Source of the DNA: a virus
Lineage: Duplodnaviria > Caudoviricetes
Length of the DNA stretch: 58,150 nt
IMG/VR virus record: IMGVR_UViG_3300033141_003493
Coordinates: 1 to 58,150 of that record
Direction: 5' to 3' (one strand)
Shown here: piece after piece, positions 1 to 58,150 of the stretch
How the letters are laid out: every line of letters starts with the position of its first letter
How positions within the stretch are numbered: position 1 is the first letter of the stretch
Position numbers and translations under genes: made by a program
The notes under the pieces: generated by a model
What the model was told of the DNA's origin: nothing
The model's input: only the letters and a program-made list of their open reading frames with translations
Databases searched by the model: none

Positions 1-70
1 TCTCAGACTTTGGAATGTAGCAAGTCATCACGTACATGCTGCCCCCTTTCTTTGGCAGAGGTGGGCGGGG

Positions 71-301
71 TTATCCCCGCCCTACCTCCGGCTGTAACTC
101 GCGCAGCTCATCAAAGATGAGCCGGTAGGCTTCCGCCCCGATGATGGCCCGCTCGCTGGCTGGCCGACCCTCCGCGCAAAACGTCGCCAGGTCCTGGGCG
201 TACCGCTCGGCGGAGTGGCCGAGCTGGAGGTATTCGGCCAGTGTGCACGTTTGCGCGGCGTATTGCTCGGCTACCATCTGCCGCAGTTGTTCCCTGTTCA
301 T
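71..301 (-). CDS. small early-region hypothetical protein (paralog of 53717-54130)
   Basis: 76-aa ORF with AAGAGGG-type SD; N-terminus MNREQLRQMVAEQY nearly identical to the ORF starting at 54130. Confidence 0.75.
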   Translation of the reverse strand: MNREQLRQMVAEQYAAQTCTLAEYLQLGHSAERYAQDLATFCAEGRPASERAIIGAEAYRLIFDELRELQPEVGRG

Positions 302-359
302 CTTGCCCTCTTTCTTTCGGGGCGGCCCCGGCTTTTACCAGAGCCGCCCCAGGCGAGCC

Positions 360-671
360 TTACGGCTCATACAACGGTCCGAAGTCGTCACTTTGCCGGC
401 GGACCCACGCCGTGGTATCCGGGTCGTCGTCGTAGTGCATATATGCGAGGTTGGCCGGTGTGGCCTCACGCCGTGGCAGCGGGCCACATGCGCCGGTTAC
501 GCGGCCGCCCTCCAGCCGGACGGCCCAGACCTCGCCGCTTCGCCGGTGCTGCCAGTACTGATATTCTGGCTCTACTCGAATCGTAAGCTTCGGGTCAAAG
601 TCGCATTCGAGGCACCGGAGCGCTGCGGTCTCCCAGTTCTCAAACGTTCCTAGCGGTGTTATATATCTCAT
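360..671 (-). CDS. hypothetical early protein
   Basis: 103-aa ORF, SD AAGGGGG upstream, part of leftward gene array. Confidence 0.7.
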   Translation of the reverse strand: MRYITPLGTFENWETAALRCLECDFDPKLTIRVEPEYQYWQHRRSGEVWAVRLEGGRVTGACGPLPRREATPANLAYMHYDDDPDTTAWVRRQSDDFGPLYEP

Positions 672-726
672 CGTTCCCCCTTTCTTTTGGGGGCGGCTCC
701 GACAGAAGCCAGAGCCGCCCCATGGC

Positions 727-933
727 CTATATCATTGCCCGCCGGGGCATTAGCCCCGTTGTGCCCTTGTCGCGCGGCCAGCGGTTGAGCGGCCAGTAGC
801 CAAACCGCCACCAGCGCCCACACTGCCGGCATTGCACTAGCCCGCGCCCCTCGTTGCTGTGGGGTGCGTCGGGTAACACAGTTCCACACGGGCACCGCCA
901 CCAGCCTTCTACTTTGTCCCATTCGGCGAACAT
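727..933 (-). CDS. small zinc-ribbon protein
   Basis: CPCG...CRQCG motifs; SD AAGGAGG. Confidence 0.65.
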   Translation of the reverse strand: MFAEWDKVEGWWRCPCGTVLPDAPHSNEGRGLVQCRQCGRWWRFGYWPLNRWPRDKGTTGLMPRRAMI

Positions 934-946
934 GATAACCTCCTTG

Positions 947-1138
947 CTAGTCCGTCCCTGGGCTGATATAGTATTCGGCCCAGTCCGGTTTTACCTTGTG
1001 CCGTCCGGCGGTTTGGATATCCCACCGGTCGCCTTCGATCGTCCGGTATCGGACGATCAGATAAGGCTCTTGGTACCTTTGCGCCCAGCGCCTGGCCGCC
1101 CACTGCGCGGCGGCCAGGTTGGCGTAGTACTCTCGCAT
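947..1138 (-). CDS. hypothetical early protein
   Basis: ATG at 1138 with SD AAGGGGG; MREYYANLAAAQW... Confidence 0.6.
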   Translation of the reverse strand: MREYYANLAAAQWAARRWAQRYQEPYLIVRYRTIEGDRWDIQTAGRHKVKPDWAEYYISPGTD

Positions 1139-1173
1139 TTGTCCCCCTTTGCCTAAAAGGGGCAAGGCGGGGG

Positions 1174-1434
1174 TTATTCCCCGCCTTGCCATTCTACCGC
1201 GTCCTCATCGATGATGAGGATTTCCTGATCGTCGTCGTCCTGGCCGTCATCCGGCGCCCAGACGGCCAGCGTCAAACTCTCACCGCGGGCGCGGTCCCAG
1301 TTGTCCCGCGCCCAGATAAACCGGTCATCGTCCGGTATGCCGCGGACGCTGCGGATGCCGAACCGGACGATTGGCCAGGCTGCTTCGTCCAGCAGCCTAG
1401 CCAGTTCGTACAACCCTGAGACCGTCAACCTCAT
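1174..1434 (-). CDS. hypothetical early protein, acidic C-terminus
   Basis: ATG at 1434 with SD AGGAGG; stop codon lies in a hairpin loop. Confidence 0.65.
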   Translation of the reverse strand: MRLTVSGLYELARLLDEAAWPIVRFGIRSVRGIPDDDRFIWARDNWDRARGESLTLAVWAPDDGQDDDDQEILIIDEDAVEWQGGE

Positions 1435-1435
1435 G

Positions 1436-1678
1436 TTATGCCTCCTGATCGATACTGATATACCAGACCGCGCCGGTCCCATCTCGGCGCGTAATCTGGT
1501 AGTGGCCCACACGTGCCGAACCCGTGACGTAGTAGATGGGCTTGTTGGTGCTTGGGTCCCATTCCTCCCGCCACGTTCTGGCGAGGTCCGCGGCGTAGGC
1601 GCGGGCTTCGCCAAGTGTGGGGAAGGACTCCGCAATGTCCGGCATATAGCCGGGCATCCGCTGGCTTACTACATACAT
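1436..1678 (-). CDS. hypothetical early protein
   Basis: 80-aa ORF, SD GGGAGG. Confidence 0.65.
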   Translation of the reverse strand: MYVVSQRMPGYMPDIAESFPTLGEARAYAADLARTWREEWDPSTNKPIYYVTGSARVGHYQITRRDGTGAVWYISIDQEA

Positions 1679-1738
1679 GATAACCTCCCTTCGGTTTCCC
1701 CGTGAGGGATATCATTCCCTCACGGGGTAAGACCTAAC

Positions 1739-1963
1739 CTAAAGCGGACGCGCCCAGTACAGCGCCCAAGTGAGACCGTCGGGCACGTCCTGCGGTCCGA
1801 GGGTGCGCCAGGTACCATTGGCGGCATATGCCGCAATGGTCCGGTGACCCTGCCGCTTGGTCACGACGTACTCGGTGCCGTTGTCGCCGATGGCAACGGC
1901 GACCGGGTGGCCGTGGTAGCCGTAGAAGTGGCTGATGAAGTTGTGAACCTCGGACGGTAGCAT
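1739..1963 (-). CDS. first gene behind duplicated early promoter (paralog of 57234-57500)
   Basis: ATG at 1963 with SD AAGGAGG; shares MxPxEV and PDGLTWxLxW with the 57234-57500 product. Confidence 0.7.
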   Translation of the reverse strand: MLPSEVHNFISHFYGYHGHPVAVAIGDNGTEYVVTKRQGHRTIAAYAANGTWRTLGPQDVPDGLTWALYWARPL

Positions 1964-1997
1964 GGGAAACCTCCTTGGTGGTGATGGGTGTGTGCGA

Positions 1998-2084
1998 CGC
2001 TTACAATGTAACACACAGTTACGATTTTGTCAAGTCCCCGGGGCCTAGATTCGGGGATTCGTTGGAGATTTTCACAAAGTCCGC
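1998..2084. repeat. 87-bp exact direct repeat, copy 1 (copy 2 at 57534-57620)
   Basis: cgcttacaatgtaac...cacaaagtccgc identical at both loci. Confidence 0.95.
2005..2033 (-). promoter_or_regulatory. sigma70-type promoter TTGACA-17-TACATT with GTAAC-N5-GTTAC palindrome
   Basis: consensus -35 at 2033-2028, -10 at 2010-2005, 17-bp spacer; inverted repeat 2008-2022. Confidence 0.8.
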
Positions 2085-2106
2085 GGTGGCAATCTGGGAG
2101 GAGGGT

Positions 2107-2503
2107 ACACGGGGAACTTGGACGACATACATATATAGGTAGTGCGATCCCGGCACTTGGGGAACTTGGGCGAGGACCCGCGGACTTGGAGGATTGGCCG
2201 AGGATACGACATATATATGTGACGTGTTGATGGTGTAGGCTCGGGGATTCGCGGACTTGGAGACTTGGGGGATTCGCGGACTTGGATACCTCCGCCCGGC
2301 GAGGACGGTAGGATTGGAACACGGAGCCCCTACCGTAGACTTGGAGGATTGCAGACTTGGGGATTGGCGGACTTGGTGAATGGTAGGCTTGGAGGACCTA
2401 GATACCTCCACCCGGTGACGATGATAGGCTTGGTTTGCTGATGGTAGGCTTGCGGACTTGGAGGATTCGCGGACTCGGGGATTGGAGACTTGGAGCCCTT
2501 GGA
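2107..2503 (+). repeat. strand-biased array of (G/A)CTTGG and GGATT motifs upstream of terS (candidate pac or protein-binding array)
   Basis: many copies of ACTTGG/GCTTGG, often as GGATTCGCGGACTTGG. Confidence 0.75.
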
Positions 2504-2505
2504 CG

Positions 2506-3024
2506 ATGACAAGCGAAGGCAAGTATAGCCACGAGCTGCGGGAAGTGCTAGCCCGGTTGTCTCCCGCTGCGCTGCGAATGGTTGAGACACGGCTTAGCTG
2601 TCGGAGCGAAGCGGAGACCGCCCGGCGTCTTGGTCTGGACCCGTCAACGATATATACCTGCGCCGAGATAGACGATATACGCCTAGCCGTCTCGCTGTGT
2701 ATGCGCGAGCGAATAGCGTTACATCAAGAACGCCTTACACGATTGGCTAGCCGTGCTATCGAGGTACTAGAATCCGAGTTAGATAACCCTAGCCCACGCG
2801 GTCACAGATACGACGCTGCTATCGCAATATTAGACCGTGTGCTTGGCAAGCCGACGGAACGGGTACAACTACAGTCAGACGCCCTAGCCGAAGTCTCCCG
2901 CCTAGTCTCGACCCTACGCCAACGCATCCCGACCGTAGAAGAGTCACAACGCCGCAAACAGGCACAGATAGCAGCACCGGACCCGGAGCCCGCCCTACCC
3001 CCGTCTGGTCCCGCCGAGCAGTGA
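2506..3024 (+). CDS. terS: terminase small subunit (HTH)
   Basis: N-terminal HTH (AETARRLGLDPSTIY), ILDRVLGKPTERV motif typical of small terminases, upstream of terL; start uncertain (2458 or 2506). Confidence 0.7.
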   Translation: MTSEGKYSHELREVLARLSPAALRMVETRLSCRSEAETARRLGLDPSTIYTCAEIDDIRLAVSLCMRERIALHQERLTRLASRAIEVLESELDNPSPRGHRYDAAIAILDRVLGKPTERVQLQSDALAEVSRLVSTLRQRIPTVEESQRRKQAQIAAPDPEPALPPSGPAEQ

Positions 3025-3111
3025 GGCTTGGGACATGGAGCCCCTCCCCTCCCGTTTTTGGAAACCCTTTTGCCCATTTCCCCTCCGCCCTGTATCCGCC
3101 AGAGTGACCGT

Positions 3112-3806
3112 GTGGCAGGGCCGCCGCGACTCTTGTCGCCGGCGATTGCAATCGCGGCGATTGGAAGTGGCAAGGCCACCGGCGATTGGAAATCGCATCG
3201 CTTTGCAGGATCAGTAAACAAAACACGGGGTTTAGGCCATGCTTAGCACCGTTTCGTTCGTCAAAATGCAGGATATGCTGCTAGGAACCGCAAGGAGGGA
3301 ATGCATGGCAAGGCCATCGGCGATTGGAAATCGCATAGTGACCACATGCAGCGCGGCGAGGCCCCCGACGATTGGAAATCGCGCCGCCGACGATTGGGAA
3401 TCGTATCGTGACGACTGGGGGTCGTATGATGGTTGGTGGTTCCGGCTTGCTGATATTGATGCGGTGAAGCGTTACTTTGGTGGTTGTACGATTGTGCTCA
3501 AATCCGGCAACACGGTTAGTCTACAGGGTGAGGAGGCCGACAGGTTTATGGCCGACTTGACATAGGTGGCAGAGCCACCGACGGTTGAAACGTGAATAAA
3601 AGTCACGAGTAAATGCGTATATATAAGTGAAGAGTTTCTCTGGACGTTTTCACCACGCTGTGTGGCAAGGCCACCGGCGATTGGAAATCGCAACGTAGAG
3701 ATATTCTCCTGGCCTTCCGTGGCAAGGCCACCGGCGACTAGAAGTCGCCCAGAATCCCCCCTACTTTCCCCCAACGCGGCATTTGCCGCCGACGATTAGA
3801 AATCGT
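3112..3806 (+). repeat. cluster of double-hairpin repeats, consensus GTGGC-AAG-GCCAC-CG-GCGAT-TGGAA-ATCGC
   Basis: copies near 3112, 3167, 3305, 3353, 3566, 3662, 3719, 3776 plus partial copies. Confidence 0.9.
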
Positions 3807-5129
3807 ATGGCAGAGTTAGCCCTTTGGGACATTCCGCTGGAGCTCAAGGAAGCCTTATGGGCGCACAGCGGTTACGTTCCCACCCCCGAACAACTAGCTG
3901 TCCATGCGGACAACTCCAGGATCAAGCAGGTCGTTGGCGGAGAGCGGGCCGGCAAGTCTCGCCTGACCGCCGAGGAGCTGTACTGCTGGGCCACCTACGA
4001 TCCGGGTCTCTACTGGATTGTAGGCCCGGACTACGATCTAGCCAGACCGGAGTTTGAGCACCTGGTCAGGGCTTTGGGAGTACAGATCAAAGACCTCTCT
4101 CAGCCGAAAGCAGGCTCCTGGGAGCTCAAGACCCACCTCGGGTCCCATGTAGTTACGAAGACCTCCACTGATCCTATGTCCCTGGCCGGGCGTGCTCCCA
4201 AGGGCATTGCTATGGTGGAGGCCGCCCAGCAAACCTACGAGGCCTTTCTGAGGGTACGGGGGCGGGTGGCCGAGACCCGGGGGCCGCTGATCCTTTCCGG
4301 GACTCTGGAGGGTGTCGCCTTCGTATCTTGGTATCACGACCTGTACAGGCGCTGGCGGGCCGACAACCCTGACGACGCTCGTTCTTTCTCCATCCCCACC
4401 TGGTCCAATACTGCCATTTTCCCCGGCGGCAGGGATGATCCCGAGATCAAGTCTCTGGAGGCCACCTACCCTCGGGACGTGTTTCTGGAGCGGTTCGGGG
4501 CCGAGCCCTCTATGCCTCTCAGTCTGGTCTTTCGTGAGTTCAGCCATCCGGAGCACGTTCAGACCTGCGTTCTCGACAAGAAGGAGGGCGTTCAGCTCTG
4601 GATAGACCCCGGATATGCGGGGGCTTACGCAGTGCTGGCCGTGCAGGTTCGGGACGAGCACGTGTACGTGCTGGACGAGGTTTACGAAAGGGGCCAGACC
4701 GCACACCAAGTCATTCAGGAGTGCAGGAGCCGCCCCTGGTGGAAGTATGTCAAAGCCGGGGTGATAGATATTGCCGCCAGGCAGCACCACGGTCAAGAGT
4801 CCCAACTGGAGATATGGGCGCATTTGACCGGCCTCCGACTCCATTCCCAGAAAGTCCCTATTCCCGATGGCATTCTCCGTCTCCGAACCTTCCTCGTTGA
4901 TCCCGAGACCGGGAAGCCCCGCATTACTTTCGACCCGAAGTGTGTCAACACTATCCGCGAGTTTGCCCTCTATCGGTACAAGGACGCAAAAGAGGGCCGC
5001 CCCATCTCAGAAACCCCGATTAGCGCCGACAACCACGCGATATCTGCTCTCATTTACGGCCTGGTGTCTAACTTTGGCTTTGTGCGGCTTCGCCGTGAGC
5101 GTATACGGGCCAGGATCAGCCGTAACTAA
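3807..5129 (+). CDS. terL: terminase large subunit
   Basis: Walker A GGERAGKS, Walker B-like IAMVEA, nuclease WIDPG and DNHAISAL motifs. Confidence 0.9.
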   Translation: MAELALWDIPLELKEALWAHSGYVPTPEQLAVHADNSRIKQVVGGERAGKSRLTAEELYCWATYDPGLYWIVGPDYDLARPEFEHLVRALGVQIKDLSQPKAGSWELKTHLGSHVVTKTSTDPMSLAGRAPKGIAMVEAAQQTYEAFLRVRGRVAETRGPLILSGTLEGVAFVSWYHDLYRRWRADNPDDARSFSIPTWSNTAIFPGGRDDPEIKSLEATYPRDVFLERFGAEPSMPLSLVFREFSHPEHVQTCVLDKKEGVQLWIDPGYAGAYAVLAVQVRDEHVYVLDEVYERGQTAHQVIQECRSRPWWKYVKAGVIDIAARQHHGQESQLEIWAHLTGLRLHSQKVPIPDGILRLRTFLVDPETGKPRITFDPKCVNTIREFALYRYKDAKEGRPISETPISADNHAISALIYGLVSNFGFVRLRRERIRARISRN

Positions 5130-5152
5130 GCGATCTTTGCGGCCTTGCCGTG

Positions 5153-5182
5153 GCGGCAAAGCCGCTGACGATCACGAATCGT
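5153..5182 (+). repeat. double-hairpin repeat copy between terL and portal
   Basis: GCGGC-AAA-GCCGC-TG-ACGAT-CACGA-ATCGT. Confidence 0.7.
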
Positions 5183-5193
5183 GAAGGACCACC

Positions 5194-7389
5194 ATGAGTG
5201 ACGAATACCCCGATCTGGACGCCCTGAAGGACCGCCTGAGGTCAGACTGGTCGGAGCGGGACCGCGTTATCAAGGAAATGCGCTCTCTGCGCTTTATGGA
5301 GTGGGAGCCAGAGGTCCCCGTAAGCATGGAGCCGGAGACGGTGAGATCGCCGATTGCTCACCAGATCGTGGAAAGAATGACCGGCACACTGACGGCCAAC
5401 CCCCCAACCATCACAGTTCCCCCTGCTGACGAGACCCAGGATGCCAGGGAACGATCCTCCAAGATGGAGAAGTTCCTGGCAGCGGGTATGCACAGGTTGC
5501 AACAGCAGTCGGACCAAGATGTCGTAGATCGGTTTATCGAGTCGCTCATCGCCGATGGTCACGGTTGTATGCGGATGCTCTATGCGCCGCAGCTGTGGCG
5601 CGGTTTCCCCCGCAAGACCAAGGATGAGGAAGACCGCGAGTACAACAAGCGGACCGAGATATGGAAAAAGGGGCGCTCCTTGCCGATTGCCTGGAACTGG
5701 GTAGACCCCCTTACTGTATATCCGCTGTACGGCGAGTTCGGGCTCTATGGCGTTCTGGAGATTGACGAAAGGGATCTTCTCACCCTCCACCCCGACAAGT
5801 GGAACATACAGAAGCCCGATTTGGAAAACCTATCCCGGCTCAACCGACGTAAGGGCACCTCGGTGGAGTTCGCTCAGTGGTGGACTCCAGAGACTCTCAC
5901 CTACTGGGTGGAGGGGGAGATCGTCCATCATCAGAAGCACAAGTACGGTGCTCCGCCCTATGTCTATGCCATGGGACTGGGCGCTGCCAGTACGGACCCC
6001 AAATACATGGGCATGTCCTGTATCTGGCCCATTCGGGAGCTCATTCCCTACCTGGATCGGCTGCTTTCCCAGAAGGCCACGGCTATTCGCATGTGGTGTT
6101 GGCCCACCGTGGTGGTCAGGCAAACGAACTTGAGCGATCTCATTGGCGCTGGGGAGGGGGAGACTCCGCTTAGGGAGATAAACATTGCTCCCGGTTCTAC
6201 GGTAAGTCTCTACCAGGATGAGGAGATCAGCTTCCTGACCTGGCAGGGGAACGGCCCCGATGCCGACGAGATGGTCCGGCTGGTGATGTCCATGATCGAG
6301 CGGGCCGGGCTCTCCGATGCCATGTACGGACAGTCTGCCGGCGAGTCGGGCTATGCACTGAACCAACTCATCGCCGCAGCCCGGATGCGCTTCAAGCCCA
6401 TCATCGCCCACGCGGAGCGGGCTCTGGAGATGCAGATGGAGGTGTTGCTGGACATCATCGAGAATCACGCCAAGCAGAAGCTCTACGTCTACCCCCGTGG
6501 GGAAAAGGGATGGATCGGTCTGGGTCCGGACGATATCAGGGGCTATCGCCAGGTTCGGGTAGAGCTGAACCCGGTTATGCCTACCGACGCCTATGCCAGG
6601 AGCTCCCAGGCTATCAACGAGGTGAACGCGGGACTTCGGAGCCGCGAGTCGGCCATGGAGATGATCGACATTCCCCAGCCCGATGAGGAGATGCGCCGCA
6701 TTCTGCTGGATAAGTGGAAGGCTGATCCCAAGGTGCAGCAGTGGCTCATAGACCAGGCTCTCAAGAAGGCCGGAATCATGCTCTCCCAGGGCGATATGAC
6801 TATGAGCCAGATACAGAAGGCGTATCCCGATATGCCCCCAGGATTGCAGCAAGCGGTATCGGCCAGGTTGCAGGCCAGCGCCCCTCCGGGGATGAGCGTA
6901 CAGCAACTGGGCATGAGGGAGCCTCCGCAGGGTGGATTTAGGCCCGGAGAGTCTCCCGGGATTGAGCAGGCCGGAATACCCATGGGGCTACCAATGGGAC
7001 AACCAATGGGACCACCAGTGGGGTTTCCAAGCGGCCCGGTAGCCATGGGTAACCCCCAGGAGCTGGTACAGCAGTATGCGCAGCTTGTTCAGGTGCTGGC
7101 CCAGAGGATGGGGATAACCGAAGAGCAACTGGTGCAGTGGCTCATTCAGCAAGCTCAGCAGCTGGGTATCCCGTTGCAGCAACTTATTCAGCAGTTAGCG
7201 GAAAGGATACTGGGCGGCGCTACGCCCACCGCCACGGGACAACAGTTTCGTGGGGCTGGGCCGCAGGTGATGGCTACACCCGGGGTTAGGGCTACGCCAC
7301 AGCCAGCTCGCGTAGGCAGAAGAGTGATGCCAAGTGGCATTGCTACAGGAATGGCACCCGCAGCAAAGCGCAGAGGAATAGAGTCCTAG
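5194..7389 (+). CDS. portal protein with long Q/P/G-rich C-terminal extension
   Basis: 731 aa directly after terL; podovirus-type portal features (DPLTVYP, SGYALNQL). Confidence 0.8.
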   Translation: MSDEYPDLDALKDRLRSDWSERDRVIKEMRSLRFMEWEPEVPVSMEPETVRSPIAHQIVERMTGTLTANPPTITVPPADETQDARERSSKMEKFLAAGMHRLQQQSDQDVVDRFIESLIADGHGCMRMLYAPQLWRGFPRKTKDEEDREYNKRTEIWKKGRSLPIAWNWVDPLTVYPLYGEFGLYGVLEIDERDLLTLHPDKWNIQKPDLENLSRLNRRKGTSVEFAQWWTPETLTYWVEGEIVHHQKHKYGAPPYVYAMGLGAASTDPKYMGMSCIWPIRELIPYLDRLLSQKATAIRMWCWPTVVVRQTNLSDLIGAGEGETPLREINIAPGSTVSLYQDEEISFLTWQGNGPDADEMVRLVMSMIERAGLSDAMYGQSAGESGYALNQLIAAARMRFKPIIAHAERALEMQMEVLLDIIENHAKQKLYVYPRGEKGWIGLGPDDIRGYRQVRVELNPVMPTDAYARSSQAINEVNAGLRSRESAMEMIDIPQPDEEMRRILLDKWKADPKVQQWLIDQALKKAGIMLSQGDMTMSQIQKAYPDMPPGLQQAVSARLQASAPPGMSVQQLGMREPPQGGFRPGESPGIEQAGIPMGLPMGQPMGPPVGFPSGPVAMGNPQELVQQYAQLVQVLAQRMGITEEQLVQWLIQQAQQLGIPLQQLIQQLAERILGGATPTATGQQFRGAGPQVMATPGVRATPQPARVGRRVMPSGIATGMAPAAKRRGIES

Positions 7390-7595
7390 TGAAAGCACAG
7401 CGCGCCCTGGCCTGGATCGAAGCTGACGACGATCACCTCCCCGAGGATGGACAAGACGTTGTGGTACAGACCTTCGAGGGGGATGAATACGTACTGGACT
7501 ACGACGGCAGCGACCTAGATAAAGGCTTTATGGTGGAGTGGGAGCATGTAATGCGTTGGCGTCCGGCCATCGACGAGGACTACGAGGGGTGGTGA
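7389..7595 (+). CDS. DUF551-like small protein
   Basis: WI..D.LPE.G..V.V...V..W.P pattern. Confidence 0.5.
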   Translation: MKAQRALAWIEADDDHLPEDGQDVVVQTFEGDEYVLDYDGSDLDKGFMVEWEHVMRWRPAIDEDYEGW

Positions 7596-7655
7596 CATGA
7601 TGCGAGCGGCGTGGCGACGGCAGCTAAGCGCCGGGGCATAGAGAGGTAGGTACAC

Positions 7656-7982
7656 ATGATCTGTTTGCTGAATAGCGTAACTGAGTCCAAGAATCGTGTT
7701 CGTGTTGGTGTCATTCACTACAAGCCTGAGCGCCTGAGCGCTGGGGTGCGCAACGCGGGCATCATGGTGGACAAGACGGAGGCAGACCTGCCGCGACCCG
7801 AGCAGCGAAGGGGTATGACGGGGGTGCTCTACTTCAACCCGGCCACTAAGGCGTTCTGGTACGAGTATGTGCCGAGGCCATTGACGCAGGAGGAGTTGCT
7901 TGAGGACCTTCTGAGCCGGCTTGATGAGACCAATGCTCGATTGGACAACCTGATAGCACGGTTAGAGGCATCACGGAGCTAA
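7656..7982 (+). CDS. putative fibre-associated chaperone
   Basis: LYFNPATKAFWYEYVPRPLTQEE motif plus coiled-coil tail; precedes the propeller gene. Confidence 0.5.
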   Translation: MICLLNSVTESKNRVRVGVIHYKPERLSAGVRNAGIMVDKTEADLPRPEQRRGMTGVLYFNPATKAFWYEYVPRPLTQEELLEDLLSRLDETNARLDNLIARLEASRS

Positions 7983-7983
7983 C

Positions 7984-10026
7984 GTGACGCGGTATATTTA
8001 CTGTGGGGGCTATACAACCCAAACGGTCTGGCAGATCGACCCCTCGGACATGTCCAAAGTGGCGGAGAGCGCCGACTATGGGGGGGCTATCTACGAGCTC
8101 ACTACGGATGCTAGCTACGTCTACTGTGGGGGCTATACTCAAACGGTCTGGCAGATAGACCCGTCAGATATGTCAAAGGTAGCTGAGAGTGCTAGCTACG
8201 GCGGGTATATCAACGCTCTTGCTACGGACGCTAGTTACATCTACTGCGGGGGGGCTGGAAGCTACAAAGTCTGGCAGATAGACCCCTCGGACATGTCCAA
8301 GGTAGCAGAGAGCGCCGGCTATGGGGATCGGATCGAGGCTCTTGCTACGGACGCTAGTTATATCTACTGCGGGGGTCGCACCGAAACAGTCTGGCAGATA
8401 GACCCCTCGGATATGTCCAAGGTGGCAGAGAGTGCTGACTATGGCGGGGCTATCAACGCTCTCGCTACGGATGGTACTTACGTTTACTGCGGGGGCAATA
8501 CCGGAACAGTTTGGCAGATAGACCCCTCGGATATGTCCAAGGTAGCAGAGAGTGCCGACTATGGGGATCGGATCTACGCTCTTGTTACGGACGCTACTTA
8601 CGTCTACTGCGGAGGCTATATAATCAACAAAGTCTGGCAGATAGACCCCTCGGACATGTCCAAGGTAGCTGAGAGCGCTAGCTATGGGCAGACTATCTAC
8701 GGTCTCGCTACGGATGCTAGTTACGTCTACTGTGGGGGCTATAGCAAAGTCTGGCAGATAGACCCCTCGGATATGTCCAAGGTAGCAGAGAGCGCTAGCT
8801 ATGGGGGGACTATCAGCGCTCTCACTGTCACGAAGCAAGAGGAGGGAGGTGAGGAGGTCTACGCTGACCTCACGCTGAACCGCGTGATGGCACTTAGCGA
8901 TACCGGCCAAGCAGATGCGGCGGCTGGTCTGAACCTCGCTCGCACTTTGGATACTGTAAGCGGCCCAGGGGCAGCAGATGCAAATGGTCTGGCCACGCTT
9001 ACACGCCTGCTCGGTCTTGCTGATACAGGGCAAACCGATGCTGAGGGTAGTCTGAGCCTTGCTGCGCTGAGGGCATTGAGCAGCTTGGGATACTTGGAGG
9101 CAAGCCGAGCGGTGACGCTAAGTCATAGCCGCACTGCAACCGCTACAGCCATGGCTGACGGCCAAGGAGTGGTCAACCTGGCGTCCTCACGAGCTATCGC
9201 CGGGGCGAGTGAGGCGCAAGCCGAGGCATATGCAGCGTTGGCGCGGATAGTGGCCCTAAGTTTGGCCCGTGAAGCAACTGTGGACCAGACCCTCATGCTG
9301 GCGCTTGTCAGGGCTTTGGATGCCGGGGCAGAGGCAGGCGCCCAGGGAGCTAGCGTGCTTTCGCGGGCGCTGGCTCTGACTGACGCGGCGGAAGCTGACA
9401 CGGACGGCGTCCTGTCGCTACTGCGCTCACTCGGTGCTGATGCCGCAGCGCTGGCGGACGCAAGCGCGATGCTCACGCTGACACGTAGTGTGGCAGTGAA
9501 TGCGCTCGGCGCAGTGGAGGCCGCAGCAGGGCTTACACTGGCCATTCTCCAGGGTCTGGCCACGGTCGCCGACGTGGAGGTCCCAGGCGCTGTTGATGTC
9601 GCTTTGGCGCTCTCCATGGGGCTGGGTTTTGAAGCAACATCTCAGGCAATCGCCGAGGCTGAGGCCGCTCTGGGTCGCTACCTTGCGATGCTCCTAGAGA
9701 GCGAAGCTCAAGCTACTGTGACGGTGAGTCTGTCTCGCAGCGCGGGGCTGGACAGCGAGGCACAGCGTGTTGCAGATACCGAGGTTGTGTTGGCTGTAGA
9801 CCTTGGGGCAAGCGCCGGCAGCGAAGCTGTAGCAGACGGTGGGGTTGGCCTCGACCAGGTGCGGGCGGCGTTGGTCGTGGCGCAGGCCGTTGCAGCAGCT
9901 GGGATCGCTCTGGAGGCGATACGCGATATACAGATTGTCCGGGGTGTGCTGCTTGCCACCATCGTTATGCCGGCGAAGCGGACCTATCAGGTAGAGGCAG
10001 AAAATCGTGCACATACGGTACGGTGA
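7984..10026 (+). CDS. 7-blade beta-propeller repeat protein with Ala-rich stalk (putative receptor-binding or virion fibre)
   Basis: 7 near-identical ~42-aa repeats YCGG-x-VWQIDPSDMSKVAESAxYG, Ala/Leu-rich region, C-terminal RTYQVEAENR. Confidence 0.8.
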   Translation: MTRYIYCGGYTTQTVWQIDPSDMSKVAESADYGGAIYELTTDASYVYCGGYTQTVWQIDPSDMSKVAESASYGGYINALATDASYIYCGGAGSYKVWQIDPSDMSKVAESAGYGDRIEALATDASYIYCGGRTETVWQIDPSDMSKVAESADYGGAINALATDGTYVYCGGNTGTVWQIDPSDMSKVAESADYGDRIYALVTDATYVYCGGYIINKVWQIDPSDMSKVAESASYGQTIYGLATDASYVYCGGYSKVWQIDPSDMSKVAESASYGGTISALTVTKQEEGGEEVYADLTLNRVMALSDTGQADAAAGLNLARTLDTVSGPGAADANGLATLTRLLGLADTGQTDAEGSLSLAALRALSSLGYLEASRAVTLSHSRTATATAMADGQGVVNLASSRAIAGASEAQAEAYAALARIVALSLAREATVDQTLMLALVRALDAGAEAGAQGASVLSRALALTDAAEADTDGVLSLLRSLGADAAALADASAMLTLTRSVAVNALGAVEAAAGLTLAILQGLATVADVEVPGAVDVALALSMGLGFEATSQAIAEAEAALGRYLAMLLESEAQATVTVSLSRSAGLDSEAQRVADTEVVLAVDLGASAGSEAVADGGVGLDQVRAALVVAQAVAAAGIALEAIRDIQIVRGVLLATIVMPAKRTYQVEAENRAHTVR

Positions 10027-10052
10027 AGCGCTAGAGCCATCACGGAGCTAAC

Positions 10053-11078
10053 GTGACGCGATATATCTACTGCGCGGGTGAGGCAGACGCCCCAACAGTT
10101 TGGCAGATAGACCCCTCGGACATGCTCAAGGTAAGAGAGAGTGCCGACTATGGTAGCTACATCGACGTTCTGGCTACGGATGCTAGTTATATCTACTGTG
10201 GGGGTTCTATCAAAGTCTGGCAGATAGATCCCTCGGACATGTCCAAAGTAGCGGAGAGCGCCGACTATGGTAGCTACATCTACGCCCTTGCTACTGATGC
10301 TAGTTACATCTACTGCGGAGGCCACGCAACCCAAACAGTTTGGCAGATAAACCCCTCGGATATGTCAAAGGTAGCGGAAAGCGCCGATTATGGGGGGATT
10401 ATCTACGCTCTCGCTGCGGATGCTAGTTACATCTACTGCGGAGGCCACGCAACTCGAACAGTTTGGCAGATAGACCCCTCGGACATGTCAAAGGCAGCAG
10501 AGAGTCCCAACTATGGCGGATATATCCGCGCTCTTGCTACCGATACTAGTTATATCTATTGCGGGGGTTCTACAACTCACACAGTTTGGCAGATAGACCC
10601 CTCGGATATGTCCAAGGTGGCCGAGAGTGCCGACTACGGTAGCGATATTGAGGCTCTTGCTACCGATGCTAGTTACGTTTACTGTGGAGGAGATAGTTGC
10701 ACAGTCTGGCAGATAGATCCCTCAGACATGTCGAGGGTGGCAGAAAGTGCTAACTATGGAGATTGGATCTACGCCCTTGCTACGGATGGCACTTATCTGT
10801 ACTGCGGGGGCTACACAAACTCAACAGTTTGGCAGATAGACCCTTCGGACATGTCCAAGGTAGCAGAGAGCGCTACATATGGCTGGTGTGTCCGCGCTCT
10901 TGCTGTCGCACAGTTGAAGGCGGTCTACGCTGACCTCACACTAAACCGCGTACACGATATACAGATTATCTGGGATGTATTGCTTGCCAACATCGCTATG
11001 CCGGCGAACCGGACGTATCGGGTAGAGGCAGAAGATCGTACATATACGGTACGGCGTCGGGAACACTTCATTGCGTAG
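10053..11078 (+). CDS. second 7-blade beta-propeller paralog lacking the Ala-rich stalk
   Basis: same repeat framework and same upstream catcacggagctaacGTG; VYADLTLNRV fused directly to the DIQI...RTYRVEAEDR tail. Confidence 0.8.
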   Translation: MTRYIYCAGEADAPTVWQIDPSDMLKVRESADYGSYIDVLATDASYIYCGGSIKVWQIDPSDMSKVAESADYGSYIYALATDASYIYCGGHATQTVWQINPSDMSKVAESADYGGIIYALAADASYIYCGGHATRTVWQIDPSDMSKAAESPNYGGYIRALATDTSYIYCGGSTTHTVWQIDPSDMSKVAESADYGSDIEALATDASYVYCGGDSCTVWQIDPSDMSRVAESANYGDWIYALATDGTYLYCGGYTNSTVWQIDPSDMSKVAESATYGWCVRALAVAQLKAVYADLTLNRVHDIQIIWDVLLANIAMPANRTYRVEAEDRTYTVRRREHFIA

Positions 11079-11100
11079 ATGCAGAGAATAAGGAGAGATA

Positions 11101-11607
11101 ATGGAAACGAGGGTAAGGGTCAAGCTGGCCAATCACTTTCGGGTCGAGGCGTGGCGTGGCGACAGGCTACTCTGGGTTGATGAGTTTGACAACTTGGTGG
11201 TCAACGAGGGCCTGGATGACGCGCTGGACAAGCACCTCAAGGGATCGAGTTATACAGCGGCTTGGTATGTCGGTCTGGCCGATGGTACGCCCAGTTTCGC
11301 CGCCGGCGATACGATGGCTAGCCACGCGGGTTGGTCGGAAGTTACAGCCTATGATGAGGCCAACAGGCCGACCCTGACGCTGGGCACCGTGTCCGGCCAG
11401 TCGGTGGACAACTCGGCCAGCAAGGCAGAGTTCACCATTAGTAGCAATGACACGACCATCGGTGGCGCATTCGTCGTGAGCGATAACACCAAGGGCGGGA
11501 CGACAGGCGTGCTCTACGGCGGTGGCGCGTTCAGCGCCGGTGACAAGACGCTCGACGACAACGACGTGCTGCGGGTGACGGTGACTTGCACGGCATCTGC
11601 GTCCTAA
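11101..11607 (+). CDS. virion structural protein (fibre/collar associated)
   Basis: NLVVNEGLD...WYVGL...AAGDT pattern common in phage fibre modules; good SD. Confidence 0.6.
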   Translation: METRVRVKLANHFRVEAWRGDRLLWVDEFDNLVVNEGLDDALDKHLKGSSYTAAWYVGLADGTPSFAAGDTMASHAGWSEVTAYDEANRPTLTLGTVSGQSVDNSASKAEFTISSNDTTIGGAFVVSDNTKGGTTGVLYGGGAFSAGDKTLDDNDVLRVTVTCTASAS

Positions 11608-11619
11608 CGGCGGTGTAGC

Positions 11620-11826
11620 ATGGCTCGGGACGACACCATCGTAGATAGCGAATGGATCGTCCCCGACGGCCTGGTTCTCGATGACGAGAGCTTTACTACT
11701 AGCAAGACCGTGGTCTGGCTGACTGGTGGTACCGCAAAGACCCGTTATGAGGTCACGAACCGTATCACTACGTCAGATGGGCGAATAGACGACCGCACTA
11801 TTCTTATCTACGTTATCGAGCGATAG
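11620..11826 (+). CDS. fibre-tail adaptor-like protein, possibly N-terminally truncated
   Basis: DTIVDSEW...VWLTGG...YEVTNRITTSDGR..DRT pattern. Confidence 0.5.
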   Translation: MARDDTIVDSEWIVPDGLVLDDESFTTSKTVVWLTGGTAKTRYEVTNRITTSDGRIDDRTILIYVIER

Positions 11827-11851
11827 GGATAGGTGGAGGAGGAAATATCCA

Positions 11852-12679
11852 ATGGCTATGACGATTGAGGAGCGTCATGCGTACTGCCTCTACCCCGCAG
11901 TTCGTGTGAAGTCCGGGAAGACCATGGGGTCCGGAACGGTGGTCTACGTGGAGCCGGCTCCTGGTGAAGAGGGCCTATACGATATCTACGTTTTGACCAA
12001 CGAACACGTTGTTGATGATCTCATCAAGGTGGAGAAGAGGTGGAGCTCTCTGCTGAAGCGGGAGATTCCCACCGATGTGACGGGGCAGCCCGATGTGGAG
12101 TTCTTCACCTATGCCTATCGGTCTCGAACTGTAGGTGCTGCCGCCTATCAGTCAGAGATTGTAGCCTACGACAAGGATGAGGACTTGGCTCTGCTGAGGA
12201 TTCGTTCTCCCTACAAGCACGAGTACACGGCGCGACTGGTTCCCGAGGAGGAGATCAAGCAGCTGTGGGCCTTTGAGGAAGTCTGGAACGTTGGTTGTGG
12301 CATGGGCGCAAAGCCGGTTATTACCCGGGGCTATCTGAGCTCTTTCGGTTGGGATATTGACAACCGCGACTACATGCTTATCTCTGCTGCCAGCTACTTT
12401 GGGAACTCCGGTGGGGCAACCTTCCTGGAACGAACCGGTTGGATGATTGGCATTCCGGCCAGGATCGCGGTGGCCAACCTGGGGTTTAGCCCCGACGTGG
12501 TGACTCATCTGGGCTTCAGCATCTCTCCGGCGCGCATCTACGATTTCCTCAGAGCGCAAGTCTTCGACTTTATCATCGACCCGGACAAAACGTCACAGCA
12601 GTGCGAGGAAGAGCGGGGGCGTCGCAGGAAAGAGGACCAGTACCTCCAACTTCGAGAGGAACAGGAAAAGATAAGTTAG
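11852..12679 (+). CDS. trypsin-like serine protease (S1)
   Basis: catalytic motifs LTNEHVV (His), DLALL (Asp), GNSGG (Ser). Confidence 0.85.
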   Translation: MAMTIEERHAYCLYPAVRVKSGKTMGSGTVVYVEPAPGEEGLYDIYVLTNEHVVDDLIKVEKRWSSLLKREIPTDVTGQPDVEFFTYAYRSRTVGAAAYQSEIVAYDKDEDLALLRIRSPYKHEYTARLVPEEEIKQLWAFEEVWNVGCGMGAKPVITRGYLSSFGWDIDNRDYMLISAASYFGNSGGATFLERTGWMIGIPARIAVANLGFSPDVVTHLGFSISPARIYDFLRAQVFDFIIDPDKTSQQCEEERGRRRKEDQYLQLREEQEKIS

Positions 12680-12691
12680 AGGGGTGCGGAT

Positions 12692-12862
12692 ATGCCCTAC
12701 AAACTAAGCAAAAGCGGCAAGGCGGTGCTTGTCAAGCGGGGCAATCGTTGGGTTGTGCTGAAGCGTCATCCGACACGAGAGAAGGCGAGAAAGCACGTGG
12801 CGGCGCTCAACATAAATGTGCACCATCCCGAAAAGGCTCGGAAGAAGAGAAAGAAGAGATGA
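12692..12862 (+). CDS. small basic protein (56 aa)
   Basis: MPYKLSKSGKAVLVKRGNRW...; SD GAGGGG; ATGA overlap with the next gene; below the ORF-track cutoff. Confidence 0.55.
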   Translation: MPYKLSKSGKAVLVKRGNRWVVLKRHPTREKARKHVAALNINVHHPEKARKKRKKR

Positions 12863-13242
12863 GCGAGCGGAACACTTTCGAGATTCTGCGTGATGCTCTG
12901 GTCGAGGATTTGCTGAATACTGTTGAGGCCATGGTCACTGAGCCGCCTTATGAGAGCGTGAAGCTGACCCAAGACGAGCAGCTAGAGCGTTATGCGAAGT
13001 ACCGAGATGATCCCCAGCACTGGGAGCAACTGCTGGACAAGGAGGGGTGGAGCCAGACGATACACGACGCTCTGATTCTGGAGCGTCGGTACAAGGAGCG
13101 TGAAAATGCCGAACCCGATTATGGACTGGGTTCTGAACGCCTTGAAGACCGGGGGGCTCGACCCGGGAGAGGTGGCGAAGATATTCGACCCAATCCGACG
13201 AGCACTGTCCGGGGAGGCCCAGGCCCTCGCCAATCTCTTTAG
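12859..13242 (+). CDS. hypothetical protein
   Basis: MSERNTFEIL..., translationally coupled to the upstream gene. Confidence 0.55.
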   Translation: MSERNTFEILRDALVEDLLNTVEAMVTEPPYESVKLTQDEQLERYAKYRDDPQHWEQLLDKEGWSQTIHDALILERRYKERENAEPDYGLGSERLEDRGARPGRGGEDIRPNPTSTVRGGPGPRQSL

Positions 13243-13966
13243 CGGCGCACAAGCCCAGAACATATCTCCTACGCGATTCCCGATTACGCCCGGAGGCGTG
13301 GCGGGGTACGAAGGCTCTCGAACCACAACCCGTCCGTCCACGCTGGAAGCCACCCGTCTTCAGGCGGGTACGAGTCTCATCCCTGGGGCTAGTATCACGC
13401 CGACCGGCGGCGCTTATCCCGCCACACCCGGCGGCGTGGCGGGATACGAAGCCTCTCGACCCCCTGCTGTGCCGGGCTACATGGATGAGATGGCTTGGAT
13501 CTTCTTCGGCAAGAGCTATGACCAACTGACCCCTGCCGAACAGCAACAACTCCATGCCAAGGTTCAGCAGGCTTACGGCCTTGGTGGTACAACTGGTCGC
13601 CCCTACATGGCCGAACTTGCCGAGCAGCAGAGACAGTTCGATCTCACTCAGCAGTGGCTTAGAGAGCAACTTGCTGCACAGCAGGCTATGGAGCAGGCGG
13701 CATTGGCCCAGAGACGTAGGGAGATGGCTGCCAACCTTGGGCAGGGTATTGCCGGTTTGCAGTCCCAGCAGTGGGCGCAGGCCCTCCCCTATCAGCTGCC
13801 TGCTGGCGCTCAATACACCCCGGGGTACGAGCCTGGTGGGTTGATGTCTCAGATGGCGCGGCAGGCCGGAGTGCGATTTACCCCGGCACCAGTGGCTGAA
13901 TCACCAGCGCCCACTAGAGAGCAGATGGAAGCTTGGCTCGCCGATGCCATAGCCAGATTCGGCTAA
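13106..13966 (+). CDS. putative internal virion (ejection) protein
   Basis: G/A/Q-rich, internal repeat PxTPGGVAGYE, position in structural operon. Confidence 0.55.
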   Translation: MPNPIMDWVLNALKTGGLDPGEVAKIFDPIRRALSGEAQALANLFSGAQAQNISPTRFPITPGGVAGYEGSRTTTRPSTLEATRLQAGTSLIPGASITPTGGAYPATPGGVAGYEASRPPAVPGYMDEMAWIFFGKSYDQLTPAEQQQLHAKVQQAYGLGGTTGRPYMAELAEQQRQFDLTQQWLREQLAAQQAMEQAALAQRRREMAANLGQGIAGLQSQQWAQALPYQLPAGAQYTPGYEPGGLMSQMARQAGVRFTPAPVAESPAPTREQMEAWLADAIARFG

Positions 13967-13996
13967 GCGATCCCCAATCGCCGGTGGCCTTGCCAC
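13967..13996 (-). repeat. double-hairpin repeat copy, inverted orientation
   Basis: reverse complement reads GTGGCAAGGCCACCGGCGATTGGGGATCGC. Confidence 0.85.
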
Positions 13997-14020
13997 TATA
14001 TCTTATAAGAGAGGTTGCGG

Positions 14021-15445
14021 ATGGATGCGATAACGGCAGGTGGTTATGGATGGTATCAGCCACTCATAAACCAGACGTTGGGCTATCTAGACTACCTGCT
14101 ATCTCGAGCCGGACTGACCGGCTATTACCAGGAACCCGAGGTGCCAGCGCCCACGGAGCGCGAAGCGCTCATGGCGATCTGGAATGACAGGCCGGACATA
14201 AAGGACTTATACGATAAGAACTGGGGCGAGGGCCAGTACGCCCCCTGGCGTGCTGTGGCCGACTGGCTGTCCTGGACCCCCGAAACGGAGGTGGAGCAGG
14301 CGGGTCGTGACCCTATTCAGTATGCCATTTCCTTGGGCCTGATCGAGCCGGGGAAAGAGGCCGGCGAGAAGGAGCCCACCCTGGCCATGCGGCAGTTCGA
14401 GGAGGCCCAGAAGGAGTGGTGGGCGTCTTTTGAGGAGGACCAACGCCGGGCGGATCGGGAGTTCTTACGACAGCAAGGGCTCGATGAGGAGGCTATTCGT
14501 CAATATGAGGAAGCCAAAGAGGAGCGATACTACCGCTACGGCGTCGTTGATGAGCAGTGGGAGAAGGAGTATCTCCGGCAGATTGGCCTCGATGAGGAGG
14601 ACATTCGGCGCTGGGATCTGGATCGGCAGGATCGCCTGGATGCCTTTGCCGAGGATACGCGACGCTGGGAGGCGGAACAGGCCCGCCTGCTGAATCTGGA
14701 TAAAGAGGACGTTCGGCGCTGGAACGCCATGTTTGCCCAGGAGCAGCTCAGGGATGAGCGGTCTTGGCAGCAGTGGTCTGACGAGTTCGAGTTCAAGAAG
14801 CAGGCCTGGGCGGAGGAGCTGGGGCTGGAGCGCGAGAAGTTCCGGTTCGAGTCCGGGCTTGCCGAGCGCCAGCAGGAGTTCTACGAGCGCATGGCCGAGC
14901 AGGGGTTGGGACTGGATTACCTCAATCTCTTGTCTGGGCTTCGCGGCCCCCAGGACTGGTTGCGGTACAGTCAGGCCAAGCGTGCTGCCCAAACGACGGA
15001 ACTGCCGGGCTTTGCTCAATCTTTCCTCACCGGGCAACCGATGGCCGGCTTCCAGGGAGCGGCTCCCGTTCCCGCAGCTAGTCCCGAGGGGTTACTGACC
15101 TGGCAGGAGCAGCTGGCTAAGGGTCTTGGTGTCTTGCCGGGTGCCGGGGCGCAGGCTGGTCAGGTCGTAGCAGAGCCCCAGCTTCAGCAGCCGGTCTCCA
15201 CGGCCTGGAACCCCTATACGGTTCAAGCCCAGCAGCAGACGCCCGCTGATTTCTGGTCGTTGCTGGCCCAGAATCCCCACAAGGTCAGTGCCGCTCAGGT
15301 TGCCCAAATGACCCCCTCTGAGCAGCAGATGCTGGCGGGGGCCGTGGAGAGCTATGGCGGCTGGTGGGAAGACTGGCTACGTGGGCTTAGTCAATCGGCC
15401 CCCAGAGGACAGGCTAACCCCTGGTCTACATGGAGGGGTTGGTAA
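14021..15445 (+). CDS. putative ejection / DNA-transfer protein
   Basis: long charged helical region with repeated E(D)xRRW motifs; SD GAGAGG. Confidence 0.55.
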   Translation: MDAITAGGYGWYQPLINQTLGYLDYLLSRAGLTGYYQEPEVPAPTEREALMAIWNDRPDIKDLYDKNWGEGQYAPWRAVADWLSWTPETEVEQAGRDPIQYAISLGLIEPGKEAGEKEPTLAMRQFEEAQKEWWASFEEDQRRADREFLRQQGLDEEAIRQYEEAKEERYYRYGVVDEQWEKEYLRQIGLDEEDIRRWDLDRQDRLDAFAEDTRRWEAEQARLLNLDKEDVRRWNAMFAQEQLRDERSWQQWSDEFEFKKQAWAEELGLEREKFRFESGLAERQQEFYERMAEQGLGLDYLNLLSGLRGPQDWLRYSQAKRAAQTTELPGFAQSFLTGQPMAGFQGAAPVPAASPEGLLTWQEQLAKGLGVLPGAGAQAGQVVAEPQLQQPVSTAWNPYTVQAQQQTPADFWSLLAQNPHKVSAAQVAQMTPSEQQMLAGAVESYGGWWEDWLRGLSQSAPRGQANPWSTWRGW

Positions 15446-15966
15446 TGCCCGGCATAAGAGATTGGGTAGAGCGCGCTTTGGTCTCGGCCGCAACAGCTGC
15501 CTCTGCGCTGGAGCGGCTGCCTGGTGAGGGCTATCGGGCTTACGAGGATTGGTTTTATGAAACAACGGCTCCGGGACAGGAGTTGATCGGTGACCTTGTA
15601 AAGGCCTGGTATCGTGGAGTGGCCGATCCTGTAGTAGGTGGTCTTTGGGCTGGCCTTACTGAAGCAAAGCCACCTATACAAAAGGATATCTCCGCGCTGT
15701 CTCCTCAGCAGATATATGAGGGATTGCAGGGAGGTCGTAGTTATCTGACGCCAGAAGAGAACCGGACATTGTTGGAGTGGCAGCGTCAGCAGGCCCTCGA
15801 AGCCCCCGAGTGGTTCCGAGTAGCGGGGCGTTACTATTACGACCCGTTTATGTGGGGCAACCTTCTGCTGGGTAATGTTTCTCATGTGCTTCGGATTCCC
15901 GACTTTTCCGTGCCGGTACTCCGGGAAATGTTTGAGGAAGAGCGCGAGCTCTCTGGGAGGATATAA
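15445..15966 (+). CDS. hypothetical virion protein
   Basis: TAATG overlap with upstream gene, SD GGAGG. Confidence 0.55.
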   Translation: MPGIRDWVERALVSAATAASALERLPGEGYRAYEDWFYETTAPGQELIGDLVKAWYRGVADPVVGGLWAGLTEAKPPIQKDISALSPQQIYEGLQGGRSYLTPEENRTLLEWQRQQALEAPEWFRVAGRYYYDPFMWGNLLLGNVSHVLRIPDFSVPVLREMFEEERELSGRI

Positions 15967-15968
15967 CC

Positions 15969-18900
15969 GTGCCGCTGGCCGATTTCTGGCGATACATTCC
16001 AATCCGGGAGCACCTTTTCCAGGAAGAAGAGGAAGAGGAACCCCTGCGGCCCCCGCCTCCCGGTATGCGTCCTCCTGCCGGCATCCCGCCCGGCATAGCT
16101 CTCTCGGAGATTGCCACCCCAGAGGGGATGATCCCCGGTGGTGCCAGGGCGCCGCAGTTACAGCCCACTCCCACTCCGATCCCGACCCCTGTACAACCCG
16201 ATTCCCAATCGCCGGTGGCCCTGCCACCAATGCCGGTTCCCGTACAGCCAACACCGGCTCCTGTACAGCCAACGCCCCCTCCAGTAGTACGACCACAACC
16301 TGCTCCTGGTCCTGAGACCTGGGCGCGGGAACCCTCGCTCTGGGAAGCTATTGTGCAATCTGCGGAGGCGGCGATTGAGCCGATAGAGGAGCTTTTCGAG
16401 GGTCTACTCGCGCCGCCGGAGCCCATACAGCCTCCGCAGCCCCAGGAATACCGACGGCCTGCTGCCCCCTTCTTAGAAGAGCTGGCTGCGAGCTACGGCC
16501 TAGGTAAAGAAGCCACGGAGGTCTCTCCGGCTATTACCACGCTGGGGAGTGCGATTCAACTCTACGAAGAGCTTAGCGGACGGCGAACTCCCGAGGAGGT
16601 GATCGCTGAGTACGAGGAGAGAGTCCGGGCGCTGGGTGGCGAGCCCTTGTATGGTCCAAAGCCTACTCGTGAGGAGACTCTGGCTCTCTTCCAGTTGGCC
16701 AACGAGCGGGCTCTCTCGGTACCCCAAATCGCTAAGATATATCAGCTGGCTGACCAGGCGGGCATGGCCTCACGAGAGTACGTTGCTGCACCCGCAGGTG
16801 GAGCCGTGCAGACTGCCATTGACATATTACGTGGGAAGATGTCTGTACACGACTTCGCCACGGTAGCGGGGGCGCTGGGCGGTGTTAGCCCCGACCAAGA
16901 CCTCATCGAGCGGACGGCTCGCGCACTGGCGGGTGCCTATGCCTATGTGCGTCTCCGCGAGTACGAGATGCCCTGGCTAAGCCGTATTGTCGCAGAGACG
17001 ACACTCGATCCCTTTGGGCTCGTTGTGAACTCGTTGCTTTTCGGCTTGAAGCCCACCTCTCGTATTGGTCAGATACTACTGTTCGCATACAAGGCGCTGG
17101 ACAAGGTGGACTTAGCCTGCAACTACGCGACCATGACTCCCGAGCAGTTTATGACTGCCATGGCCTTCAATACTCTGGTCAGGCTGGGCATTGATTTTAC
17201 TGGCAAGGGTTTGGCGCGGCTAAGCCAAGAGTGGCAGGGCTTGGGCGATGCTCTGAAGACAAGCCGTAACAGGGCTGAGCTAGAACGCGAGCTTCTGCGC
17301 TGGGCGCAGAGGGATATCAAGGCCGAGATTCTGCGCGGCGTAGATTACGATTCGGCCACAAACATAGGACGGAGCGTGGGGGCTAGTCCTGAGGAGGTGC
17401 AAAAGGTTCTGGCGGAGGTCTTGGCTTCTGAGGGTAAGACTGCCGAAACCTCAAACCCCGCCTTGGCTCGGCGTCTGTGGCTGCGGTTTGCTGGACCCTT
17501 GTGGGACTATGGACGCATTCAACAAAAGTACGCTCAGGCCATGTTAGAGGGAGCCAAGCGCGACCCGCACACTTTGGACGAGATTGTAGAGGGAGCCAAG
17601 CGAGCAGAGATTCCCGGCCGCGTTGAGGAGACTCTGGAGTACGCTGCCGGTCGTTATCAGCCCTCCATTGAGCGACGCTATCGCCCCGAGGTGGTTGAGG
17701 AGCCCAAGCTCCCCACAGAACCTCCTACAGAGCCCCTTCGTCGTCATGTTGCCCCACGAGAGAGGCGTTGGGGACCAGAGCGCCCTACGCCAAAGCAGTT
17801 AGAGGAGACGGTTGAGCCGGAAGAGGCCATCCTTCGTTTCTGGAGCGAGTTCGGTTACGGGGCTATGAGCCCGGGGGAGTTTATGAAACGCCTCGAGCAA
17901 ATGGAGGCAGAGATTGAGCCCCGTTTGCCCGAGGAGCCTCGGCCCGCTGAGACAGGGCGTCCTCCCGAGGAATACCGGCCGTATGGGGAGCCCCCGGAGC
18001 TGCAGGCCTATTTTACCGAGGCGGATATCGAACCCATGAGCCCAGTGGACGCCCGATGGACTTTTGGGACTGATGAGGCATTCCGTTGGCGAGACCGCGG
18101 AGATGTTCAGAAGGGCAGGCCACTGAACATTGAGGAGGTCCCCGAGGTTGTCTATCACGCAACAGTGGATCTGCCCACCGTGCTCAAGCAGGGCGTCCTG
18201 CGAGGCCAAGTCGGTGGCGGCGGGCTGGGTGGTGGACAACGCTCCGGGGTTTCCGTAACGACGAAAGCCGAAGAGGCTCTACTTATTGTTCGTGAGTTCA
18301 GGCGGGCCGCCGAGATCGCCAGAGGCGGAGATCTGTCCGTACTGCTGCCACAGTGGGCGAGAGAAGACGCCCGGCTTGCCGGCTTGCCAGAAGACGCCCT
18401 GGACAAACTCGCTCAGAACTTTGTCAGAGAGTATCAGTGGCGGCAAAAGGAATACCCACAGTACGGCGCAGATAATGCCTGGACGAGTTATCGAACCTAT
18501 TTGATTACGCGCCAGAGTGCTGGCGGGCCACGTAACCCGATTCTATACGGAACTGTGGAGCAATATGCTGCTCTCGACCCCGAAAAGCTTGGCGTATTGA
18601 GCATTCCCAGGGAGAACCTTTATGCCTCCGGTGCTCTGGTAGTCCCTCGAGACGATGCCCTAAGCGAAATCCGGGTCTATGGCGATGTGCCGGTCCGCGA
18701 TGCGCAAGTAGTAGACCTTACAACGGGTCGGCCGTTACCTGCTGTAGAAACTCGCCCCTCTGAGGAATACAGGCCCTCCGAGAGACCCTTGGAGACAGAG
18801 CCGGAAATGGGTAAAAGACTGCCCGAGTATCCGTTCCCGCCGGGCGCATATACCCCAGAGGAGTTTGCCCAGATTCTGCGCGATATGGAAGAGCGGGGTC

Positions 18901-21900
18901 GGTTCCCCATGGGTACGGGCGCTGGTGGGTATGTGGAACCCGGTCGTGTTCCAGAGTTTGATCCGACTACACTACACCCCGCCCCTGAACTCGGACCCAT
19001 AGTTAGAGACGCCCTGGCTTGGCGGTATCTTACCGCGAAGCAAGGCCGCATGGCGCGCAAATCCGATCTGGACGACTGGCTTATGGATAGGTTCGGCCTG
19101 TCGGAAATAGAAGCACGCGACATCAGCAACTACATCGAAAGCCACTATCCCTTCTCTTTCAGAATCCGCGGCGGGCGGGCGGAGTGGTCTGTCAAAGAGT
19201 CCGGCGGTATGCCTGAGCCAAAACTCTCTGATTACCCTGACCTGGCAGTTTCTCCCGTATCACGAGCAGAAGAAGTGGAGGTTCAAGAACCTCGTCCGGC
19301 TGTTTCTGAGAAGCCGGAGCCAGAGCTGGGAGAGGCGAGAGAAGAGCCACTGGTGACTGCACGTTACGTCGTCTTCCCCCCATATACAGCCGGTCCTGGC
19401 GGTTCTGACAAGCGCAGACGCTTCCGACAGCGCCTGCGGCGGTATCGTGAGCGCATGGAGCAATACGGTCTCGAGGTGCGTTTCATCTGGGATGAGTTGG
19501 GTCCGCCCGAGTTCGAGGTACGCGGCACCCGCGAACAGATAGAAGCAGCCAAGGAAGGTACCAAACGTCTCAAACTGGAGTGGCAGCCGGAACGTCCTCC
19601 TGCCGTAGCGGAAAGGCCAGTACCGGAGCTGGGAGAACCTGCTGAGGAGCCTCGCCCAGAACGTCCTCCTGCCGTAGCGGAAAGGCCGGTACCGGAGCTG
19701 GGAGAAGCCAGAGAACAGCCGCTAGCAACTGCGCATTACGTCGTCTTTCCCGCAGATACAAACAGTGCCACCCGACGACGCTTGCGGCGCTATGCTGAAC
19801 GCATGAGGGAGTATGGGCTCCATGTACTTCCTATCTGGCGTGACGTGGGTCCCTGGGGCAAGATGGGTCCACCTGAGTTCGAAGTACGCGGCACCCGCGA
19901 ACAGATAGAAGCAGCTAAGGAGGGCACTAAGCGTCTCCAACTGGAGTGGCAACCAGAGTTCGAAAAGCCCGCCGAGGAACGTCGCCCGGAACGTCCCCCT
20001 GCGATAGCCGAGAGACCTCAGCCAGAGTTAGGAGAAGCCAGAGAAGAACCAATAGCAACCGCCCGTTACGCTGTCTTTCCCGCAGATACGGACAGTGCGA
20101 CCCGACAGCGCATACGGCGCTATGCTGAACGCATAAAGCAGTATGGGCTAAATGTACGTCCTGTCTACGTACCTTCTACCGAGCAGGAGGTAGGTCTGCC
20201 CGAGTTCGAAGTATTTGGTAGCCATGAGCAGGTAGAAGCAGCCAAGGAGGGCACTAAGCGCCTCCAACTGGAGTGGCAAGCGACAACAGAGTGGCAACCA
20301 AAGTTCATGAGGCCCGCTGAGGAACGTCGTCCGGAGCGTCCTCCCGCTGCTGCTGAGAGACCCGAACCAGAGCTGGAAAGGCCGCTGGAAAGAGAACCTA
20401 GACCTCCCGCTGCCGCTGAGAGACCAGCACCAGAGTTAGGAAAGCCAGCCGAGAGGCCTCGTCCAGAACGTCCTCCCGCTGTAGCAGAAAGACCCGAACC
20501 GGAGCTGGGAAAGCCGCGAGAGAGAGAACGTAGACCTCCCGCCATTGCTGAGAGACCAGTGCCAGAGCTGGGAAAGCCACCAGAAGAGGAGCGCAGACCT
20601 CCTGCCGTTGCTGAGAGACCGGTACCGGAGTTGGGAGATATCACGGTTCCAGAGCGAAAGACCTTCCCCGAGGAAAAGTTCGGCCCAGAGCCACACATCG
20701 TTGTGGCTACCGGCCCTGATCCCAACAAGGGTTATGAGTTTGTCGTTGATGTAGTTCCCGAAGATGAGCTGGTCACTTCTCACTCTTGGACCGGTGAGGA
20801 ACACATAGAGTACCCCCGTAACCTTCAGCCCCGCATAAGTCGGGCAGACCGGCCCTCGCGGGAACAGATCGCTCACATAGCTGCGACTCTACAGCCTCGA
20901 GAGCTGACCAAGGGTCTGGACATAGATCAGCCGGGGACCCTGGATACCGGCGCTCCCATCGTAGCCGACCACCTAAGTCCCGATGGTGAGCCCATCACTG
21001 CCGTAGAGTCCGGGAACGCCCGGGTCGAAGCCATCAGACTAGCCAAGGAGCAGTTTCCAGACCGTTACGAGGACTATCAGGTCCGGCTGCTGGAGGAGTT
21101 GAAGCGTTACCCCGACCTTGCAGCCAAAGCTGAAGACTTGATAGAGGAGGGGCGTGCCCCGATAGCGGTACGTCATCGGGTGAGTGACGTAGACCCCGAG
21201 GCCTTTGTAGATGAGGCCAATGTACCGGCTGTACAGGCGTACACTCCCGCGGATCAGGCCGGGGTGGATGCCCGACGCTACCTGACCGACGACATAGTAC
21301 GTAGCCTGGACGTTGAGAGAGACGAGGCCGGCGTCGAGCAACAACTGCGAGCACAACCCGAGTTCGTCCGGGGGTTCGTCAAGAAACTCCCCCAGCGAGA
21401 ACAGGCCGTGGATGAGCGGGGTGAGCCCACGCCCCAGACGATACAGCGTTTGGCCAACGCGCTTCTGGCCAAGGCGTTTCCCGGACCGGAGGGAGAGGAA
21501 CTTCGCAAGACCCTCACGGCGCGTTACCCTACCAGCATTCAGCAGGGGGTTCTGGACGCTGCGCCACAACTGGCCGTTGCCGAGACTCTGATCGCTGCGG
21601 GGGAAAGAGACCCAAGCCTGAGCATTGCCAAGGACTTGGCTAAGGTAGTCAACGTTTTGACCATCGTTGAGGATAGCAACACGACGGTGGCCAAATGGCT
21701 GACCAAAGAGCGGACCGAGCCCCGACTGCCGGGTGTGGAGAGTGTGCTGACTCCGGTACAGGAAGCTTTATTGGAGGCCCTGGACACGGTACGTCGTCAA
21801 CCAGCAGCGGTGCGGGAGTTCCTTCGGGCCTACGCCAGGAAAGTCGTTGCCGAGCCAACTCTGACCGTAAAGCCCCTCGCACCCGAGATGGCTCCCATCT

Positions 21901-24900
21901 CTAAGACCAAAGCTGACCTCATTCGTGAAGCCTCTACCGCCGTAAGGGAGAGAGAGGAGTTTGTCGGAACGCTCTTTGAGCTGGCGGACAAGGTAAAGGA
22001 CGCCGGACTGGACGCTGAGGTGGAAGGGGTTCCCCGATATGAGATTACCCCCCAGAGGTATCCCATACTTCGCGGCTTTATTGAGTCGGAGCCCGGCTGG
22101 TATGTTGCGGAAAGAGCTCAAGAAGCGTATTTGGCCGACCTCATCATTGCAGATATCCCCTTGCCCAGAAAGATTCTGCAAAGCATGGGCGACCCTCTGG
22201 GGATCGTGCTGGAGCGCATCGATGAGCGGCTAGAGGATGCCGTTGGTAAGGAGCGGGCTTTCCTTCAAGAGCAAAAGAAGCGAATCCAGGTTTTGTTGCC
22301 CCTGTCGGCAGCCGACCACGAGATAGCGACAGAGTTGCTGTCTCGGGAGAAAAAGACCTGGACCACCAGCACCGGCCCTGACGTGGCTTTGTACCAAGCC
22401 CTCAAAGAGCACGGGCTGGTCAAGGATAAGCGGGGGTTCTACGCCACGCCCCAGGGTAGCATCGTGCTCAAGAATCTGGGCACGGAGTTAGAGCCTCGTA
22501 TCAGGGTCACCATCGAACCGGCCCGCTACGTCGAGCCGTATGCCCTGCCCAAGCCGCCGCTCCTGCTGGAGGAAGAAGGGCTTCCCTATCCCCTGGAGTG
22601 GTTGCCAGAGGAAGGACGACGCGAGCCTACCGTTATCCCCATGGGTCCACAGGAACCGCCCAAACCCCCCAAACCACCCACTGTTCCGCCGGAGCCCCCC
22701 GGAGAACCCCCCAGGGAGCCACCCGAGGAGCCCGAAGAGGACTCTTTACAGAAGCTGTTCCGGGCCATGGGAATCGAGGAGCCCCTGCCGGAGGACTGGC
22801 ACCCGGTGGTCAAAAATATGTGGCAGAAGATGGTAGAGGGCACTTTTGACCGCTTTGAGCCAGCCCGCCGACTTCAGAAGGAGACCGGTATACCCATCTA
22901 TGACGAGCTGTGCCGTATGAGTGGTGTGGCGGAGCACGTCAATGTTCTCCGAATCAATGACTATGATCCCATCTTTCGGGACTTCAAAACGGTTGAAGAG
23001 AGTCTCCGCTTTTGGGCATACCTGCTGACTTACCATCTCGAAGACGTAAAGACGGCCCACCCTGATTACGAGCTACCCGCCAAGATGACTCTAGACGAAG
23101 TTCTAGATGCCCGGGCCAAGTTGCAGGCTGAATGGGGAGAGGAAAAAACCAAGACCATTGACCGTAAGGCGAGGGATTTCTGGGCGCTCAACGCCAAGAA
23201 CTTTATGAACCCGTCGGTGGAGACCGGGTATATCAGCCGGGCTCAGGCCGACACCATGCTCAAGAAGTATCCCCACTATCTTCCCCTTTATCGAGAAGGG
23301 TATGAGAATCTGGGGTTCTGGTTCGGCGTGGCTCAGGCTCGAGCATATATGCCTTCGCAGTTCAGTAAAGCCCTTTCTGAGGAGGGCTCAGAGCGGCCTC
23401 TGAGGAACATAGCCGAGGGATATTTCCAGGCTTTGTACATTCACACACAACGGAACTGGCGGAACATGGCCGCCAAGAGCTTGGTTCGAGCTTTACAACG
23501 CGCTTGCCCCGACGAGGTTCACCTCCTGAAAAAGATCGTAACTGAGGAGGGAGTAAAGAGAGCTCGGGAGTCGGTTCCACCGGAATATGGCGTGATTCGC
23601 TACCGCGAGGATGGCAATATCAAGGCCTACGTAGTGCCCAAGCCTTGGGAGATACTGGCTACTGGGGCAGATGTATACGCCATGGGTGCGATAGAAAACG
23701 CCTTCCGCACTCTGTCGGCGATCAAGCGAGCTATCGTTACTGAGTATAACCCCGCCTGGGTCGCGGTGAACATGATTTCCGACAGTCCAGAGGTGTTCTG
23801 GCGGCATCAGATTGCAGGCTTCTTTGACCCTCGTTGGTGGAAGGGCTTCTTGGGAGCGTTGACCCGAGGCGATGTCAACCAGACCAATGCCTTTATGCGC
23901 CAACGAGCTGAGGCTTACCGACGCGCTGCCGAAGCCGGAGCTTTCGCTGGAAGCATCTTTCATACTACTCTGCCGCCGGGGGCCGAGTATAAAAAGTACT
24001 CTCATGTACGAATCAAGTTCAATAGTGTAGCGGACGTGGTTCTAGCCTTGCCTAGATTGATTGCCAGGATCAACCAGGCGGTAGAGGCAGCGCCCAAGCT
24101 GGCTGCTTTTGAGAAACTGGAACGAGATCTGCTCAAGAGCGGTGCGGAGCTTGACCACGATGCTGTCGTAAGACTGGGGGCAGAGGCGGCACGTTCCACC
24201 TTCAACTGGGATATGGGTGGCAACGTCATGAAGCTTATGGGCCGAATGTTCTGGCCGATGAACGCCATGGTCCAGGTCCCCTACCAGAGTGTGCAAGCTC
24301 TTTGGGAAAAACCCTCTCGGGGCTTATGGTTGTTAGGGCTAGCATCGATCCCCACCACACTGCTTTTTGCTTACAATCGACAGTTCGATAGTTTTGCAAA
24401 GGTGCCCAGCTACGAGTATCTCAATAACTGGGTCATCATAATCGCTGAGGAAGAGCGCGAGCCCGACCCACGCTATCCGACCCAGGAAAAAGAGGTCTAT
24501 CCGGTCTGTATTGACATCCCGAAGCGAGGTTTCGTTCAGGCCCTTTCTGCCCCGTTTGAGGTTCTCTTACGAGAGATGGACGCCTCAGACCGCCACTACG
24601 TGGAGAACATCTTTGATGCGGTGTTACAGGGTGTCGCTGGGATGGTGCCCGCGCTGGCTAATCCTATAGCGGCGACTGAGCCCCACTTCTTGGGTGGGCT
24701 TTTTGCCCTGGACAGGAACTACGATGACTTTCGAAAGCAGCCTATCGTTCCCGAGGCGGAGTACACTACCCGCCCGCCAGAATGGCAGTTCGGCCCCGAG
24801 CAATCTCAACTGGCTATCGCCATCGGACAGCTATTCAAGGTATCGCCCAGGAAAGTAGAGTTTCTGTTACATGATTCCTACGGCGAGTGGGGCCGTGCCG

Positions 24901-25790
24901 CATCCTGGCTGTCGGATGTGTTAGTGGGTGCTCTCGGCGAGCCGGTAAGAGCCCCGGGTGAGGATCGTCGTCGGACTCTGACCAAGACGGAAGCCCTGGA
25001 GCGGGTGCCGATAGTCCGTCGTTTCGTAAGCACCAGGGGGACACAACTCCTTCGCACTGGATATGCCGAACTAGACGCCTCTTCGGAGCGCAACCGCAGG
25101 CTTCTTTATGAGAATGAGGAGGTCCGTCGGCTGGGGCTCGGGATTCACCCGCCGGGCAACGAGATTACGGTCCGGGGGGTTCCCATACGCCTGACCCCCC
25201 AGCAGCGGACGGCTATCAATGAGATATACGGCCCTTTGGCTAAGAGATACGTTGATGAGGTTACATCGTCCCCTACCTATCAGGAAATGCACGATGTATA
25301 CCGGGTCAAAGAGATCAACAAGGCCAAAGAGCGGGCCATGAAAGAGGCCAAAGCCCAAGTTCTGGGTACCGACTTTGGGGCCGAGATCCCCTATGGGTTG
25401 CTGGCCCCCGAAAGGGTCCAAAGGCTCTACAAGAGGTACACCGGTATCAGTCCTTATATCGGCATCCTACAAGACCCTGCTACCGGGGTGCCGCGCTTCG
25501 TAGACCTGGACGCCGATATGTATGAGCGGATCAGCGATGCCAAGTCCTGGATCAGCACCCTCCGCCAGACCATGGGTATCAGCACCCAACAAGCGGCTCT
25601 GTATTACGCAATGCAGACCGGCGACTGGCTGGGTTCACTGCTGAGCATGATGATGCAGATTCGCGTCAACCCCGCCAAGGCGGAGTATTGGGAGACCTAT
25701 CCTGAACTCCAGACTTACTATCCCAAGACTGAAGAATCCTCGTATCAGTCTCCCGTTGTCCCCTGGATCGAGTCCGCTCTCACCAGCTAG
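15969..25790 (+). CDS. giant polyvalent ejection protein (ART-like, triple repeat domain, DdrB-ParB-like, LPD38-like)
   Basis: 3273 aa; YHAT...GVSVT...EIRVY; ELVTSH...LQPR...GAPIV...VESGNAR; PIVP...SPRKVEFLL motifs. Confidence 0.8.
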   Translation: MPLADFWRYIPIREHLFQEEEEEEPLRPPPPGMRPPAGIPPGIALSEIATPEGMIPGGARAPQLQPTPTPIPTPVQPDSQSPVALPPMPVPVQPTPAPVQPTPPPVVRPQPAPGPETWAREPSLWEAIVQSAEAAIEPIEELFEGLLAPPEPIQPPQPQEYRRPAAPFLEELAASYGLGKEATEVSPAITTLGSAIQLYEELSGRRTPEEVIAEYEERVRALGGEPLYGPKPTREETLALFQLANERALSVPQIAKIYQLADQAGMASREYVAAPAGGAVQTAIDILRGKMSVHDFATVAGALGGVSPDQDLIERTARALAGAYAYVRLREYEMPWLSRIVAETTLDPFGLVVNSLLFGLKPTSRIGQILLFAYKALDKVDLACNYATMTPEQFMTAMAFNTLVRLGIDFTGKGLARLSQEWQGLGDALKTSRNRAELERELLRWAQRDIKAEILRGVDYDSATNIGRSVGASPEEVQKVLAEVLASEGKTAETSNPALARRLWLRFAGPLWDYGRIQQKYAQAMLEGAKRDPHTLDEIVEGAKRAEIPGRVEETLEYAAGRYQPSIERRYRPEVVEEPKLPTEPPTEPLRRHVAPRERRWGPERPTPKQLEETVEPEEAILRFWSEFGYGAMSPGEFMKRLEQMEAEIEPRLPEEPRPAETGRPPEEYRPYGEPPELQAYFTEADIEPMSPVDARWTFGTDEAFRWRDRGDVQKGRPLNIEEVPEVVYHATVDLPTVLKQGVLRGQVGGGGLGGGQRSGVSVTTKAEEALLIVREFRRAAEIARGGDLSVLLPQWAREDARLAGLPEDALDKLAQNFVREYQWRQKEYPQYGADNAWTSYRTYLITRQSAGGPRNPILYGTVEQYAALDPEKLGVLSIPRENLYASGALVVPRDDALSEIRVYGDVPVRDAQVVDLTTGRPLPAVETRPSEEYRPSERPLETEPEMGKRLPEYPFPPGAYTPEEFAQILRDMEERGRFPMGTGAGGYVEPGRVPEFDPTTLHPAPELGPIVRDALAWRYLTAKQGRMARKSDLDDWLMDRFGLSEIEARDISNYIESHYPFSFRIRGGRAEWSVKESGGMPEPKLSDYPDLAVSPVSRAEEVEVQEPRPAVSEKPEPELGEAREEPLVTARYVVFPPYTAGPGGSDKRRRFRQRLRRYRERMEQYGLEVRFIWDELGPPEFEVRGTREQIEAAKEGTKRLKLEWQPERPPAVAERPVPELGEPAEEPRPERPPAVAERPVPELGEAREQPLATAHYVVFPADTNSATRRRLRRYAERMREYGLHVLPIWRDVGPWGKMGPPEFEVRGTREQIEAAKEGTKRLQLEWQPEFEKPAEERRPERPPAIAERPQPELGEAREEPIATARYAVFPADTDSATRQRIRRYAERIKQYGLNVRPVYVPSTEQEVGLPEFEVFGSHEQVEAAKEGTKRLQLEWQATTEWQPKFMRPAEERRPERPPAAAERPEPELERPLEREPRPPAAAERPAPELGKPAERPRPERPPAVAERPEPELGKPRERERRPPAIAERPVPELGKPPEEERRPPAVAERPVPELGDITVPERKTFPEEKFGPEPHIVVATGPDPNKGYEFVVDVVPEDELVTSHSWTGEEHIEYPRNLQPRISRADRPSREQIAHIAATLQPRELTKGLDIDQPGTLDTGAPIVADHLSPDGEPITAVESGNARVEAIRLAKEQFPDRYEDYQVRLLEELKRYPDLAAKAEDLIEEGRAPIAVRHRVSDVDPEAFVDEANVPAVQAYTPADQAGVDARRYLTDDIVRSLDVERDEAGVEQQLRAQPEFVRGFVKKLPQREQAVDERGEPTPQTIQRLANALLAKAFPGPEGEELRKTLTARYPTSIQQGVLDAAPQLAVAETLIAAGERDPSLSIAKDLAKVVNVLTIVEDSNTTVAKWLTKERTEPRLPGVESVLTPVQEALLEALDTVRRQPAAVREFLRAYARKVVAEPTLTVKPLAPEMAPISKTKADLIREASTAVREREEFVGTLFELADKVKDAGLDAEVEGVPRYEITPQRYPILRGFIESEPGWYVAERAQEAYLADLIIADIPLPRKILQSMGDPLGIVLERIDERLEDAVGKERAFLQEQKKRIQVLLPLSAADHEIATELLSREKKTWTTSTGPDVALYQALKEHGLVKDKRGFYATPQGSIVLKNLGTELEPRIRVTIEPARYVEPYALPKPPLLLEEEGLPYPLEWLPEEGRREPTVIPMGPQEPPKPPKPPTVPPEPPGEPPREPPEEPEEDSLQKLFRAMGIEEPLPEDWHPVVKNMWQKMVEGTFDRFEPARRLQKETGIPIYDELCRMSGVAEHVNVLRINDYDPIFRDFKTVEESLRFWAYLLTYHLEDVKTAHPDYELPAKMTLDEVLDARAKLQAEWGEEKTKTIDRKARDFWALNAKNFMNPSVETGYISRAQADTMLKKYPHYLPLYREGYENLGFWFGVAQARAYMPSQFSKALSEEGSERPLRNIAEGYFQALYIHTQRNWRNMAAKSLVRALQRACPDEVHLLKKIVTEEGVKRARESVPPEYGVIRYREDGNIKAYVVPKPWEILATGADVYAMGAIENAFRTLSAIKRAIVTEYNPAWVAVNMISDSPEVFWRHQIAGFFDPRWWKGFLGALTRGDVNQTNAFMRQRAEAYRRAAEAGAFAGSIFHTTLPPGAEYKKYSHVRIKFNSVADVVLALPRLIARINQAVEAAPKLAAFEKLERDLLKSGAELDHDAVVRLGAEAARSTFNWDMGGNVMKLMGRMFWPMNAMVQVPYQSVQALWEKPSRGLWLLGLASIPTTLLFAYNRQFDSFAKVPSYEYLNNWVIIIAEEEREPDPRYPTQEKEVYPVCIDIPKRGFVQALSAPFEVLLREMDASDRHYVENIFDAVLQGVAGMVPALANPIAATEPHFLGGLFALDRNYDDFRKQPIVPEAEYTTRPPEWQFGPEQSQLAIAIGQLFKVSPRKVEFLLHDSYGEWGRAASWLSDVLVGALGEPVRAPGEDRRRTLTKTEALERVPIVRRFVSTRGTQLLRTGYAELDASSERNRRLLYENEEVRRLGLGIHPPGNEITVRGVPIRLTPQQRTAINEIYGPLAKRYVDEVTSSPTYQEMHDVYRVKEINKAKERAMKEAKAQVLGTDFGAEIPYGLLAPERVQRLYKRYTGISPYIGILQDPATGVPRFVDLDADMYERISDAKSWISTLRQTMGISTQQAALYYAMQTGDWLGSLLSMMMQIRVNPAKAEYWETYPELQTYYPKTEESSYQSPVVPWIESALTS
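16198..16227 (-). repeat. double-hairpin repeat copy inside the giant CDS
   Basis: reverse complement reads GTGGCAGGGCCACCGGCGATTGGGAATCGG; translated as DSQSPVALP. Confidence 0.8.
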
Positions 25791-25899
25791 TTTCCCCCTT
25801 TAGGCTTTATCTGCCACGAGCAGATGAGCATATATTCCCAGTTTTCGGGCCGTAAGGCCCCCCACGCAATGGGCGCTCCATGCCCAGGAGGTGTTATCG

Positions 25900-26616
25900 A
25901 TGTCCCCAGAGACCTCTTCCGAGGCCGCCGGGCAGAACCCGGAAGAGCCACAGGAGCAACCCACGGGTGATGTTTCGCCAGAGACCACTCCCCGCGAGTC
26001 TTCCGAGGGCCAGGTACAGGAGCAAGGGTCACAGGACGAACTAGACGATGAGAAGCTGGAGCAACTGCTGAAGGATAAGAGGGTTCAGGCCCGCATCTAT
26101 CAGCAGGCCCAGTCTCTTGCTGATCGCAGACTGCACCAGGAACGCCTGCGTCGTGAACAGGAGGAGGAGCAGAAGAAGCTCCAACGGATGGACGACGAGG
26201 AATACGGGCGCTATCTGCGTCGCCAAGAGCGGCTACAGCAGATGGCTCAACCGCTTCTCACCCAGACCCTCGAAAAGGTCTTTACCGATGCGCAAGAACA
26301 AGCCCTCTCGACCATTGAGGACGAGGAGGCTCGCGCCGAGGTAGTGACCCGTCTGCAAGCCAATGAGTTCAAGTCACTCCCCGAGTTTCTCAAGGCGGTG
26401 GCCCAAGCACAGTCCGCCGTTGCTACCAAGAAACAGATACAGCGCGAGGCCAAGCGCCTCGAGAAGGAGCTCCGGGAGTCGATTCAGAAAGAACTCACTG
26501 CGGAACAGGCCGAGGAGCTGGTTCCCCAACTGGGCCGTGGAGTCCCGACGCGACGGGAAGTCCACGGCATAGAGGCTATTTCCGAAGGCTTCGCAGAGAG
26601 GCTCAAAAAGAAATAG
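25900..26616 (+). CDS. capsid scaffolding protein
   Basis: acidic N-terminus, coiled coil, directly upstream of the major capsid gene; SD AGGAGG. Confidence 0.75.
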   Translation: MSPETSSEAAGQNPEEPQEQPTGDVSPETTPRESSEGQVQEQGSQDELDDEKLEQLLKDKRVQARIYQQAQSLADRRLHQERLRREQEEEQKKLQRMDDEEYGRYLRRQERLQQMAQPLLTQTLEKVFTDAQEQALSTIEDEEARAEVVTRLQANEFKSLPEFLKAVAQAQSAVATKKQIQREAKRLEKELRESIQKELTAEQAEELVPQLGRGVPTRREVHGIEAISEGFAERLKKK

Positions 26617-26650
26617 CCCCTGTGCCTCTATCCCCTAGAGGTACATAACA

Positions 26651-27580
26651 ATGGCTCTTACACTTGCACAAAGTGCTGTCCTGTGTCAGGACAAGCTGGT
26701 CAAGGGCATTATAGAGGAGCTCGTCAAGGAGTCGCCGCTTCTAAAGAAGCTGCCCTTCATGGAGCTCCAGGGTAATGCCCTGGCCTTGAATCGTGAAGAC
26801 GTTGACAACATGGGCAGCGTCCAGTTCTACCCCGTAGGCGGTGTGTGGACCGAGAGTACTGCTCAGTTCGAGCAGGCCACTTTCAGTCTGTACACCCTCG
26901 GTGGAGACGCGGACGTACCGACCCTGATTCAGCGGTCCCGGTCGAATATCAACGACCAGATGGCCGCGCAGGTGAAGGTCAAGACCAAGCTCATGGGTCA
27001 TGCCTTCGAGTACCAGGCTGTCTATGGCGTCGCCGCGTCGTCTCATGGCTTTGACGGCGTGCACACGCTCGTAAGCGACGATCAGCAGGTACACATGGTC
27101 GATTCCGGTACTAGCGGGGCGGCCCTGACCATCGCCAAACTGGATGAGTTGCTGGACTGCATCCGCGGCGGCCGAGCCGACATCCTCATGATGAACCGTA
27201 ACATTCGCCGTCGTCTGACTCAGTACCTGCGAACCGTGGGTTCTTACCAGACGGAGCGTGATGACTACGGGAACTTGTGGGAGATGTGGGGCGAGGTCCC
27301 CATCGTCATCAACGATGCCATAACCCAAGAGGAGTCGCTTGTTGACGGGGCTTACAGTGAGCCGACAGGCGGCAATACTTCCAGCATTTTCGCCATTCGC
27401 TTTGGCGAGGGCGATGGGCTGGTAGGTATTCAGAATGGCGGCATCGAGACGGACGTATTCGACAAACTGGAGACCAAGGACGCGATGCGCACCCGCATCC
27501 GCTGGTACTGCGGCATCGCCTTGTACTCCACGCTGGCCCTTGCCCGTCTGGACGGCATCACCGACGAAGCTATCAGCTGA
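26651..27580 (+). CDS. major capsid protein (HK97 fold)
   Basis: 309 aa MALTLAQSA...SPLLKKLPF...LGGDADV...RTRIRWYCGIAL...LARLDGI. Confidence 0.9.
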   Translation: MALTLAQSAVLCQDKLVKGIIEELVKESPLLKKLPFMELQGNALALNREDVDNMGSVQFYPVGGVWTESTAQFEQATFSLYTLGGDADVPTLIQRSRSNINDQMAAQVKVKTKLMGHAFEYQAVYGVAASSHGFDGVHTLVSDDQQVHMVDSGTSGAALTIAKLDELLDCIRGGRADILMMNRNIRRRLTQYLRTVGSYQTERDDYGNLWEMWGEVPIVINDAITQEESLVDGAYSEPTGGNTSSIFAIRFGEGDGLVGIQNGGIETDVFDKLETKDAMRTRIRWYCGIALYSTLALARLDGITDEAIS

Positions 27581-27587
27581 ACGTAGT

Positions 27588-27637
27588 GGAGGGGGATAGC
27601 GGCATTTGCCGCTACGGCCTCGCCGCATACCCCCTCC
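27588..27637 (+). terminator. branched stem-loop after the major capsid gene (attenuator or stabiliser candidate)
   Basis: GGAGGGGG/CCCCCTCC outer stem enclosing TAGCGGC-ATTT-GCCGCTA and CGGC-CTC-GCCG; no U-tract. Confidence 0.45.
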
Positions 27638-27652
27638 CAGAGGAGAACTAAC

Positions 27653-28036
27653 ATGGCTTACGCCGATAATACTCCGCGCACTGTGGCGGAGATGGCTCCA
27701 AGGTTTCCCATTACCCTGGCGGGGACAGTGGAGATGGGGGACTTGCTAGGTTACAGCAGCGGATGGGTACAGGCCGACGCTGACGCCGGTATCACCGCAC
27801 AGCTCATCGCGCTGGAAGCCGGCGACAGCGGCGATGTCATCAACGTCACGGCTGTGGCCATCGTCAGCTCCGTGTCGGATGCGACACCGGGCGACACTGC
27901 CTACCTGTCCACCACGGCCGGTGCTATTGCTGCTACGGACCCCGGGGACAGCAATACCCAGGAGGTGGGCGTCTTCCTGTCCGCCACCTCGGTGCTACTG
28001 GCCCCATTGTTCTACACTATCCCTGTTCTTGACTGA
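27653..28036 (+). CDS. capsid decoration/cement protein
   Basis: 127 aa after the capsid gene; ADAD...ATPGDTAYLSTTAGAI...VG pattern. Confidence 0.65.
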   Translation: MAYADNTPRTVAEMAPRFPITLAGTVEMGDLLGYSSGWVQADADAGITAQLIALEAGDSGDVINVTAVAIVSSVSDATPGDTAYLSTTAGAIAATDPGDSNTQEVGVFLSATSVLLAPLFYTIPVLD

Positions 28037-28078
28037 TCGTAGAGGGGGAGCCCGTCTCCCCCTCTCATAGGAGGCCCA

Positions 28079-28921
28079 TTGAGTGCAACCCTCAAGGAGC
28101 TCCGTCAGGGCCTGGGACGTGATCTCCACGAACTCTACGTAGGACAGATCGTTACCGCAACGACCACGAGCTTTACCGACCCCTCCCTCATCGACTGGCG
28201 AGGGGCTGGCGATCAGAAGCTCGGTTCCGCCTGGGTGCGAATCAGTTCGGGTAACCAGGCCGGGACAACGAGGCGCGTCGGTTCCTACGATGATGAGGTC
28301 GGCAGGGTCATTGTTACCCGCGAGTGGACGCCCCCTGCTGGCGACGACGAGTACGAGCTCCACGTTTTGTTGAGCCCCGATGATATAGATCACTGTATCA
28401 ACCGCACCCTGCGACGATGCTACCAGCGGGGCTGGGAGGAACTCATCCCGGCTGCTGGACAGCGCCAGTACCCACTCGTTTTCTCTTGGATGCGCGACCC
28501 CCACCAAATCCGCCGGGTGTACTGGCGCGAGGGAGAAATGGACCAACAGCGGTTTTATCCCTTCCGGTGGTGGTGGGTGCAGGACAATGCCGGAGAGTAC
28601 ACCCTGCATGTCAGACCAACCACTGTGGCCAGCACCACGACCATCATGCTGGATGTGGTGCGGCCTTATGAAGAGCTGACCGACGACGCTGACACTACGG
28701 ACTGCCCCGAGGAGTGGGTCAAGGCCGGGGCGGAGATGGAAGTATATCGTCTGTTGTCTCACCGAGACCCCGCCCGAGACGCTACCCGTTGGAAACAACT
28801 CCAGATGGAAGCCGCCCAGCGGTTTGCTCGCCTGACTCGAGCCTACTCGCCCCGGCGTCAAGTTAGGGTGCAGCTACCCGATAGCGTATTGCGGAATCTA
28901 TCCTCGGATATTGCGAGATAA
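28079..28921 (+). CDS. head-tail adaptor protein
   Basis: TLKELRQ.L N-terminus, position after capsid genes. Confidence 0.55.
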   Translation: MSATLKELRQGLGRDLHELYVGQIVTATTTSFTDPSLIDWRGAGDQKLGSAWVRISSGNQAGTTRRVGSYDDEVGRVIVTREWTPPAGDDEYELHVLLSPDDIDHCINRTLRRCYQRGWEELIPAAGQRQYPLVFSWMRDPHQIRRVYWREGEMDQQRFYPFRWWWVQDNAGEYTLHVRPTTVASTTTIMLDVVRPYEELTDDADTTDCPEEWVKAGAEMEVYRLLSHRDPARDATRWKQLQMEAAQRFARLTRAYSPRRQVRVQLPDSVLRNLSSDIAR

Positions 28922-28923
28922 TC

Positions 28924-30864
28924 ATGCCCAGCGGATATGATTTCACCATCGAGTATCAAGGACAGATACGCGGATACATGTTGGCCCGTGAAGGGCAGCT
29001 AGGGCGTGGGCAACGGGCTTGGCGCGTGGAGAACGTGGGGGCGTCCATCGCCCAGCGGATGCCTACTGAGCAACGGTACGGCAACCAACCGGCCGTTATC
29101 GAGGCCCCCATGGTGTTCAAGACCTGCCATCGGGGATACGGCGACGACCAGGTACGCAGCGGGGGTCGTTATCACTACGCCTTGAATGTAGACTGCCGCT
29201 TCCCCGACCTGGTGCTGCCGGGGCCTAAAAAGCACAGCCTGACGCTGCCCAACAGCGCCCATCATGTCAGCGGGTTCTTTGAGATGGACGACATGGTGTT
29301 TGCCATCGCGGGAAGGCGGTGCTTCGCCATGGACGCCGACGATGTAGTGACTGAGGCCAAAGATTTCGGTGCGGGCAAGGAGGCCAGCGCTTGTGCTGTC
29401 TTTCGTGGTACAGCATCCAAGTTCTCTACCGGAGCGCGGGCTTACGTGGCCATGGGGCACGATGAGCCCATCTACGAGCGTGCCCCCAATGCTGATCCCA
29501 CTCTGGGATGGAGTCAGGCCGCCAATGTCTATGCCGAGCGCTTAGCTACCTCAAAGGACCGACTCAACGGTAGTCCTGCACCCAATCTTGTGTACTGGGT
29601 TCAGAACGATCCTCTTCTCTCTGCCGACTGGACAACCGCCTACCCGGTCGGGGACTCTCGGCACCGTATTACCTCCTTGGTAGAGATGGGCGTGCTTTAC
29701 GTCGGCAAAGAGAACGGCTTGTACATCTTCGACCAGGACTATCAGGCCGTAACGGTGACGCCCGAGCTGGAGCACGTCCCCAACGTTTGGAACTGCTTCA
29801 ATATGATCGGGTGGCAGGGATCGCTATGGGTTCCCCATATCAGGGGGCTCCTGAACTACCAAAACATGGGAGCTAACGGGTTCGTGGTAACACCCGCTAC
29901 CCCTGGGTCCTGGACCACTGACGAGAACCCCGTCCGAGGCCGAGTAACGGCCCTGGCGGGGGATAACCGCTGGCTCTACGCGGCGGTGCTCAACCCGGAT
30001 GGTAACTCCTACATCCTGGCGGGCAGAAAGGCTTTTGAGGGCGAAGTTGGTCCCATCGTATGGCACCCTTTGGTCAGCCTGGGTGCTGTAGAGTGTCGCG
30101 CTTTGTATCTGTCGGGCTCGTATGCCAACCCGCGGTTGTACTATGGCGCAGGATACAATGCTGGCTACCTCATCCTTCCCCGAGTCGGTGAGGACCCGAT
30201 ACAGGACTCGAACTGCCGCTATGAGACAAGTGGGAGCCTCTACTACCCCGCCCACTCCTGGTTCACCCCCATCACGGTAAAAGTGTGGAAGTCCATCGAG
30301 ATCGAAGGCGACTACCTCACCGAAGCTCGCTACGTTGATGTGTACTACCGGATAGACGGCGGAACTTGGAGATATGCAGGAAGGGCGGATCGTTCCCCCA
30401 GGGATGTTATCGCCCTACCCCACGACACCCACGGCAGCCGCATCGAGCTCAGGCTGGACTACACCATGCCCTCGGACACACTGCCGTTTCGTTTGCGCAG
30501 TGTGGTGGTCCGGGGTGCTGAGAGACCCCAGACCGTCAAGGTCATCTCAGCTACGGTACGTTGCTGTGACAACCTGCCCACCTACGCAGGCCTGGAACGT
30601 CGCAGCGGTGCCGAAATACTCCAGGACCTGGAATCCTATGCCCAGGCCGGGGAGCCCGTGAAGCTCACGGACCCCCTGGGGAACGAGCGGTGGGTGCTGG
30701 TCCTTGCCCCCGTTGGGGAACAGGAATCCGCCCAGTACGGAGATGAGCCCCCCGAGATACTGGCGACCATACAGATGGCTACCTTTGAGCCCCCGGATAG
30801 ACCGGAACAGTACGAAACAGGTGCATACGGCACCGATAAGTATGGTGAGATTGCCTACGCATAA
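28924..30864 (+). CDS. tail nozzle/hub protein
   Basis: 646-aa beta-rich protein between adaptor and fibre. Confidence 0.55.
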   Translation: MPSGYDFTIEYQGQIRGYMLAREGQLGRGQRAWRVENVGASIAQRMPTEQRYGNQPAVIEAPMVFKTCHRGYGDDQVRSGGRYHYALNVDCRFPDLVLPGPKKHSLTLPNSAHHVSGFFEMDDMVFAIAGRRCFAMDADDVVTEAKDFGAGKEASACAVFRGTASKFSTGARAYVAMGHDEPIYERAPNADPTLGWSQAANVYAERLATSKDRLNGSPAPNLVYWVQNDPLLSADWTTAYPVGDSRHRITSLVEMGVLYVGKENGLYIFDQDYQAVTVTPELEHVPNVWNCFNMIGWQGSLWVPHIRGLLNYQNMGANGFVVTPATPGSWTTDENPVRGRVTALAGDNRWLYAAVLNPDGNSYILAGRKAFEGEVGPIVWHPLVSLGAVECRALYLSGSYANPRLYYGAGYNAGYLILPRVGEDPIQDSNCRYETSGSLYYPAHSWFTPITVKVWKSIEIEGDYLTEARYVDVYYRIDGGTWRYAGRADRSPRDVIALPHDTHGSRIELRLDYTMPSDTLPFRLRSVVVRGAERPQTVKVISATVRCCDNLPTYAGLERRSGAEILQDLESYAQAGEPVKLTDPLGNERWVLVLAPVGEQESAQYGDEPPEILATIQMATFEPPDRPEQYETGAYGTDKYGEIAYA

Positions 30865-30873
30865 AGGATCAAG

Positions 30874-32349
30874 ATGGCCTACATAAAGCCTAGTACCGGC
30901 GACACGGTAGAAGCAGAACACGTCAATCAGATAACTGACGTGCTGGACGGAACGAGCGGCGAGCCGGTGAAGCTCAAGAACAACGATTCCGTCGAGTACG
31001 TCTTGGACGTTCAGAACCTGGACACGGTGAACTCCCTCATTGCCAGATTCCGCAATGCTGCCGGCGAGACGGTCTTGGGCATTGTCAAGGAAGCGCTGAA
31101 CTTTGGCAAGCAGATCGTCTCCTCTGTGGCCACGGGTACGGCCCCCTTCTCCATTGCCAGCACTACGAAGGTAACAAATCTCAACGCGGACAAGGTAGAC
31201 GACTACGATGCACCGTTCCCATCGGCGGCCATTGCCGATGGAGCAGTAACAGAGGCCAAGATCAGCGCTGGTGCCATCACTTCCGCCAAACTTAGCTCTG
31301 GTGCCGTTACTGCCGGCAAGATTGCCACAGGTGGTGTGTCAGCCGCCGCGCAACTTGCTTCGAATGTAGTCGAGACAGCAAAGATCAAAGATCTGAACGT
31401 CACAGAAGCCAAGATTGCCACTGGCGCAGTGACAGAGACCAAGATCAGTACCGGCGCTGTAACGGAAGGCAAGATCGCCGACGGTGCGGTTACCAATACT
31501 AAGATTGCCTCTGGCGCTGTTACCTCCACGAAACTTGGTTCCGGCGCGGTGACCGCCGGCAAGATCGGCACAGGCGGGGTGAGTGCGGCGACGCAACTTG
31601 CTGACGGTATTGTAACCGAGGCCAAGATCGCCAATGGCGCTGTTACCTCCACAAAACTTGGTTCTGGTGCCGTTACTGCCGGCAAGATTGCCACAGGTGG
31701 TGTGTCTGCTGCAACACAGTTGGCTTCTAACGTAGTAGAGACAGCCAAGATCAAGGACGGTGCTGTTACCGAAAGCAAGATTGCCAATGAAGCAGTGACT
31801 ATCACCAAGATTGCTGACGGTGCCGTCACCAGCGCCAAGATTGTGGGTGGATCCGTGACAGAAGCCAAGATTGCCACGGGCGCTGTTACCTCTACGAAAC
31901 TTGCCTCTAACGCGGTAAGTAGTAGCAAGATTGCCACTGCCGCAGTGAACGCTGCGCATCTGTGTAGCGACATCGTGGATGATACCAAGGTGGGCAACCG
32001 GGTCCCGCAGTTTTATCGACGGCAGGGAGGGGATGCTACTAACTGGGACGTTACGGGAACCACTACCTATATGCCTGGCGCTGTGCGGATGGTTGGTGGT
32101 CGCATACAGATACACTTCAGCGATACACAGAACCTCGCAACGGTAGTCATTGGCTATGGCGTAACATTCTCCGGTCGCCCCCTGCTATTCTATTCCCTAT
32201 TCACTGATCTGTCCCAAAGCACACTCGAAGCAGTTCACATCGAACTGACCAACGCATCGACCACCGGTGTAACGATTTACGGCAAGCGCGCCAGCACATC
32301 GGGCACACTTGACCTGTATATGCACTGGCTTGCTATTGGCCCCGAGTGA
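30874..32349 (+). CDS. tail fibre protein with GAVTxxKIA repeats
   Basis: ~25 ten-residue repeats, TNLNADKVD motif, gp53-like C-terminal WLAIG. Confidence 0.8.
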   Translation: MAYIKPSTGDTVEAEHVNQITDVLDGTSGEPVKLKNNDSVEYVLDVQNLDTVNSLIARFRNAAGETVLGIVKEALNFGKQIVSSVATGTAPFSIASTTKVTNLNADKVDDYDAPFPSAAIADGAVTEAKISAGAITSAKLSSGAVTAGKIATGGVSAAAQLASNVVETAKIKDLNVTEAKIATGAVTETKISTGAVTEGKIADGAVTNTKIASGAVTSTKLGSGAVTAGKIGTGGVSAATQLADGIVTEAKIANGAVTSTKLGSGAVTAGKIATGGVSAATQLASNVVETAKIKDGAVTESKIANEAVTITKIADGAVTSAKIVGGSVTEAKIATGAVTSTKLASNAVSSSKIATAAVNAAHLCSDIVDDTKVGNRVPQFYRRQGGDATNWDVTGTTTYMPGAVRMVGGRIQIHFSDTQNLATVVIGYGVTFSGRPLLFYSLFTDLSQSTLEAVHIELTNASTTGVTIYGKRASTSGTLDLYMHWLAIGPE

Positions 32350-32358
32350 GGAGGCTAA

Positions 32359-32664
32359 GTGAAAACTATCCACCGCTGCATTGAGGGCGCACTGCCCAGT
32401 ACTGAGGGAACACTGTACACCGTCCCCGTTGGCTGTCGAGCGACCTGGCGCTCTGCGTCGCTCGTGAACACCGACTCGACGGCGCGTATGAGTTACTTGC
32501 TGGTGAACGGTACCCACGTTCTGCGGGTCAACCTGGCCGCCGGGGATAGTGTGTACCTGGACGAACTGCCGCTGCTGGACGCTGGGGGCATTGTGAGCGG
32601 CTACGCGGCGGCGGCCGGCGTGGTGGAGTACATCCTCGGCGTCAAAGAGGAGCACGACGTATGA
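32359..32664 (+). CDS. small tail-associated protein
   Basis: TLYTVP...VNTD motif; SD GAGGAGG. Confidence 0.6.
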   Translation: MKTIHRCIEGALPSTEGTLYTVPVGCRATWRSASLVNTDSTARMSYLLVNGTHVLRVNLAAGDSVYLDELPLLDAGGIVSGYAAAAGVVEYILGVKEEHDV

Positions 32665-33128
32665 ACTGGCGCAACATAAAAGGACACTTGCGACAGATAC
32701 TCGCCTCTCTGCACGTCGATGAGGACGCGACGATAGAGGGCGGCCTGAACGTCGGCACAGCGACAGGGGCGGAGACGGGCGATATCAAAGTTTCTGGTGG
32801 CATCGTGATTGGTAATACCAGCCTGGCGTCCTCTGCTACTGGGCAGTTTGTGTCACAAATCACCAATGCGGCACATGCAGCGGGAGAGGTTATAACGCTA
32901 CCGCTTAGATATGGCTTGGTATACGTTGCATCTAGCACCGCTGGCCATTCTGCACTATTTCGCGTGGATGCTTTTGCACAAGTTATCATCTCCGGTAGTA
33001 CCGCGCATTTTAGCATCACGAAAGACACCGCAAATAAGATAAATGTGTACAGGGAGGATTCCGCGATAAAAGTGCAGAACGGTTACAGTACGGTAAGGAA
33101 CTACACCATTCACGCCTGGGGTTGGTAA
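32661..33128 (+). CDS. short fibre-like protein
   Basis: GGLNVGTATGA.TGDI motif; coupled to the upstream gene. Confidence 0.55.
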   Translation: MNWRNIKGHLRQILASLHVDEDATIEGGLNVGTATGAETGDIKVSGGIVIGNTSLASSATGQFVSQITNAAHAAGEVITLPLRYGLVYVASSTAGHSALFRVDAFAQVIISGSTAHFSITKDTANKINVYREDSAIKVQNGYSTVRNYTIHAWGW

Positions 33129-33197
33129 GGGAGCACACATGCATATCACCACCCGAGACGCGATCACCCATCACGGGAAACAGTCCGGCTTGACAAG

Positions 33198-33869
33198 ATG
33201 CAAATAGTAGACCTGATAGACAAGCTGCCCCACAGCGGCGAGTACTCCAAACGTTACTGGCCGCCCTACTACGCTATCATACACCACTCCGCAACATCCC
33301 CCCGGGTCAGCCCCTACATCATCGCCGACTATCATGTAAACGTCAAGAAGTACCCTGCTATCGCTTATCATGCTCTGATATACCCCGACGGTATGGTCTA
33401 CCAGACCAACGACTGGGACGCTATCAGTTGGCACGCCGGCTGTGCCGCCGTTCATGGCCCCAACTGTCCCGACAACGCCAACCTCACCGGCATCGGAATA
33501 TGTCTCGTGGGGGATTTCACTAACGAACCGCCGGCACCAGCGCAACTGGAAGCGGCCGGAGAGCTCATCATCGAACTCTCCCGAATGTATGGTCCCCTGA
33601 AGATCATTGGCCACAAGGAGGCCCATGCAGCTCGAACACGCTGTCCCGGCGATACCTGGACAAGCTGGCGCGTGCAACTGGAGGACAAAGTGGAAGATCG
33701 CATCAAGACCGCCCGCTGGCACTGTGAGGAAGCAGTCCGTGAGATAGAGCGCGTTCTGGAAGTCCTGGAGATCAAACTGCTCCAGGCTGCCAGAGAGCGC
33801 TTGGTAGAGAAGGTCATCCCCCAGCTCTACGAGATGGAGAGACATGAAGATCGGATGGCATCTGGGTAA
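33198..33869 (+). CDS. endolysin, N-acetylmuramoyl-L-alanine amidase (Amidase_2)
   Basis: IIHHSAT, YH, WHAG, IGICLVGDF, GHKE, TRCPG motifs. Confidence 0.9.
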   Translation: MQIVDLIDKLPHSGEYSKRYWPPYYAIIHHSATSPRVSPYIIADYHVNVKKYPAIAYHALIYPDGMVYQTNDWDAISWHAGCAAVHGPNCPDNANLTGIGICLVGDFTNEPPAPAQLEAAGELIIELSRMYGPLKIIGHKEAHAARTRCPGDTWTSWRVQLEDKVEDRIKTARWHCEEAVREIERVLEVLEIKLLQAARERLVEKVIPQLYEMERHEDRMASG

Positions 33870-34956
33870 TAAGAAGCCGGTTACCGACCTGGACTGGGAA
33901 ATATTGCGAACCGTGCCTCCGGGCGTGGTAGTGCTGTTACCCAAAGAGGGCATCAGCCCCGAGGACGGGAAACGCATCCTGGGAGTCAATCCCGCCTGTC
34001 ACTTTATCATCCGGCCCTACTTTTCTCCGAGAGAAGTTACCGGGCCGGTCCTCCAGGAGTATATCGACTTCTGCAAAAGTTGCATAGACGAGTGGCGCAC
34101 ACTGCCAGAGGGACAGAAACACCTCCAGGTGTTCAACGAACCCAACATGCCCCGGTGGGCTCAGTGGGAGGGCTTTGGCGACCAGCTTGAGGATATGAAG
34201 CGCTTTGAGGATTGTTTCGTAGCCGCTTATTCCCAACTCAAGCGCCACGACCCATCTTGGCTGATCGGCCTCACCCCCCTAACGCCCGGCAACCGCGACG
34301 TGTGGTTCCCGGGCGATGCCAGGGGCTACTACTATTTCCACGGTCCTTCTGGCTGCGCCGAGAACCTCACCGCGGAGCAGCGAACCAGGGCGTTTCACGA
34401 GTCTCCCTGTCGCTACTCCATAGAGATCGCGGACGAATACTACGATCACATCTACATTCACGAGACGAGGGAAGCCTATCGAGAGGGATGGTACGGGCTC
34501 CGGTTTAGTCGTTACAACCTGTATCGCCCTCCGAAGCCGGTGTGGATCACCGAGGCCGGGTTCCCCAACAAGGACAACATGCCTGAGTGGGCCGAATCTA
34601 GCCTCATCGCCTGGTTCGACCGACTGCTGACCGAAAACGTCACCGGTCTGGCCCTTTGGATTCTAGGCGACAATCCCCAGTGGGGGCCGATGTGGTATCG
34701 AGAGGGGAGGATTATCCCCACGGTATATGCCATCAAGCGGTGGCGCGATGCTCTGAACAACCTACAGGAGGAAGACCCCGTTATGCCACCCATGCGCATC
34801 GACGCAGCTGCTGTACACATCCGCTGGAACATCGAGGAAGCCATCCGGGAGATAGAGCGTGGGGATACGGAAGCTGCCAGAAAGCGTCTAAAGAGGCTGG
34901 TGAATCAACAGAACGGAGTGGCGTATCGATTGGAGCGGAATCTGAAGAGCGTGTAG
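33844..34956 (+). CDS. clan GH-A-like glycoside hydrolase
   Basis: acid/base FNEPN and nucleophile WITEAG motifs. Confidence 0.7.
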   Translation: MKIGWHLGNKKPVTDLDWEILRTVPPGVVVLLPKEGISPEDGKRILGVNPACHFIIRPYFSPREVTGPVLQEYIDFCKSCIDEWRTLPEGQKHLQVFNEPNMPRWAQWEGFGDQLEDMKRFEDCFVAAYSQLKRHDPSWLIGLTPLTPGNRDVWFPGDARGYYYFHGPSGCAENLTAEQRTRAFHESPCRYSIEIADEYYDHIYIHETREAYREGWYGLRFSRYNLYRPPKPVWITEAGFPNKDNMPEWAESSLIAWFDRLLTENVTGLALWILGDNPQWGPMWYREGRIIPTVYAIKRWRDALNNLQEEDPVMPPMRIDAAAVHIRWNIEEAIREIERGDTEAARKRLKRLVNQQNGVAYRLERNLKSV

Positions 34957-34966
34957 GGAGGGGATC

Positions 34967-35875
34967 GTGACTAAGTGGTCACCGGCAGAAGATGCCCTCC
35001 TGCGCGTTCTGGTTGAGGAAAAGCACCTGGACTCGGCAGAGATAGCGGAGCACTTTCGCCAAGAGGGAATCCGTCGGACCCAGAAAGCCATTCAGAGATA
35101 CATCGCCAGACACAAGATCCGCGCCAAAGTCCCCCAATCTCCGGTTCCACCGCTACAGCAACTTACCGTTCAGGGCGACTTCCTGCTGCTGTTTGACATT
35201 CACTCACCGCTCCAGGATGCCGACTGGATCAATCGGGTCATGGAGTTGGCTCTGGACATGGGCATTGACTCCGTGGGAATCGGTGGGGACTTGGTAGAGT
35301 TCGACGCCTTTTCGCATTTTCGACGGAGCGAAGATTATGATATCAGAGATGAACTGAAGACCACTCGCAAGCTCCTCTCCGCGCTGGCTAACTTCGACCG
35401 GGTGATATTCAGCCCCGGCAACCACGAGGTACGGTTGTCTCGAAAGCTGAACTGGCTTCTGCCCGTGGACGAGTCGATGAAGCTATTCCTCGAATCACCC
35501 AAGGTGCAGATGACCAGTTTACACTGGTTCGAGGTAATCAGCGGCGGGGAAAAGTTCCGCGTCGAGCACCCCAAGAATACCAGCGTCCACGCCGCGCTGA
35601 TACCACAGAAGCTGTGTTCCAAGTTCCTGTGTCACATCATCGCTGGGCATGGCCATGACTGGGGCTTGGCCAGGGATGTATCGGACCACTTCTGGGCTAT
35701 TGACGCGGGGTGTTGTCTCGACCCTAAGCGAGTAGACTACTGCAACCGTGAGCACAGCACCAGACCCGTCATGAAGCGAGGGGCAGTCATTGTCAAAGAC
35801 GGTATACCGTTGCTGCTGTCACCGCACAACATTCAGTACTACGAGAAGACCCTTGATCCTAAAAACCCAATCTAG
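34967..35875 (+). CDS. HTH-fused calcineurin-like metallophosphoesterase
   Basis: DIH, GDLVE, GNHE, GHGH motifs; Myb-like W(S)xxED N-terminus. Confidence 0.8.
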   Translation: MTKWSPAEDALLRVLVEEKHLDSAEIAEHFRQEGIRRTQKAIQRYIARHKIRAKVPQSPVPPLQQLTVQGDFLLLFDIHSPLQDADWINRVMELALDMGIDSVGIGGDLVEFDAFSHFRRSEDYDIRDELKTTRKLLSALANFDRVIFSPGNHEVRLSRKLNWLLPVDESMKLFLESPKVQMTSLHWFEVISGGEKFRVEHPKNTSVHAALIPQKLCSKFLCHIIAGHGHDWGLARDVSDHFWAIDAGCCLDPKRVDYCNREHSTRPVMKRGAVIVKDGIPLLLSPHNIQYYEKTLDPKNPI

Positions 35876-35882
35876 CTGATAG

Positions 35883-35943
35883 CGGGCCGATGCCCCTCCC
35901 GTCGGCTCGTTATCCCCGCCCCCGGTTGCCCGCCGGGGGCGGG
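35883..35943. terminator. GC-rich hairpins between convergent late operon and integrase
   Basis: CCCGCCCCCGG...CCGGGGGCGGG stem plus an upstream stem. Confidence 0.6.
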
Positions 35944-36819
35944 TTATTTCAGGGCGCTGTCCACTGGTCTAGCGCGTTGGTGAATCGTCCGTAGGTCGTC
36001 ATCTACTTGCTTGAGATATCGCTCCAAGACAGCCAGTGAGGAGTGGCCCAAAAGGCGTTGTAGGGATATGAGATCGCCGCCGTTCCTGAGTACGGCCAGA
36101 GCAAAAGCTCGACGGAACATATGGGGAGTTGGCGGTTGCACACCGGCTCTCTTGGCCCGCCGTCTGAGCATCCCCCGTAGAGCGTCATAAGAGAGGCGTT
36201 TCCCCCGGTTGTCTAACCACAGGGGGCCTTCGAGCTCTCGGTGTCCAAGCCAGCGCAGGATGGCCGCCGTGGTGATATTGCCAACGAAGACCGACCGCCA
36301 CTTGCCGCCCTTGCCCCGGACGCGAATGACGCCACCCTCCAAGTCTACGTCATCCACGTCAAGGTCCAGAAGCTCACCACGCCGCAAGCCAGTATCCAAC
36401 AGAGTCAAGAGGATGGCTCGGTCTCGATCTCCCACAAAGTCCACATCACAGGTTTTCAGCAGGGCCTTCACCGTTTCCAGAGGAACGGGCTCCAGCGGTT
36501 CATCAGGAACCCTGGGCGCTGATACCTTTCGAGTGGGGTCCTCGATGCCATACTCCTCGGCACACCAGCGAAAGAGCGCTCTGGTCGCCCGATACGCCCC
36601 GTGGACTCCCCCGGGGTTGTGAGATTGGGCAAAGTCCACTAAGAATCTCCGCAGATGCTCGGGGCTGACGCGATTCATAGGTGTCTCGCCGACGAACCGG
36701 GCGAGATGAGCCAGTTGCTGCTTGTACCAGCGTATGGTGTAGGGAGACAGTCCCCGGGCCTGCCGATCCAGCAGAAAAAGTCGTACTATCGTGTGGACTG
36801 TTGGCGAGTTTGAAGACAT
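35944..36819 (-). CDS. int: tyrosine integrase (XerC/D-like)
   Basis: SAM-like N-domain, TGLRRGEL, GKGGKWR, HMFRR, LGHSS, RY catalytic motifs. Confidence 0.93.
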   Translation of the reverse strand: MSSNSPTVHTIVRLFLLDRQARGLSPYTIRWYKQQLAHLARFVGETPMNRVSPEHLRRFLVDFAQSHNPGGVHGAYRATRALFRWCAEEYGIEDPTRKVSAPRVPDEPLEPVPLETVKALLKTCDVDFVGDRDRAILLTLLDTGLRRGELLDLDVDDVDLEGGVIRVRGKGGKWRSVFVGNITTAAILRWLGHRELEGPLWLDNRGKRLSYDALRGMLRRRAKRAGVQPPTPHMFRRAFALAVLRNGGDLISLQRLLGHSSLAVLERYLKQVDDDLRTIHQRARPVDSALK

Positions 36820-36885
36820 AGAGAAGGGCGCCTCCTCTCCACTGATCGGGGTGTACTACGCCCTTTTCTACTGTTCTATCGCTAG

Positions 36886-36942
36886 CGGAGAGGGCGGGAT
36901 TTGAACCCGCGAGGCTTTTCGCCTACACGATTTCCAATCGTG
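36886..36942 (-). other. attP core: 3' portion of tRNA-Ser(GGA)
   Basis: minus strand CACGA-TTGGAAA-TCGTG, long variable arm AGGC-GAAAA-GCCT, T-arm GCGGG-TTCAAAT-CCCGC, acceptor CCTCTCC-G; 5' half degenerate; adjacent to integrase. Confidence 0.85.
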
Positions 36943-37037
36943 TGGACCCTCGGTCGCCTCTAGACAGCAGCGGAAGGGCATTACACAGGACTTCGAGGCA
37001 AAAGAGTAGAAATCTTTTGCGGCCCGAATCGTGTGGA

Positions 37038-37235
37038 CTATCGCGGCCCTATAAGCCCCGTGTCGCGCAGGAAGTAGCCAAAGGACGTCAGCACGGCGAC
37101 CCCCAGGGCGTCTACCCAACTCAGAGACCCCTGCGCAATCCATATGATGCCCAGGATGAGTAGGGCCACCGCCACGTAAACCAGTATCTTCTGTTTGGTG
37201 CCCCCGTAAGATTCGGGGCTGTTATGATCGACCAT
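37038..37235 (-). CDS. small two-TM membrane protein
   Basis: 65 aa with two hydrophobic segments. Confidence 0.5.
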   Translation of the reverse strand: MVDHNSPESYGGTKQKILVYVAVALLILGIIWIAQGSLSWVDALGVAVLTSFGYFLRDTGLIGPR

Positions 37236-37251
37236 TCCAGGTTACAGAACC

Positions 37252-37333
37252 TTTACAAACTCGAGCGACTCTGATAGAATGGCCTTGACTTATCAGCGTG
37301 TCGTGATATACTGGGAGTAGAACGGATGTTCTA
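37252..37333 (+). promoter_or_regulatory. tandem sigma70 promoters with LexA (SOS) box
   Basis: TTTACA-17-TAGAAT (37252-37280) and TTGACT-16-TATACT (37285-37312), both with extended TG; TAGAAC-GGAT-GTTCTA at 37318-37333. Confidence 0.75.
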
Positions 37334-37353
37334 AACATTCCAGGGGGCAGCTC

Positions 37354-37578
37354 ATGTCACTCACCGATCTCATTCATCAGTTACATCCTCTGTGTCGGAC
37401 GTGTCCTCACTTTCTAGCTGCGTTAGAAGCCCTTGCAGACTGCGAAGATATTCCTCAGCAGCCTCCTGAACCTCTGGTTTCATGCCCCGGATTAGATTCA
37501 AAAGGCGAATCTCGTTCTCGCTGTATTCTGATTCGTGCTTTAGCCACCCAAGAGCGTGAAACACGTCTTCACGCCTGA
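37354..37578 (+). CDS. putative SOS-induced small Cys-containing protein (antirepressor candidate)
   Basis: SD AGGGGG, ATG 20 nt after the LexA box; overlaps the repressor 3' half antisense. Confidence 0.4.
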   Translation: MSLTDLIHQLHPLCRTCPHFLAALEALADCEDIPQQPPEPLVSCPGLDSKGESRSRCILIRALATQERETRLHA

Positions 37579-37771
37579 TCCCGAACAGCTTGGCTAACCG
37601 ATCTATGTTCTTCAGACTAGGCGCTCCGCCGTCGTATATCCAGCGACGCACAGCCGTATGAGCGATCCCCAGTTGCTCGCCGAGTTCGCTCATATTCAGG
37701 TCCAGCCTGTCCATGTGGCCAAGCAGCCAGTTGCCGAATGCCGTGGGACGATCTCTCTTTCTGTATCTCAC
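37370..37771 (-). CDS. CI-like XRE HTH repressor without S24 peptidase domain
   Basis: MSELGEQLGIAHTAVRRW...PSLKNIDRLAKLFG; divergent from the lytic operon. Confidence 0.8.
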   Translation of the reverse strand: MRYRKRDRPTAFGNWLLGHMDRLDLNMSELGEQLGIAHTAVRRWIYDGGAPSLKNIDRLAKLFGIRREDVFHALGWLKHESEYSENEIRLLNLIRGMKPEVQEAAEEYLRSLQGLLTQLESEDTSDTEDVTDE

Positions 37772-37775
37772 GGAG

Positions 37776-37853
37776 ATTATACCACAAAGTCACACAACTT
37801 GGCAAGGCAGCCGCCGAGAAGCCCTTGACTTTTCTGAAAGTGTATGTTACAAT
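37776..37853. promoter_or_regulatory. divergent lysogeny/lytic promoters
   Basis: leftward TTGCCA-18-TATAAT (37805-37776); rightward TTGACT-17-TACAAT (37825-37853). Confidence 0.75.
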
Positions 37854-37947
37854 GTCCGCAAGCGAGCGACACAGGCGAGAGTTTTTTTGGCTGCCGTTGT
37901 CAGTCGGTGTTACAAAGTGCGTAAGGCGAAGGTTGGGAGGGGACGCT

Positions 37948-38136
37948 ATGCAGGTTTCCGAGAGGGCGGTCAAAAGCAAGGCGCAAACGTTTCGGTTGTC
38001 GGAAGCTGACCACAAGGCTCTGGGGGTTCTAGCTGCCCGAGAGCATCGCAACTTCTCTCAGATGATTCGAGAGTGTATCCGCAGAGAAGCAAGCCGACAG
38101 GGGCTGTGGAGAGAGTCAGATGAGCCAGCCACATGA
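37948..38136 (+). CDS. ribbon-helix-helix (Arc/CopG-like) regulator in Cro position
   Basis: QTFRLSEADHKAL..LA.REHRNFSQMIRECI; SD GGAGG. Confidence 0.7.
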   Translation: MQVSERAVKSKAQTFRLSEADHKALGVLAAREHRNFSQMIRECIRREASRQGLWRESDEPAT

Positions 38137-38527
38137 GAATGAGATCGAGGAGTATTTGAAGGCCCTAAGGGCGCAGAACCCCGAAACTGCGGACCTGCTG
38201 GAATATCATCTAAAGGGGGCCAAAGGACATCCGGGGTACTTTGCCCTAGAACTATGTCGGCTGGGGTTCGAATACGAGGAACACCCGGATTTGCCAAAGC
38301 TTACGCCAGAGCAACAAGGAATGCTCTTTATCATGAAGGCGGGCCTTTATGAGGCGCTTGCAATGCTAATACCTAACTTCACAGCTGTCATGACCGCTGA
38401 AGTTAGGTCGTGGGTCGATAGTACGATATGGCTGGCGCTGAACATAGGATTAGTAGAAGGAGGGAACCATGAGCGGAGAGGAGATGGAGTGGCTGGCGAG
38501 CAGGATAAGACAACTAGAGAAGGCTAG
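38120..38527 (+). CDS. hypothetical protein
   Basis: 135-aa ORF in the early lytic operon. Confidence 0.55.
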   Translation: MSQPHENEIEEYLKALRAQNPETADLLEYHLKGAKGHPGYFALELCRLGFEYEEHPDLPKLTPEQQGMLFIMKAGLYEALAMLIPNFTAVMTAEVRSWVDSTIWLALNIGLVEGGNHERRGDGVAGEQDKTTREG

Positions 38528-38592
38528 TAAGAGACAAGGCCGGATCATCGTCGGGCTGATTCGCCGGGTCACCGAGCTGGAGGGAGCAAACA

Positions 38593-39519
38593 ATGAAGGA
38601 TGTCTTGAGGCGGCTGGCCGAGCCGTTTCCCGAGAAGACCATCCAGTGGCTACCACAAAGTGTCACTAAGGATGGGCAACGAGCCTTGGCGGTGGCCTAT
38701 ATCGACCCCCGGGATGTACAGCGCCGCCTGGACGAGGTGGTTGGTATGGACTGGTCTTTCCAGTGGGAACCAATCTCTGAGACAGAGGAGGTAAACAGCG
38801 CGGGGCGGAAGGACGTTCTAATCACGGTTCGGGGGACACTGACCGTGCAGGGTACTACGCGCTCGGACGTGGGAGAGGGACACAAGAGCCGAGCGGGTTA
38901 TAAGGCCGCCGTCTCCGATGCCATCAAACGTTGCGGAGTCCAGTTTGGCATCGGCCGTTATCTCTACTATCTGCCCAAGACCTGGGTCCCGTATGACCAA
39001 AATACCAAACAACTCAAATCCACACCCAAGCTACCGTCTTGGGCTTTACCAGGTGCGTCGTGGAACCAAGCAGATGGTCCAGCCAGAAGTGAAGAGCCCG
39101 AAGTAGAAGAGGAGCAAAGTGAGGAGGAACAAAGGGCCGCCGTCCGACGTGAGAGAGGCGATCCAAACATTCGACCCTGGACGCCCGAGACGCTAAAGAG
39201 AGAAATCGCTATTCAGGCCCTACACGGCTATCAGCGAGAAGCTACCGAGAAACAGAAACAGACGGTACGGATGGTGCTAAAAAACCTCTTCCCAGACGAT
39301 CCCGAGGCTGAGGCTAAACGACATATGTTGCTGGGCTACCTCACCGGCAACGAGAGCAGCAAGGAAATGACTGGCCCCATGGCCTCGGCCTTGATTGCGT
39401 GGGCGTCAGAACCGGCCTGGGAGGAGAGCAAAAAGGTTCTTGTACCCAGTAAGTTAGCCATCCAGGAGGCTGCCAACGTTATGCGGGTCTTGGCAATGAC
39501 TGCACAGGAGGGACTGTGA
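38593..39519 (+). CDS. Rad52/Sak-family single-strand annealing recombinase
   Basis: AYIDPRDVQRRLDEVVG, KAAVSDAIKRCGVQFGIGRYLY. Confidence 0.9.
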   Translation: MKDVLRRLAEPFPEKTIQWLPQSVTKDGQRALAVAYIDPRDVQRRLDEVVGMDWSFQWEPISETEEVNSAGRKDVLITVRGTLTVQGTTRSDVGEGHKSRAGYKAAVSDAIKRCGVQFGIGRYLYYLPKTWVPYDQNTKQLKSTPKLPSWALPGASWNQADGPARSEEPEVEEEQSEEEQRAAVRRERGDPNIRPWTPETLKREIAIQALHGYQREATEKQKQTVRMVLKNLFPDDPEAEAKRHMLLGYLTGNESSKEMTGPMASALIAWASEPAWEESKKVLVPSKLAIQEAANVMRVLAMTAQEGL

Positions 39520-39779
39520 GCGGTGGTCTCGGACAGCGCATTCGCATGGCACGCAACCTGGCCGGGTTGTCGCAGCGCCTGCTGGCCGAGCGCGTGGGTG
39601 TTGCGCCGGGGACGGTGAGCAACTGGGAGCACGGCCGCGACGCGCCCAACAGCCGCTACATCATCGTGCTGGCCGATGCGTGTGGAGTCCAACCGGAGTT
39701 CTTTTTCAGAACAGGAGAGGTGGAGCTCTCGCAGGGGCACGAGTCAGACATGTTAGGCGGGCAGCCGATCGAGAGGTAG
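39516..39779 (+). CDS. XRE HTH transcriptional regulator
   Basis: LSQRLLAERVGVAPGTVSNWEHG. Confidence 0.85.
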   Translation: MSGGLGQRIRMARNLAGLSQRLLAERVGVAPGTVSNWEHGRDAPNSRYIIVLADACGVQPEFFFRTGEVELSQGHESDMLGGQPIER

Positions 39780-39828
39780 GCGATGCACGACTAGAGCGTG
39801 GTTGTCGCAAACAGCCTGGGAGGGGCGT

Positions 39829-40059
39829 ATGGACGCTTGGAAGGAGATAAAGAAAAAGATTAGGAGAGACGCCAAGGTGGTCACGTGGAAGCAGAGGGGC
39901 AACTTCGCTTTCTGCGAGATAGAGTACGACGGTAAGAAGGGGTTGGGCTTTGCCAAGCGCAATCCAAATAAGGACGAGGACAACCCTGCCATCCGTGGCG
40001 AGGTAGCTTTCGGACGGGCTTGTGCGGATGTGGCCCGACAAATCACTGGACACCCGTAA
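39829..40059 (+). CDS. hypothetical protein
   Basis: GFAKRNPNKDEDNPAIRGEVAFGRA motif; SD GGAGG. Confidence 0.6.
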   Translation: MDAWKEIKKKIRRDAKVVTWKQRGNFAFCEIEYDGKKGLGFAKRNPNKDEDNPAIRGEVAFGRACADVARQITGHP

Positions 40060-40068
40060 GGAGGGGAA

Positions 40069-40503
40069 ATGTACAAAAGTATTCAGGCAGAAGCGTCGGA
40101 GCAGTTCAACAAGAAGCGATTGGAACGGAAAGACAAAGGAGAATATTGGCGCGACCGGCTTACCATCGAGGCTAAGTATGCTTTTGACAGGGAGCCCGAC
40201 AGCATCGACGTAAACGAGGGGTCCATAACCATCGACGGCCTGACCATTTATTGGCAGGGAGGGGACATTATAGAACCAGAGGGCTGGGTACTGAAGAAAG
40301 TCTGCCCGGACTGCGGAAAGACGCTGGTGACGCCGGTCATCCGCAACCTAGCCGAGTTGGGGGCAGCGCTGGAGGACTATGACAAGTTTGAGGGACACAC
40401 CTGCCCAAGCAAGAACTGGGGCCTGTCAGACGACGATATCTTTGAGATCGCAGACAGTATTGTAGATCAGGTGTGCAAAGTGCTCCGCGGAGAAATGGTA
40501 TGA
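40069..40503 (+). CDS. hypothetical protein with CPDC/HTC zinc motif
   Basis: SD AAGGAGG, 144 aa. Confidence 0.6.
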   Translation: MYKSIQAEASEQFNKKRLERKDKGEYWRDRLTIEAKYAFDREPDSIDVNEGSITIDGLTIYWQGGDIIEPEGWVLKKVCPDCGKTLVTPVIRNLAELGAALEDYDKFEGHTCPSKNWGLSDDDIFEIADSIVDQVCKVLRGEMV

Positions 40504-40559
40504 GACAATAGGACCATATGACCGCCGAGGCTTGGCTCGACCGAGGCGGTATTACAAAC

Positions 40560-40597
40560 CGCTGGGCTAATGGTCGGGGAGCGCCATTAGCCCAGCG
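40560..40597. terminator. strong hairpin in the early operon
   Basis: CGCTGGGCTAATGG ... CCATTAGCCCAGCG 14-bp stem. Confidence 0.55.
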
Positions 40598-40651
40598 GGG
40601 GTCAGCGCAGTATAGGAGACTGACATGCAGATATACGATAAGGAGTAGGAA

Positions 40652-41056
40652 ATGAGAGACGAAGTATTAGCGCAGGCGACACGCGCTGACTTGGCCGACC
40701 ACCTCCGAGACCACTATGAACGGCTGTCGCGTGATTGTTGCGATTGGTCTAGCGCCATGCCGGAGGCTATCGACGCATGGGAGCGCGAGCCGAAGTTGCG
40801 TACCGAATGTGAGGCGTTGCAGACGCGGCTGTTAGACGCCGAGGCCGCGATTGGTTGCGCGTACAAGTTCCCGAGGCGGTATGGTGTCCACCTGCGGCGC
40901 TATATGGAGCGCTACGGTTTTGCAAACGCGGATGCGCTGCTGGACCACGTAGATGTACAGCGCTTCCGCAGGCACGTGGGAGCAGTTGACCGGTTCTTTG
41001 GTATAGGAACACGCGGTCAGAAGACGAAGGGGGAGCAGAATGTCACAGGAAGTTGA
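40652..41056 (+). CDS. hypothetical protein
   Basis: 134-aa ORF with SD AAGGAG. Confidence 0.55.
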   Translation: MRDEVLAQATRADLADHLRDHYERLSRDCCDWSSAMPEAIDAWEREPKLRTECEALQTRLLDAEAAIGCAYKFPRRYGVHLRRYMERYGFANADALLDHVDVQRFRRHVGAVDRFFGIGTRGQKTKGEQNVTGS

Positions 41057-41300
41057 AGTGCCCACATTGCTGGGAAGCGCCCAGAGGCTTGAGAAGCAAC
41101 TCGAAGAGTTGCAGCGCCGTATTGGCATCTCTAGCCCCGATCCAGCGCCAGCGGAACCGGACTGGGGTGACCCATCGCGGATGCTGCACGACGTGTACGA
41201 GATCGATGCAATCCTGGGCCGATGTTCGTCCAGAGTCGACCTGATCCATGCTGCTGTGTACGAGATCTCTGTGGCACTGAGCGGGCCACAAAGTGCGTAA
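41040..41300 (+). CDS. hypothetical coiled-coil protein
   Basis: 86 aa, SD GGGGAG. Confidence 0.5.
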   Translation: MSQEVEVPTLLGSAQRLEKQLEELQRRIGISSPDPAPAEPDWGDPSRMLHDVYEIDAILGRCSSRVDLIHAAVYEISVALSGPQSA

Positions 41301-41597
41301 CTAGCTTTCACCACTGCGCCGCCCGCGACGGGCAGCGCGCAGACCCGGACGATCAGTCTAGGCGGCGGCGCGGTGGGAAGGGAGAACCGTTGGTAGGGCG
41401 CAACCCACGCAGAGGGGGTGATACACATACCGGACATCCAGTGGATAGTCCCGCAGCAAACAGTGAGTTGGCCACTCTACCGCCCGCGACGGGGACAGCC
41501 GACGGCAACGCCGTCAGGCGGGTTAGGCGCAATGCGCCGAGGGCCAGACTAGAGGGCGTATGGCTTGGCGGCGGTGGGGTGGTATGGAGGGGGTAGC

Positions 41598-42158
41598 ATG
41601 AACAATAAGGTACTGAAGCGGTGGGCCAAGGTGATCGAGCGCACTAGAGAGATGCTGAATGATAGCAAGTGGGCGCGAGTCGAGACTTGGCGTTGCATTG
41701 TAGACCTGGCGGAGGAAGTAGACCGCCTCCAAGAGGAGGTCGAGGTGCTTGACCATGGGGAGGCGGAGTCGCGGATGTATGTAGACTCGTTGGAGACGGA
41801 GCTGACGAAGTACCGTCAGTTGTGCAAGCAGTTTGGCGAGCGGCTACTTGACGGATACGGCGCGGTCTGTTGGTCGTGTACATATTGGTCCTCGGAAGAC
41901 GGCTGGTGTGAGAAGCGAGCCATGCACTGTTGCGATGCAGATCAATGCTACTGCGAGCATTGGCAACTACTTGGCCCTGATAATGCCCTACGGCAACTAG
42001 GTCAGCGCAATATTGATCTAACCAATGCTCAGAACGACATAGAGACGCTGCGAGCCGAGAACGAGCGGCTACGAAAAGCCCTACGAGAGCAAGCATTCGA
42101 TCATGAGACCGGCCTGCACCAGATCAGGCTTGACAGGAACACGACCGATGCTTCTTGA
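41598..42158 (+). CDS. coiled-coil protein with Cys-rich domain
   Basis: CWSCTYW...DGWC...CEHW. Confidence 0.6.
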   Translation: MNNKVLKRWAKVIERTREMLNDSKWARVETWRCIVDLAEEVDRLQEEVEVLDHGEAESRMYVDSLETELTKYRQLCKQFGERLLDGYGAVCWSCTYWSSEDGWCEKRAMHCCDADQCYCEHWQLLGPDNALRQLGQRNIDLTNAQNDIETLRAENERLRKALREQAFDHETGLHQIRLDRNTTDAS

Positions 42159-42480
42159 GATCGCACTTGTGTTTGGCGGGTTCATGCTGGGCATGGTCGT
42201 CATGTCCTGGCTGGCGAGCCGTGAGTATAAGCCACTCAATGAGCAGTGGCTCGAGGACTACGGCCCGTGTTGTGGCACCTGTGTATACTGGTGCTCAGCA
42301 GATGGCTGGTGTGGGAAGCAAGGCGATTACTACGACGAGGATGCACCAGGCTGCGAGCATTGGTGGTTGTTTGACCCTGATGACGACCATTGGCGACGCT
42401 TTGACCCCGATGATGTCATGCGTGTTGCGCGCATTGCAGAGGCGTATGAGCGGCAGGAACTGTTGCACAAGGATGGATGA
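42148..42480 (+). CDS. membrane-anchored protein with the same Cys-rich domain
   Basis: N-terminal TM; CGTCVYW...DGWC...CEHW. Confidence 0.6.
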   Translation: MLLEIALVFGGFMLGMVVMSWLASREYKPLNEQWLEDYGPCCGTCVYWCSADGWCGKQGDYYDEDAPGCEHWWLFDPDDDHWRRFDPDDVMRVARIAEAYERQELLHKDG

Positions 42481-43108
42481 CAATATGCAGCGGCCACTGA
42501 TTGTCCGTTCCATGCTGAAACACCTGGCCGAGTTCGGTGACGCAGGCCGCTTCTCGCTAAGTGGCGTGCAGGTGGCTGAGCTCGTGGAGTACCTGCAAGA
42601 GATGGAGCGTCGGGCTCTACGCGGCGAGAGCTTACAACAGACTTATCGCCGGCTCCGTGCCAACGGCCACCTACACACAAACGAAGGCCAGGCGGAACTG
42701 GATCGGCTGACACGTTGAGTCGGAGGCGCGCCATCGCTAGGCGATGCTATCAAGCTGACGATGAGGGCATCCTCTCATGGCGCGTAGTGCAGCGTTTGCT
42801 GGAGGTGCTCTTGGAACGCGACTACCCCGAGGAGCCGTTCTCGGGTCGGATAACGTTTCACATCGTGGACGGCGACGTCAGACGCCGTGAGGTGATACAC
42901 AGCCACCCAGTAGACAGCAACGCCAGCGAAATATCACGGGAGCGTACAAGCGCCTGGCGGTGCAGAGGATGATACCGGCTCGCTACCGGAACCGCCATTA
43001 GCCGGCGGCCTACAGATCACGAAAGGAGGGACTCCCTGACCACCGCCGGCGACATGGCCGAGGCGTGAAGCCAAGCCACAGGAGCACCGTGACCCGAGGA
43101 CGTATCTT

Positions 43109-43411
43109 ATGCACACGCCTCGGCCAATAGATGTATGCAGAGAAGCTATGCAAACGACCATCTATCAATCCGTATTGCGAGATTACCGAACTGAGCCCAG
43201 TATCCCAATCGACATGCTGGCTCGTAAATATGGGATCACCCGCGCCCAAGTTCAGGGCATTCTTGAAGAGGAAACATGTCCCATCTGCGGCATCCTGGTC
43301 CGGCGTTGCGAAGAAGGCTACGACGAACAGAGTAAAGTCTGCAACGATTGTCATCAACGCTATCCGGAAAGAGCGGAAAGATGGATCAGAGTGCGAGCCG
43401 TGCCCCGGTAA
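43109..43411 (+). CDS. HTH plus zinc-finger protein
   Basis: LARKYGITRAQVQGIL; CPIC...CNDC. Confidence 0.55.
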   Translation: MHTPRPIDVCREAMQTTIYQSVLRDYRTEPSIPIDMLARKYGITRAQVQGILEEETCPICGILVRRCEEGYDEQSKVCNDCHQRYPERAERWIRVRAVPR

Positions 43412-43438
43412 GGACACGGCAATAGACAAAGGAGAGCA

Positions 43439-44296
43439 ATGCCTCCGATCATTACTAACAAGCACGGCTTACCAGAGCCCATAGTCAGAGCTGCCGAAGA
43501 CAATCAACATCGCACCAAGACCGGTGGTATCTCGGTGACCCAGCTCATTCTGCCGCCGCGCATTCGCATACTACAAGAACGCCACGACTACGAGCTAGAC
43601 GTTTCCGAGATGCTCTGGATGCTCGCAGGAACAGCACTTCACAAAGTCCTACAAGAGTATGAAGACGATGCACATTCCGAACTGTTCCTATGGGCGGACT
43701 TCACCCAAAACCTCAAGCTAGGTTCTTACCTGCTAACCGGAAACATAGACCGGCTAAAGAACGGGGTCCTCTCCGACTGGAAGTATACGTCGGTCTGGAG
43801 CGTCATCTATGGTCAGGACGACTGGGAACCACAAGTAAACCTGTATGCCGAACTTGCGCGACGCAACGGGCTGCGCGTTGATAGACTAGAAGTAGTGGCG
43901 TTTTTGCGAGACTGGAACAGCAAGAAAGCACAGTACGATACCACCTATCCACCATGCCAGCTGGCTATAATCCCCATCGAAATGTGGAGCCAAGAGCGCT
44001 GCCAAGAGTACATCCTGGAGCGGTTCCGGCTTCACCGCGACGCCGAAAAACTGGCCGACGAAGAGCTGCCCATGTGTACACCCGAGGAAAGGTGGGAAAA
44101 ACCAACAGAGTATGCGGTTATGAAGAGAGGAAGGCAATCGGCCGTGAGAGCGCACTTTGAGACTGAACAAGAGGCGGTGCTTTACGCAAAGCAAAACAAT
44201 ATACAGGGGGCCTACATCGAGATGCGTCCGGGCAAGTGCGCCCGTTGCGAGGGCAACTACTGTCACGTAGCAGAAATATGCGAGCGCCTGCAATGA
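43439..44296 (+). CDS. PD-(D/E)XK (RecB/Cas4-like) exonuclease
   Basis: GTALH, GNID, DWKYT, QVNLY, C-terminal Cys cluster. Confidence 0.8.
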   Translation: MPPIITNKHGLPEPIVRAAEDNQHRTKTGGISVTQLILPPRIRILQERHDYELDVSEMLWMLAGTALHKVLQEYEDDAHSELFLWADFTQNLKLGSYLLTGNIDRLKNGVLSDWKYTSVWSVIYGQDDWEPQVNLYAELARRNGLRVDRLEVVAFLRDWNSKKAQYDTTYPPCQLAIIPIEMWSQERCQEYILERFRLHRDAEKLADEELPMCTPEERWEKPTEYAVMKRGRQSAVRAHFETEQEAVLYAKQNNIQGAYIEMRPGKCARCEGNYCHVAEICERLQ

Positions 44297-44604
44297 TCGA
44301 GATACTTGTGGCCATCTACCTAGCCGCTGCCAAATACGACATTTCGGCAGACTACTTGCAATGCGTTGCGAGATACGAGTCCTCGTTTGACGCAGAAGCG
44401 GTTGGAGACGCGGGCCTAGCAGTGGGTCTTTACCAGTGGCACCCGGACAGTTGGAAATGGGCCAGGGAAAAGATGGGGAGAGATAGCGACTTGGAGCTCC
44501 GTAAAGAGCCGAGCGAGGCAGCTGAAACCGCCGCCTACATTATGAGCGAGTACAACTTATACCGCTGGTGGAGCGCAGACAGGCTGTGCCAATCACGGAG
44601 GTAA
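44293..44604 (+). CDS. SLT-like lytic transglycosylase
   Basis: ES.F...AVG..G...GLYQ motif. Confidence 0.7.
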   Translation: MIEILVAIYLAAAKYDISADYLQCVARYESSFDAEAVGDAGLAVGLYQWHPDSWKWAREKMGRDSDLELRKEPSEAAETAAYIMSEYNLYRWWSADRLCQSRR

Positions 44605-45003
44605 CTTATGAAGACTATCCTTCTGGGTCCTAGGGCCAACATCTATCACTTAGCAGCGGTTGCCGAAGACGGCAGCGTTTCCCCGCTGTGTGGCGAGAAA
44701 CAGTACGACGAGGATACCTGGATTGTATCAAGAGAGCCACACCGATTCGTCATAGGACGCCTGAACAGAACCCCACGCGGGGGGAGCATAAGACGTCTAT
44801 GCAAACGATGTGAGAATGCCAAGCTATCGGATTGAGATACCTCGCTTCTACATCTGCTTCGAGGAGCAGAAAGTAGACCCCGGGCTCTTGGGTCTGTTCC
44901 TGCTCCAGTGGTACCAATGGCTAGAAAAGACCGACAAGATTGACGTACACATCTTACACGAACACAGCGCGAAGTTCGGCGGGGATCAGCAGGAACAACA
45001 ACA

Positions 45004-45948
45004 ATGCGCAAGTCATCCCTACCGCCAGAGTGGAGAATCCTAGAGGGATCGGTCCAGTACGTCCAGAAAGTACCGGGCCGTCTGGAGTGGTCCAGCACAT
45101 GCCCGCAATGCGGCGGCACACCCCATGCCGACGGAGAGTGGCCGGACCGCTTTCGTATGTTCACCGATGGGAAGCCCCGGGCTTGGTGCCGGCAATGTGG
45201 GCTTATAGCCTTCCCAGACCAGTTTGGCAGTAACCGACCCGACGATGAAGACCTAGAGCGCTGGCGTCGGCAGCAGCAGGAAGTCGAGTTACGTCGCAAG
45301 CGAGAAGCAGAGCGGGCGCTGGCCCTTCTAGAAAACTTTTGGCTGGATTATCACCGGCAGATGACAGTAGAGGATCGTCGCTGGTGGCGTCGTCGAGGCG
45401 TCCCCGATAGTCTCCAAGACTTCTGGAAACTTGGGGCCGGCAGCGCAGATATCCCCGTTGATGGCCAATGGCAATCCTGGCCCACGGCCACCATCCCATT
45501 GCTGGCCCCTGGCGGACTCCGCAACGTCAAGCATCGCCTCAAAGACCCGCCTCGCGGCGTGGGGAAGTACCGCTACGAGGTGGCCCATGTCCCTGCGGCG
45601 CTATTCCTCTGCAACCCCGAGATACCACTAGAGGGGCACGTTTACTGCGTGGAAGGCGAGATAAAGGCCATGGTGACCTGGAGCACTCTACGTGACGAAG
45701 AACTGCCAATGGTCGGGCTGCCTGGTATCAGACCACCGCGAAGCTGCATCAAAGAGCTCCGGCGGGCAGAGCAAGTAACGCTGGTTGTAGACCCGGGCGC
45801 AGGTGAGCAGGGGGTGAGATTGGCCAAGGAACTCCCTGACTGCCGGTTGCTGGAGTGCTGCGCCAAGATCGATGATCTGATTCTGGCCACTCACGCAAAC
45901 AAGGACGATGTAGAAAGACTGCTCAGACAGGCAAGGAGGGTAATATGA
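45004..45948 (+). CDS. DNA primase (Zn finger + TOPRIM)
   Basis: CPQCGG...DRF...WCRQCG; CVEGEIKA. Confidence 0.8.
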   Translation: MRKSSLPPEWRILEGSVQYVQKVPGRLEWSSTCPQCGGTPHADGEWPDRFRMFTDGKPRAWCRQCGLIAFPDQFGSNRPDDEDLERWRRQQQEVELRRKREAERALALLENFWLDYHRQMTVEDRRWWRRRGVPDSLQDFWKLGAGSADIPVDGQWQSWPTATIPLLAPGGLRNVKHRLKDPPRGVGKYRYEVAHVPAALFLCNPEIPLEGHVYCVEGEIKAMVTWSTLRDEELPMVGLPGIRPPRSCIKELRRAEQVTLVVDPGAGEQGVRLAKELPDCRLLECCAKIDDLILATHANKDDVERLLRQARRVI

Positions 45949-46061
45949 GGCCAACCTTTACGTAGGGGGTTTGCCCCCAAAGGGCTTAGGGACCAGCAGT
46001 TTGCTCTTAGAACAAGGGGCATAGAGTCGCCGAAGGGCTTAGCAGGAAAGCGAGGGGGACA

Positions 46062-47186
46062 ATGGTAACAATGAGAGAGTTCTTGCAGTGGGAAGCCGTC
46101 AGCAAAGATACCATTGACTTCAAGAAGGCCTATGTGGACATGGCCGGCGGTGACCTAATAGCCGGCCTGATGTTGAGCCAAATCGTGTTCTGGCACCTGC
46201 CGGATAAGCGTGGGGGAAGCAAGCTGCGCGTAGAAAGAGACGGCTACCAATGGATAGCCAAGAAGCGCACCGATTGGTACGAAGAGTGTCGTATCAGTGA
46301 CCAGCGAGCTCGGCGCGCCCTCAAGCTTCTAACGGAGCTCAACCTCATCGAAACCAAAGTGTACAAGTTTGCGGGCGTCCCCACAACTCATATCCGCATC
46401 CTGCCCGAGCCATTCCTGGCCGCTTGGGAGAACGTCGTCAGATCGCTGTACTCAGATGGGGGTCAATCAGATCGTGAAGGTGAACCAGATGAGACCAATG
46501 GTTTTGACCGAAAGGACCAAGACCTCTTGGGCGAAAGAACCAAGTCCTCTTGGTTGATTTCACCAAGTCCTCTTACAGAGACTACTACAGAGATTACTAC
46601 AGAGAGAGAAGGTCCGGCTTCGCCGGGTTCTCCCCCTGCTGATTCTTTAGCTAAAGTAGAAGCTTTACCTCAAGCTTCTCGTAAGAAAGCTCCAGCAGGG
46701 GGAGAAGTAGAGAAGATCGAGAAGCTAGAGAAGACCGAGAGGGTAAGAAAAACCGAGAAGCTAAAGAAGAAGAAGAGCGTTCTGACCAAGCATCCGGCTA
46801 TACAAGCGTTTCGTAGTGCTGCTTACAGATACCCACCTCGCGCCTGGTACAAGGAAGTTGTAGAGGCCATTGGTGAGAGAGAGGAGGATGTAGGGCGGTG
46901 GCGCGCCCTCGTGCACGACTGGTGTGGGCGGGGTTGGAACCCGGGCAACGTCGCGGGGATGCTGGAGAAGTTCCGCAAGGAGAAGGCGTCTCATGTGATC
47001 GAGGGGTATCTGGGAGGTGTTTGCGGATGCGATCCGCCGTCACCAGACGAGATTCGTCCTGATGGTCGCATAGTTCGCAAGGGCTATCTCGGGGGTGTTT
47101 ACGGATGTGATCCGCCGTCGCCAAACGAGATTCGTCCTGATGGCCGTGTGGTTCGCAAGGGGTATCTCGGAGGTGTTTGTGGATGA
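46062..47186 (+). CDS. replication initiator protein (wHTH) with C-terminal tandem repeats
   Basis: AGLMLSQIVFW...WIAK...W..E motif, TETTTEITTE linker. Confidence 0.75.
   Translation: MVTMREFLQWEAVSKDTIDFKKAYVDMAGGDLIAGLMLSQIVFWHLPDKRGGSKLRVERDGYQWIAKKRTDWYEECRISDQRARRALKLLTELNLIETKVYKFAGVPTTHIRILPEPFLAAWENVVRSLYSDGGQSDREGEPDETNGFDRKDQDLLGERTKSSWLISPSPLTETTTEITTEREGPASPGSPPADSLAKVEALPQASRKKAPAGGEVEKIEKLEKTERVRKTEKLKKKKSVLTKHPAIQAFRSAAYRYPPRAWYKEVVEAIGEREEDVGRWRALVHDWCGRGWNPGNVAGMLEKFRKEKASHVIEGYLGGVCGCDPPSPDEIRPDGRIVRKGYLGGVYGCDPPSPNEIRPDGRVVRKGYLGGVCG
47003..47186 (+). repeat. 78-bp tandem repeat x2.3
   Basis: units start at 47003, 47081, 47159; encodes GYLGGVxGCDPPSPxEIRPDGRxVRK. Confidence 0.9.
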
Positions 47187-48174
47187 GACACGTTCTGTGG
47201 TGTTCACGCCCAACGATGCGGTGCGTTTGGCCCTGGAGACGATTCGGGAACGTCGTGATGTCAAGAGGATTGGCGTAAGGACGGGCATCCCCACGCTGGA
47301 CGACTACCTGTTGCCGGCACGCCCGGGCGAACTCATAACCGTGTTGGGGAACAGTAGCAACTACAAGTCCGGGTTTCTGCAATGGTGGGCCAGGTATGCG
47401 GCCAGTGAGCTCGTGTCTGAGGAGCTCACTAACCAGTGTGTGATCTACGTGACTTGGGAGCAGGCTATCGAGGAGGTGCTGGCGTTTGACATGGCTTCGA
47501 CGGCTTCTATGTCGGTCGTGGACATCCTTTCTGGTCAGCTGAGCGATGACGAAGTTCAGCGGTTGGAGGAAGTTGTGGGGCCGCGTCGGGCCACTCTGCC
47601 GCTCTATCTGGTGGGGCATAGCGTTTCGGAGGGCCGGAAGCGTCCCGCGTTGACTCTGGACGTTGTGGGCAGGGCGCTGAACCTTATTCGCCGGGAGTTC
47701 GAGCTGACGCCCAGAATGATTCTGTTGGACTATCTCCAGATTATCGAACCCGGTAGGGGAGAGGACCGACGGATGCAGGTCTTTCACAACGTTCATCGCT
47801 GTAAGGACATGGCTCTAGCTATGTCCTGTCCTGTGGTGCTGGCTTCGCAGGCCAGGAGGAGCGTCATGGAGAAGCGTATCGCTGTTCCGGGCATAGCCGA
47901 CTCCGAGGAGTCCAGTAACGCAGAACATGCGTCGGACAAGATGCTGGGGCTTTGGATGCCCAAAACCAAGTATGCCGTTGGTGAGGAAGTGCCTATTGGC
48001 AAGGACAGGGACATCGAAGTGTCTGAGAGTCTGTTGTTGGTGAGGGTGCTCAAACAGAGGATGGGACCGGCGGGTCGGTTGTTTGATCTCTATGTCGACC
48101 CGGCAACGAACTACATTGGCCCGCGTGACGATAAAGAGGTTTTCTTTGAAGGGACTGAACCTATCCCGTTCTAG
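47179..48174 (+). CDS. dnaB: DnaB-like replicative helicase
   Basis: TGIPTLD, Walker A variant GNSSNYKS, LDYLQ, ASQ, KQRMG; GTG start with SD GGAGG. Confidence 0.85.
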   Translation: MDETRSVVFTPNDAVRLALETIRERRDVKRIGVRTGIPTLDDYLLPARPGELITVLGNSSNYKSGFLQWWARYAASELVSEELTNQCVIYVTWEQAIEEVLAFDMASTASMSVVDILSGQLSDDEVQRLEEVVGPRRATLPLYLVGHSVSEGRKRPALTLDVVGRALNLIRREFELTPRMILLDYLQIIEPGRGEDRRMQVFHNVHRCKDMALAMSCPVVLASQARRSVMEKRIAVPGIADSEESSNAEHASDKMLGLWMPKTKYAVGEEVPIGKDRDIEVSESLLLVRVLKQRMGPAGRLFDLYVDPATNYIGPRDDKEVFFEGTEPIPF

Positions 48175-48194
48175 TAATGCATGGGGTGGACTAA

Positions 48195-49748
48195 ATGTGG
48201 ACGATAGTCCGCGGTAACGCTCTGCACTTGCCGTTGGCGGATAGGTCCGTGCAGTGCGTTGTGACCTCGCCACCGTACTGGGGTCTGCGGGTATATGCTG
48301 GTGTTCAGCCGTCGGTATGGGGCGGTGATCCTGAGTGCGAGCACGACTGGGATGTAGCGTGCTATCGGCGTAGAAGTAACGATGACAAAGGGGGCGGGAA
48401 GCAACTTACCAACGTGGGCTCTACCGGGCGCGATGTGCCTATAGAGTATGCTACTTGTTCCCATTGCGGTGCGTGGTATGGCTGTCTGGGTCTGGAACCG
48501 ACGCCGGGTCTTTATGTGCAGCATCTGGTAGAGGTTTTTAGAGAGGTGTGGCGTGTGCTGCGCCCGGACGGGACCCTGTGGTTGAACCTGGGAGATACGT
48601 ACAACTCGAACCCGTCCTGGGGGCGTGGGCGGAGTACCCTAGAAAGCCGGCGACAAAGTGTTATTCCCCCGAAACCTGCGGGCGGCTGGTATGACCATAG
48701 CAAGACGGTCGATCTCAAGTCCAAAGACTTGGTAGGAATCCCCTGGCGTGTGGCTTTCGCGCTGCAAGCTGAGGGTTGGTACCTTCGCAGCGATATCATC
48801 TGGGCCAAGGGGCTGTCGTTCTGCCCGGCCTACAGTGGTTCCGTCATGCCCGAGTCGGTTGCTGATCGCCCCACATCCGCATACGAACATGTCTTCTTGC
48901 TGAGCAAAAGTGTGCGCTATTACTACGACAACGATGCGGTGAGGGAGCCGCAGGCTGGTTATATGTACAGGGGGCGTGGAGGTCTCAGTAAGGCGGATTA
49001 TGAAAATCGTAAATGGACAACGCGCTCCGATGGTCTCTCTCGTCCACCGATGACCATGAATAATCGTCAGTATCATGCCGCTGGGCGCAATCTGCGGAAC
49101 GTATGGGCTATCAATCCTAGCCCTTTTCGTGGCGCGCATTTCGCTACGTTCCCGCCCGCTCTTGTGGAGTGCTGTATCAAAGCGGGCACAAGTGAGTGTG
49201 GATGCTGCCCGCATTGCGGTGCGCCGTGGGAGCGGGTGGTGGAGAGAGAGGCGCTTGGCGAGAGGGATGACACAGGTCGTACACACGGCTTGGCCCCGCA
49301 ACGCCTGAATAGCCCTGGCGCGCCGCCTGAGCGCGGGTGGCAAGCAGCCCATACCACTATTGGCTGGCAACCAACCTGCGATTGCCCAGAACATGACCCG
49401 GTTCCGTGTGTCGTTCTGGACCCCTTTGCCGGTGCGGGGACTACGTTGCTGGTAGCGGACCGTTTGGGAAGGCATGGCGTGGGCGTGGAGTTGAGCGGTG
49501 AGTACTGTGATATGGCGCGTAAGCGCTGTTATCAGGATGCGCCATTGTTAGCATGGACCAGAGGGCAAGATGATTGTCGGGGTAACGCCGGAGATGTGGG
49601 AAGAGGTGTGCGCCCTGGCCCGTCGCAGGCATTTGCCCAAGGAGAGGCTGGGTATCAGGGGGGCCTGGCAGGGGTCGTCGCTGAAGACGCACCAGATGGG
49701 GCTCCTGGGCGAGCTGGCCGTGGCTCGGGTGTTGGCCTTGCAGATTGA
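48195..49748 (+). CDS. beta-class N4/N6 DNA methyltransferase
   Basis: TSPPY, WLNLGD, HFATFP, VLDPFAGAGTT. Confidence 0.9.
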   Translation: MWTIVRGNALHLPLADRSVQCVVTSPPYWGLRVYAGVQPSVWGGDPECEHDWDVACYRRRSNDDKGGGKQLTNVGSTGRDVPIEYATCSHCGAWYGCLGLEPTPGLYVQHLVEVFREVWRVLRPDGTLWLNLGDTYNSNPSWGRGRSTLESRRQSVIPPKPAGGWYDHSKTVDLKSKDLVGIPWRVAFALQAEGWYLRSDIIWAKGLSFCPAYSGSVMPESVADRPTSAYEHVFLLSKSVRYYYDNDAVREPQAGYMYRGRGGLSKADYENRKWTTRSDGLSRPPMTMNNRQYHAAGRNLRNVWAINPSPFRGAHFATFPPALVECCIKAGTSECGCCPHCGAPWERVVEREALGERDDTGRTHGLAPQRLNSPGAPPERGWQAAHTTIGWQPTCDCPEHDPVPCVVLDPFAGAGTTLLVADRLGRHGVGVELSGEYCDMARKRCYQDAPLLAWTRGQDDCRGNAGDVGRGVRPGPSQAFAQGEAGYQGGLAGVVAEDAPDGAPGRAGRGSGVGLAD

Positions 49749-50112
49749 CACTGAGGCCCGGTTGTGTGGTGATGATGGTGCGGACCTGAGGTTGCCGGAT
49801 GGTAGAAGTGTGCAGGTGAAGTATCGGCAGAGGAGGGGATGGGACTATGGCTTAGCGGGGACCGATCTCGGTGAGCTGGCTGATGTGAATGTGCTCGTAT
49901 GGCCGGTAGACCAGGGCTGGCCGCCGGAAAGTGTTGAGGTGGTTGGCTATTTGTGCAGAGAGGAGTTCTGTGCGGAGAACGTCTATGTGCTGGACCGCCG
50001 GCATGGTAGAAGGCTCTGGGCCAAGCACAAGGCGTTTCATCCGATTGAGGATCTGGAGGGTGAGTATGTACTTGCGGAATCCGATGGCTCGCATGTTCCA
50101 GAGGCTGTGTGA
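49570..50112 (+). CDS. PD-(D/E)XK nuclease-like protein
   Basis: GELAV...DDGADL...VQVK. Confidence 0.55.
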   Translation: MIVGVTPEMWEEVCALARRRHLPKERLGIRGAWQGSSLKTHQMGLLGELAVARVLALQIDTEARLCGDDGADLRLPDGRSVQVKYRQRRGWDYGLAGTDLGELADVNVLVWPVDQGWPPESVEVVGYLCREEFCAENVYVLDRRHGRRLWAKHKAFHPIEDLEGEYVLAESDGSHVPEAV

Positions 50113-50290
50113 GGAGTTCTTTCGTAAGGAGTTTAGGCCGGAGTATATACATCCGGTCGAGGAGAGGATCGCTTTTTGGAGGGTGCTGGATGATAGGTGG
50201 GGTAAGGAGGCCGTATTCCGACACGGCAGGTGGATCGTCAAGATTCTGAACACCATCGAGGATGATGCGCGGGAGGTGGCATATGGCTAG
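50066..50290 (+). CDS. hypothetical protein
   Basis: SD GGAGG, ATG 50066. Confidence 0.45.
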   Translation: MYLRNPMARMFQRLCEEFFRKEFRPEYIHPVEERIAFWRVLDDRWGKEAVFRHGRWIVKILNTIEDDAREVAYG

Positions 50291-50451
50291 CCGGTCCTCA
50301 GTCTGGTTCCGGTTCCATGTTGATATTATATGGGATGACGGCGGTCTGGGGCTTACATGGACTTTGTATAATGGTGCAGGAGAGGTGGCACTTCGCATTC
50401 TGGGGTTGGTTGTGTCTTTGGAGTGGTGGCCATCGGATGTGTGGGTAGCAG

Positions 50452-50853
50452 ATGTCCAAGTTGCGTTGGGATGTCAAGAAGGACCGGAATCACACGAAGA
50501 TAGCCGGGGCCTTCCGTGAGTTGGGCTGGGTGTGGATTGATACTCATTGGGCCGGTCAGTTTCACGCGGGTTTCCCTGATGGCCTGGCTTGTTGCGATGG
50601 CCGGGTGCTGTTTGTGGAGGTCAAGTCGGCGACGGGGCGGCTGAGCGGTGACCAAAAGGTGTTTCGGGAGTATCTGGGGAGCGATGCCGAATACGTCGTC
50701 TTGAGAAGCGCGGAGGAGGTCTATGACTTGGTTTGCGCTGGGGCTCGTGGTCGGGGCGATGCTGACGGTTTGGCTGATGCTGTGTTGGCTGAAGGCTCAG
50801 AATCTGAAAGTGATGTGTCGGGGCAGAAGGTGCTGGATAGAGTGGCGGGATGA
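50452..50853 (+). CDS. VRR-NUC-like nuclease / resolvase
   Basis: DRNH..I...GFPD...FVEVK...GRLS..Q. Confidence 0.8.
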   Translation: MSKLRWDVKKDRNHTKIAGAFRELGWVWIDTHWAGQFHAGFPDGLACCDGRVLFVEVKSATGRLSGDQKVFREYLGSDAEYVVLRSAEEVYDLVCAGARGRGDADGLADAVLAEGSESESDVSGQKVLDRVAG

Positions 50854-50981
50854 CCCGTTTCGGTTGCCTTTTGATGAGCTGGCCGACACTACTGTGGAGC
50901 AAGAGATGGCCGAGTGGCTTGGGCAGGATGTAGATGAGTAGGACAGCGCTGGGGGCCGGAGGTTGTTGAGCGGGTCTTGAT

Positions 50982-51245
50982 GTGGAGATGGCTATGCGCT
51001 ATGACGCGGGGCGCGGGATACTTCGACTGGCCGAAAACCCGTGGGAAGATGTAGATGACACGCTGGACGTGATCGGGTTTCTCCGTTGTCTTAGCCGCAG
51101 GCAGCGGAGCGTGGCCTTTCTCTGGATGATGGGGTGGACTCAGGCGGAGATTGGGGCGCTTTTGGGGATTAGTCAGCAGGCGGTTTCCAAGTGTTTGTCT
51201 TCGCATCGCCGAAAACACGGTGCACCGGACCCGGCGGGGTTGTAA
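50982..51245 (+). CDS. sigma70 region-4-like HTH regulator (late activator candidate)
   Basis: LSRRQR...GWTQAEIGALLGISQQAVSK. Confidence 0.7.
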   Translation: MEMAMRYDAGRGILRLAENPWEDVDDTLDVIGFLRCLSRRQRSVAFLWMMGWTQAEIGALLGISQQAVSKCLSSHRRKHGAPDPAGL

Positions 51246-51559
51246 ACGAGCCGTCTCCCCATGTTCTTATAGTAGACGGTATGTTAGTTTCTCGCCGGGA
51301 TATAGTGTCGTGGGTTTTGGTATTTGTGCGCTCTGTGAGCAAGAATCTTATCTCTACGGCTATCTCTGTCGGTCCTGCCGGGAGGCGATGGGTGTTGACC
51401 GGCTGGGGTATTCGGAGTGGCCCGAGGAGTTGCGCGACCTTATTACAGAGCATCAGCGGTGGCTGAACGGCTACCGGTATGAGTTTTCGGTTTCCGAACT
51501 GGGCGAAGGGGCGGCGCGGGATGTAGATAATCTGTTCTACGGGGAGGGGGAGGAGTCGT

Positions 51560-51961
51560 ATGCGTAGTAAGACTGTTGTTGACTGGGTGCTCCCTTTCCT
51601 CGGGGCGTTAGTCACTATGCTATTCGGACCGTGGAGCGTGGCTCTGCGTTTTCTGCTAATAGTGATGGTATTGGATGTCGTCTCTGGCTGGACCAGGGCT
51701 TGGATTCAGGCTCGCCTGTCGAGCAAGGAGTCCTGGAGGGGGTTTGCTAAGAAGTTATTGATTTGGTGCGCGGTGGCTTTGGCACATCAACTCTCTGGGC
51801 CGCTGGATTTCCCGGGCCTACGTGATCTAGTGGTCGGTTGGTACTGTATGTCTGAGGCCCTTAGTGTGCTGGAGAACCTGGCCGCTGCCGGGGTTCCGTT
51901 CCCCGACTGGCTTGCTGACCGATTGGAGGCAGCGAGGGGTGACAAGTTCAGATGCGGTTAG
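51560..51961 (+). CDS. phage holin (holin_4_1-like)
   Basis: TM segments, LDVVSG, SS...GFAKK, EALSVLENL...GVPFP. Confidence 0.85.
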   Translation: MRSKTVVDWVLPFLGALVTMLFGPWSVALRFLLIVMVLDVVSGWTRAWIQARLSSKESWRGFAKKLLIWCAVALAHQLSGPLDFPGLRDLVVGWYCMSEALSVLENLAAAGVPFPDWLADRLEAARGDKFRCG

Positions 51962-52235
51962 GTTTAGGGTTCTGCGGCGTGACAACTTCCGCTGCGTGGA
52001 CTGTGGTGCTTATCCCTGTTCGACCGTTCATCATATCATCAGCCGTCGGTACAAGGGTGCGTGGGACGAGAAGAATATGGTGACCTTGTGTCAGCGTTGT
52101 CATCTTGAAGGGCCGGGGCGTTCCGGTGCGCATTCTCACGAAGCCCGGAGGCGTCACCTAGAGTATCTGGAGCGTCGCTTCGGCTATGTCTACTCTGGGG
52201 GTCCTTGGCTGGAAGCGCTGGAAAGGGCCTCTTGA
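51939..52235 (+). CDS. HNH endonuclease
   Basis: RDNFRCVDCG...HHI...N..TLCQRCH. Confidence 0.85.
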   Translation: MTSSDAVRFRVLRRDNFRCVDCGAYPCSTVHHIISRRYKGAWDEKNMVTLCQRCHLEGPGRSGAHSHEARRRHLEYLERRFGYVYSGGPWLEALERAS

Positions 52236-52552
52236 GTTTTGGGCTTGCCCGGTATCAGCGCTAGGCAGATGAAGAAGAAGAGATTGAGTACCGGAACGAA
52301 AGTTACCAGCACCCATGCCCCAGATGAGCGCATATCTTTCAGGCGTCGCAGTACGAGGGTGATGACGCCGATGGTGCCTAGGATGCTCAGGCTGGTTGGT
52401 GGATAGGCGCTCAGATCAGCCCCTAGGCTCCAGTCTATCACTGTGATGACTAGCGCCAGGATGAGCAGATACACGTAGCCCAGGACGAAAGCCAGGCGAC
52501 CTGCGGGCCGTCTTGCGTCAAACACCCTGAGCGGGTTCAGATAGTCGTTCAT
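52190..52552 (-). CDS. DUF805-family membrane protein
   Basis: GR..F, RRLKD..SGAW, VPVLN...IPG motifs. Confidence 0.75.
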   Translation of the reverse strand: MNDYLNPLRVFDARRPAGRLAFVLGYVYLLILALVITVIDWSLGADLSAYPPTSLSILGTIGVITLVLRRLKDMRSSGAWVLVTFVPVLNLFFFICLALIPGKPKTQEALSSASSQGPPE

Positions 52553-52592
52553 TTAGTTCCCCCTGTACCTTACCAACTGAATAGAATCTACT

Positions 52593-52633
52593 CTACACCA
52601 GAGCAACGCCGGTGCTCGACGTTGCTCTGGTGT
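52593..52633. terminator. 15-bp stem hairpin ending the leftward early operon
   Basis: TACACCAGAGCAACG ... CGTTGCTCTGGTGTA. Confidence 0.7.
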
Positions 52634-52647
52634 ACAGCGGTATGTGT

Positions 52648-52941
52648 TTAGCTGCACCTCCTTTCTGCGGATGCGACCACGGTTACACCGGCCTCTGCGA
52701 AGGCGCGCTCGACCTCGCCGATGTAGTTCCAGGCGGCTGCGCCGTCCTTGGACATCTCGATGATCGGTGTGTCTGCGGGATAGATTAGCGCGTTGCCCGG
52801 CCTACTTCGTGGACGGTCCATCGTGAAGAAGGCGAACACGCTGTGGGCTCGCTTGTCTGCCGGTAGTTCGTCGAGGACACGAGCCGCGATGTTCTGTGCC
52901 TCTTCGAGCGTGACGCCCTTTACGTAGATTGTGCTGCGCAT
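52648..52941 (-). CDS. hypothetical early protein
   Basis: SD AGGAGG, ATG 52941. Confidence 0.65.
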   Translation of the reverse strand: MRSTIYVKGVTLEEAQNIAARVLDELPADKRAHSVFAFFTMDRPRSRPGNALIYPADTPIIEMSKDGAAAWNYIGEVERAFAEAGVTVVASAERRCS

Positions 52942-53312
52942 GTTAGACCTCCTACTACTCTGCTGTCCGTATATGGCCCGCCGGAGTTTTGTCCACCGTG
53001 CCAACCGTGTAATACCTCGATCAGTACCCTCTCTCCGTCAATGGTTACCTCCCAGGTTTCGATCATATCCTGGTAGGTAACGCGGTCTAGGCCTGCGAGC
53101 TCATACGTGTCCCCGGCGCGCTTGGCGATTAGACGGGCGGTTATGACGTGGCCGTCCTCTTTGAGACACTGGATAAGCGTATCTAAAGACACGGCTCGGG
53201 GATTCCACACGGAGTTGTCCTGCTGTATGGACTCCCAACGAAGATTGTCTATCTCCCGTTGGACCGCTTGGGGCAGAGTAAGAGTCTCGCCCAGGCTGTT
53301 TGTTCTCTGCAT
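52920..53312 (-). CDS. hypothetical early protein
   Basis: SD AGGAGG, ATG 53312. Confidence 0.6.
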   Translation of the reverse strand: MQRTNSLGETLTLPQAVQREIDNLRWESIQQDNSVWNPRAVSLDTLIQCLKEDGHVITARLIAKRAGDTYELAGLDRVTYQDMIETWEVTIDGERVLIEVLHGWHGGQNSGGPYTDSRVVGGLTCAAQST

Positions 53313-53313
53313 G

Positions 53314-53706
53314 TCACACCTCCTCATAACCCTCTTCGGAGAGCACATCCAAAAACTCTGCATCTACATTGTGCTCAAGTTCCGCGCCCCGAGCAGATAT
53401 GAGCGCTCGGAGATGTAGAGTATCGTTCGGCCACATGGCCAGCAAGTCAGAATACGTGGCGCAGCGGTGCTTCTGCGTAAAGATGGCCCAGCCTTCTTCC
53501 CAGCTGCCAACCTTCTCGTATCCGAGTATCTCCATCCGGCGATCAGCACGGTCGGCAATCTCGGCCCAGACAGGTCGCTCGTCTGGAGGCCTGTCCGGTA
53601 ACTCGTCTGGCCTGGGTAAGGTGAGCGCAACTGCACCGTTCTTGCCGAGCGTACATTCCACCCCATACGCCAGGCCCTCTACATAAACTGTCATGTGTCG
53701 GTTCAT
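53314..53706 (-). CDS. hypothetical early protein
   Basis: 130 aa, SD GGAGG. Confidence 0.65.
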   Translation of the reverse strand: MNRHMTVYVEGLAYGVECTLGKNGAVALTLPRPDELPDRPPDERPVWAEIADRADRRMEILGYEKVGSWEEGWAIFTQKHRCATYSDLLAMWPNDTLHLRALISARGAELEHNVDAEFLDVLSEEGYEEV

Positions 53707-53716
53707 CTCAACCCTC

Positions 53717-54130
53717 CTAGCCGAACTGCACTAGGTAGTCTGGCCCGCCCTCTACCCGAATGATCGCGTTGTACGGTCCCCACCCCAGGACCTGTATGTC
53801 CAGGATCTCGTAGTCGCTCTCGGCAATAGCGGAGATATCCTCATCATCCGATGCGTCGCCGACTGGCTCCACCAACCATGGCGGCCGTTCATAGGGCCGG
53901 ATCATCTGCGCCGCCATGATGTTGCATTGGCGCAGGTCGTCCTCAATGTACTGTCGGACGACGTGCTTGATGTACTCGCGTTCCTCGTCGGAGCGGCCCT
54001 CTCCACAAAACCGCGTCAGGTCCGCAGCGTAGGATGCTGGAGAGTACCCCTGGCCGAGGTACTCTCGCAGCGTAGTCGTCTGGGCAGAGTACTGCTCTCC
54101 CACCATCTGCCGCAACTGTTCTCTGTTCAT
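53717..54130 (-). CDS. hypothetical early protein (paralog of 71-301 with C-terminal extension)
   Basis: MNREQLRQMVGEQY; SD GGAGG. Confidence 0.7.
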   Translation of the reverse strand: MNREQLRQMVGEQYSAQTTTLREYLGQGYSPASYAADLTRFCGEGRSDEEREYIKHVVRQYIEDDLRQCNIMAAQMIRPYERPPWLVEPVGDASDDEDISAIAESDYEILDIQVLGWGPYNAIIRVEGGPDYLVQFG

Positions 54131-54131
54131 G

Positions 54132-54326
54132 TCACACCTCCAGTCCATATGCTTTGCGGAACCACGTTTTGGCTTCGGCGAGACTGTTCGCCTTGGCCAG
54201 CACGGTGTCTCGGTCGAGACGGTCACCCTCCGGTCTTGCTCCCACTACGTATCCGCCCCTGCTGGTCAATACCCAGTACACTTGCTCGCCTTCCGAGATT
54301 GTCTCTAGGATGTCGATCTTGTCCAT
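54132..54326 (-). CDS. hypothetical early protein
   Basis: 64 aa, SD AGGAGG. Confidence 0.6.
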   Translation of the reverse strand: MDKIDILETISEGEQVYWVLTSRGGYVVGARPEGDRLDRDTVLAKANSLAEAKTWFRKAYGLEV

Positions 54327-54434
54327 GTAAGCCCTCCTGGTGCTACAGACATCCGCGGATGATGATGAGGATGGCCAAGCCTACGAAGTAGGCTGTAAGG
54401 TATGGCATTGCTGCCGATGGCGGCTTTCGTCTCA

Positions 54435-54674
54435 TCATAACCGTACTGCCTCCTCCGGGTATAGATAGGCTTCTACGTCGTCTCTGGCTAACTCCATGGC
54501 CTCATCTTCCGCCGTTGCCTCATCGTAGCCTTCGGCCAGCAGTTGCGCAAGTCGTATTGCGTATCTGTCCTCGTACATTCGGTCAAGGTATTGGCGATAG
54601 GACCGCGCAGCAGCGGCGCGGAGCGCCTCACCATCCGGGCGGTACCCGAGTATCCGCCTCAAGTTTTTCATCAT
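54435..54674 (-). CDS. hypothetical acidic early protein
   Basis: 79 aa, SD AAGGAG. Confidence 0.6.
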   Translation of the reverse strand: MMKNLRRILGYRPDGEALRAAAARSYRQYLDRMYEDRYAIRLAQLLAEGYDEATAEDEAMELARDDVEAYLYPEEAVRL

Positions 54675-55038
54675 CGTATATCTCCTTGGTTATTACCAGG
54701 GGGTATACCCCCGGCTCGTGCCGATATGCCCGTCGCCCGATGCGGATAAAGTACTCGGGCAGCGCATCGGCTAGCTTCTCTGCCCGCAGTCGCACATCTG
54801 CCTCGCAGCTCTCGTAGTGCTGTTTGGCTTCCCTGGCCCGACTCTGGAGTTCATCAAGCCGCTCTCGCCAGGCGTAAAAGTGCTCGATGCTTTCAAAGTA
54901 CTCTGGGGCGTTCTGTATGTGATAGTCCCGCGCCTGTGCTGCCTTGTCGGCGGCGGTCTTGGCCTCGGTCAGTCTTTCCTTGGCCGAGGCCCACTTCGCA
55001 AGAAGCCCCTCCAGTTGGTCCTGTGTTACGTCGTACAT
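54628..55038 (-). CDS. hypothetical coiled-coil early protein
   Basis: SD AAGGAGG, ATG 55038. Confidence 0.6.
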   Translation of the reverse strand: MYDVTQDQLEGLLAKWASAKERLTEAKTAADKAAQARDYHIQNAPEYFESIEHFYAWRERLDELQSRAREAKQHYESCEADVRLRAEKLADALPEYFIRIGRRAYRHEPGVYPLVITKEIYDDEKLEADTRVPPGW

Positions 55039-55067
55039 GTTACCTCCTTTGGTAATCGGTTGATGGT

Positions 55068-55313
55068 TCATGGTGCTCCCCTCATCCTGAGGCCGACGTA
55101 CCCGCCGGCTCGGTACGCTGCTTGTGCTTCCTGGTATCGTTCTCTGCTTCTCTCGTACCAGTGCACGTGGGGGTTATTCTCACTGAAGACCACGAATGCA
55201 CTCTGAGCGTCGATGCCCTCGTACTCGCAAGCTCGCGCCCATGCTAGGCGTGCCGCCTCTTGTAGCAGGCTAAGATACTGCTCGGCTTGACGGTTCAGTT
55301 GCTTCTGGTTCAT
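55068..55313 (-). CDS. hypothetical early protein
   Basis: AW..AC..EGID..S.FVVFS..NP motif; SD AGGAG. Confidence 0.6.
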   Translation of the reverse strand: MNQKQLNRQAEQYLSLLQEAARLAWARACEYEGIDAQSAFVVFSENNPHVHWYERSRERYQEAQAAYRAGGYVGLRMRGAP

Positions 55314-55666
55314 GATTCTCTCCTGATCGCTTCCAACTGCCACGGCTGCCAGCGCTTCCAGTGGTTGGGCGGGCATACGCCTGACCAATCGCAGACGATA
55401 CAGCCCCGCGAATCGCAGATCGGGCAGCTTACGACTCGGGCACCTGGTACCTCCGGGTCTGGTGCCCAGTCGGTACCGCCGAGGATTCGCTCCCCCGTCT
55501 TGGTCTGTGCAGCCCAGTAGACAATGCTAAGCCCTCTCCGCCTCGCTTTCTCCCTTTGCTGGCTGATCTCGACTCGGTTCATTGCCGGCATCAACTCGTG
55601 TGTTTCTGGTGGGTCTGTTGGTCTTCTGGCGTAGCCGAGCACGTGATAGGTATAGCTGCGGCCCAT
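55310..55666 (-). CDS. zinc-finger early protein
   Basis: CPICDSRGCIVCDWSG; SD AAGGAGG. Confidence 0.65.
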   Translation of the reverse strand: MGRSYTYHVLGYARRPTDPPETHELMPAMNRVEISQQREKARRRGLSIVYWAAQTKTGERILGGTDWAPDPEVPGARVVSCPICDSRGCIVCDWSGVCPPNHWKRWQPWQLEAIRRES

Positions 55667-55706
55667 GATAACCTCCTTGTGGGCCTATTGTCGTTCGGCC
55701 TTGTGA

Positions 55707-56033
55707 CTAGCCGATCTGAACCTTGACGCCCTCAGTGTCTACGGTCCACTCTGCGGGGTCTTCGTTGCTGCTCTTGGTAAAGCCCCGGTTTATCCAGAGG
55801 CCGCCAGGCACGCACTCGGGGTGATGTTGAGCGTCAAAGCGTTGCGCGGCCTGGCAGATATACCGCCATGTCTTTTCGTGCACCCGTGGCCAGCCTTCGA
55901 TTTGGCGCACCTGCTGCCATGGTATACCCGTGGCCTCTATCACGTAGCGGTAGAGGTCCAAGAGCCAGTCGCCCTGGTTGCTTGCGTCTGCGAATGCGGC
56001 GTCGATTCGTTCCTTGCTCAACTTTACGATCAT
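55707..56033 (-). CDS. hypothetical early protein
   Basis: 108 aa, SD AAGGAGG. Confidence 0.65.
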   Translation of the reverse strand: MIVKLSKERIDAAFADASNQGDWLLDLYRYVIEATGIPWQQVRQIEGWPRVHEKTWRYICQAAQRFDAQHHPECVPGGLWINRGFTKSSNEDPAEWTVDTEGVKVQIG

Positions 56034-56115
56034 GTGAACCTCCTTGCCGGCCTATTGTCGCCCGACCGGCGGGGCTTGTGTTGCTCGGCCTTGGCGCTCA
56101 CGGTGAGCCGCCGGG

Positions 56116-56319
56116 CTAGTTTGTGGGTTTTACCGTTACCGTGATTCGCTTGGCCGACGCTCCGCTCTGGCTCCCCCACCTCTCCACTACCCATTTTTGG
56201 AGGTAGAGGCTGCCGATTCTTATCGGTTCGCCCGGTCCCGGCACCTCCTCGTATCGCAATGCGTTTTTGGTCTCTTTTGCGACCTCAAACGCTACGGTGA
56301 TACCGTCGTGTTCGGTCAT
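56116..56319 (-). CDS. small beta-rich early protein
   Basis: KETKNALRYEE...IGSLYLQK; SD AGGAGG. Confidence 0.65.
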   Translation of the reverse strand: MTEHDGITVAFEVAKETKNALRYEEVPGPGEPIRIGSLYLQKWVVERWGSQSGASAKRITVTVKPTN

Positions 56320-56681
56320 GCTGTTACCTCCTCGGCGTCTACCCGTAGCAGCAGATCGATCACCTGCTCGTAGATATGTGGATACCAACGGCAGCGCTCC
56401 AGCAGCTCCATCATCTGGCCCTGTTTCTCGGCCGGAGCCTGTGCGACCAGTTCCTTACCCCAGGCGATTAGCGCCCGCTCCGCCTCGATTAGCTCGTCGA
56501 GCGCTTCGCGGTATCCAGATTCATCATCAAGTCGTACCGCAGCCTCGGCGTAAGCCTGCAGCTGGTCATCTGTCGCGTGTCGGGGCAGCGGCGGCAGTTC
56601 TCCCCTCCGCCGGTTCCGCTCTTGCTCGGCGACCTCCAGGGCCGCCTTAGCCCAGATACAGCGCAACTGTACGGCGTTCAT
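56316..56681 (-). CDS. hypothetical helical early protein
   Basis: SD AAGGAGG, ATG 56681. Confidence 0.6.
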   Translation of the reverse strand: MNAVQLRCIWAKAALEVAEQERNRRRGELPPLPRHATDDQLQAYAEAAVRLDDESGYREALDELIEAERALIAWGKELVAQAPAEKQGQMMELLERCRWYPHIYEQVIDLLLRVDAEEVTA

Positions 56682-56878
56682 TGCTCCCTCCTTAGCCAAT
56701 CGCTGAGAACGGTTGTGCCAGTTTCGGCGTCGGCTGCTGCCTGGCACATGGCATTTAGCAACTCCCGCGCCCGAGCGTCGGCGGCCATTGCCCTGATCTC
56801 TCGCTCAGACGCGCCCAGGTGCATAGCCTCCGCCACTATCTCCTGACGTATCTCTATCGCCCGCTGAGTCATTCTCAT
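56678..56878 (-). CDS. hypothetical early protein
   Basis: 66 aa, SD GGGAGG. Confidence 0.6.
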   Translation of the reverse strand: MRMTQRAIEIRQEIVAEAMHLGASEREIRAMAADARARELLNAMCQAAADAETGTTVLSDWLRREQ

Positions 56879-56915
56879 GTGTCGCCTCCCTTCCTTTGCC
56901 GGAGGTGGGGCGGGG

Positions 56916-57191
56916 TTACACCCGCCTCACCTCATAAGCAACCAATGCCGCGCCCGCCGCGTCCATCTCGGCCGGCGTCAAGTCCTGCCCCCGCTGCTCC
57001 GGTCGGAGCCGGGGCAGGTCGATGGTGACCACCCGGGCGGCTTCCGCCGCCAGGTGGAGGGGCAGCGTCCCGTAAACGACACGGCCCCGAACGTCTTCGG
57101 CGGTAGCGTGCTCGATCACGCGCCCCGTGATTCCGTGCCGGCGCAGCCACTCAACCGCGCCGGCATGACGCGAAACGATCACGATATCCAT
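56916..57191 (-). CDS. csx16: Csx16 (Cas_VVA1548)-family protein, candidate cOA ring nuclease
   Basis: SRHAGAVEWL, GTLPLHLAA, RGQDLTPAEM...GA.L..Y.V motifs; SD AGGAGG. Confidence 0.8.
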   Translation of the reverse strand: MDIVIVSRHAGAVEWLRRHGITGRVIEHATAEDVRGRVVYGTLPLHLAAEAARVVTIDLPRLRPEQRGQDLTPAEMDAAGAALVAYEVRRV

Positions 57192-57233
57192 GTTGTACCT
57201 CCTCGCTGCTGAGGGCCTGCTTGACAGCATACG

Positions 57234-57500
57234 CTACCAATGCCAGGGTGGCGCGAAGCGATGATATTCATGTCCCCCCTCCTTTGGCGCTTTGGTCCAG
57301 AACAAGCGCCATGTCAAGCCGTCGGGTATCTGGCGCGGTGAGATATCCCCCGGCAGGCTGTCGGGTGGGAAGGTCCGGATTCTTATCCTTCCCTCTTGCC
57401 GGTAGAGGATATAATCGCCGCCGGTCCCCGGGTCTGTTGCGATTGCTCCAGGCCCGCCGCCTTCAAGCATAACGTGAAGCCATACCTCGGTCGGGATCAT
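57234..57500 (-). CDS. first gene behind promoter copy 2 (paralog of 1739-1963)
   Basis: MIPTEV...PDGLTWRLFW; SD AAGGGGG. Confidence 0.65.
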   Translation of the reverse strand: MIPTEVWLHVMLEGGGPGAIATDPGTGGDYILYRQEGRIRIRTFPPDSLPGDISPRQIPDGLTWRLFWTKAPKEGGHEYHRFAPPWHW

Positions 57501-57533
57501 GGTCCGCCCCCTTTCGCCTATGGCTGTCTCACT

Positions 57534-57620
57534 CGCTTACAATGTAACACACAGTTACGATTTTGTCAAGTCCCCGGGGCCTAGATTCGGGGATTCGTTG
57601 GAGATTTTCACAAAGTCCGC
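57534..57620. repeat. 87-bp exact direct repeat, copy 2, containing the leftward TTGACA-17-TACATT promoter
   Basis: identical to 1998-2084. Confidence 0.95.
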
Positions 57621-57633
57621 AGGGAGGGCGAGG

Positions 57634-57822
57634 ATGGAACGCTTGGAGTTTGTGGCCGTACTCGCGCCAATACAATCTGCTGTCAAGATTCACCCCGAAG
57701 GCGGCGGGCGTCTGATCTTCGACGTAGACGATCAGAGCCTCCGGCGGATATGGCCGGTGCTGCCGGATTGGCGCGACATTTTGCTAAGGGTTACGGTGGA
57801 GCCTATGCCCGGCGCTCGGTAA
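57634..57822 (+). CDS. small hypothetical protein
   Basis: SD GGAGG, MERLEFVAVL... Confidence 0.55.
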   Translation: MERLEFVAVLAPIQSAVKIHPEGGGRLIFDVDDQSLRRIWPVLPDWRDILLRVTVEPMPGAR

Positions 57823-57826
57823 AACT

Positions 57827-57855
57827 GGAGGCCCTAGCTCTATGCTAGGGCCTCC
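57827..57855. terminator. hairpin between convergent genes
   Basis: GGAGGCCCTAGC-TCTAT-GCTAGGGCCTCC. Confidence 0.7.
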
Positions 57856-57865
57856 AACCGGCGGC

Positions 57866-58150
57866 TTAGGCCCAGCGCTCCACCCACGACCGTTCAAGTG
57901 TTTCGGCTGCTTGCTCGATGGTCTTCGGGTCATCTGGTGATAGGCCCCATTCTCCCGGGTGTTCTCGCATGTATCGGGCACACTCTTCAAAGTATTCTCG
58001 ATCATGTGCTGCAACCTTGGGGTTTAGCAGCCATGCCAGATTAGACAGGTCATGGTACGTCAGTTCCGCCGCACAGGGCAGCTGTGAGACGTACCGACCG
58101 ATTACGTCTTTGGTTCGTAGGTTGTAGCCCGCCGCCCGTAAGTATTTCGC
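57866..58150 (-). CDS. 5'-truncated hypothetical protein (runs off the window end)
   Basis: open frame of 94 codons AKYLRAAGYNLRTKD...ERWA*. Confidence 0.6.
   Translation of the reverse strand, partial: AKYLRAAGYNLRTKDVIGRYVSQLPCAAELTYHDLSNLAWLLNPKVAAHDREYFEECARYMREHPGEWGLSPDDPKTIEQAAETLERSWVERWA

Follow-up and report, generated by a model that had tools for sequence, protein, structure and literature searches.

A pair of propeller-bearing proteins as probable tips of a chain-like tail fibre in an uncultured podophage

Within the 58,150-base virus record analysed here (IMGVR_UViG_3300033141_003493, a member of the Caudoviricetes; hereafter the window), two adjacent genes, A and B, each open with seven copies of a short repeat and are followed by two genes with homology to fibre components. 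The completeness of the record is 74% (CheckV), so genes that were not found may lie beyond it. The features of interest are as follows.

7656-7982: upstream ORF, its 3' end overlapped by the gene A start region
7961..7983, +: gene A start region with GGAG ribosome-binding site, 21 of 23 nt the same as before gene B
7984..10026, +: gene A, 680 aa, with propeller, periodic stalk (putative 'rope') and putative C-terminal anchor (ORF list, AF2)
7993..8838, +: blades A1-A7, predicted WD40-like seven-bladed propeller (repeat units, DNA profile, AF2)
8857..9924, +: gene A linker VYADLTLNRV and Ala-rich stalk, about 18 units of 20 residues (autocorrelation)
9925..10023, +: gene A C-terminal tail with candidate anchor motif ...IVMPAKRTYQVEAENRAHTVR, 87% nt identity to the gene B tail
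10030..10052, +: gene B start region, duplicate of that of gene A (sequence match)
10053..11078, +: gene B, 341 aa, with propeller, linker and putative anchor, without stalk (ORF list, AF2, Foldseek)
10062..10916, +: blades B1-B7 (repeat units, DNA profile)
10923..11075, +: gene B linker and putative C-terminal anchor (shared linker, tail and motif)
11101..11607, +: chain-like-fibre monomer homologue, 168 aa (phmmer to PDB 26la_U/44nx; phrog_8123)
11620..11826, +: GP4 gp77-like fibre-tail adaptor, 68 aa (PF23148; PDB 8jou_D)
38593..39519, +: Rad52/Sak-type single-strand annealing protein (PF04098)

Both genes start with GTG, and an identical run of 23 nt covers the GGAG and the start codon in each. 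They also share the linker VYADLTLNRV (27/30 nt) and a C-terminal tail of 33 codons, and gene B lacks the ∼1.07-kb stalk that lies between linker and tail in gene A. The common 5' junction and tail, and the loss of a stalk of about 1 kb from the second copy, had been described in an initial annotation made from the sequence alone and are confirmed. Judged by their sequences, the two genes are paralogues, distinguished by the presence or absence of the stalk. The phage Sak annealase named in the same annotation also has a counterpart, to which PF04098 gives 66.9 bits when searched against the genome and 64.8 bits in a scan with Pfam; no RecT or AAA_24 (Sak4-type) annealase was found in the record. 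The record encodes such an annealase, and any link to the propeller genes would be hypothetical.

The repeats number seven in each ORF, with a unit of 39-42 codons (117-126 nt, shorter than the ∼126-129 nt first given). Searched with a DNA profile of the blades, the whole 58,150-base record yields exactly 14 copies and no further one at E below 1, which agrees with the earlier count of 7 + 7, and the sequences listed for loops 1 and 2 of each blade are exactly as first written. The description of the framework as near-invariant DNA did not hold. Pairwise framework identity ranges from 71 to 94% (mean ∼83%), mean framework pS is 0.56 with 0.22 as the lowest value for any pair of blades, and the 44-mer quoted as the framework sequence fits, with up to three mismatches, only 7/14 blades (A3-A7, B5, and B7; chance expectation 0). 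Saturation would give a synonymous codon heterozygosity of 0.61-0.63; the observed values are 0.36-0.45. Since the framework has diverged at synonymous sites, its constancy is mostly at the level of the protein.

The framework is under strong purifying selection, with pN/pS of 0.10 (bootstrap 0.04-0.20). The corresponding value for the loops is 1.09, a near-neutral rate of change, and its bootstrap range of 0.76-1.54 means that positive selection on them is not demonstrated; this is the loop-to-framework comparison that the initial annotation had suggested. Loop residues are mainly T, Y, S, and G. Framework pN and pS are 0.036 and 0.47 among the blades of gene A, and 0.073 and 0.63 (pN/pS ∼0.12) among those of gene B. 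The variable positions are columns 7-11, 28, 31, 32, and 34 of a 41-column profile (7-12, 29, 32, 33, and 35 in the 42-column table), and the same columns vary inside the proteins of relatives (Spearman 0.76; 41 columns, 19 proteins).

None of the 39 polymorphic framework sites separates gene A from gene B. Nucleotide identity of blades at the same position in A and B is 0.837, compared with 0.834 for other A-B pairs, and the best A-B match lies on the diagonal for 2/7 blades. As part of the explanation favoured below, the 14 blades probably descend from one ancestral blade with a star-like origin. In this respect, they resemble the highly repetitive β-propellers amplified from single blades, described by Pereira and Lupas 2022 (PMC9218822), with high within-protein blade identity (0.75 in gene A, 0.72 in gene B) and few variable positions. 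Unlike a very recent amplification, they are well diverged at synonymous sites, and the test for sites fixed differently between propellers, as used in that paper, indicates no independent amplification of genes A and B (0/39).

Structure prediction gives a confident seven-bladed propeller for both proteins. The AF2 model of gene B has a mean pLDDT of 89.2, with residues 1-290 above 90, a disordered tail and 28 DSSP strands in residues 2-288. In the model of gene A, residues 1-285 are above 90 with the same strand pattern, and both models have four strands per unit. For gene B, Foldseek returned at least 500 matches at E ≤ 0.001 to WD40 propellers. Among the matches listed, the top TM-score belongs to the designer WD40 protein 7bid (target TM 0.90, rmsd 1.6), and natural WD40 proteins such as β-TrCP and G-β were also matched. 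A family profile gives weak WD40 matches in the PDB; for CFAP52, the I-x-A-L, Y-x-Y-C-G, and V-W-K-I segments align with that chain's own repeat segments, and we interpret these as strands A to C of a WD40 blade. No Pfam family of WD40 type scores above its gathering threshold and PF00400 gives no match; the sub-threshold scores are 20.4 bits for PF24807 (cut-off 200) and 16.9 for PF25174 (cut-off 305). According to the models, therefore, the propellers have a WD40-like fold outside the curated WD40 families. The variable loops would be the B-C loop, and the D-A loop together with the first residues of strand A. From strand order and by analogy with WD40 proteins, both probably line one face of the propeller; the AlphaFold check proposed earlier thus supports the fold itself, while the placement of the loops comes from strand order and not from coordinates. 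The propellers are plausible receptor-binding heads, and the host would be the likely target of such binding.

In the stalk of gene A, hydrophobic autocorrelation peaks at lags of 20 and 40 residues (r 0.34; largest r in 500 shuffles 0.22), and the best lag is exactly 20 residues in 12/12 stalks, those of gene A and 11 relatives. AF2 models the stalk as low-confidence helices (pLDDT 34-66), followed by three short C-terminal strands, also at low confidence. No stalk homologue was found among 8,000 scored candidates, no Pfam family covers it, and the PDB gives 0 matches at E ≤ 10, the A1002 and GP4 chains included. The P-x-x-R-T...E-x-R motif in the C-terminal tail of gene A also closes the ORF that precedes the fibre-monomer gene at 10 related loci.

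The 168-aa product of the next gene matches a 171-aa chain in PDB 26la_U/44nx (phmmer E 3e-10) and phrog_8123 (E 6e-31). It has 4,887 homologues at E ≤ 1e-3, and those among the matches listed, the window's own left out, are 67-82% identical. The A1002 report (PMC13730344) refers to 44NX when describing its two fibre monomers, gp40 and gp41, and gives gp41 a length of 171 residues; from this length and citation we take the 26la/44nx chain to be A1002 gp41. The 68-aa ORF that follows matches PF23148 (E 3e-21) and PDB 8jou_D (E 0.003).

Along with the fold and the selection pattern, these neighbours point to an explanation that we consider probable: genes A and B encode paralogous tip proteins of a chain-like tail fibre of the GP4/VP1/A1002 type in an uncultured podophage, gene A most likely encoding a 'rope' protein with a propeller tip, and gene B a twin of it that lacks the rope. 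In both proteins the N-terminal propeller would present two variable loops on one face as the likely host-binding surface. The gene A stalk, with its ∼18 × 20 residues, would be the rope on which dimers of the 168-aa fibre protein dock, and the short β-strand motif that ends both proteins would fix them to the tail. Lacking the rope, gene B would hold its propeller close to the tail. Strong purifying selection would hold the blade framework while the loops are free, or selected, to change, and occasional blade-to-blade gene conversion may reshuffle the variants over evolutionary time.

Comparison with the solved chains, in which fibre dimers sit on a rope, gives both likenesses and differences. 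The fibre-monomer homologue and the gp77-like adaptor are shared, and a giant DarB/polyvalent-type protein is present both in GP4 and in this record. In the A1002 report, ∼268 rope residues carry 11 fibre dimers, which by our arithmetic is ∼24 residues per dimer, against ∼20 per unit here, and the rope bears a tip domain at its distal end and is anchored at the other, as we propose for gene A (PMC13730344). The A1002-type tip is an Ig-like domain and the rope is fused to a nozzle part, whereas here the tip is a seven-bladed propeller and the rope is unfused. A second, rope-less copy and a stalk with no sequence match to the solved chains also set the window apart from GP4, VP1, and A1002. GP4 gp79, which is absent from the solved chains, looks rope-like and bears a similar C-terminal motif; periodicity at 20 residues is weak in it (r 0.13, below the 0.18 of the highest shuffle). 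In another example, a study of extracellular contractile injection systems describes fibres with β-propeller lectin domains as presumed binding heads, on a shaft that is collagen-like, unlike the stalk here (PMC12923769); the likeness is one of description, not of relatedness.

Related rope proteins bear tips unrelated to the propeller, and 3/8 of those examined have ConA-like lectin domains there, which marks the N-terminal position as the place of a binding domain. A propeller upstream of the fibre monomer occurs in 0/77 related fibre loci with upstream ORFs and a twin gene in none, so the arrangement has no close precedent among them. No fibre-monomer homologue was found on the stretches examined around IMG/VR and metagenome propeller loci (L006-L010, L092-L098). 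The propeller module itself recurs, N-terminally or C-terminally, in a wide range of fibre and tail proteins, in a family of 1,485 clusters at E ≤ 1e-3, and within-protein blade identity among relatives forms a continuum from 0.37 to 0.90. A phage genome collection held no DNA match to genes A or B, no tblastn match to the portal, and only four records with the fibre monomer, at 29-39% identity; no relatives of the portal protein were found in IMG/VR.

The initial annotation had proposed that the blades diversify by exchange or gene conversion. Tests restricted to framework sites fall short of significance (PHI p 0.06 and 0.48; p 0.09 for the longest shared tract). With the loops included, PHI is significant (p 0.002-0.005), and we set this result aside as evidence of recombination because adjacent sites within a single altered loop codon are bound to be compatible. 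The reassortment of loop-2 halves offered as a recombination signature does not stand, since by inspection the full set of four combinations is not seen for any pairing of first-half with second-half states; Tyr, the most frequent residue of the second half (6/14), simply recurs with several partners. The strong differences between blades at synonymous sites leave no room for recent copying.

Between genes A and B, tail and linker have a pS of 0.18 while same-position blades have 0.59 (Fisher p 3e-5). As blade divergence exceeds that of the flanks, simple duplication and divergence is insufficient, and the gap calls for homogenised flanks, exchange of a whole propeller module, or blades that turn over faster. 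In the relatives L093 and L094, blades likewise differ at 31/615 nt and flanks at 4/313 nt (p 0.003). At 20 of the 31 blade differences, the base is one that another blade also carries at that site (12.0 expected, p 0.003), and an identical A/T change recurs in three blades. Of the earlier proposal, gene conversion from blade to blade on an evolutionary timescale therefore stays plausible, on the pattern of these aligned sequences, and the excess of blade over flank divergence in the window is compatible with it.

A more ambitious version would have short-tract conversion involving all 14 blades, both inside each of the tip genes, long and short, and from one to the other, catalysed by the Rad52-like annealase and selected at the loops, maintain a specificity repertoire. 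Continual new binding faces would then make the blades evolve several-fold faster than the flanks. If true, phages would have an equivalent of the fungal HNWD system and an RT-free alternative to diversity-generating retroelements (DGRs); we regard it as unlikely.

Another route to the same divergence gap is that, after the duplication, one whole propeller was replaced from a diverged relative by homologous recombination through the conserved start region and the linker, as in ordinary host-recognition mosaicism. The start region, linker, and tail are indeed far closer than the propellers, the module is mobile across the many clusters noted above, and the rope proteins of relatives carry unrelated tips. 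However, the donor is not known, the closest propellers found are just 62-71% identical, and a foreign propeller is expected to bring lineage-specific framework changes, of which the 39 polymorphic sites show none. We consider such a replacement rather unlikely.

Active diversification, with frequent annealase-aided blade exchange within and between the two genes and many loop combinations per population, like pilE/pilS or HNWD, is unlikely. It would account for two seven-unit arrays 2 kb apart beside an encoded annealase, for many shared polymorphisms with no fixed differences between arrays, for blades diverged beyond their flanks both here and in L093/L094, and for the re-use of bases from other blades in the latter pair. 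Yet no two blades are near-identical, the framework tests above do not detect exchange, and Rad52-type annealases are common among phage recombination genes. Moreover, blades are positionally orthologous in two pairs of relatives (7/7 in P0001/P0007 and 7/7 in P0032/P0040), a pattern that the initial annotation had itself named as speaking against its proposal, and the loops of L093 and L094 largely agree blade by blade.

Known systems sharpen this assessment. In pilE/pilS and the lamprey VLR genes, an expressed gene lies beside related copies able to serve as templates, and the layout here is the same. The likeness drawn earlier to such donor systems fails beyond that, for the record holds no silent, truncated, or promoterless donors, no recent conversion tracts, and no other cassettes. 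Gene B, considered as a silent donor, is ruled out in that role by its own ribosome-binding site and start, open frame, folded propeller, and purifying selection; both copies are complete and selected. DGRs vary a phage receptor-binding protein at a few surface residues, as might be the case here. A DGR was rejected in view of the lack of any RVT_1 match in the record at E ≤ 1, which bears out the RT-free character first assigned to the locus within a record that is incomplete, and of any template repeat, the 14 coding blades being the only copies; loop codons also differ at all three positions, not at template adenines. A further parallel is hnwd of Podospora anserina, for which Chevanne et al. 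2010 (PMC2873952) describe WD40-type repeats with high internal conservation, few variable specificity positions and paralogous arrays, as here, with repeat-to-repeat recombination as a source of new variants, which may hold here too. Experiments in the fungus showed the repeats to be unstable and to evolve in concert, both inside a locus and between loci, whereas the blades of the window are too diverged for recent exchange. Dedicated diversity-generating machinery appears to be absent from the record, and the variety looks like ordinary repeat evolution.

That the duplicate gene B is decaying or without function, or that the propellers do not bind receptors (serving the fibre instead as structural caps or capsid-docking heads, for example), is highly improbable: the blades of gene B are more diverged than those of gene A in both pN and pS, but the gene retains an open frame, seven blades, pN/pS ∼0.12 and a confident fold, the Tyr/Thr/Ser/Gly-rich variable loops on one face would suit a binding surface, and lectin-type domains occupy the equivalent position in relatives.

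The reading of genes A and B as tip proteins of a chain-like fibre, if true, places the fibre of a few solved podophages within a very large environmental group, to judge from the 4,887 homologues of the monomer. The rope proteins of this group would have in common a docking period of 20 residues and an anchor at the C terminus, with interchangeable tips, which would provide a simple rule for locating the host-recognition part of such phages. The excess of blade over flank divergence, found twice, bears on the evolution of repeat arrays in phage genomes. To the chain-like fibres the window would add a propeller tip and a pair of long and short tip proteins, which would suggest host binding at two ranges or in two steps, and its variable loops on a fixed scaffold may delimit a natural binding surface that is a candidate determinant of specificity.

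Two adjacent genes on the + strand, gene A (7984-10026, 680 aa) and gene B (10053-11078, 341 aa), each carry an N-terminal array of seven tandem units, or blades (A1-A7 and B1-B7), of 39-42 codons. A DNA profile of these units found exactly 14 copies in the whole record, all within genes A and B. The initial annotation listed the sequences of two variable segments per blade, loop 1 and loop 2, and these lists are exact in all blades. The shared ends that it described are also present. Of the 23 nt preceding the GTG, 21 agree between the genes, and GGAG and the start codon are covered by an uninterrupted identical stretch of 23 nt; the linker VYADLTLNRV and a 33-codon tail occur in both genes, and gene B is without the ~1.07 kb that parts linker from tail in gene A. 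The sequence preceding the gene A start belongs to the 3' end of the ORF before it, and we therefore read the copy preceding gene B as a duplication relic.

The blades are predicted to form a well-defined fold. AlphaFold2 models of gene B give a confident seven-bladed propeller (mean pLDDT 89.2, with residues 1-290 above 90), as do those of gene A residues 1-285. Foldseek matched WD40 propellers, the best being the designer WD40 protein 7bid (target TM 0.90, rmsd 1.6), while Pfam models of WD40 type scored far under their cut-offs. A profile of the family gave a weak match in the PDB to the WD40 protein CFAP52, with repeat segments aligned to CFAP52's own repeats. We read strand A as I-x-A-L-A-T-D, B as Y-I-Y-C-G-G, C as V-W-Q-I-D, and D as K-V-A-E-S; on that reading, loop 1 would be the B-C turn, and loop 2 would combine the D-A loop with the outward-facing residues at the start of strand A. 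The B-C and D-A connections of an up-and-down sheet lie on the same side, which in WD40 proteins is the usual ligand-binding ‘top’ face. The strand order thus suggests that both variable loops sit on one face of the propeller. Threonine, tyrosine, serine, and glycine are abundant in the loops.

This type of propeller is widespread. An initial search identified 75 relatives. An exhaustive one identified 1485 clusters at E ≤ 1e-3, of which 504 passed 1e-10 and 166 passed 1e-30; the proteins range from 234 to 4958 residues in length. Depending on the protein, the propeller is N-terminal or C-terminal, with fusion partners that include tail-fibre repeats, Fn3-like domains, and a siphophage Gp37-like tail protein. 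The variable columns of the 14 blades coincide with those of the relatives (Spearman 0.76; 19 proteins with at least five full blades each). Within-protein blade identity ranges from 0.37 to 0.90 across the family; the values for gene A (0.75) and gene B (0.72) are high without standing out, with 4 of the 19 proteins above gene A. By identity, this range is the same continuum, from amplification to differentiation, that is described as general for beta-propellers (PMC9218822).

Several relatives have distinctive layouts. The largest protein, P0196 (4958 aa), has propeller matches in 12 stretches, so it holds several propellers. In P0002, inspection revealed an exact internal duplication about two blades long, which points to a very recent blade duplication. 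Three loci (L092, L093, and L094) encode propeller-only proteins of roughly 300 aa whose blades are very uniform and whose C terminus is a short conserved peptide; their layout is like that of gene B, with a different tail. The closest blade relative with the ADAS junction residues of the window (L095:2-1465, + strand, 68% identity) has a partial propeller that leads into a stalk rich in Ala, Gly, and Thr, whose period is 21 residues; its 2-kb contig contains no homologue of the fibre monomer described below.

Gene content identifies the window, a whole IMG/VR virus record (58,150 bases, linear class, 74% complete by CheckV), as an SU10/GP4-type podophage.

3783-5129: terminase
5194-7389: portal, a weak match under the Pfam cut-off
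15969-25790, + strand: protein of 3273 aa with LPD38 and ddrB-ParB Pfam domains
26651-27580: SU10-type major capsid protein
28079-28921: SU10-type adaptor, slightly below threshold at 25.5 bits against a 27-bit cut-off

The 3273-aa product is probably an ejected polyvalent protein, because its size and position are comparable to those of a DarB-like antirestriction giant annotated in the GP4 genome. A phage genome collection contained no match to gene A, gene B, or the portal. At about 50000-54000, GC skew falls from +0.30 to −0.02 and lower, with the change of sign close to 52 kb, and large ORFs are scarce beyond about 50.4 kb.

The genes that follow the twins link them to the chain-like tail fibres of podophages such as GP4 and A1002.

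11101-11607, + strand: fibre-monomer homologue, 168 aa, matching a 171-aa chain of PDB 26la and 44nx (E 3e-10)

This chain is taken to be A1002 gp41, since 44NX is cited for the A1002 fibre monomers gp40 and gp41, and gp41 has 171 residues (PMC13730344). The ORF that follows has matches to Pfam Gp77 (the GP4 fibre-tail adaptor) and to chain 8jou_D. Directly 3' of the fibre genes is a gene for a trypsin-like peptidase (11852-12679, + strand; PF13365, E 2e-12). Proteolytic removal of the N-terminal 30 residues has been suggested for gp41 (PMC13730344), and this peptidase may have some connection with that.

In A1002, dimers of a small fibre protein are strung on a rope-like fibre-dock domain of about 268 residues for 11 dimers (summed from stated ranges), which ends distally in an Ig-like domain and is anchored at its other end in the nozzle; in GP4 the rope is encoded separately (PMC13730344). 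Gene A has the same layout as the A1002 rope, with a tip domain, a 360-residue Ala-rich stalk, and a short tail. Hydrophobicity in the stalk recurs strictly every 20 residues, and its autocorrelation is highest at lags 20 and 40 (r 0.34, against at most 0.22 in 500 shuffles). The stalk has no homologue and no match in Pfam or the PDB; AlphaFold2 renders it as low-confidence helices, and the tail as low-confidence short strands. The GP4 protein gp79, whose gene adjoins that of fibre monomer gp80, is Gly/Ala-rich with a similar C-terminal motif and a weak 20-residue period; it is absent from the solved chains and is a candidate for the published GP4 rope.

Fibre monomers provide a wider comparison. 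Their family is, by sequence count and identity, very large and unusually conserved, with 4887 homologous proteins at E ≤ 1e-3, the best 120 of which (excluding the window's own) are 67-82% identical. IMG/VR contained 592 confirmed fibre-monomer loci, and 80 of these were examined (L012-L091). Among the 77 with readable upstream ORFs, none had a propeller blade there. In closer relatives the ORF immediately upstream of the fibre monomer is laid out like gene A, and its N-terminal domain varies among phages: a ConA-like Laminin_G_3 domain was found in three of eight scanned, and sub-threshold or no matches in the other five. More distant loci have upstream ORFs of about 140 aa and about 235 aa, and no long rope gene. 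Stalk periods were measured in these upstream ORFs:

L012, L013, L014, L015, L017, L020, L021, L022, L024, L025, L028

In these loci and stalk segments, picked by eye, the best period was exactly 20 residues in 11 of 11, with r above every shuffle in 10. Their compositions are very unlike (Ala + Gly fraction 0.09 to 0.52), and what fixes the period seems to be the conserved fibre dimer, not the sequence of the rope. The relatives also share a C-terminal motif of a hydrophobic strand, P-x-x-R-T, and between one and four E-x-R strands. Of 12 ORFs picked out by a strict pattern, 10 were judged real and two were judged to be chance Arg-rich matches. The tails of genes A and B both carry the P-x-x-R-T/E-x-R motif. 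The twin arrangement is unusual: at each of the 10 motif loci, only one of the upstream ORFs read (up to four per locus) carries the motif.

The repeats and loops of the initial annotation are real, but its ‘near-invariant’ DNA framework, the conserved part of the blade, is overstated. The 44-mer that it quoted fits 7 of 14 blades with three or fewer mismatches, framework DNA identity between blades is 71-94%, and framework pS is 0.56. Synonymous codons reach a diversity of 0.36-0.45, where saturation would give 0.61-0.63 under the phage's own codon usage. By these measures the relationship among blades is one of common descent and long-standing divergence. The suggested comparison of selection gave pN/pS of 0.10 (bootstrap 0.04-0.20) for the framework and 1.09 (0.76-1.54) for the loops, a rate about ten times higher in the loops at a level that does not demonstrate positive selection.

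Mean nucleotide identities (0.872 within A, 0.834 between genes, 0.807 within B) fit a near-star tree with longer gene B branches. Same-position pairs are no closer (0.837) than other A-B pairs (0.834), the best A-B protein match is on the diagonal in two of seven cases, and none of 39 polymorphic framework sites separates A from B blades. There is no sign of independent amplification in the two genes by the criterion given in PMC9218822. The lowest pairwise pS values (0.22-0.28) are among A3-A7 and for A5-B4. In relatives, blades are positional orthologues in seven of seven cases for P0001/P0007 and P0032/P0040, and in four to six of seven for more distant pairs.

Outside the repeats, genes A and B resemble each other more than their blades would lead one to expect: tail plus linker differ by 6.0 synonymous changes over 33.3 sites (pS 0.18), compared with 74.0 over 125.5 sites (pS 0.59) for same-position blades (Fisher p 3e-5). 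Conversion between blades may account for this excess blade divergence. A similar imbalance is seen in an independent pair of related contigs, L093 and L094: their upstream flanks differ at 4 of 313 nt (homologous part only; the non-homologous first 45 nt of L093 are excluded), their blades at 31 of 615 nt (p 0.003). Its blades are clear one-to-one orthologues with loops mostly kept, and 20 of the 31 differences introduce a base present at the same site in another blade (12.0 expected, p 0.003, from non-independent sites); ACG/TCG and GAC/AAC changes each recur in three blades. Because short-tract conversion yields this pattern, blade-to-blade conversion over evolutionary time is likely in the family. 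Tests on framework sites in the window gave no significant recombination signal (PHI p 0.06 and 0.48; longest shared tract p 0.09), with low power for 120-nt units; PHI including the loops was set aside since linked changes within codons inflate it. Flank homogenisation might also produce the gap between blades and flanks, as might a swapped propeller module.

A dedicated diversification system free of reverse transcriptase, with blade exchange or conversion between a displayed copy and a donor or short copy by analogy with pilE/pilS or VLR, had been proposed; it is not supported but keeps a low probability. The annealase invoked for it does exist, as a Rad52/22 family protein at 38593-39519, and the record contains no RecT or Sak4-type family. 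The record (74% complete) contains no reverse transcriptase, the blade profile reveals no silent cassette in it, and gene B, the short copy, is complete, translatable, and under selection. The closest working analogy is with fungal hnwd genes, not pilE/pilS: their WD repeats are strongly conserved internally, have a few positions that determine specificity, and undergo rearrangement both within and between paralogous genes (PMC2873952). The blades here are too diverged to reveal exchange as current. Literature searches returned no paper that places a variable-loop propeller of WD40-like fold on a phage fibre; for the fibres of contractile injection systems, beta-propeller lectins have been described (PMC12923769).

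Genes A and B most likely encode two fibre proteins tipped with propellers, of which the first has a putative rope for fibre dimers and the second lacks it. The 14 blades would have been amplified from one blade, after which the loops of the binding face diverged, alongside occasional conversion between blades.

What the first reader, a model, noticed from the sequence alone, without database searches (positions are those of the whole stretch)
56916..57191. Stand-alone phage Csx16: candidate anti-CRISPR ring nuclease distinct from AcrIII-1
Seen: a 91-aa protein with SRHxGAxEWL, GTLPxHLAA and RGxxLxxxEM motifs, second gene behind the strong early promoter, with no cas genes or array in the genome. 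Known: Csx16 is a type III CRISPR accessory family assigned as a cyclic oligoadenylate ring nuclease, whereas the classic viral ring nuclease AcrIII-1 is DUF1874. Inference: a host off-switch captured by the phage to destroy cA4 and silence Csx1/Csm6-type effectors.
Basis: partly seen in the sequence, partly recalled or inferred. Interest (0 to 1): 0.85.

Follow-up and report, generated by a model that had tools for sequence, protein, structure and literature searches.

The report
Phage-borne Csx16 ring nuclease gene
An uncultivated tailed phage carries a small gene of the Csx16 family, enzymes shown to destroy the cA4 alarm signal of type III CRISPR, so it is most likely an anti-CRISPR; the idea is already in print for a few phages but has never been tested in a cell.

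Summary
A 91-aa ORF (57191..56916, minus strand, GAGGAGG six bases upstream) matches Pfam Cas_VVA1548/Csx16 at 77.3 bits against a cut-off of 25. It keeps the family's near-invariant residues. It is the second gene behind a sigma-70-like promoter in a tailed-phage record with no Cas10, Cmr2, Cas1 or CRISPR-like array. That record is only about 74% complete.

Csx16 was shown to be a cA4-specific ring nuclease, and the same paper counted Csx16 in 2 of 28,114 phage genomes (PMC12409355).

New here:
- 50 IMG/VR viral contigs encode Csx16. Sixteen are at least 90% complete and none has Cas10.
- Four plasmids carry it with no cas gene annotated nearby.
- A branch with 99/87 support, backed by a 4-residue indel, separates these mobile-element copies from the three checked cas-locus copies. 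A recent capture from a cas locus is therefore not supported.

Activity, early timing and the host are all untested. Verdict: a new member of a known kind, of moderate interest.

The parts
56916..57191 (-). Csx16-family CDS, 91 aa plus stop (P0001)
   Evidence: Translation. Pfam PF09652 at 77.3 bits. AlphaFold2 model pLDDT 97. Near-invariant family residues retained.
57198..57204 (-). Ribosome-binding site GAGGAGG, 6 nt upstream of the ATG at 57191
   Evidence: Read directly from the sequence.
57541..57569 (-). Sigma-70-like promoter TTGACA-17-TACATT with TG extension, copy B, which drives the operon holding Csx16
   Evidence: 10 of 12 consensus positions. An exact second copy lies elsewhere in the window.
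57234..57500 (-). First gene of the operon, an 88-aa ORFan whose N-terminus resembles that of the gene behind promoter copy A
   Evidence: no family match. Both copies are followed by a ribosome-binding site and an ATG with similar first codons. Both genes match the same L002 ORF.
52190..56878 (-). Rest of the leftward block of small ORFs downstream of Csx16. Almost all lack a family match.
   Evidence: ORF lists. PHROGs and Pfam scans gave only one weak phrog_10381 hit.
2005..2033 (-). Exact second copy (A) of the same 29-nt promoter, inside an 87-nt identical block, heading another leftward block of small ORFs
   Evidence: (family D15), (2 matches in the window, 0 in 100 shuffles).

Best explanation
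The gene encodes a small homodimeric Csx16-type ring nuclease made by an uncultivated tailed phage.

Proposed mechanism:
- The gene is transcribed soon after infection from a consensus-like promoter, together with a string of small accessory genes.
- Two subunits pair through the last beta-strand and the helix that carries the LPLHLAA motif.
- The pair forms a two-fold-symmetric pocket lined by R8/H9, H46 and the loop residues R67/G68.
- The pocket binds cyclic tetra-adenylate (cA4) made by the host's Cas10 and cuts it to linear products without a metal.
- Cutting cA4 keeps CARF or SAVED effectors (Csx1/Csm6, Can1/2, Cad1, CalpL and the like) switched off, so the protein acts as an anti-type-III-CRISPR.

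Shown here: family membership, retention of the conserved residues, purifying selection, stand-alone position in a phage, and recurrence of such copies on viruses and plasmids.

Taken from the literature for another family member: cA4-specific cleavage in EDTA buffer.

Inferred: catalysis by this protein, early timing, and the anti-CRISPR role.
For: Family:
- PF09652 at 77.3 bits.
- R8, H9, G41, P44, H46, R67 and G68 are near-invariant in 50 homologues. In 86 domain rows they are kept in 83, 84, 86, 86, 73, 82 and 84 rows respectively. The window protein has all of them.

Fold: the AlphaFold2 model has pLDDT 97 and pTM 0.86, with five strands flanked by helices. This is the topology the literature gives for Csx16.

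Dimer:
- Complex prediction with two copies scored 0.61, against 0.00 for the best of 3 controls. That mark was reached by 20 of 30 proteins solved as pairs of one chain and by 1 of 23 solved as single chains. The runs agree in at least 96% of contacts and the partner's pLDDT is at least 92.
- The interface holds residues 42, 44-46, 48-49, 53-54, 56, 58 and 84-91.
- Natural tandem Csx16-Csx16 proteins exist: a 261-aa protein on an Allomeiothermus silvanus plasmid, and 17 of the best 150 family representatives have two matched stretches.

Activity of the family: Csx16 fully degraded cA4, but not cA6 or cA3, in EDTA buffer (PMC12409355, passages read).

Selection: dN/dS is 0.15 against the copy in related phage L002. 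That copy is 88.6% identical in protein, whereas the other shared early genes are 37-71% identical.

Stand-alone mobile-element context:
- The window has no Cas10, Cmr2 or Cas1.
- 0 of 50 Csx16-bearing IMG/VR records have Csm1 or Cmr2, including 0 of the 16 rated at least 90% complete.
- None of the 25 Pfam families listed (of 29 found) for 144 flanking ORFs is a Cas family.
- Csx16 is the only window gene shared with 51 of the 52 loci that hold it, which is how a mobile accessory gene behaves.
- Four plasmids carry it among small ORFs, SSB or type IV secretion genes, with no cas gene annotated within 8 kb.
Against: - No assay has been done on this protein or on any member of its mobile-element clade. 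I could not learn which Csx16 was tested biochemically, because that detail is in a supplement that is closed.
- TIGR02620 scores just under its cut-off.
- Foldseek found no match at E<=1e-3 in the PDB or in BFVD. CARF-domain (Cad1) hits reached only E=0.15, so the CARF-like fold is not confirmed by my fold searches.
- The host is unknown. The large terminase subunit (TerL) is 28% identical to its best match among isolated phages, and the only names among metagenome relatives are Chloroflexota MAGs. Whether the host has a cA4-signalling type III system could therefore not be checked.
- The promoter is a consensus match only.
- The record is about 74% complete.
- A related family, Csx15, turned out to be mainly a cA4 binder (abstract and passages of 10.64898/2026.01.21.700848).
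Confidence: 0.65

Rival explanations
1. The protein binds cA4 but acts mainly as a sponge, or as a very slow enzyme, sequestering the signal rather than destroying it.
For: Csx15 was predicted alongside Csx16 to be a ring nuclease. It proved to be a good cA4 binder and a very slow nuclease (10.64898/2026.01.21.700848, passages read). Phage sponges for other cyclic nucleotides are cited in the same literature.
Against: A Csx16 family member turned over a 100-fold excess of cA4 in 1 h. The window protein keeps the conserved His and Arg residues. The same authors argue that sponging is a poor answer to the large amounts of cOA that type III systems make, and they saw no Csx15 in phages.
Confidence: 0.12
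2. It degrades or senses a cyclic nucleotide for a purpose other than anti-type-III-CRISPR. Examples would be countering another signalling defence such as CBASS-type cA3, or tuning a phage- or prophage-encoded cOA-dependent effector.
For: The mobile-element clade is separated from cas-locus copies by a 99/87 branch and a 4-residue indel beside the predicted interface helix, so its specificity could differ. Broad-spectrum ring nucleases exist (Crn4; PMC12830947, passages read).
Against: The tested Csx16 kept its cA4 specificity even at a 10-fold higher enzyme concentration. No CARF effector, Cas10 or other signalling gene turned up in the window or beside the viral copies.
Confidence: 0.1
3. 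The contig is host DNA or a chimera, and the gene is an ordinary cas-locus Csx16 fragment.
For: IMG/VR contigs can include host flanks, and the record is incomplete.
Against: Terminase, portal, tail fibre, DnaD-like loader, exonuclease and methyltransferase genes fill the record. Csx16 sits between phage ORFan genes that are shared with a second phage, which has terminal repeats. There is no Cas10, Cas1 or array.
Confidence: 0.02
4. The GTLPLHLAA motif marks an ankyrin-type repeat protein rather than a nucleotide-binding enzyme.
For: A profile of the family hit designed ankyrin repeat proteins in the PDB at E down to 3.7e-11. One 2,314-aa protein with 17 matches to profile positions 32-57 appeared in the family search.
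Against: Those matches cover only about 20-27 residues of the motif. Pfam gives no ankyrin hit. The confident model is a beta-alpha sandwich, not a helical repeat.
Confidence: 0.01

Closest known systems
Csx16 (Pfam PF09652 Cas_VVA1548; NCBIfam TIGR02620), the cA4-specific ring nuclease of type III CRISPR loci
   Same: A single domain of about 90 aa, matched end to end. Same conserved SRH, G-x-LP-x-H and RG motifs. Same five-strand beta-alpha topology (literature). Predicted homodimer.
   Different: It is not in a cas locus. It lies on the mobile-element side of a 99/87 branch. It lacks the 4-residue insertion found in 19 of 19 rows on the cas side. It falls 1.5 bits under the TIGR02620 cut-off.
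AcrIII-1 / Crn2 (DUF1874, Pfam PF08960 STIV_B116-like), the classic viral ring nuclease
   Different: A different sequence family. PF08960 has no hit in the protein, in the window or in the 50 Csx16-bearing viral records. My Foldseek searches listed no AcrIII-1 structure among their best matches.
Csx16 genes already annotated in isolated viruses: Methanobacterium viruses Drs3 and PhiF3, and Bacillus phage Shbh1 gp42
   Same: Stand-alone Csx16-like genes among small genes near a genome end or in an early-type region. Shbh1 gp42 lies about 4 kb from an ocr-domain anti-restriction gene.
   Different: Only 47% (Drs3) and 32% (Shbh1) identical to the window protein. PhiF3 was found only with a cas-side query. 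The hosts are archaea or Bacillus. None has been tested.
Crn4b and Csx20 copies in phages and plasmids
   Same: Cellular ring-nuclease families that also occur on phages and plasmids and are proposed, untested, to be anti-CRISPRs (PMC12830947; PMC12409355).
   Different: Unrelated or only distantly related folds. Crn4 has a broad substrate range.

Membership tests
Csx16 (PF09652 / TIGR02620) | Pfam profile match above the gathering score over the whole domain | tested here: met
   77.3 bits against 25, profile positions 2-90 of 91. The six-frame search of the record gives 76.4 bits.
Csx16 (PF09652 / TIGR02620) | NCBIfam TIGR02620 match above its curated cut-off | tested here: not met
   44.8 bits against 46.35, E=1.1e-11, full length. 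This is a narrow miss, consistent with a divergent clade.
Csx16 (PF09652 / TIGR02620) | Conserved polar residues (His, Arg) of the SRH, LPxH and RG motifs | tested here: met
   R8, H9, H46, R67 and G68 are present. In 86 domain rows they are kept in 83, 84, 73, 82 and 84 rows.
Csx16 (PF09652 / TIGR02620) | Core fold of a five-stranded sheet flanked by helices (derived Rossmann, CARF-like), forming a dimer | tested here: inconclusive
   The model has five strands and four helices at pLDDT 97. The homodimer score is 0.61 against 0.00 for the best control. However, Foldseek found no PDB or BFVD match at E<=1e-3, and the best CARF hit (Cad1) was E=0.15.
Csx16 (PF09652 / TIGR02620) | cA4-specific, metal-independent ring nuclease activity | not testable with these tools
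   Shown for one family member in PMC12409355. Which member it was is given in a supplement that I could not open.
Csx16 (PF09652 / TIGR02620) | Encoded within or beside a type III CRISPR-Cas locus | tested here: not met
   The 58-kb record has no Csm1, Cmr2 or Cas1 match and no array. This is expected for a viral copy.
AcrIII-1 / Crn2 (DUF1874, PF08960) | Profile match to PF08960 | tested here: not met
   PF09652 is the only Pfam family at E<=10. The window has no PF08960 match.
Anti-CRISPR (functional class, type III) | Encoded by a virus or plasmid outside any cas locus | tested here: met
   Phage hallmark genes are present and cas genes are absent. The same holds for 50 of 50 related viral records as regards Cas10.
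Anti-CRISPR (functional class, type III) | [quoted passage not shown] | not testable with these tools
   There is only a promoter-like consensus site. The host is unknown.
Ankyrin repeat | Repeated helix-turn-helix units of 33 residues | tested here: not met
   There is a single short motif look-alike, no Pfam ankyrin hit and a beta-alpha model.

The most novel reading that the evidence does not exclude
Csx16 on mobile elements is not a scatter of recent thefts from cas loci. It is an old, separate lineage that circulates among tailed phages (including roughly 200-kb genomes), archaeal viruses and conjugative plasmids. It is marked by a shorter helix-to-strand link than the cas-locus form and often carries extra N- or C-terminal pieces. 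This lineage would be a second widespread family of viral and plasmid ring-nuclease anti-CRISPRs, far commoner in uncultivated phages than the count of 2 in 28,114 isolates suggests. The cas-locus off-switch may itself derive from it, as has been argued for AcrIII-1/Crn2.
Probability: 0.4. Interest if true: 0.6.

Novelty: new member of a known kind. Interest (0 to 1): 0.38.

Why it matters
Type III CRISPR defence runs on cyclic oligoadenylate signals. AcrIII-1 (DUF1874) is the classic, tested viral ring-nuclease counter-measure, and a viral SAVED ring nuclease has been described more recently (PMC12751052, seen only as a search listing and abstract start). If the mobile-element form of Csx16 is a fast cA4 nuclease in vivo, a further family does the same job across bacterial and archaeal viruses and plasmids. 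That would bear on how often type III signalling is defeated in nature, and on where the cellular off-switches came from. For this window alone the gain is modest: it adds one more, well-preserved example from an uncultivated phage lineage.

Tried and rejected
1. Fold searches. Foldseek of the confident model against the PDB and BFVD gave no match at E<=1e-3. They neither confirm nor refute a CARF or AcrIII-1 relationship.

2. PDB profile search. The 60 rows listed were all designed ankyrin repeat proteins, hit through the LPLHLAA motif, and I rejected them as a short-motif artefact. No solved Csx16 was among those 60; a further 161 matches were not shown.

3. PHROGs. No family matched Csx16 or 8 of the 9 neighbours; one neighbour gave a weak phrog_10381 hit.

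4. Host assignment.
- The window has no near match in the phage collection.
- The large terminase subunit (TerL) is 28% identical to Microbacterium and Gordonia phages.
- The portal protein has no match.
- TerL relatives in metagenomes carry only two Chloroflexota names, at 51-53% identity.
- The host is left open.

5. Lar-like zinc ribbon fused to some close homologues. PF14354 scores 19.9-20.6 bits, under its 28.6 cut-off, so I do not use it as evidence.

6. Co-occurrence with AcrIII-1. It is 0 of 50, but AcrIII-1 is so rare that this says nothing.

7. Genome-contig scan. It failed with the broad alignment. With a narrower one it used a single pattern and found 3 loci, so it is not a count of cellular copies.

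8. Circular closure of the record. The minus-strand ORF at the right end does not continue across the joined ends, and there is no terminal repeat. The record is a fragment.

10. Neighbour scan. Four HTH_3 and three pentapeptide-repeat proteins among 144 flanking ORFs are too few to claim an Aca-type partner.

Full report
**1. What is there**

The window is a whole IMG/VR virus record: 58,150 bp, linear, rated 74% complete by CheckV. It is a tailed phage. PHROGs recognise:
- a large terminase subunit (3783-5129)
- a portal (5194-7389)
- a tail fibre (30874-32349)
- a DnaD-like loader (46062-47186)
- an exonuclease (43439-44296)
- a DNA methyltransferase (48195-49748)

It has no close cultivated relative. 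There is no megablast match for 52000-58150. The large terminase subunit (TerL) is 28% identical to Microbacterium and Gordonia phages. The portal has no match.

The finding's ORF is real.
- On the minus strand, the ATG at 57191 is preceded by GAGGAGG six bases upstream. It gives 91 residues ending at 56916.
- Pfam gives a single hit, PF09652 Cas_VVA1548, at E=1e-21 and 77.3 bits against a cut-off of 25, covering positions 2-90 of 91.
- NCBIfam TIGR02620 (Csx16) aligns end to end but scores 44.8 bits, just below its 46.35 cut-off.

**2. Setting in the phage**

The gene is second in a leftward block of small ORFs (57500 down to about 52190).
- Nine of these ORFs were scanned. None had a Pfam match, and there was one weak PHROG match.
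- Upstream lies the only sigma-70-like site in 56500-58150: TTGACA-17-TACATT with a TG extension, matching 10 of 12 positions, at 57569..57541.
- The same 29-mer occurs a second time, exactly, at 2005-2033. It sits inside an 87-nt identical block. Each copy is followed by a ribosome-binding site and an ATG that opens a gene with a similar N-terminus.
- The phage therefore uses one promoter twice, each time to head a leftward run of small genes.

'Strong' and 'early' are inferences from consensus and position. Nothing here measures expression.

The record has no Csm1, Cmr2 or Cas1 match, no AcrIII-1-family match, no tRNA and no evenly spaced repeat array. Its ends do not join into a circle, so roughly a quarter of the genome is unseen.

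**3. Is the protein likely to work?**

Conservation:
- A search of 5.8 billion proteins gave 105 homologues at E<=1e-3 among 153 candidates. Of these, 104 carry PF09652.
- In a 50-sequence alignment, G41, P44 and R67 are invariant. R8, H9, G11, W15, G36, V39, L43, H46, L47, A48, G68, M76, G80 and A81 are at least 90% conserved.
- The window protein has every one of these residues.

Structure and pairing:
- AlphaFold2 with that alignment gives pLDDT 97 and pTM 0.86. The model has five strands alternating with helices, which is the topology described for Csx16 in print.
- Two copies were predicted to pair with a score of 0.61, against 0.00 for the best of 3 controls. The mark was reached by 20 of 30 proteins solved as pairs of one chain and by 1 of 23 solved as single chains. 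The runs agree in at least 96% of contacts and the partner's pLDDT is at least 92.
- The symmetric interface uses the last strand (84-91), residues 53-58, and the helix carrying P44, L45, H46, A48 and A49.
- Nature makes covalent versions of this pair. One is a 261-aa tandem Csx16-Csx16 on an Allomeiothermus silvanus plasmid. In addition, 17 of the best 150 family representatives have two matched stretches.

Selection:
- Against the copy in the related phage L002, dN/dS is 0.15 with dS 0.58.
- Csx16 is 88.6% identical between the two phages, while the other shared early genes are 37-71% identical.

**4. What is known**

Hoikkala and colleagues (PMC12409355; I read passages, not the supplements) report the following:
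- A Csx16 and a Csx20 fully degrade a 100-fold excess of cA4 in EDTA buffer.
- Csx16 stays cA4-specific at tenfold higher enzyme concentration.
- Csx16 occurs in 68 type III loci, always with cA4-dependent effectors.
- Among 28,114 phage genomes, AcrIII-1 is in 36, Csx20 in four and Csx16 in two.

A review (PMC8284326, passage read) records the earlier prediction, and a partial similarity of Csx16 to DUF1874.

My own tblastn of 50,697 phage records found three isolates:
- Methanobacterium viruses Drs3 and PhiF3, both annotated 'putative CRISPR-associated protein'
- Bacillus phage Shbh1 gp42, annotated with a 'CRISPR related domain'

Full-text searches returned the following:
- 'Csx16': 20 papers, of which 16 were listed
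- 'VVA1548': 1 paper
- ring nuclease + anti-CRISPR + metagenom + viral: 19 papers

The listings and the passages I read report no in vivo or in vitro test of a virus-borne Csx16. So the idea is in print and the test is not.

*(a) Frequency on viruses.*
- A pattern scan of IMG/VR found 79 candidate stretches, of which 50 encode a Csx16 relative.
- All 50 have a full-length domain ORF.
- Twelve of the records have direct terminal repeats and 16 are rated at least 90% complete.
- None of the 50 has a Csm1 or Cmr2 match, while the same models ring in 6 and 5 of 14 control genomes.
- I scanned 144 ORFs flanking these genes. None of the 25 Pfam families listed (of 29 found) is a Cas family. The commonest are HTH_3 (4 ORFs) and pentapeptide repeats (3 ORFs).
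- Apart from L002, no locus shares any neighbour with the window. The gene travels alone.

*(b) Plasmids.* Eight PLSDB records match, and I looked at seven.
- Three are true cas loci. Aeromonas media has cmr1-6, cas10, cas6, a CARF protein, csx16 and csm6. Allochromatium vinosum and A. tepidum have csm6, csx16 and cas1, with cas2 also in A. vinosum.
- Four have no cas gene annotated within 8 kb. They sit among type IV secretion genes, SSB genes or runs of small ORFs. These are A. silvanus, Deinococcus proteolyticus, Paenibacillus polymyxa pSC2 and an uncultured archaeal plasmid.
- PLSDB's gene tables are incomplete, so this last point is provisional.

*(c) MAG loci.* The three loci found in species genomes also look mobile. 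One has an NrS-1-type polymerase domain, DnaB, Ro60 and TnpB. Another has ParB and an integrase. The third, L053, was not examined.

*(d) Tree.*
- A maximum-likelihood tree of 82 domain rows over 95 columns (careful search) has a branch with ultrafast bootstrap 99 and SH-aLRT 87. Four long or odd rows were dropped: P0099, L056, L059_d2 and L051.
- One side of that branch has 19 rows: all 3 verified cas-locus copies, 14 rows of unknown context and 2 viral rows.
- The other side has 63 rows: 49 viral rows including the window, 4 plasmid rows without cas genes, 3 MAG rows and 7 of unknown context.
- A quick tree of all 86 rows showed the same split at SH-aLRT 98, with P0093 on the cas side.
- An indel agrees. 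The stretch between window residues 49 and 58 is 14 residues long in 19 of 19 cas-side rows. It is 10 residues long in 65 of the other 67 rows, counting the four dropped rows among the 67.

*(e) Family size.* The family has 2,973 clusters at 50% identity with E<=1e-3, and 2,014 with E<=1e-10. At least one ankyrin-type false positive is among them.

Caveats on the tree:
- Only three cas-locus copies were verified, and all are from Gammaproteobacterial plasmids.
- The viral rows come from a pattern-based scan.
- The alignment is short.
- The tree is unrooted.

**6. Mechanism and rivals**

The best reading (confidence 0.65) is that the phage makes a dimeric, metal-independent cA4 ring nuclease that removes the Cas10 signal before CARF or SAVED effectors act.
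- The family assignment is near certain.
- Catalysis rests on homology and on the retained His and Arg residues.
- The anti-CRISPR role rests on context and on analogy with AcrIII-1.

Rivals:
- A cA4 sponge or slow enzyme, as for Csx15: 0.12.
- Another cyclic-nucleotide target or a regulatory role: 0.10.
- Host contamination: 0.02.
- An ankyrin-like protein: 0.01.

The host could not be named. The presence of a cA4-signalling type III system in it is therefore assumed, not shown.

**7. Verdict**

The family and the candidate role hold.
- It is a new member of a known kind.
- The wider pattern is the part worth following up: a mobile-element lineage of Csx16 that is common in uncultivated viruses and on plasmids.

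Noticed in passing
window 1944-2104 and 57480-57640 (minus strand): An 87-nt block holding the whole promoter-like site is duplicated exactly. Each copy is followed by a ribosome-binding site and an ATG opening a gene with a similar N-terminus (MIPTEV / MLPSEV). The -10 region overlaps a short palindrome, TTACA-A-TGTAA, which could be an operator.
   Followed up: partly
window 3167-3752 (also 3785-3808 and 5161-5184): Seven irregularly spaced copies of a 34-nt GC-rich motif (GTGGCAAGGCCACCGGCGATTGGAAATCGCATCG, 68-100% identical) lie just upstream of the large terminase gene. It is not a CRISPR array, because the spacing is 22-191 nt. It may be a packaging or regulatory repeat (families D12 and D14).
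   Followed up: no
window 7894-10938: Units of 120-123 nt (about 41 aa) repeat many times across two adjacent ORFs (7984-10026 and 10053-11078). Their starts are also preceded by a duplicated 47-nt segment (families D1-D4 and D20). PHROGs gave only weak matches of unknown function.
   Followed up: no
window 15969-25790: A single 3,273-aa ORF in the tail region has Pro/Glu-rich internal repeats around 19284-20639 (families D6 and D8-D13). It is probably a giant tape-measure or tail protein. I did not examine it.
   Followed up: no
L059 (Allomeiothermus silvanus plasmid pMESIL02), locus 7998-8783: A 261-aa protein made of two full Csx16 domains in tandem, encoded next to type IV secretion genes with no cas gene annotated within 8 kb. 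Tandem forms are 17 of the best 150 family representatives.
   Followed up: partly
proteins P0014, P0039, P0007, P0013, P0038; loci L009, L010, L026, L031: Many close relatives of the window protein carry extra pieces. Some have a C-terminal CxxC...CxxC zinc ribbon that resembles Lar only below cut-off. Others have a conserved N-terminal extension of about 60 aa. Some viral ORFs of 266-395 aa hold no other recognised domain, though their starts come from a crude ORF call.
   Followed up: partly
L062 (Deinococcus proteolyticus plasmid pDEIPR02), locus 1-16282: Csx16 sits in a long one-directional run of small hypothetical genes with two SSB genes, a RES-domain gene and a lytic transglycosylase. 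The layout is reminiscent of a conjugative-plasmid leading region that carries anti-defence genes. That comparison is recalled, not tested.
   Followed up: no
L024 and L029 (IMG/VR records of 199 kb and 178 kb): In two jumbo-sized viral records, Csx16 lies directly downstream of an ORF of about 1,900 aa (locus positions about 175-5900) that I did not characterise.
   Followed up: no
family profile A1, positions 32-57: The G-x-LPLHLAA-E motif of Csx16 mimics the ankyrin repeat consensus closely enough to pull designed ankyrin proteins out of the PDB at E=3.7e-11. This is a trap for profile searches with this family.
   Followed up: yes
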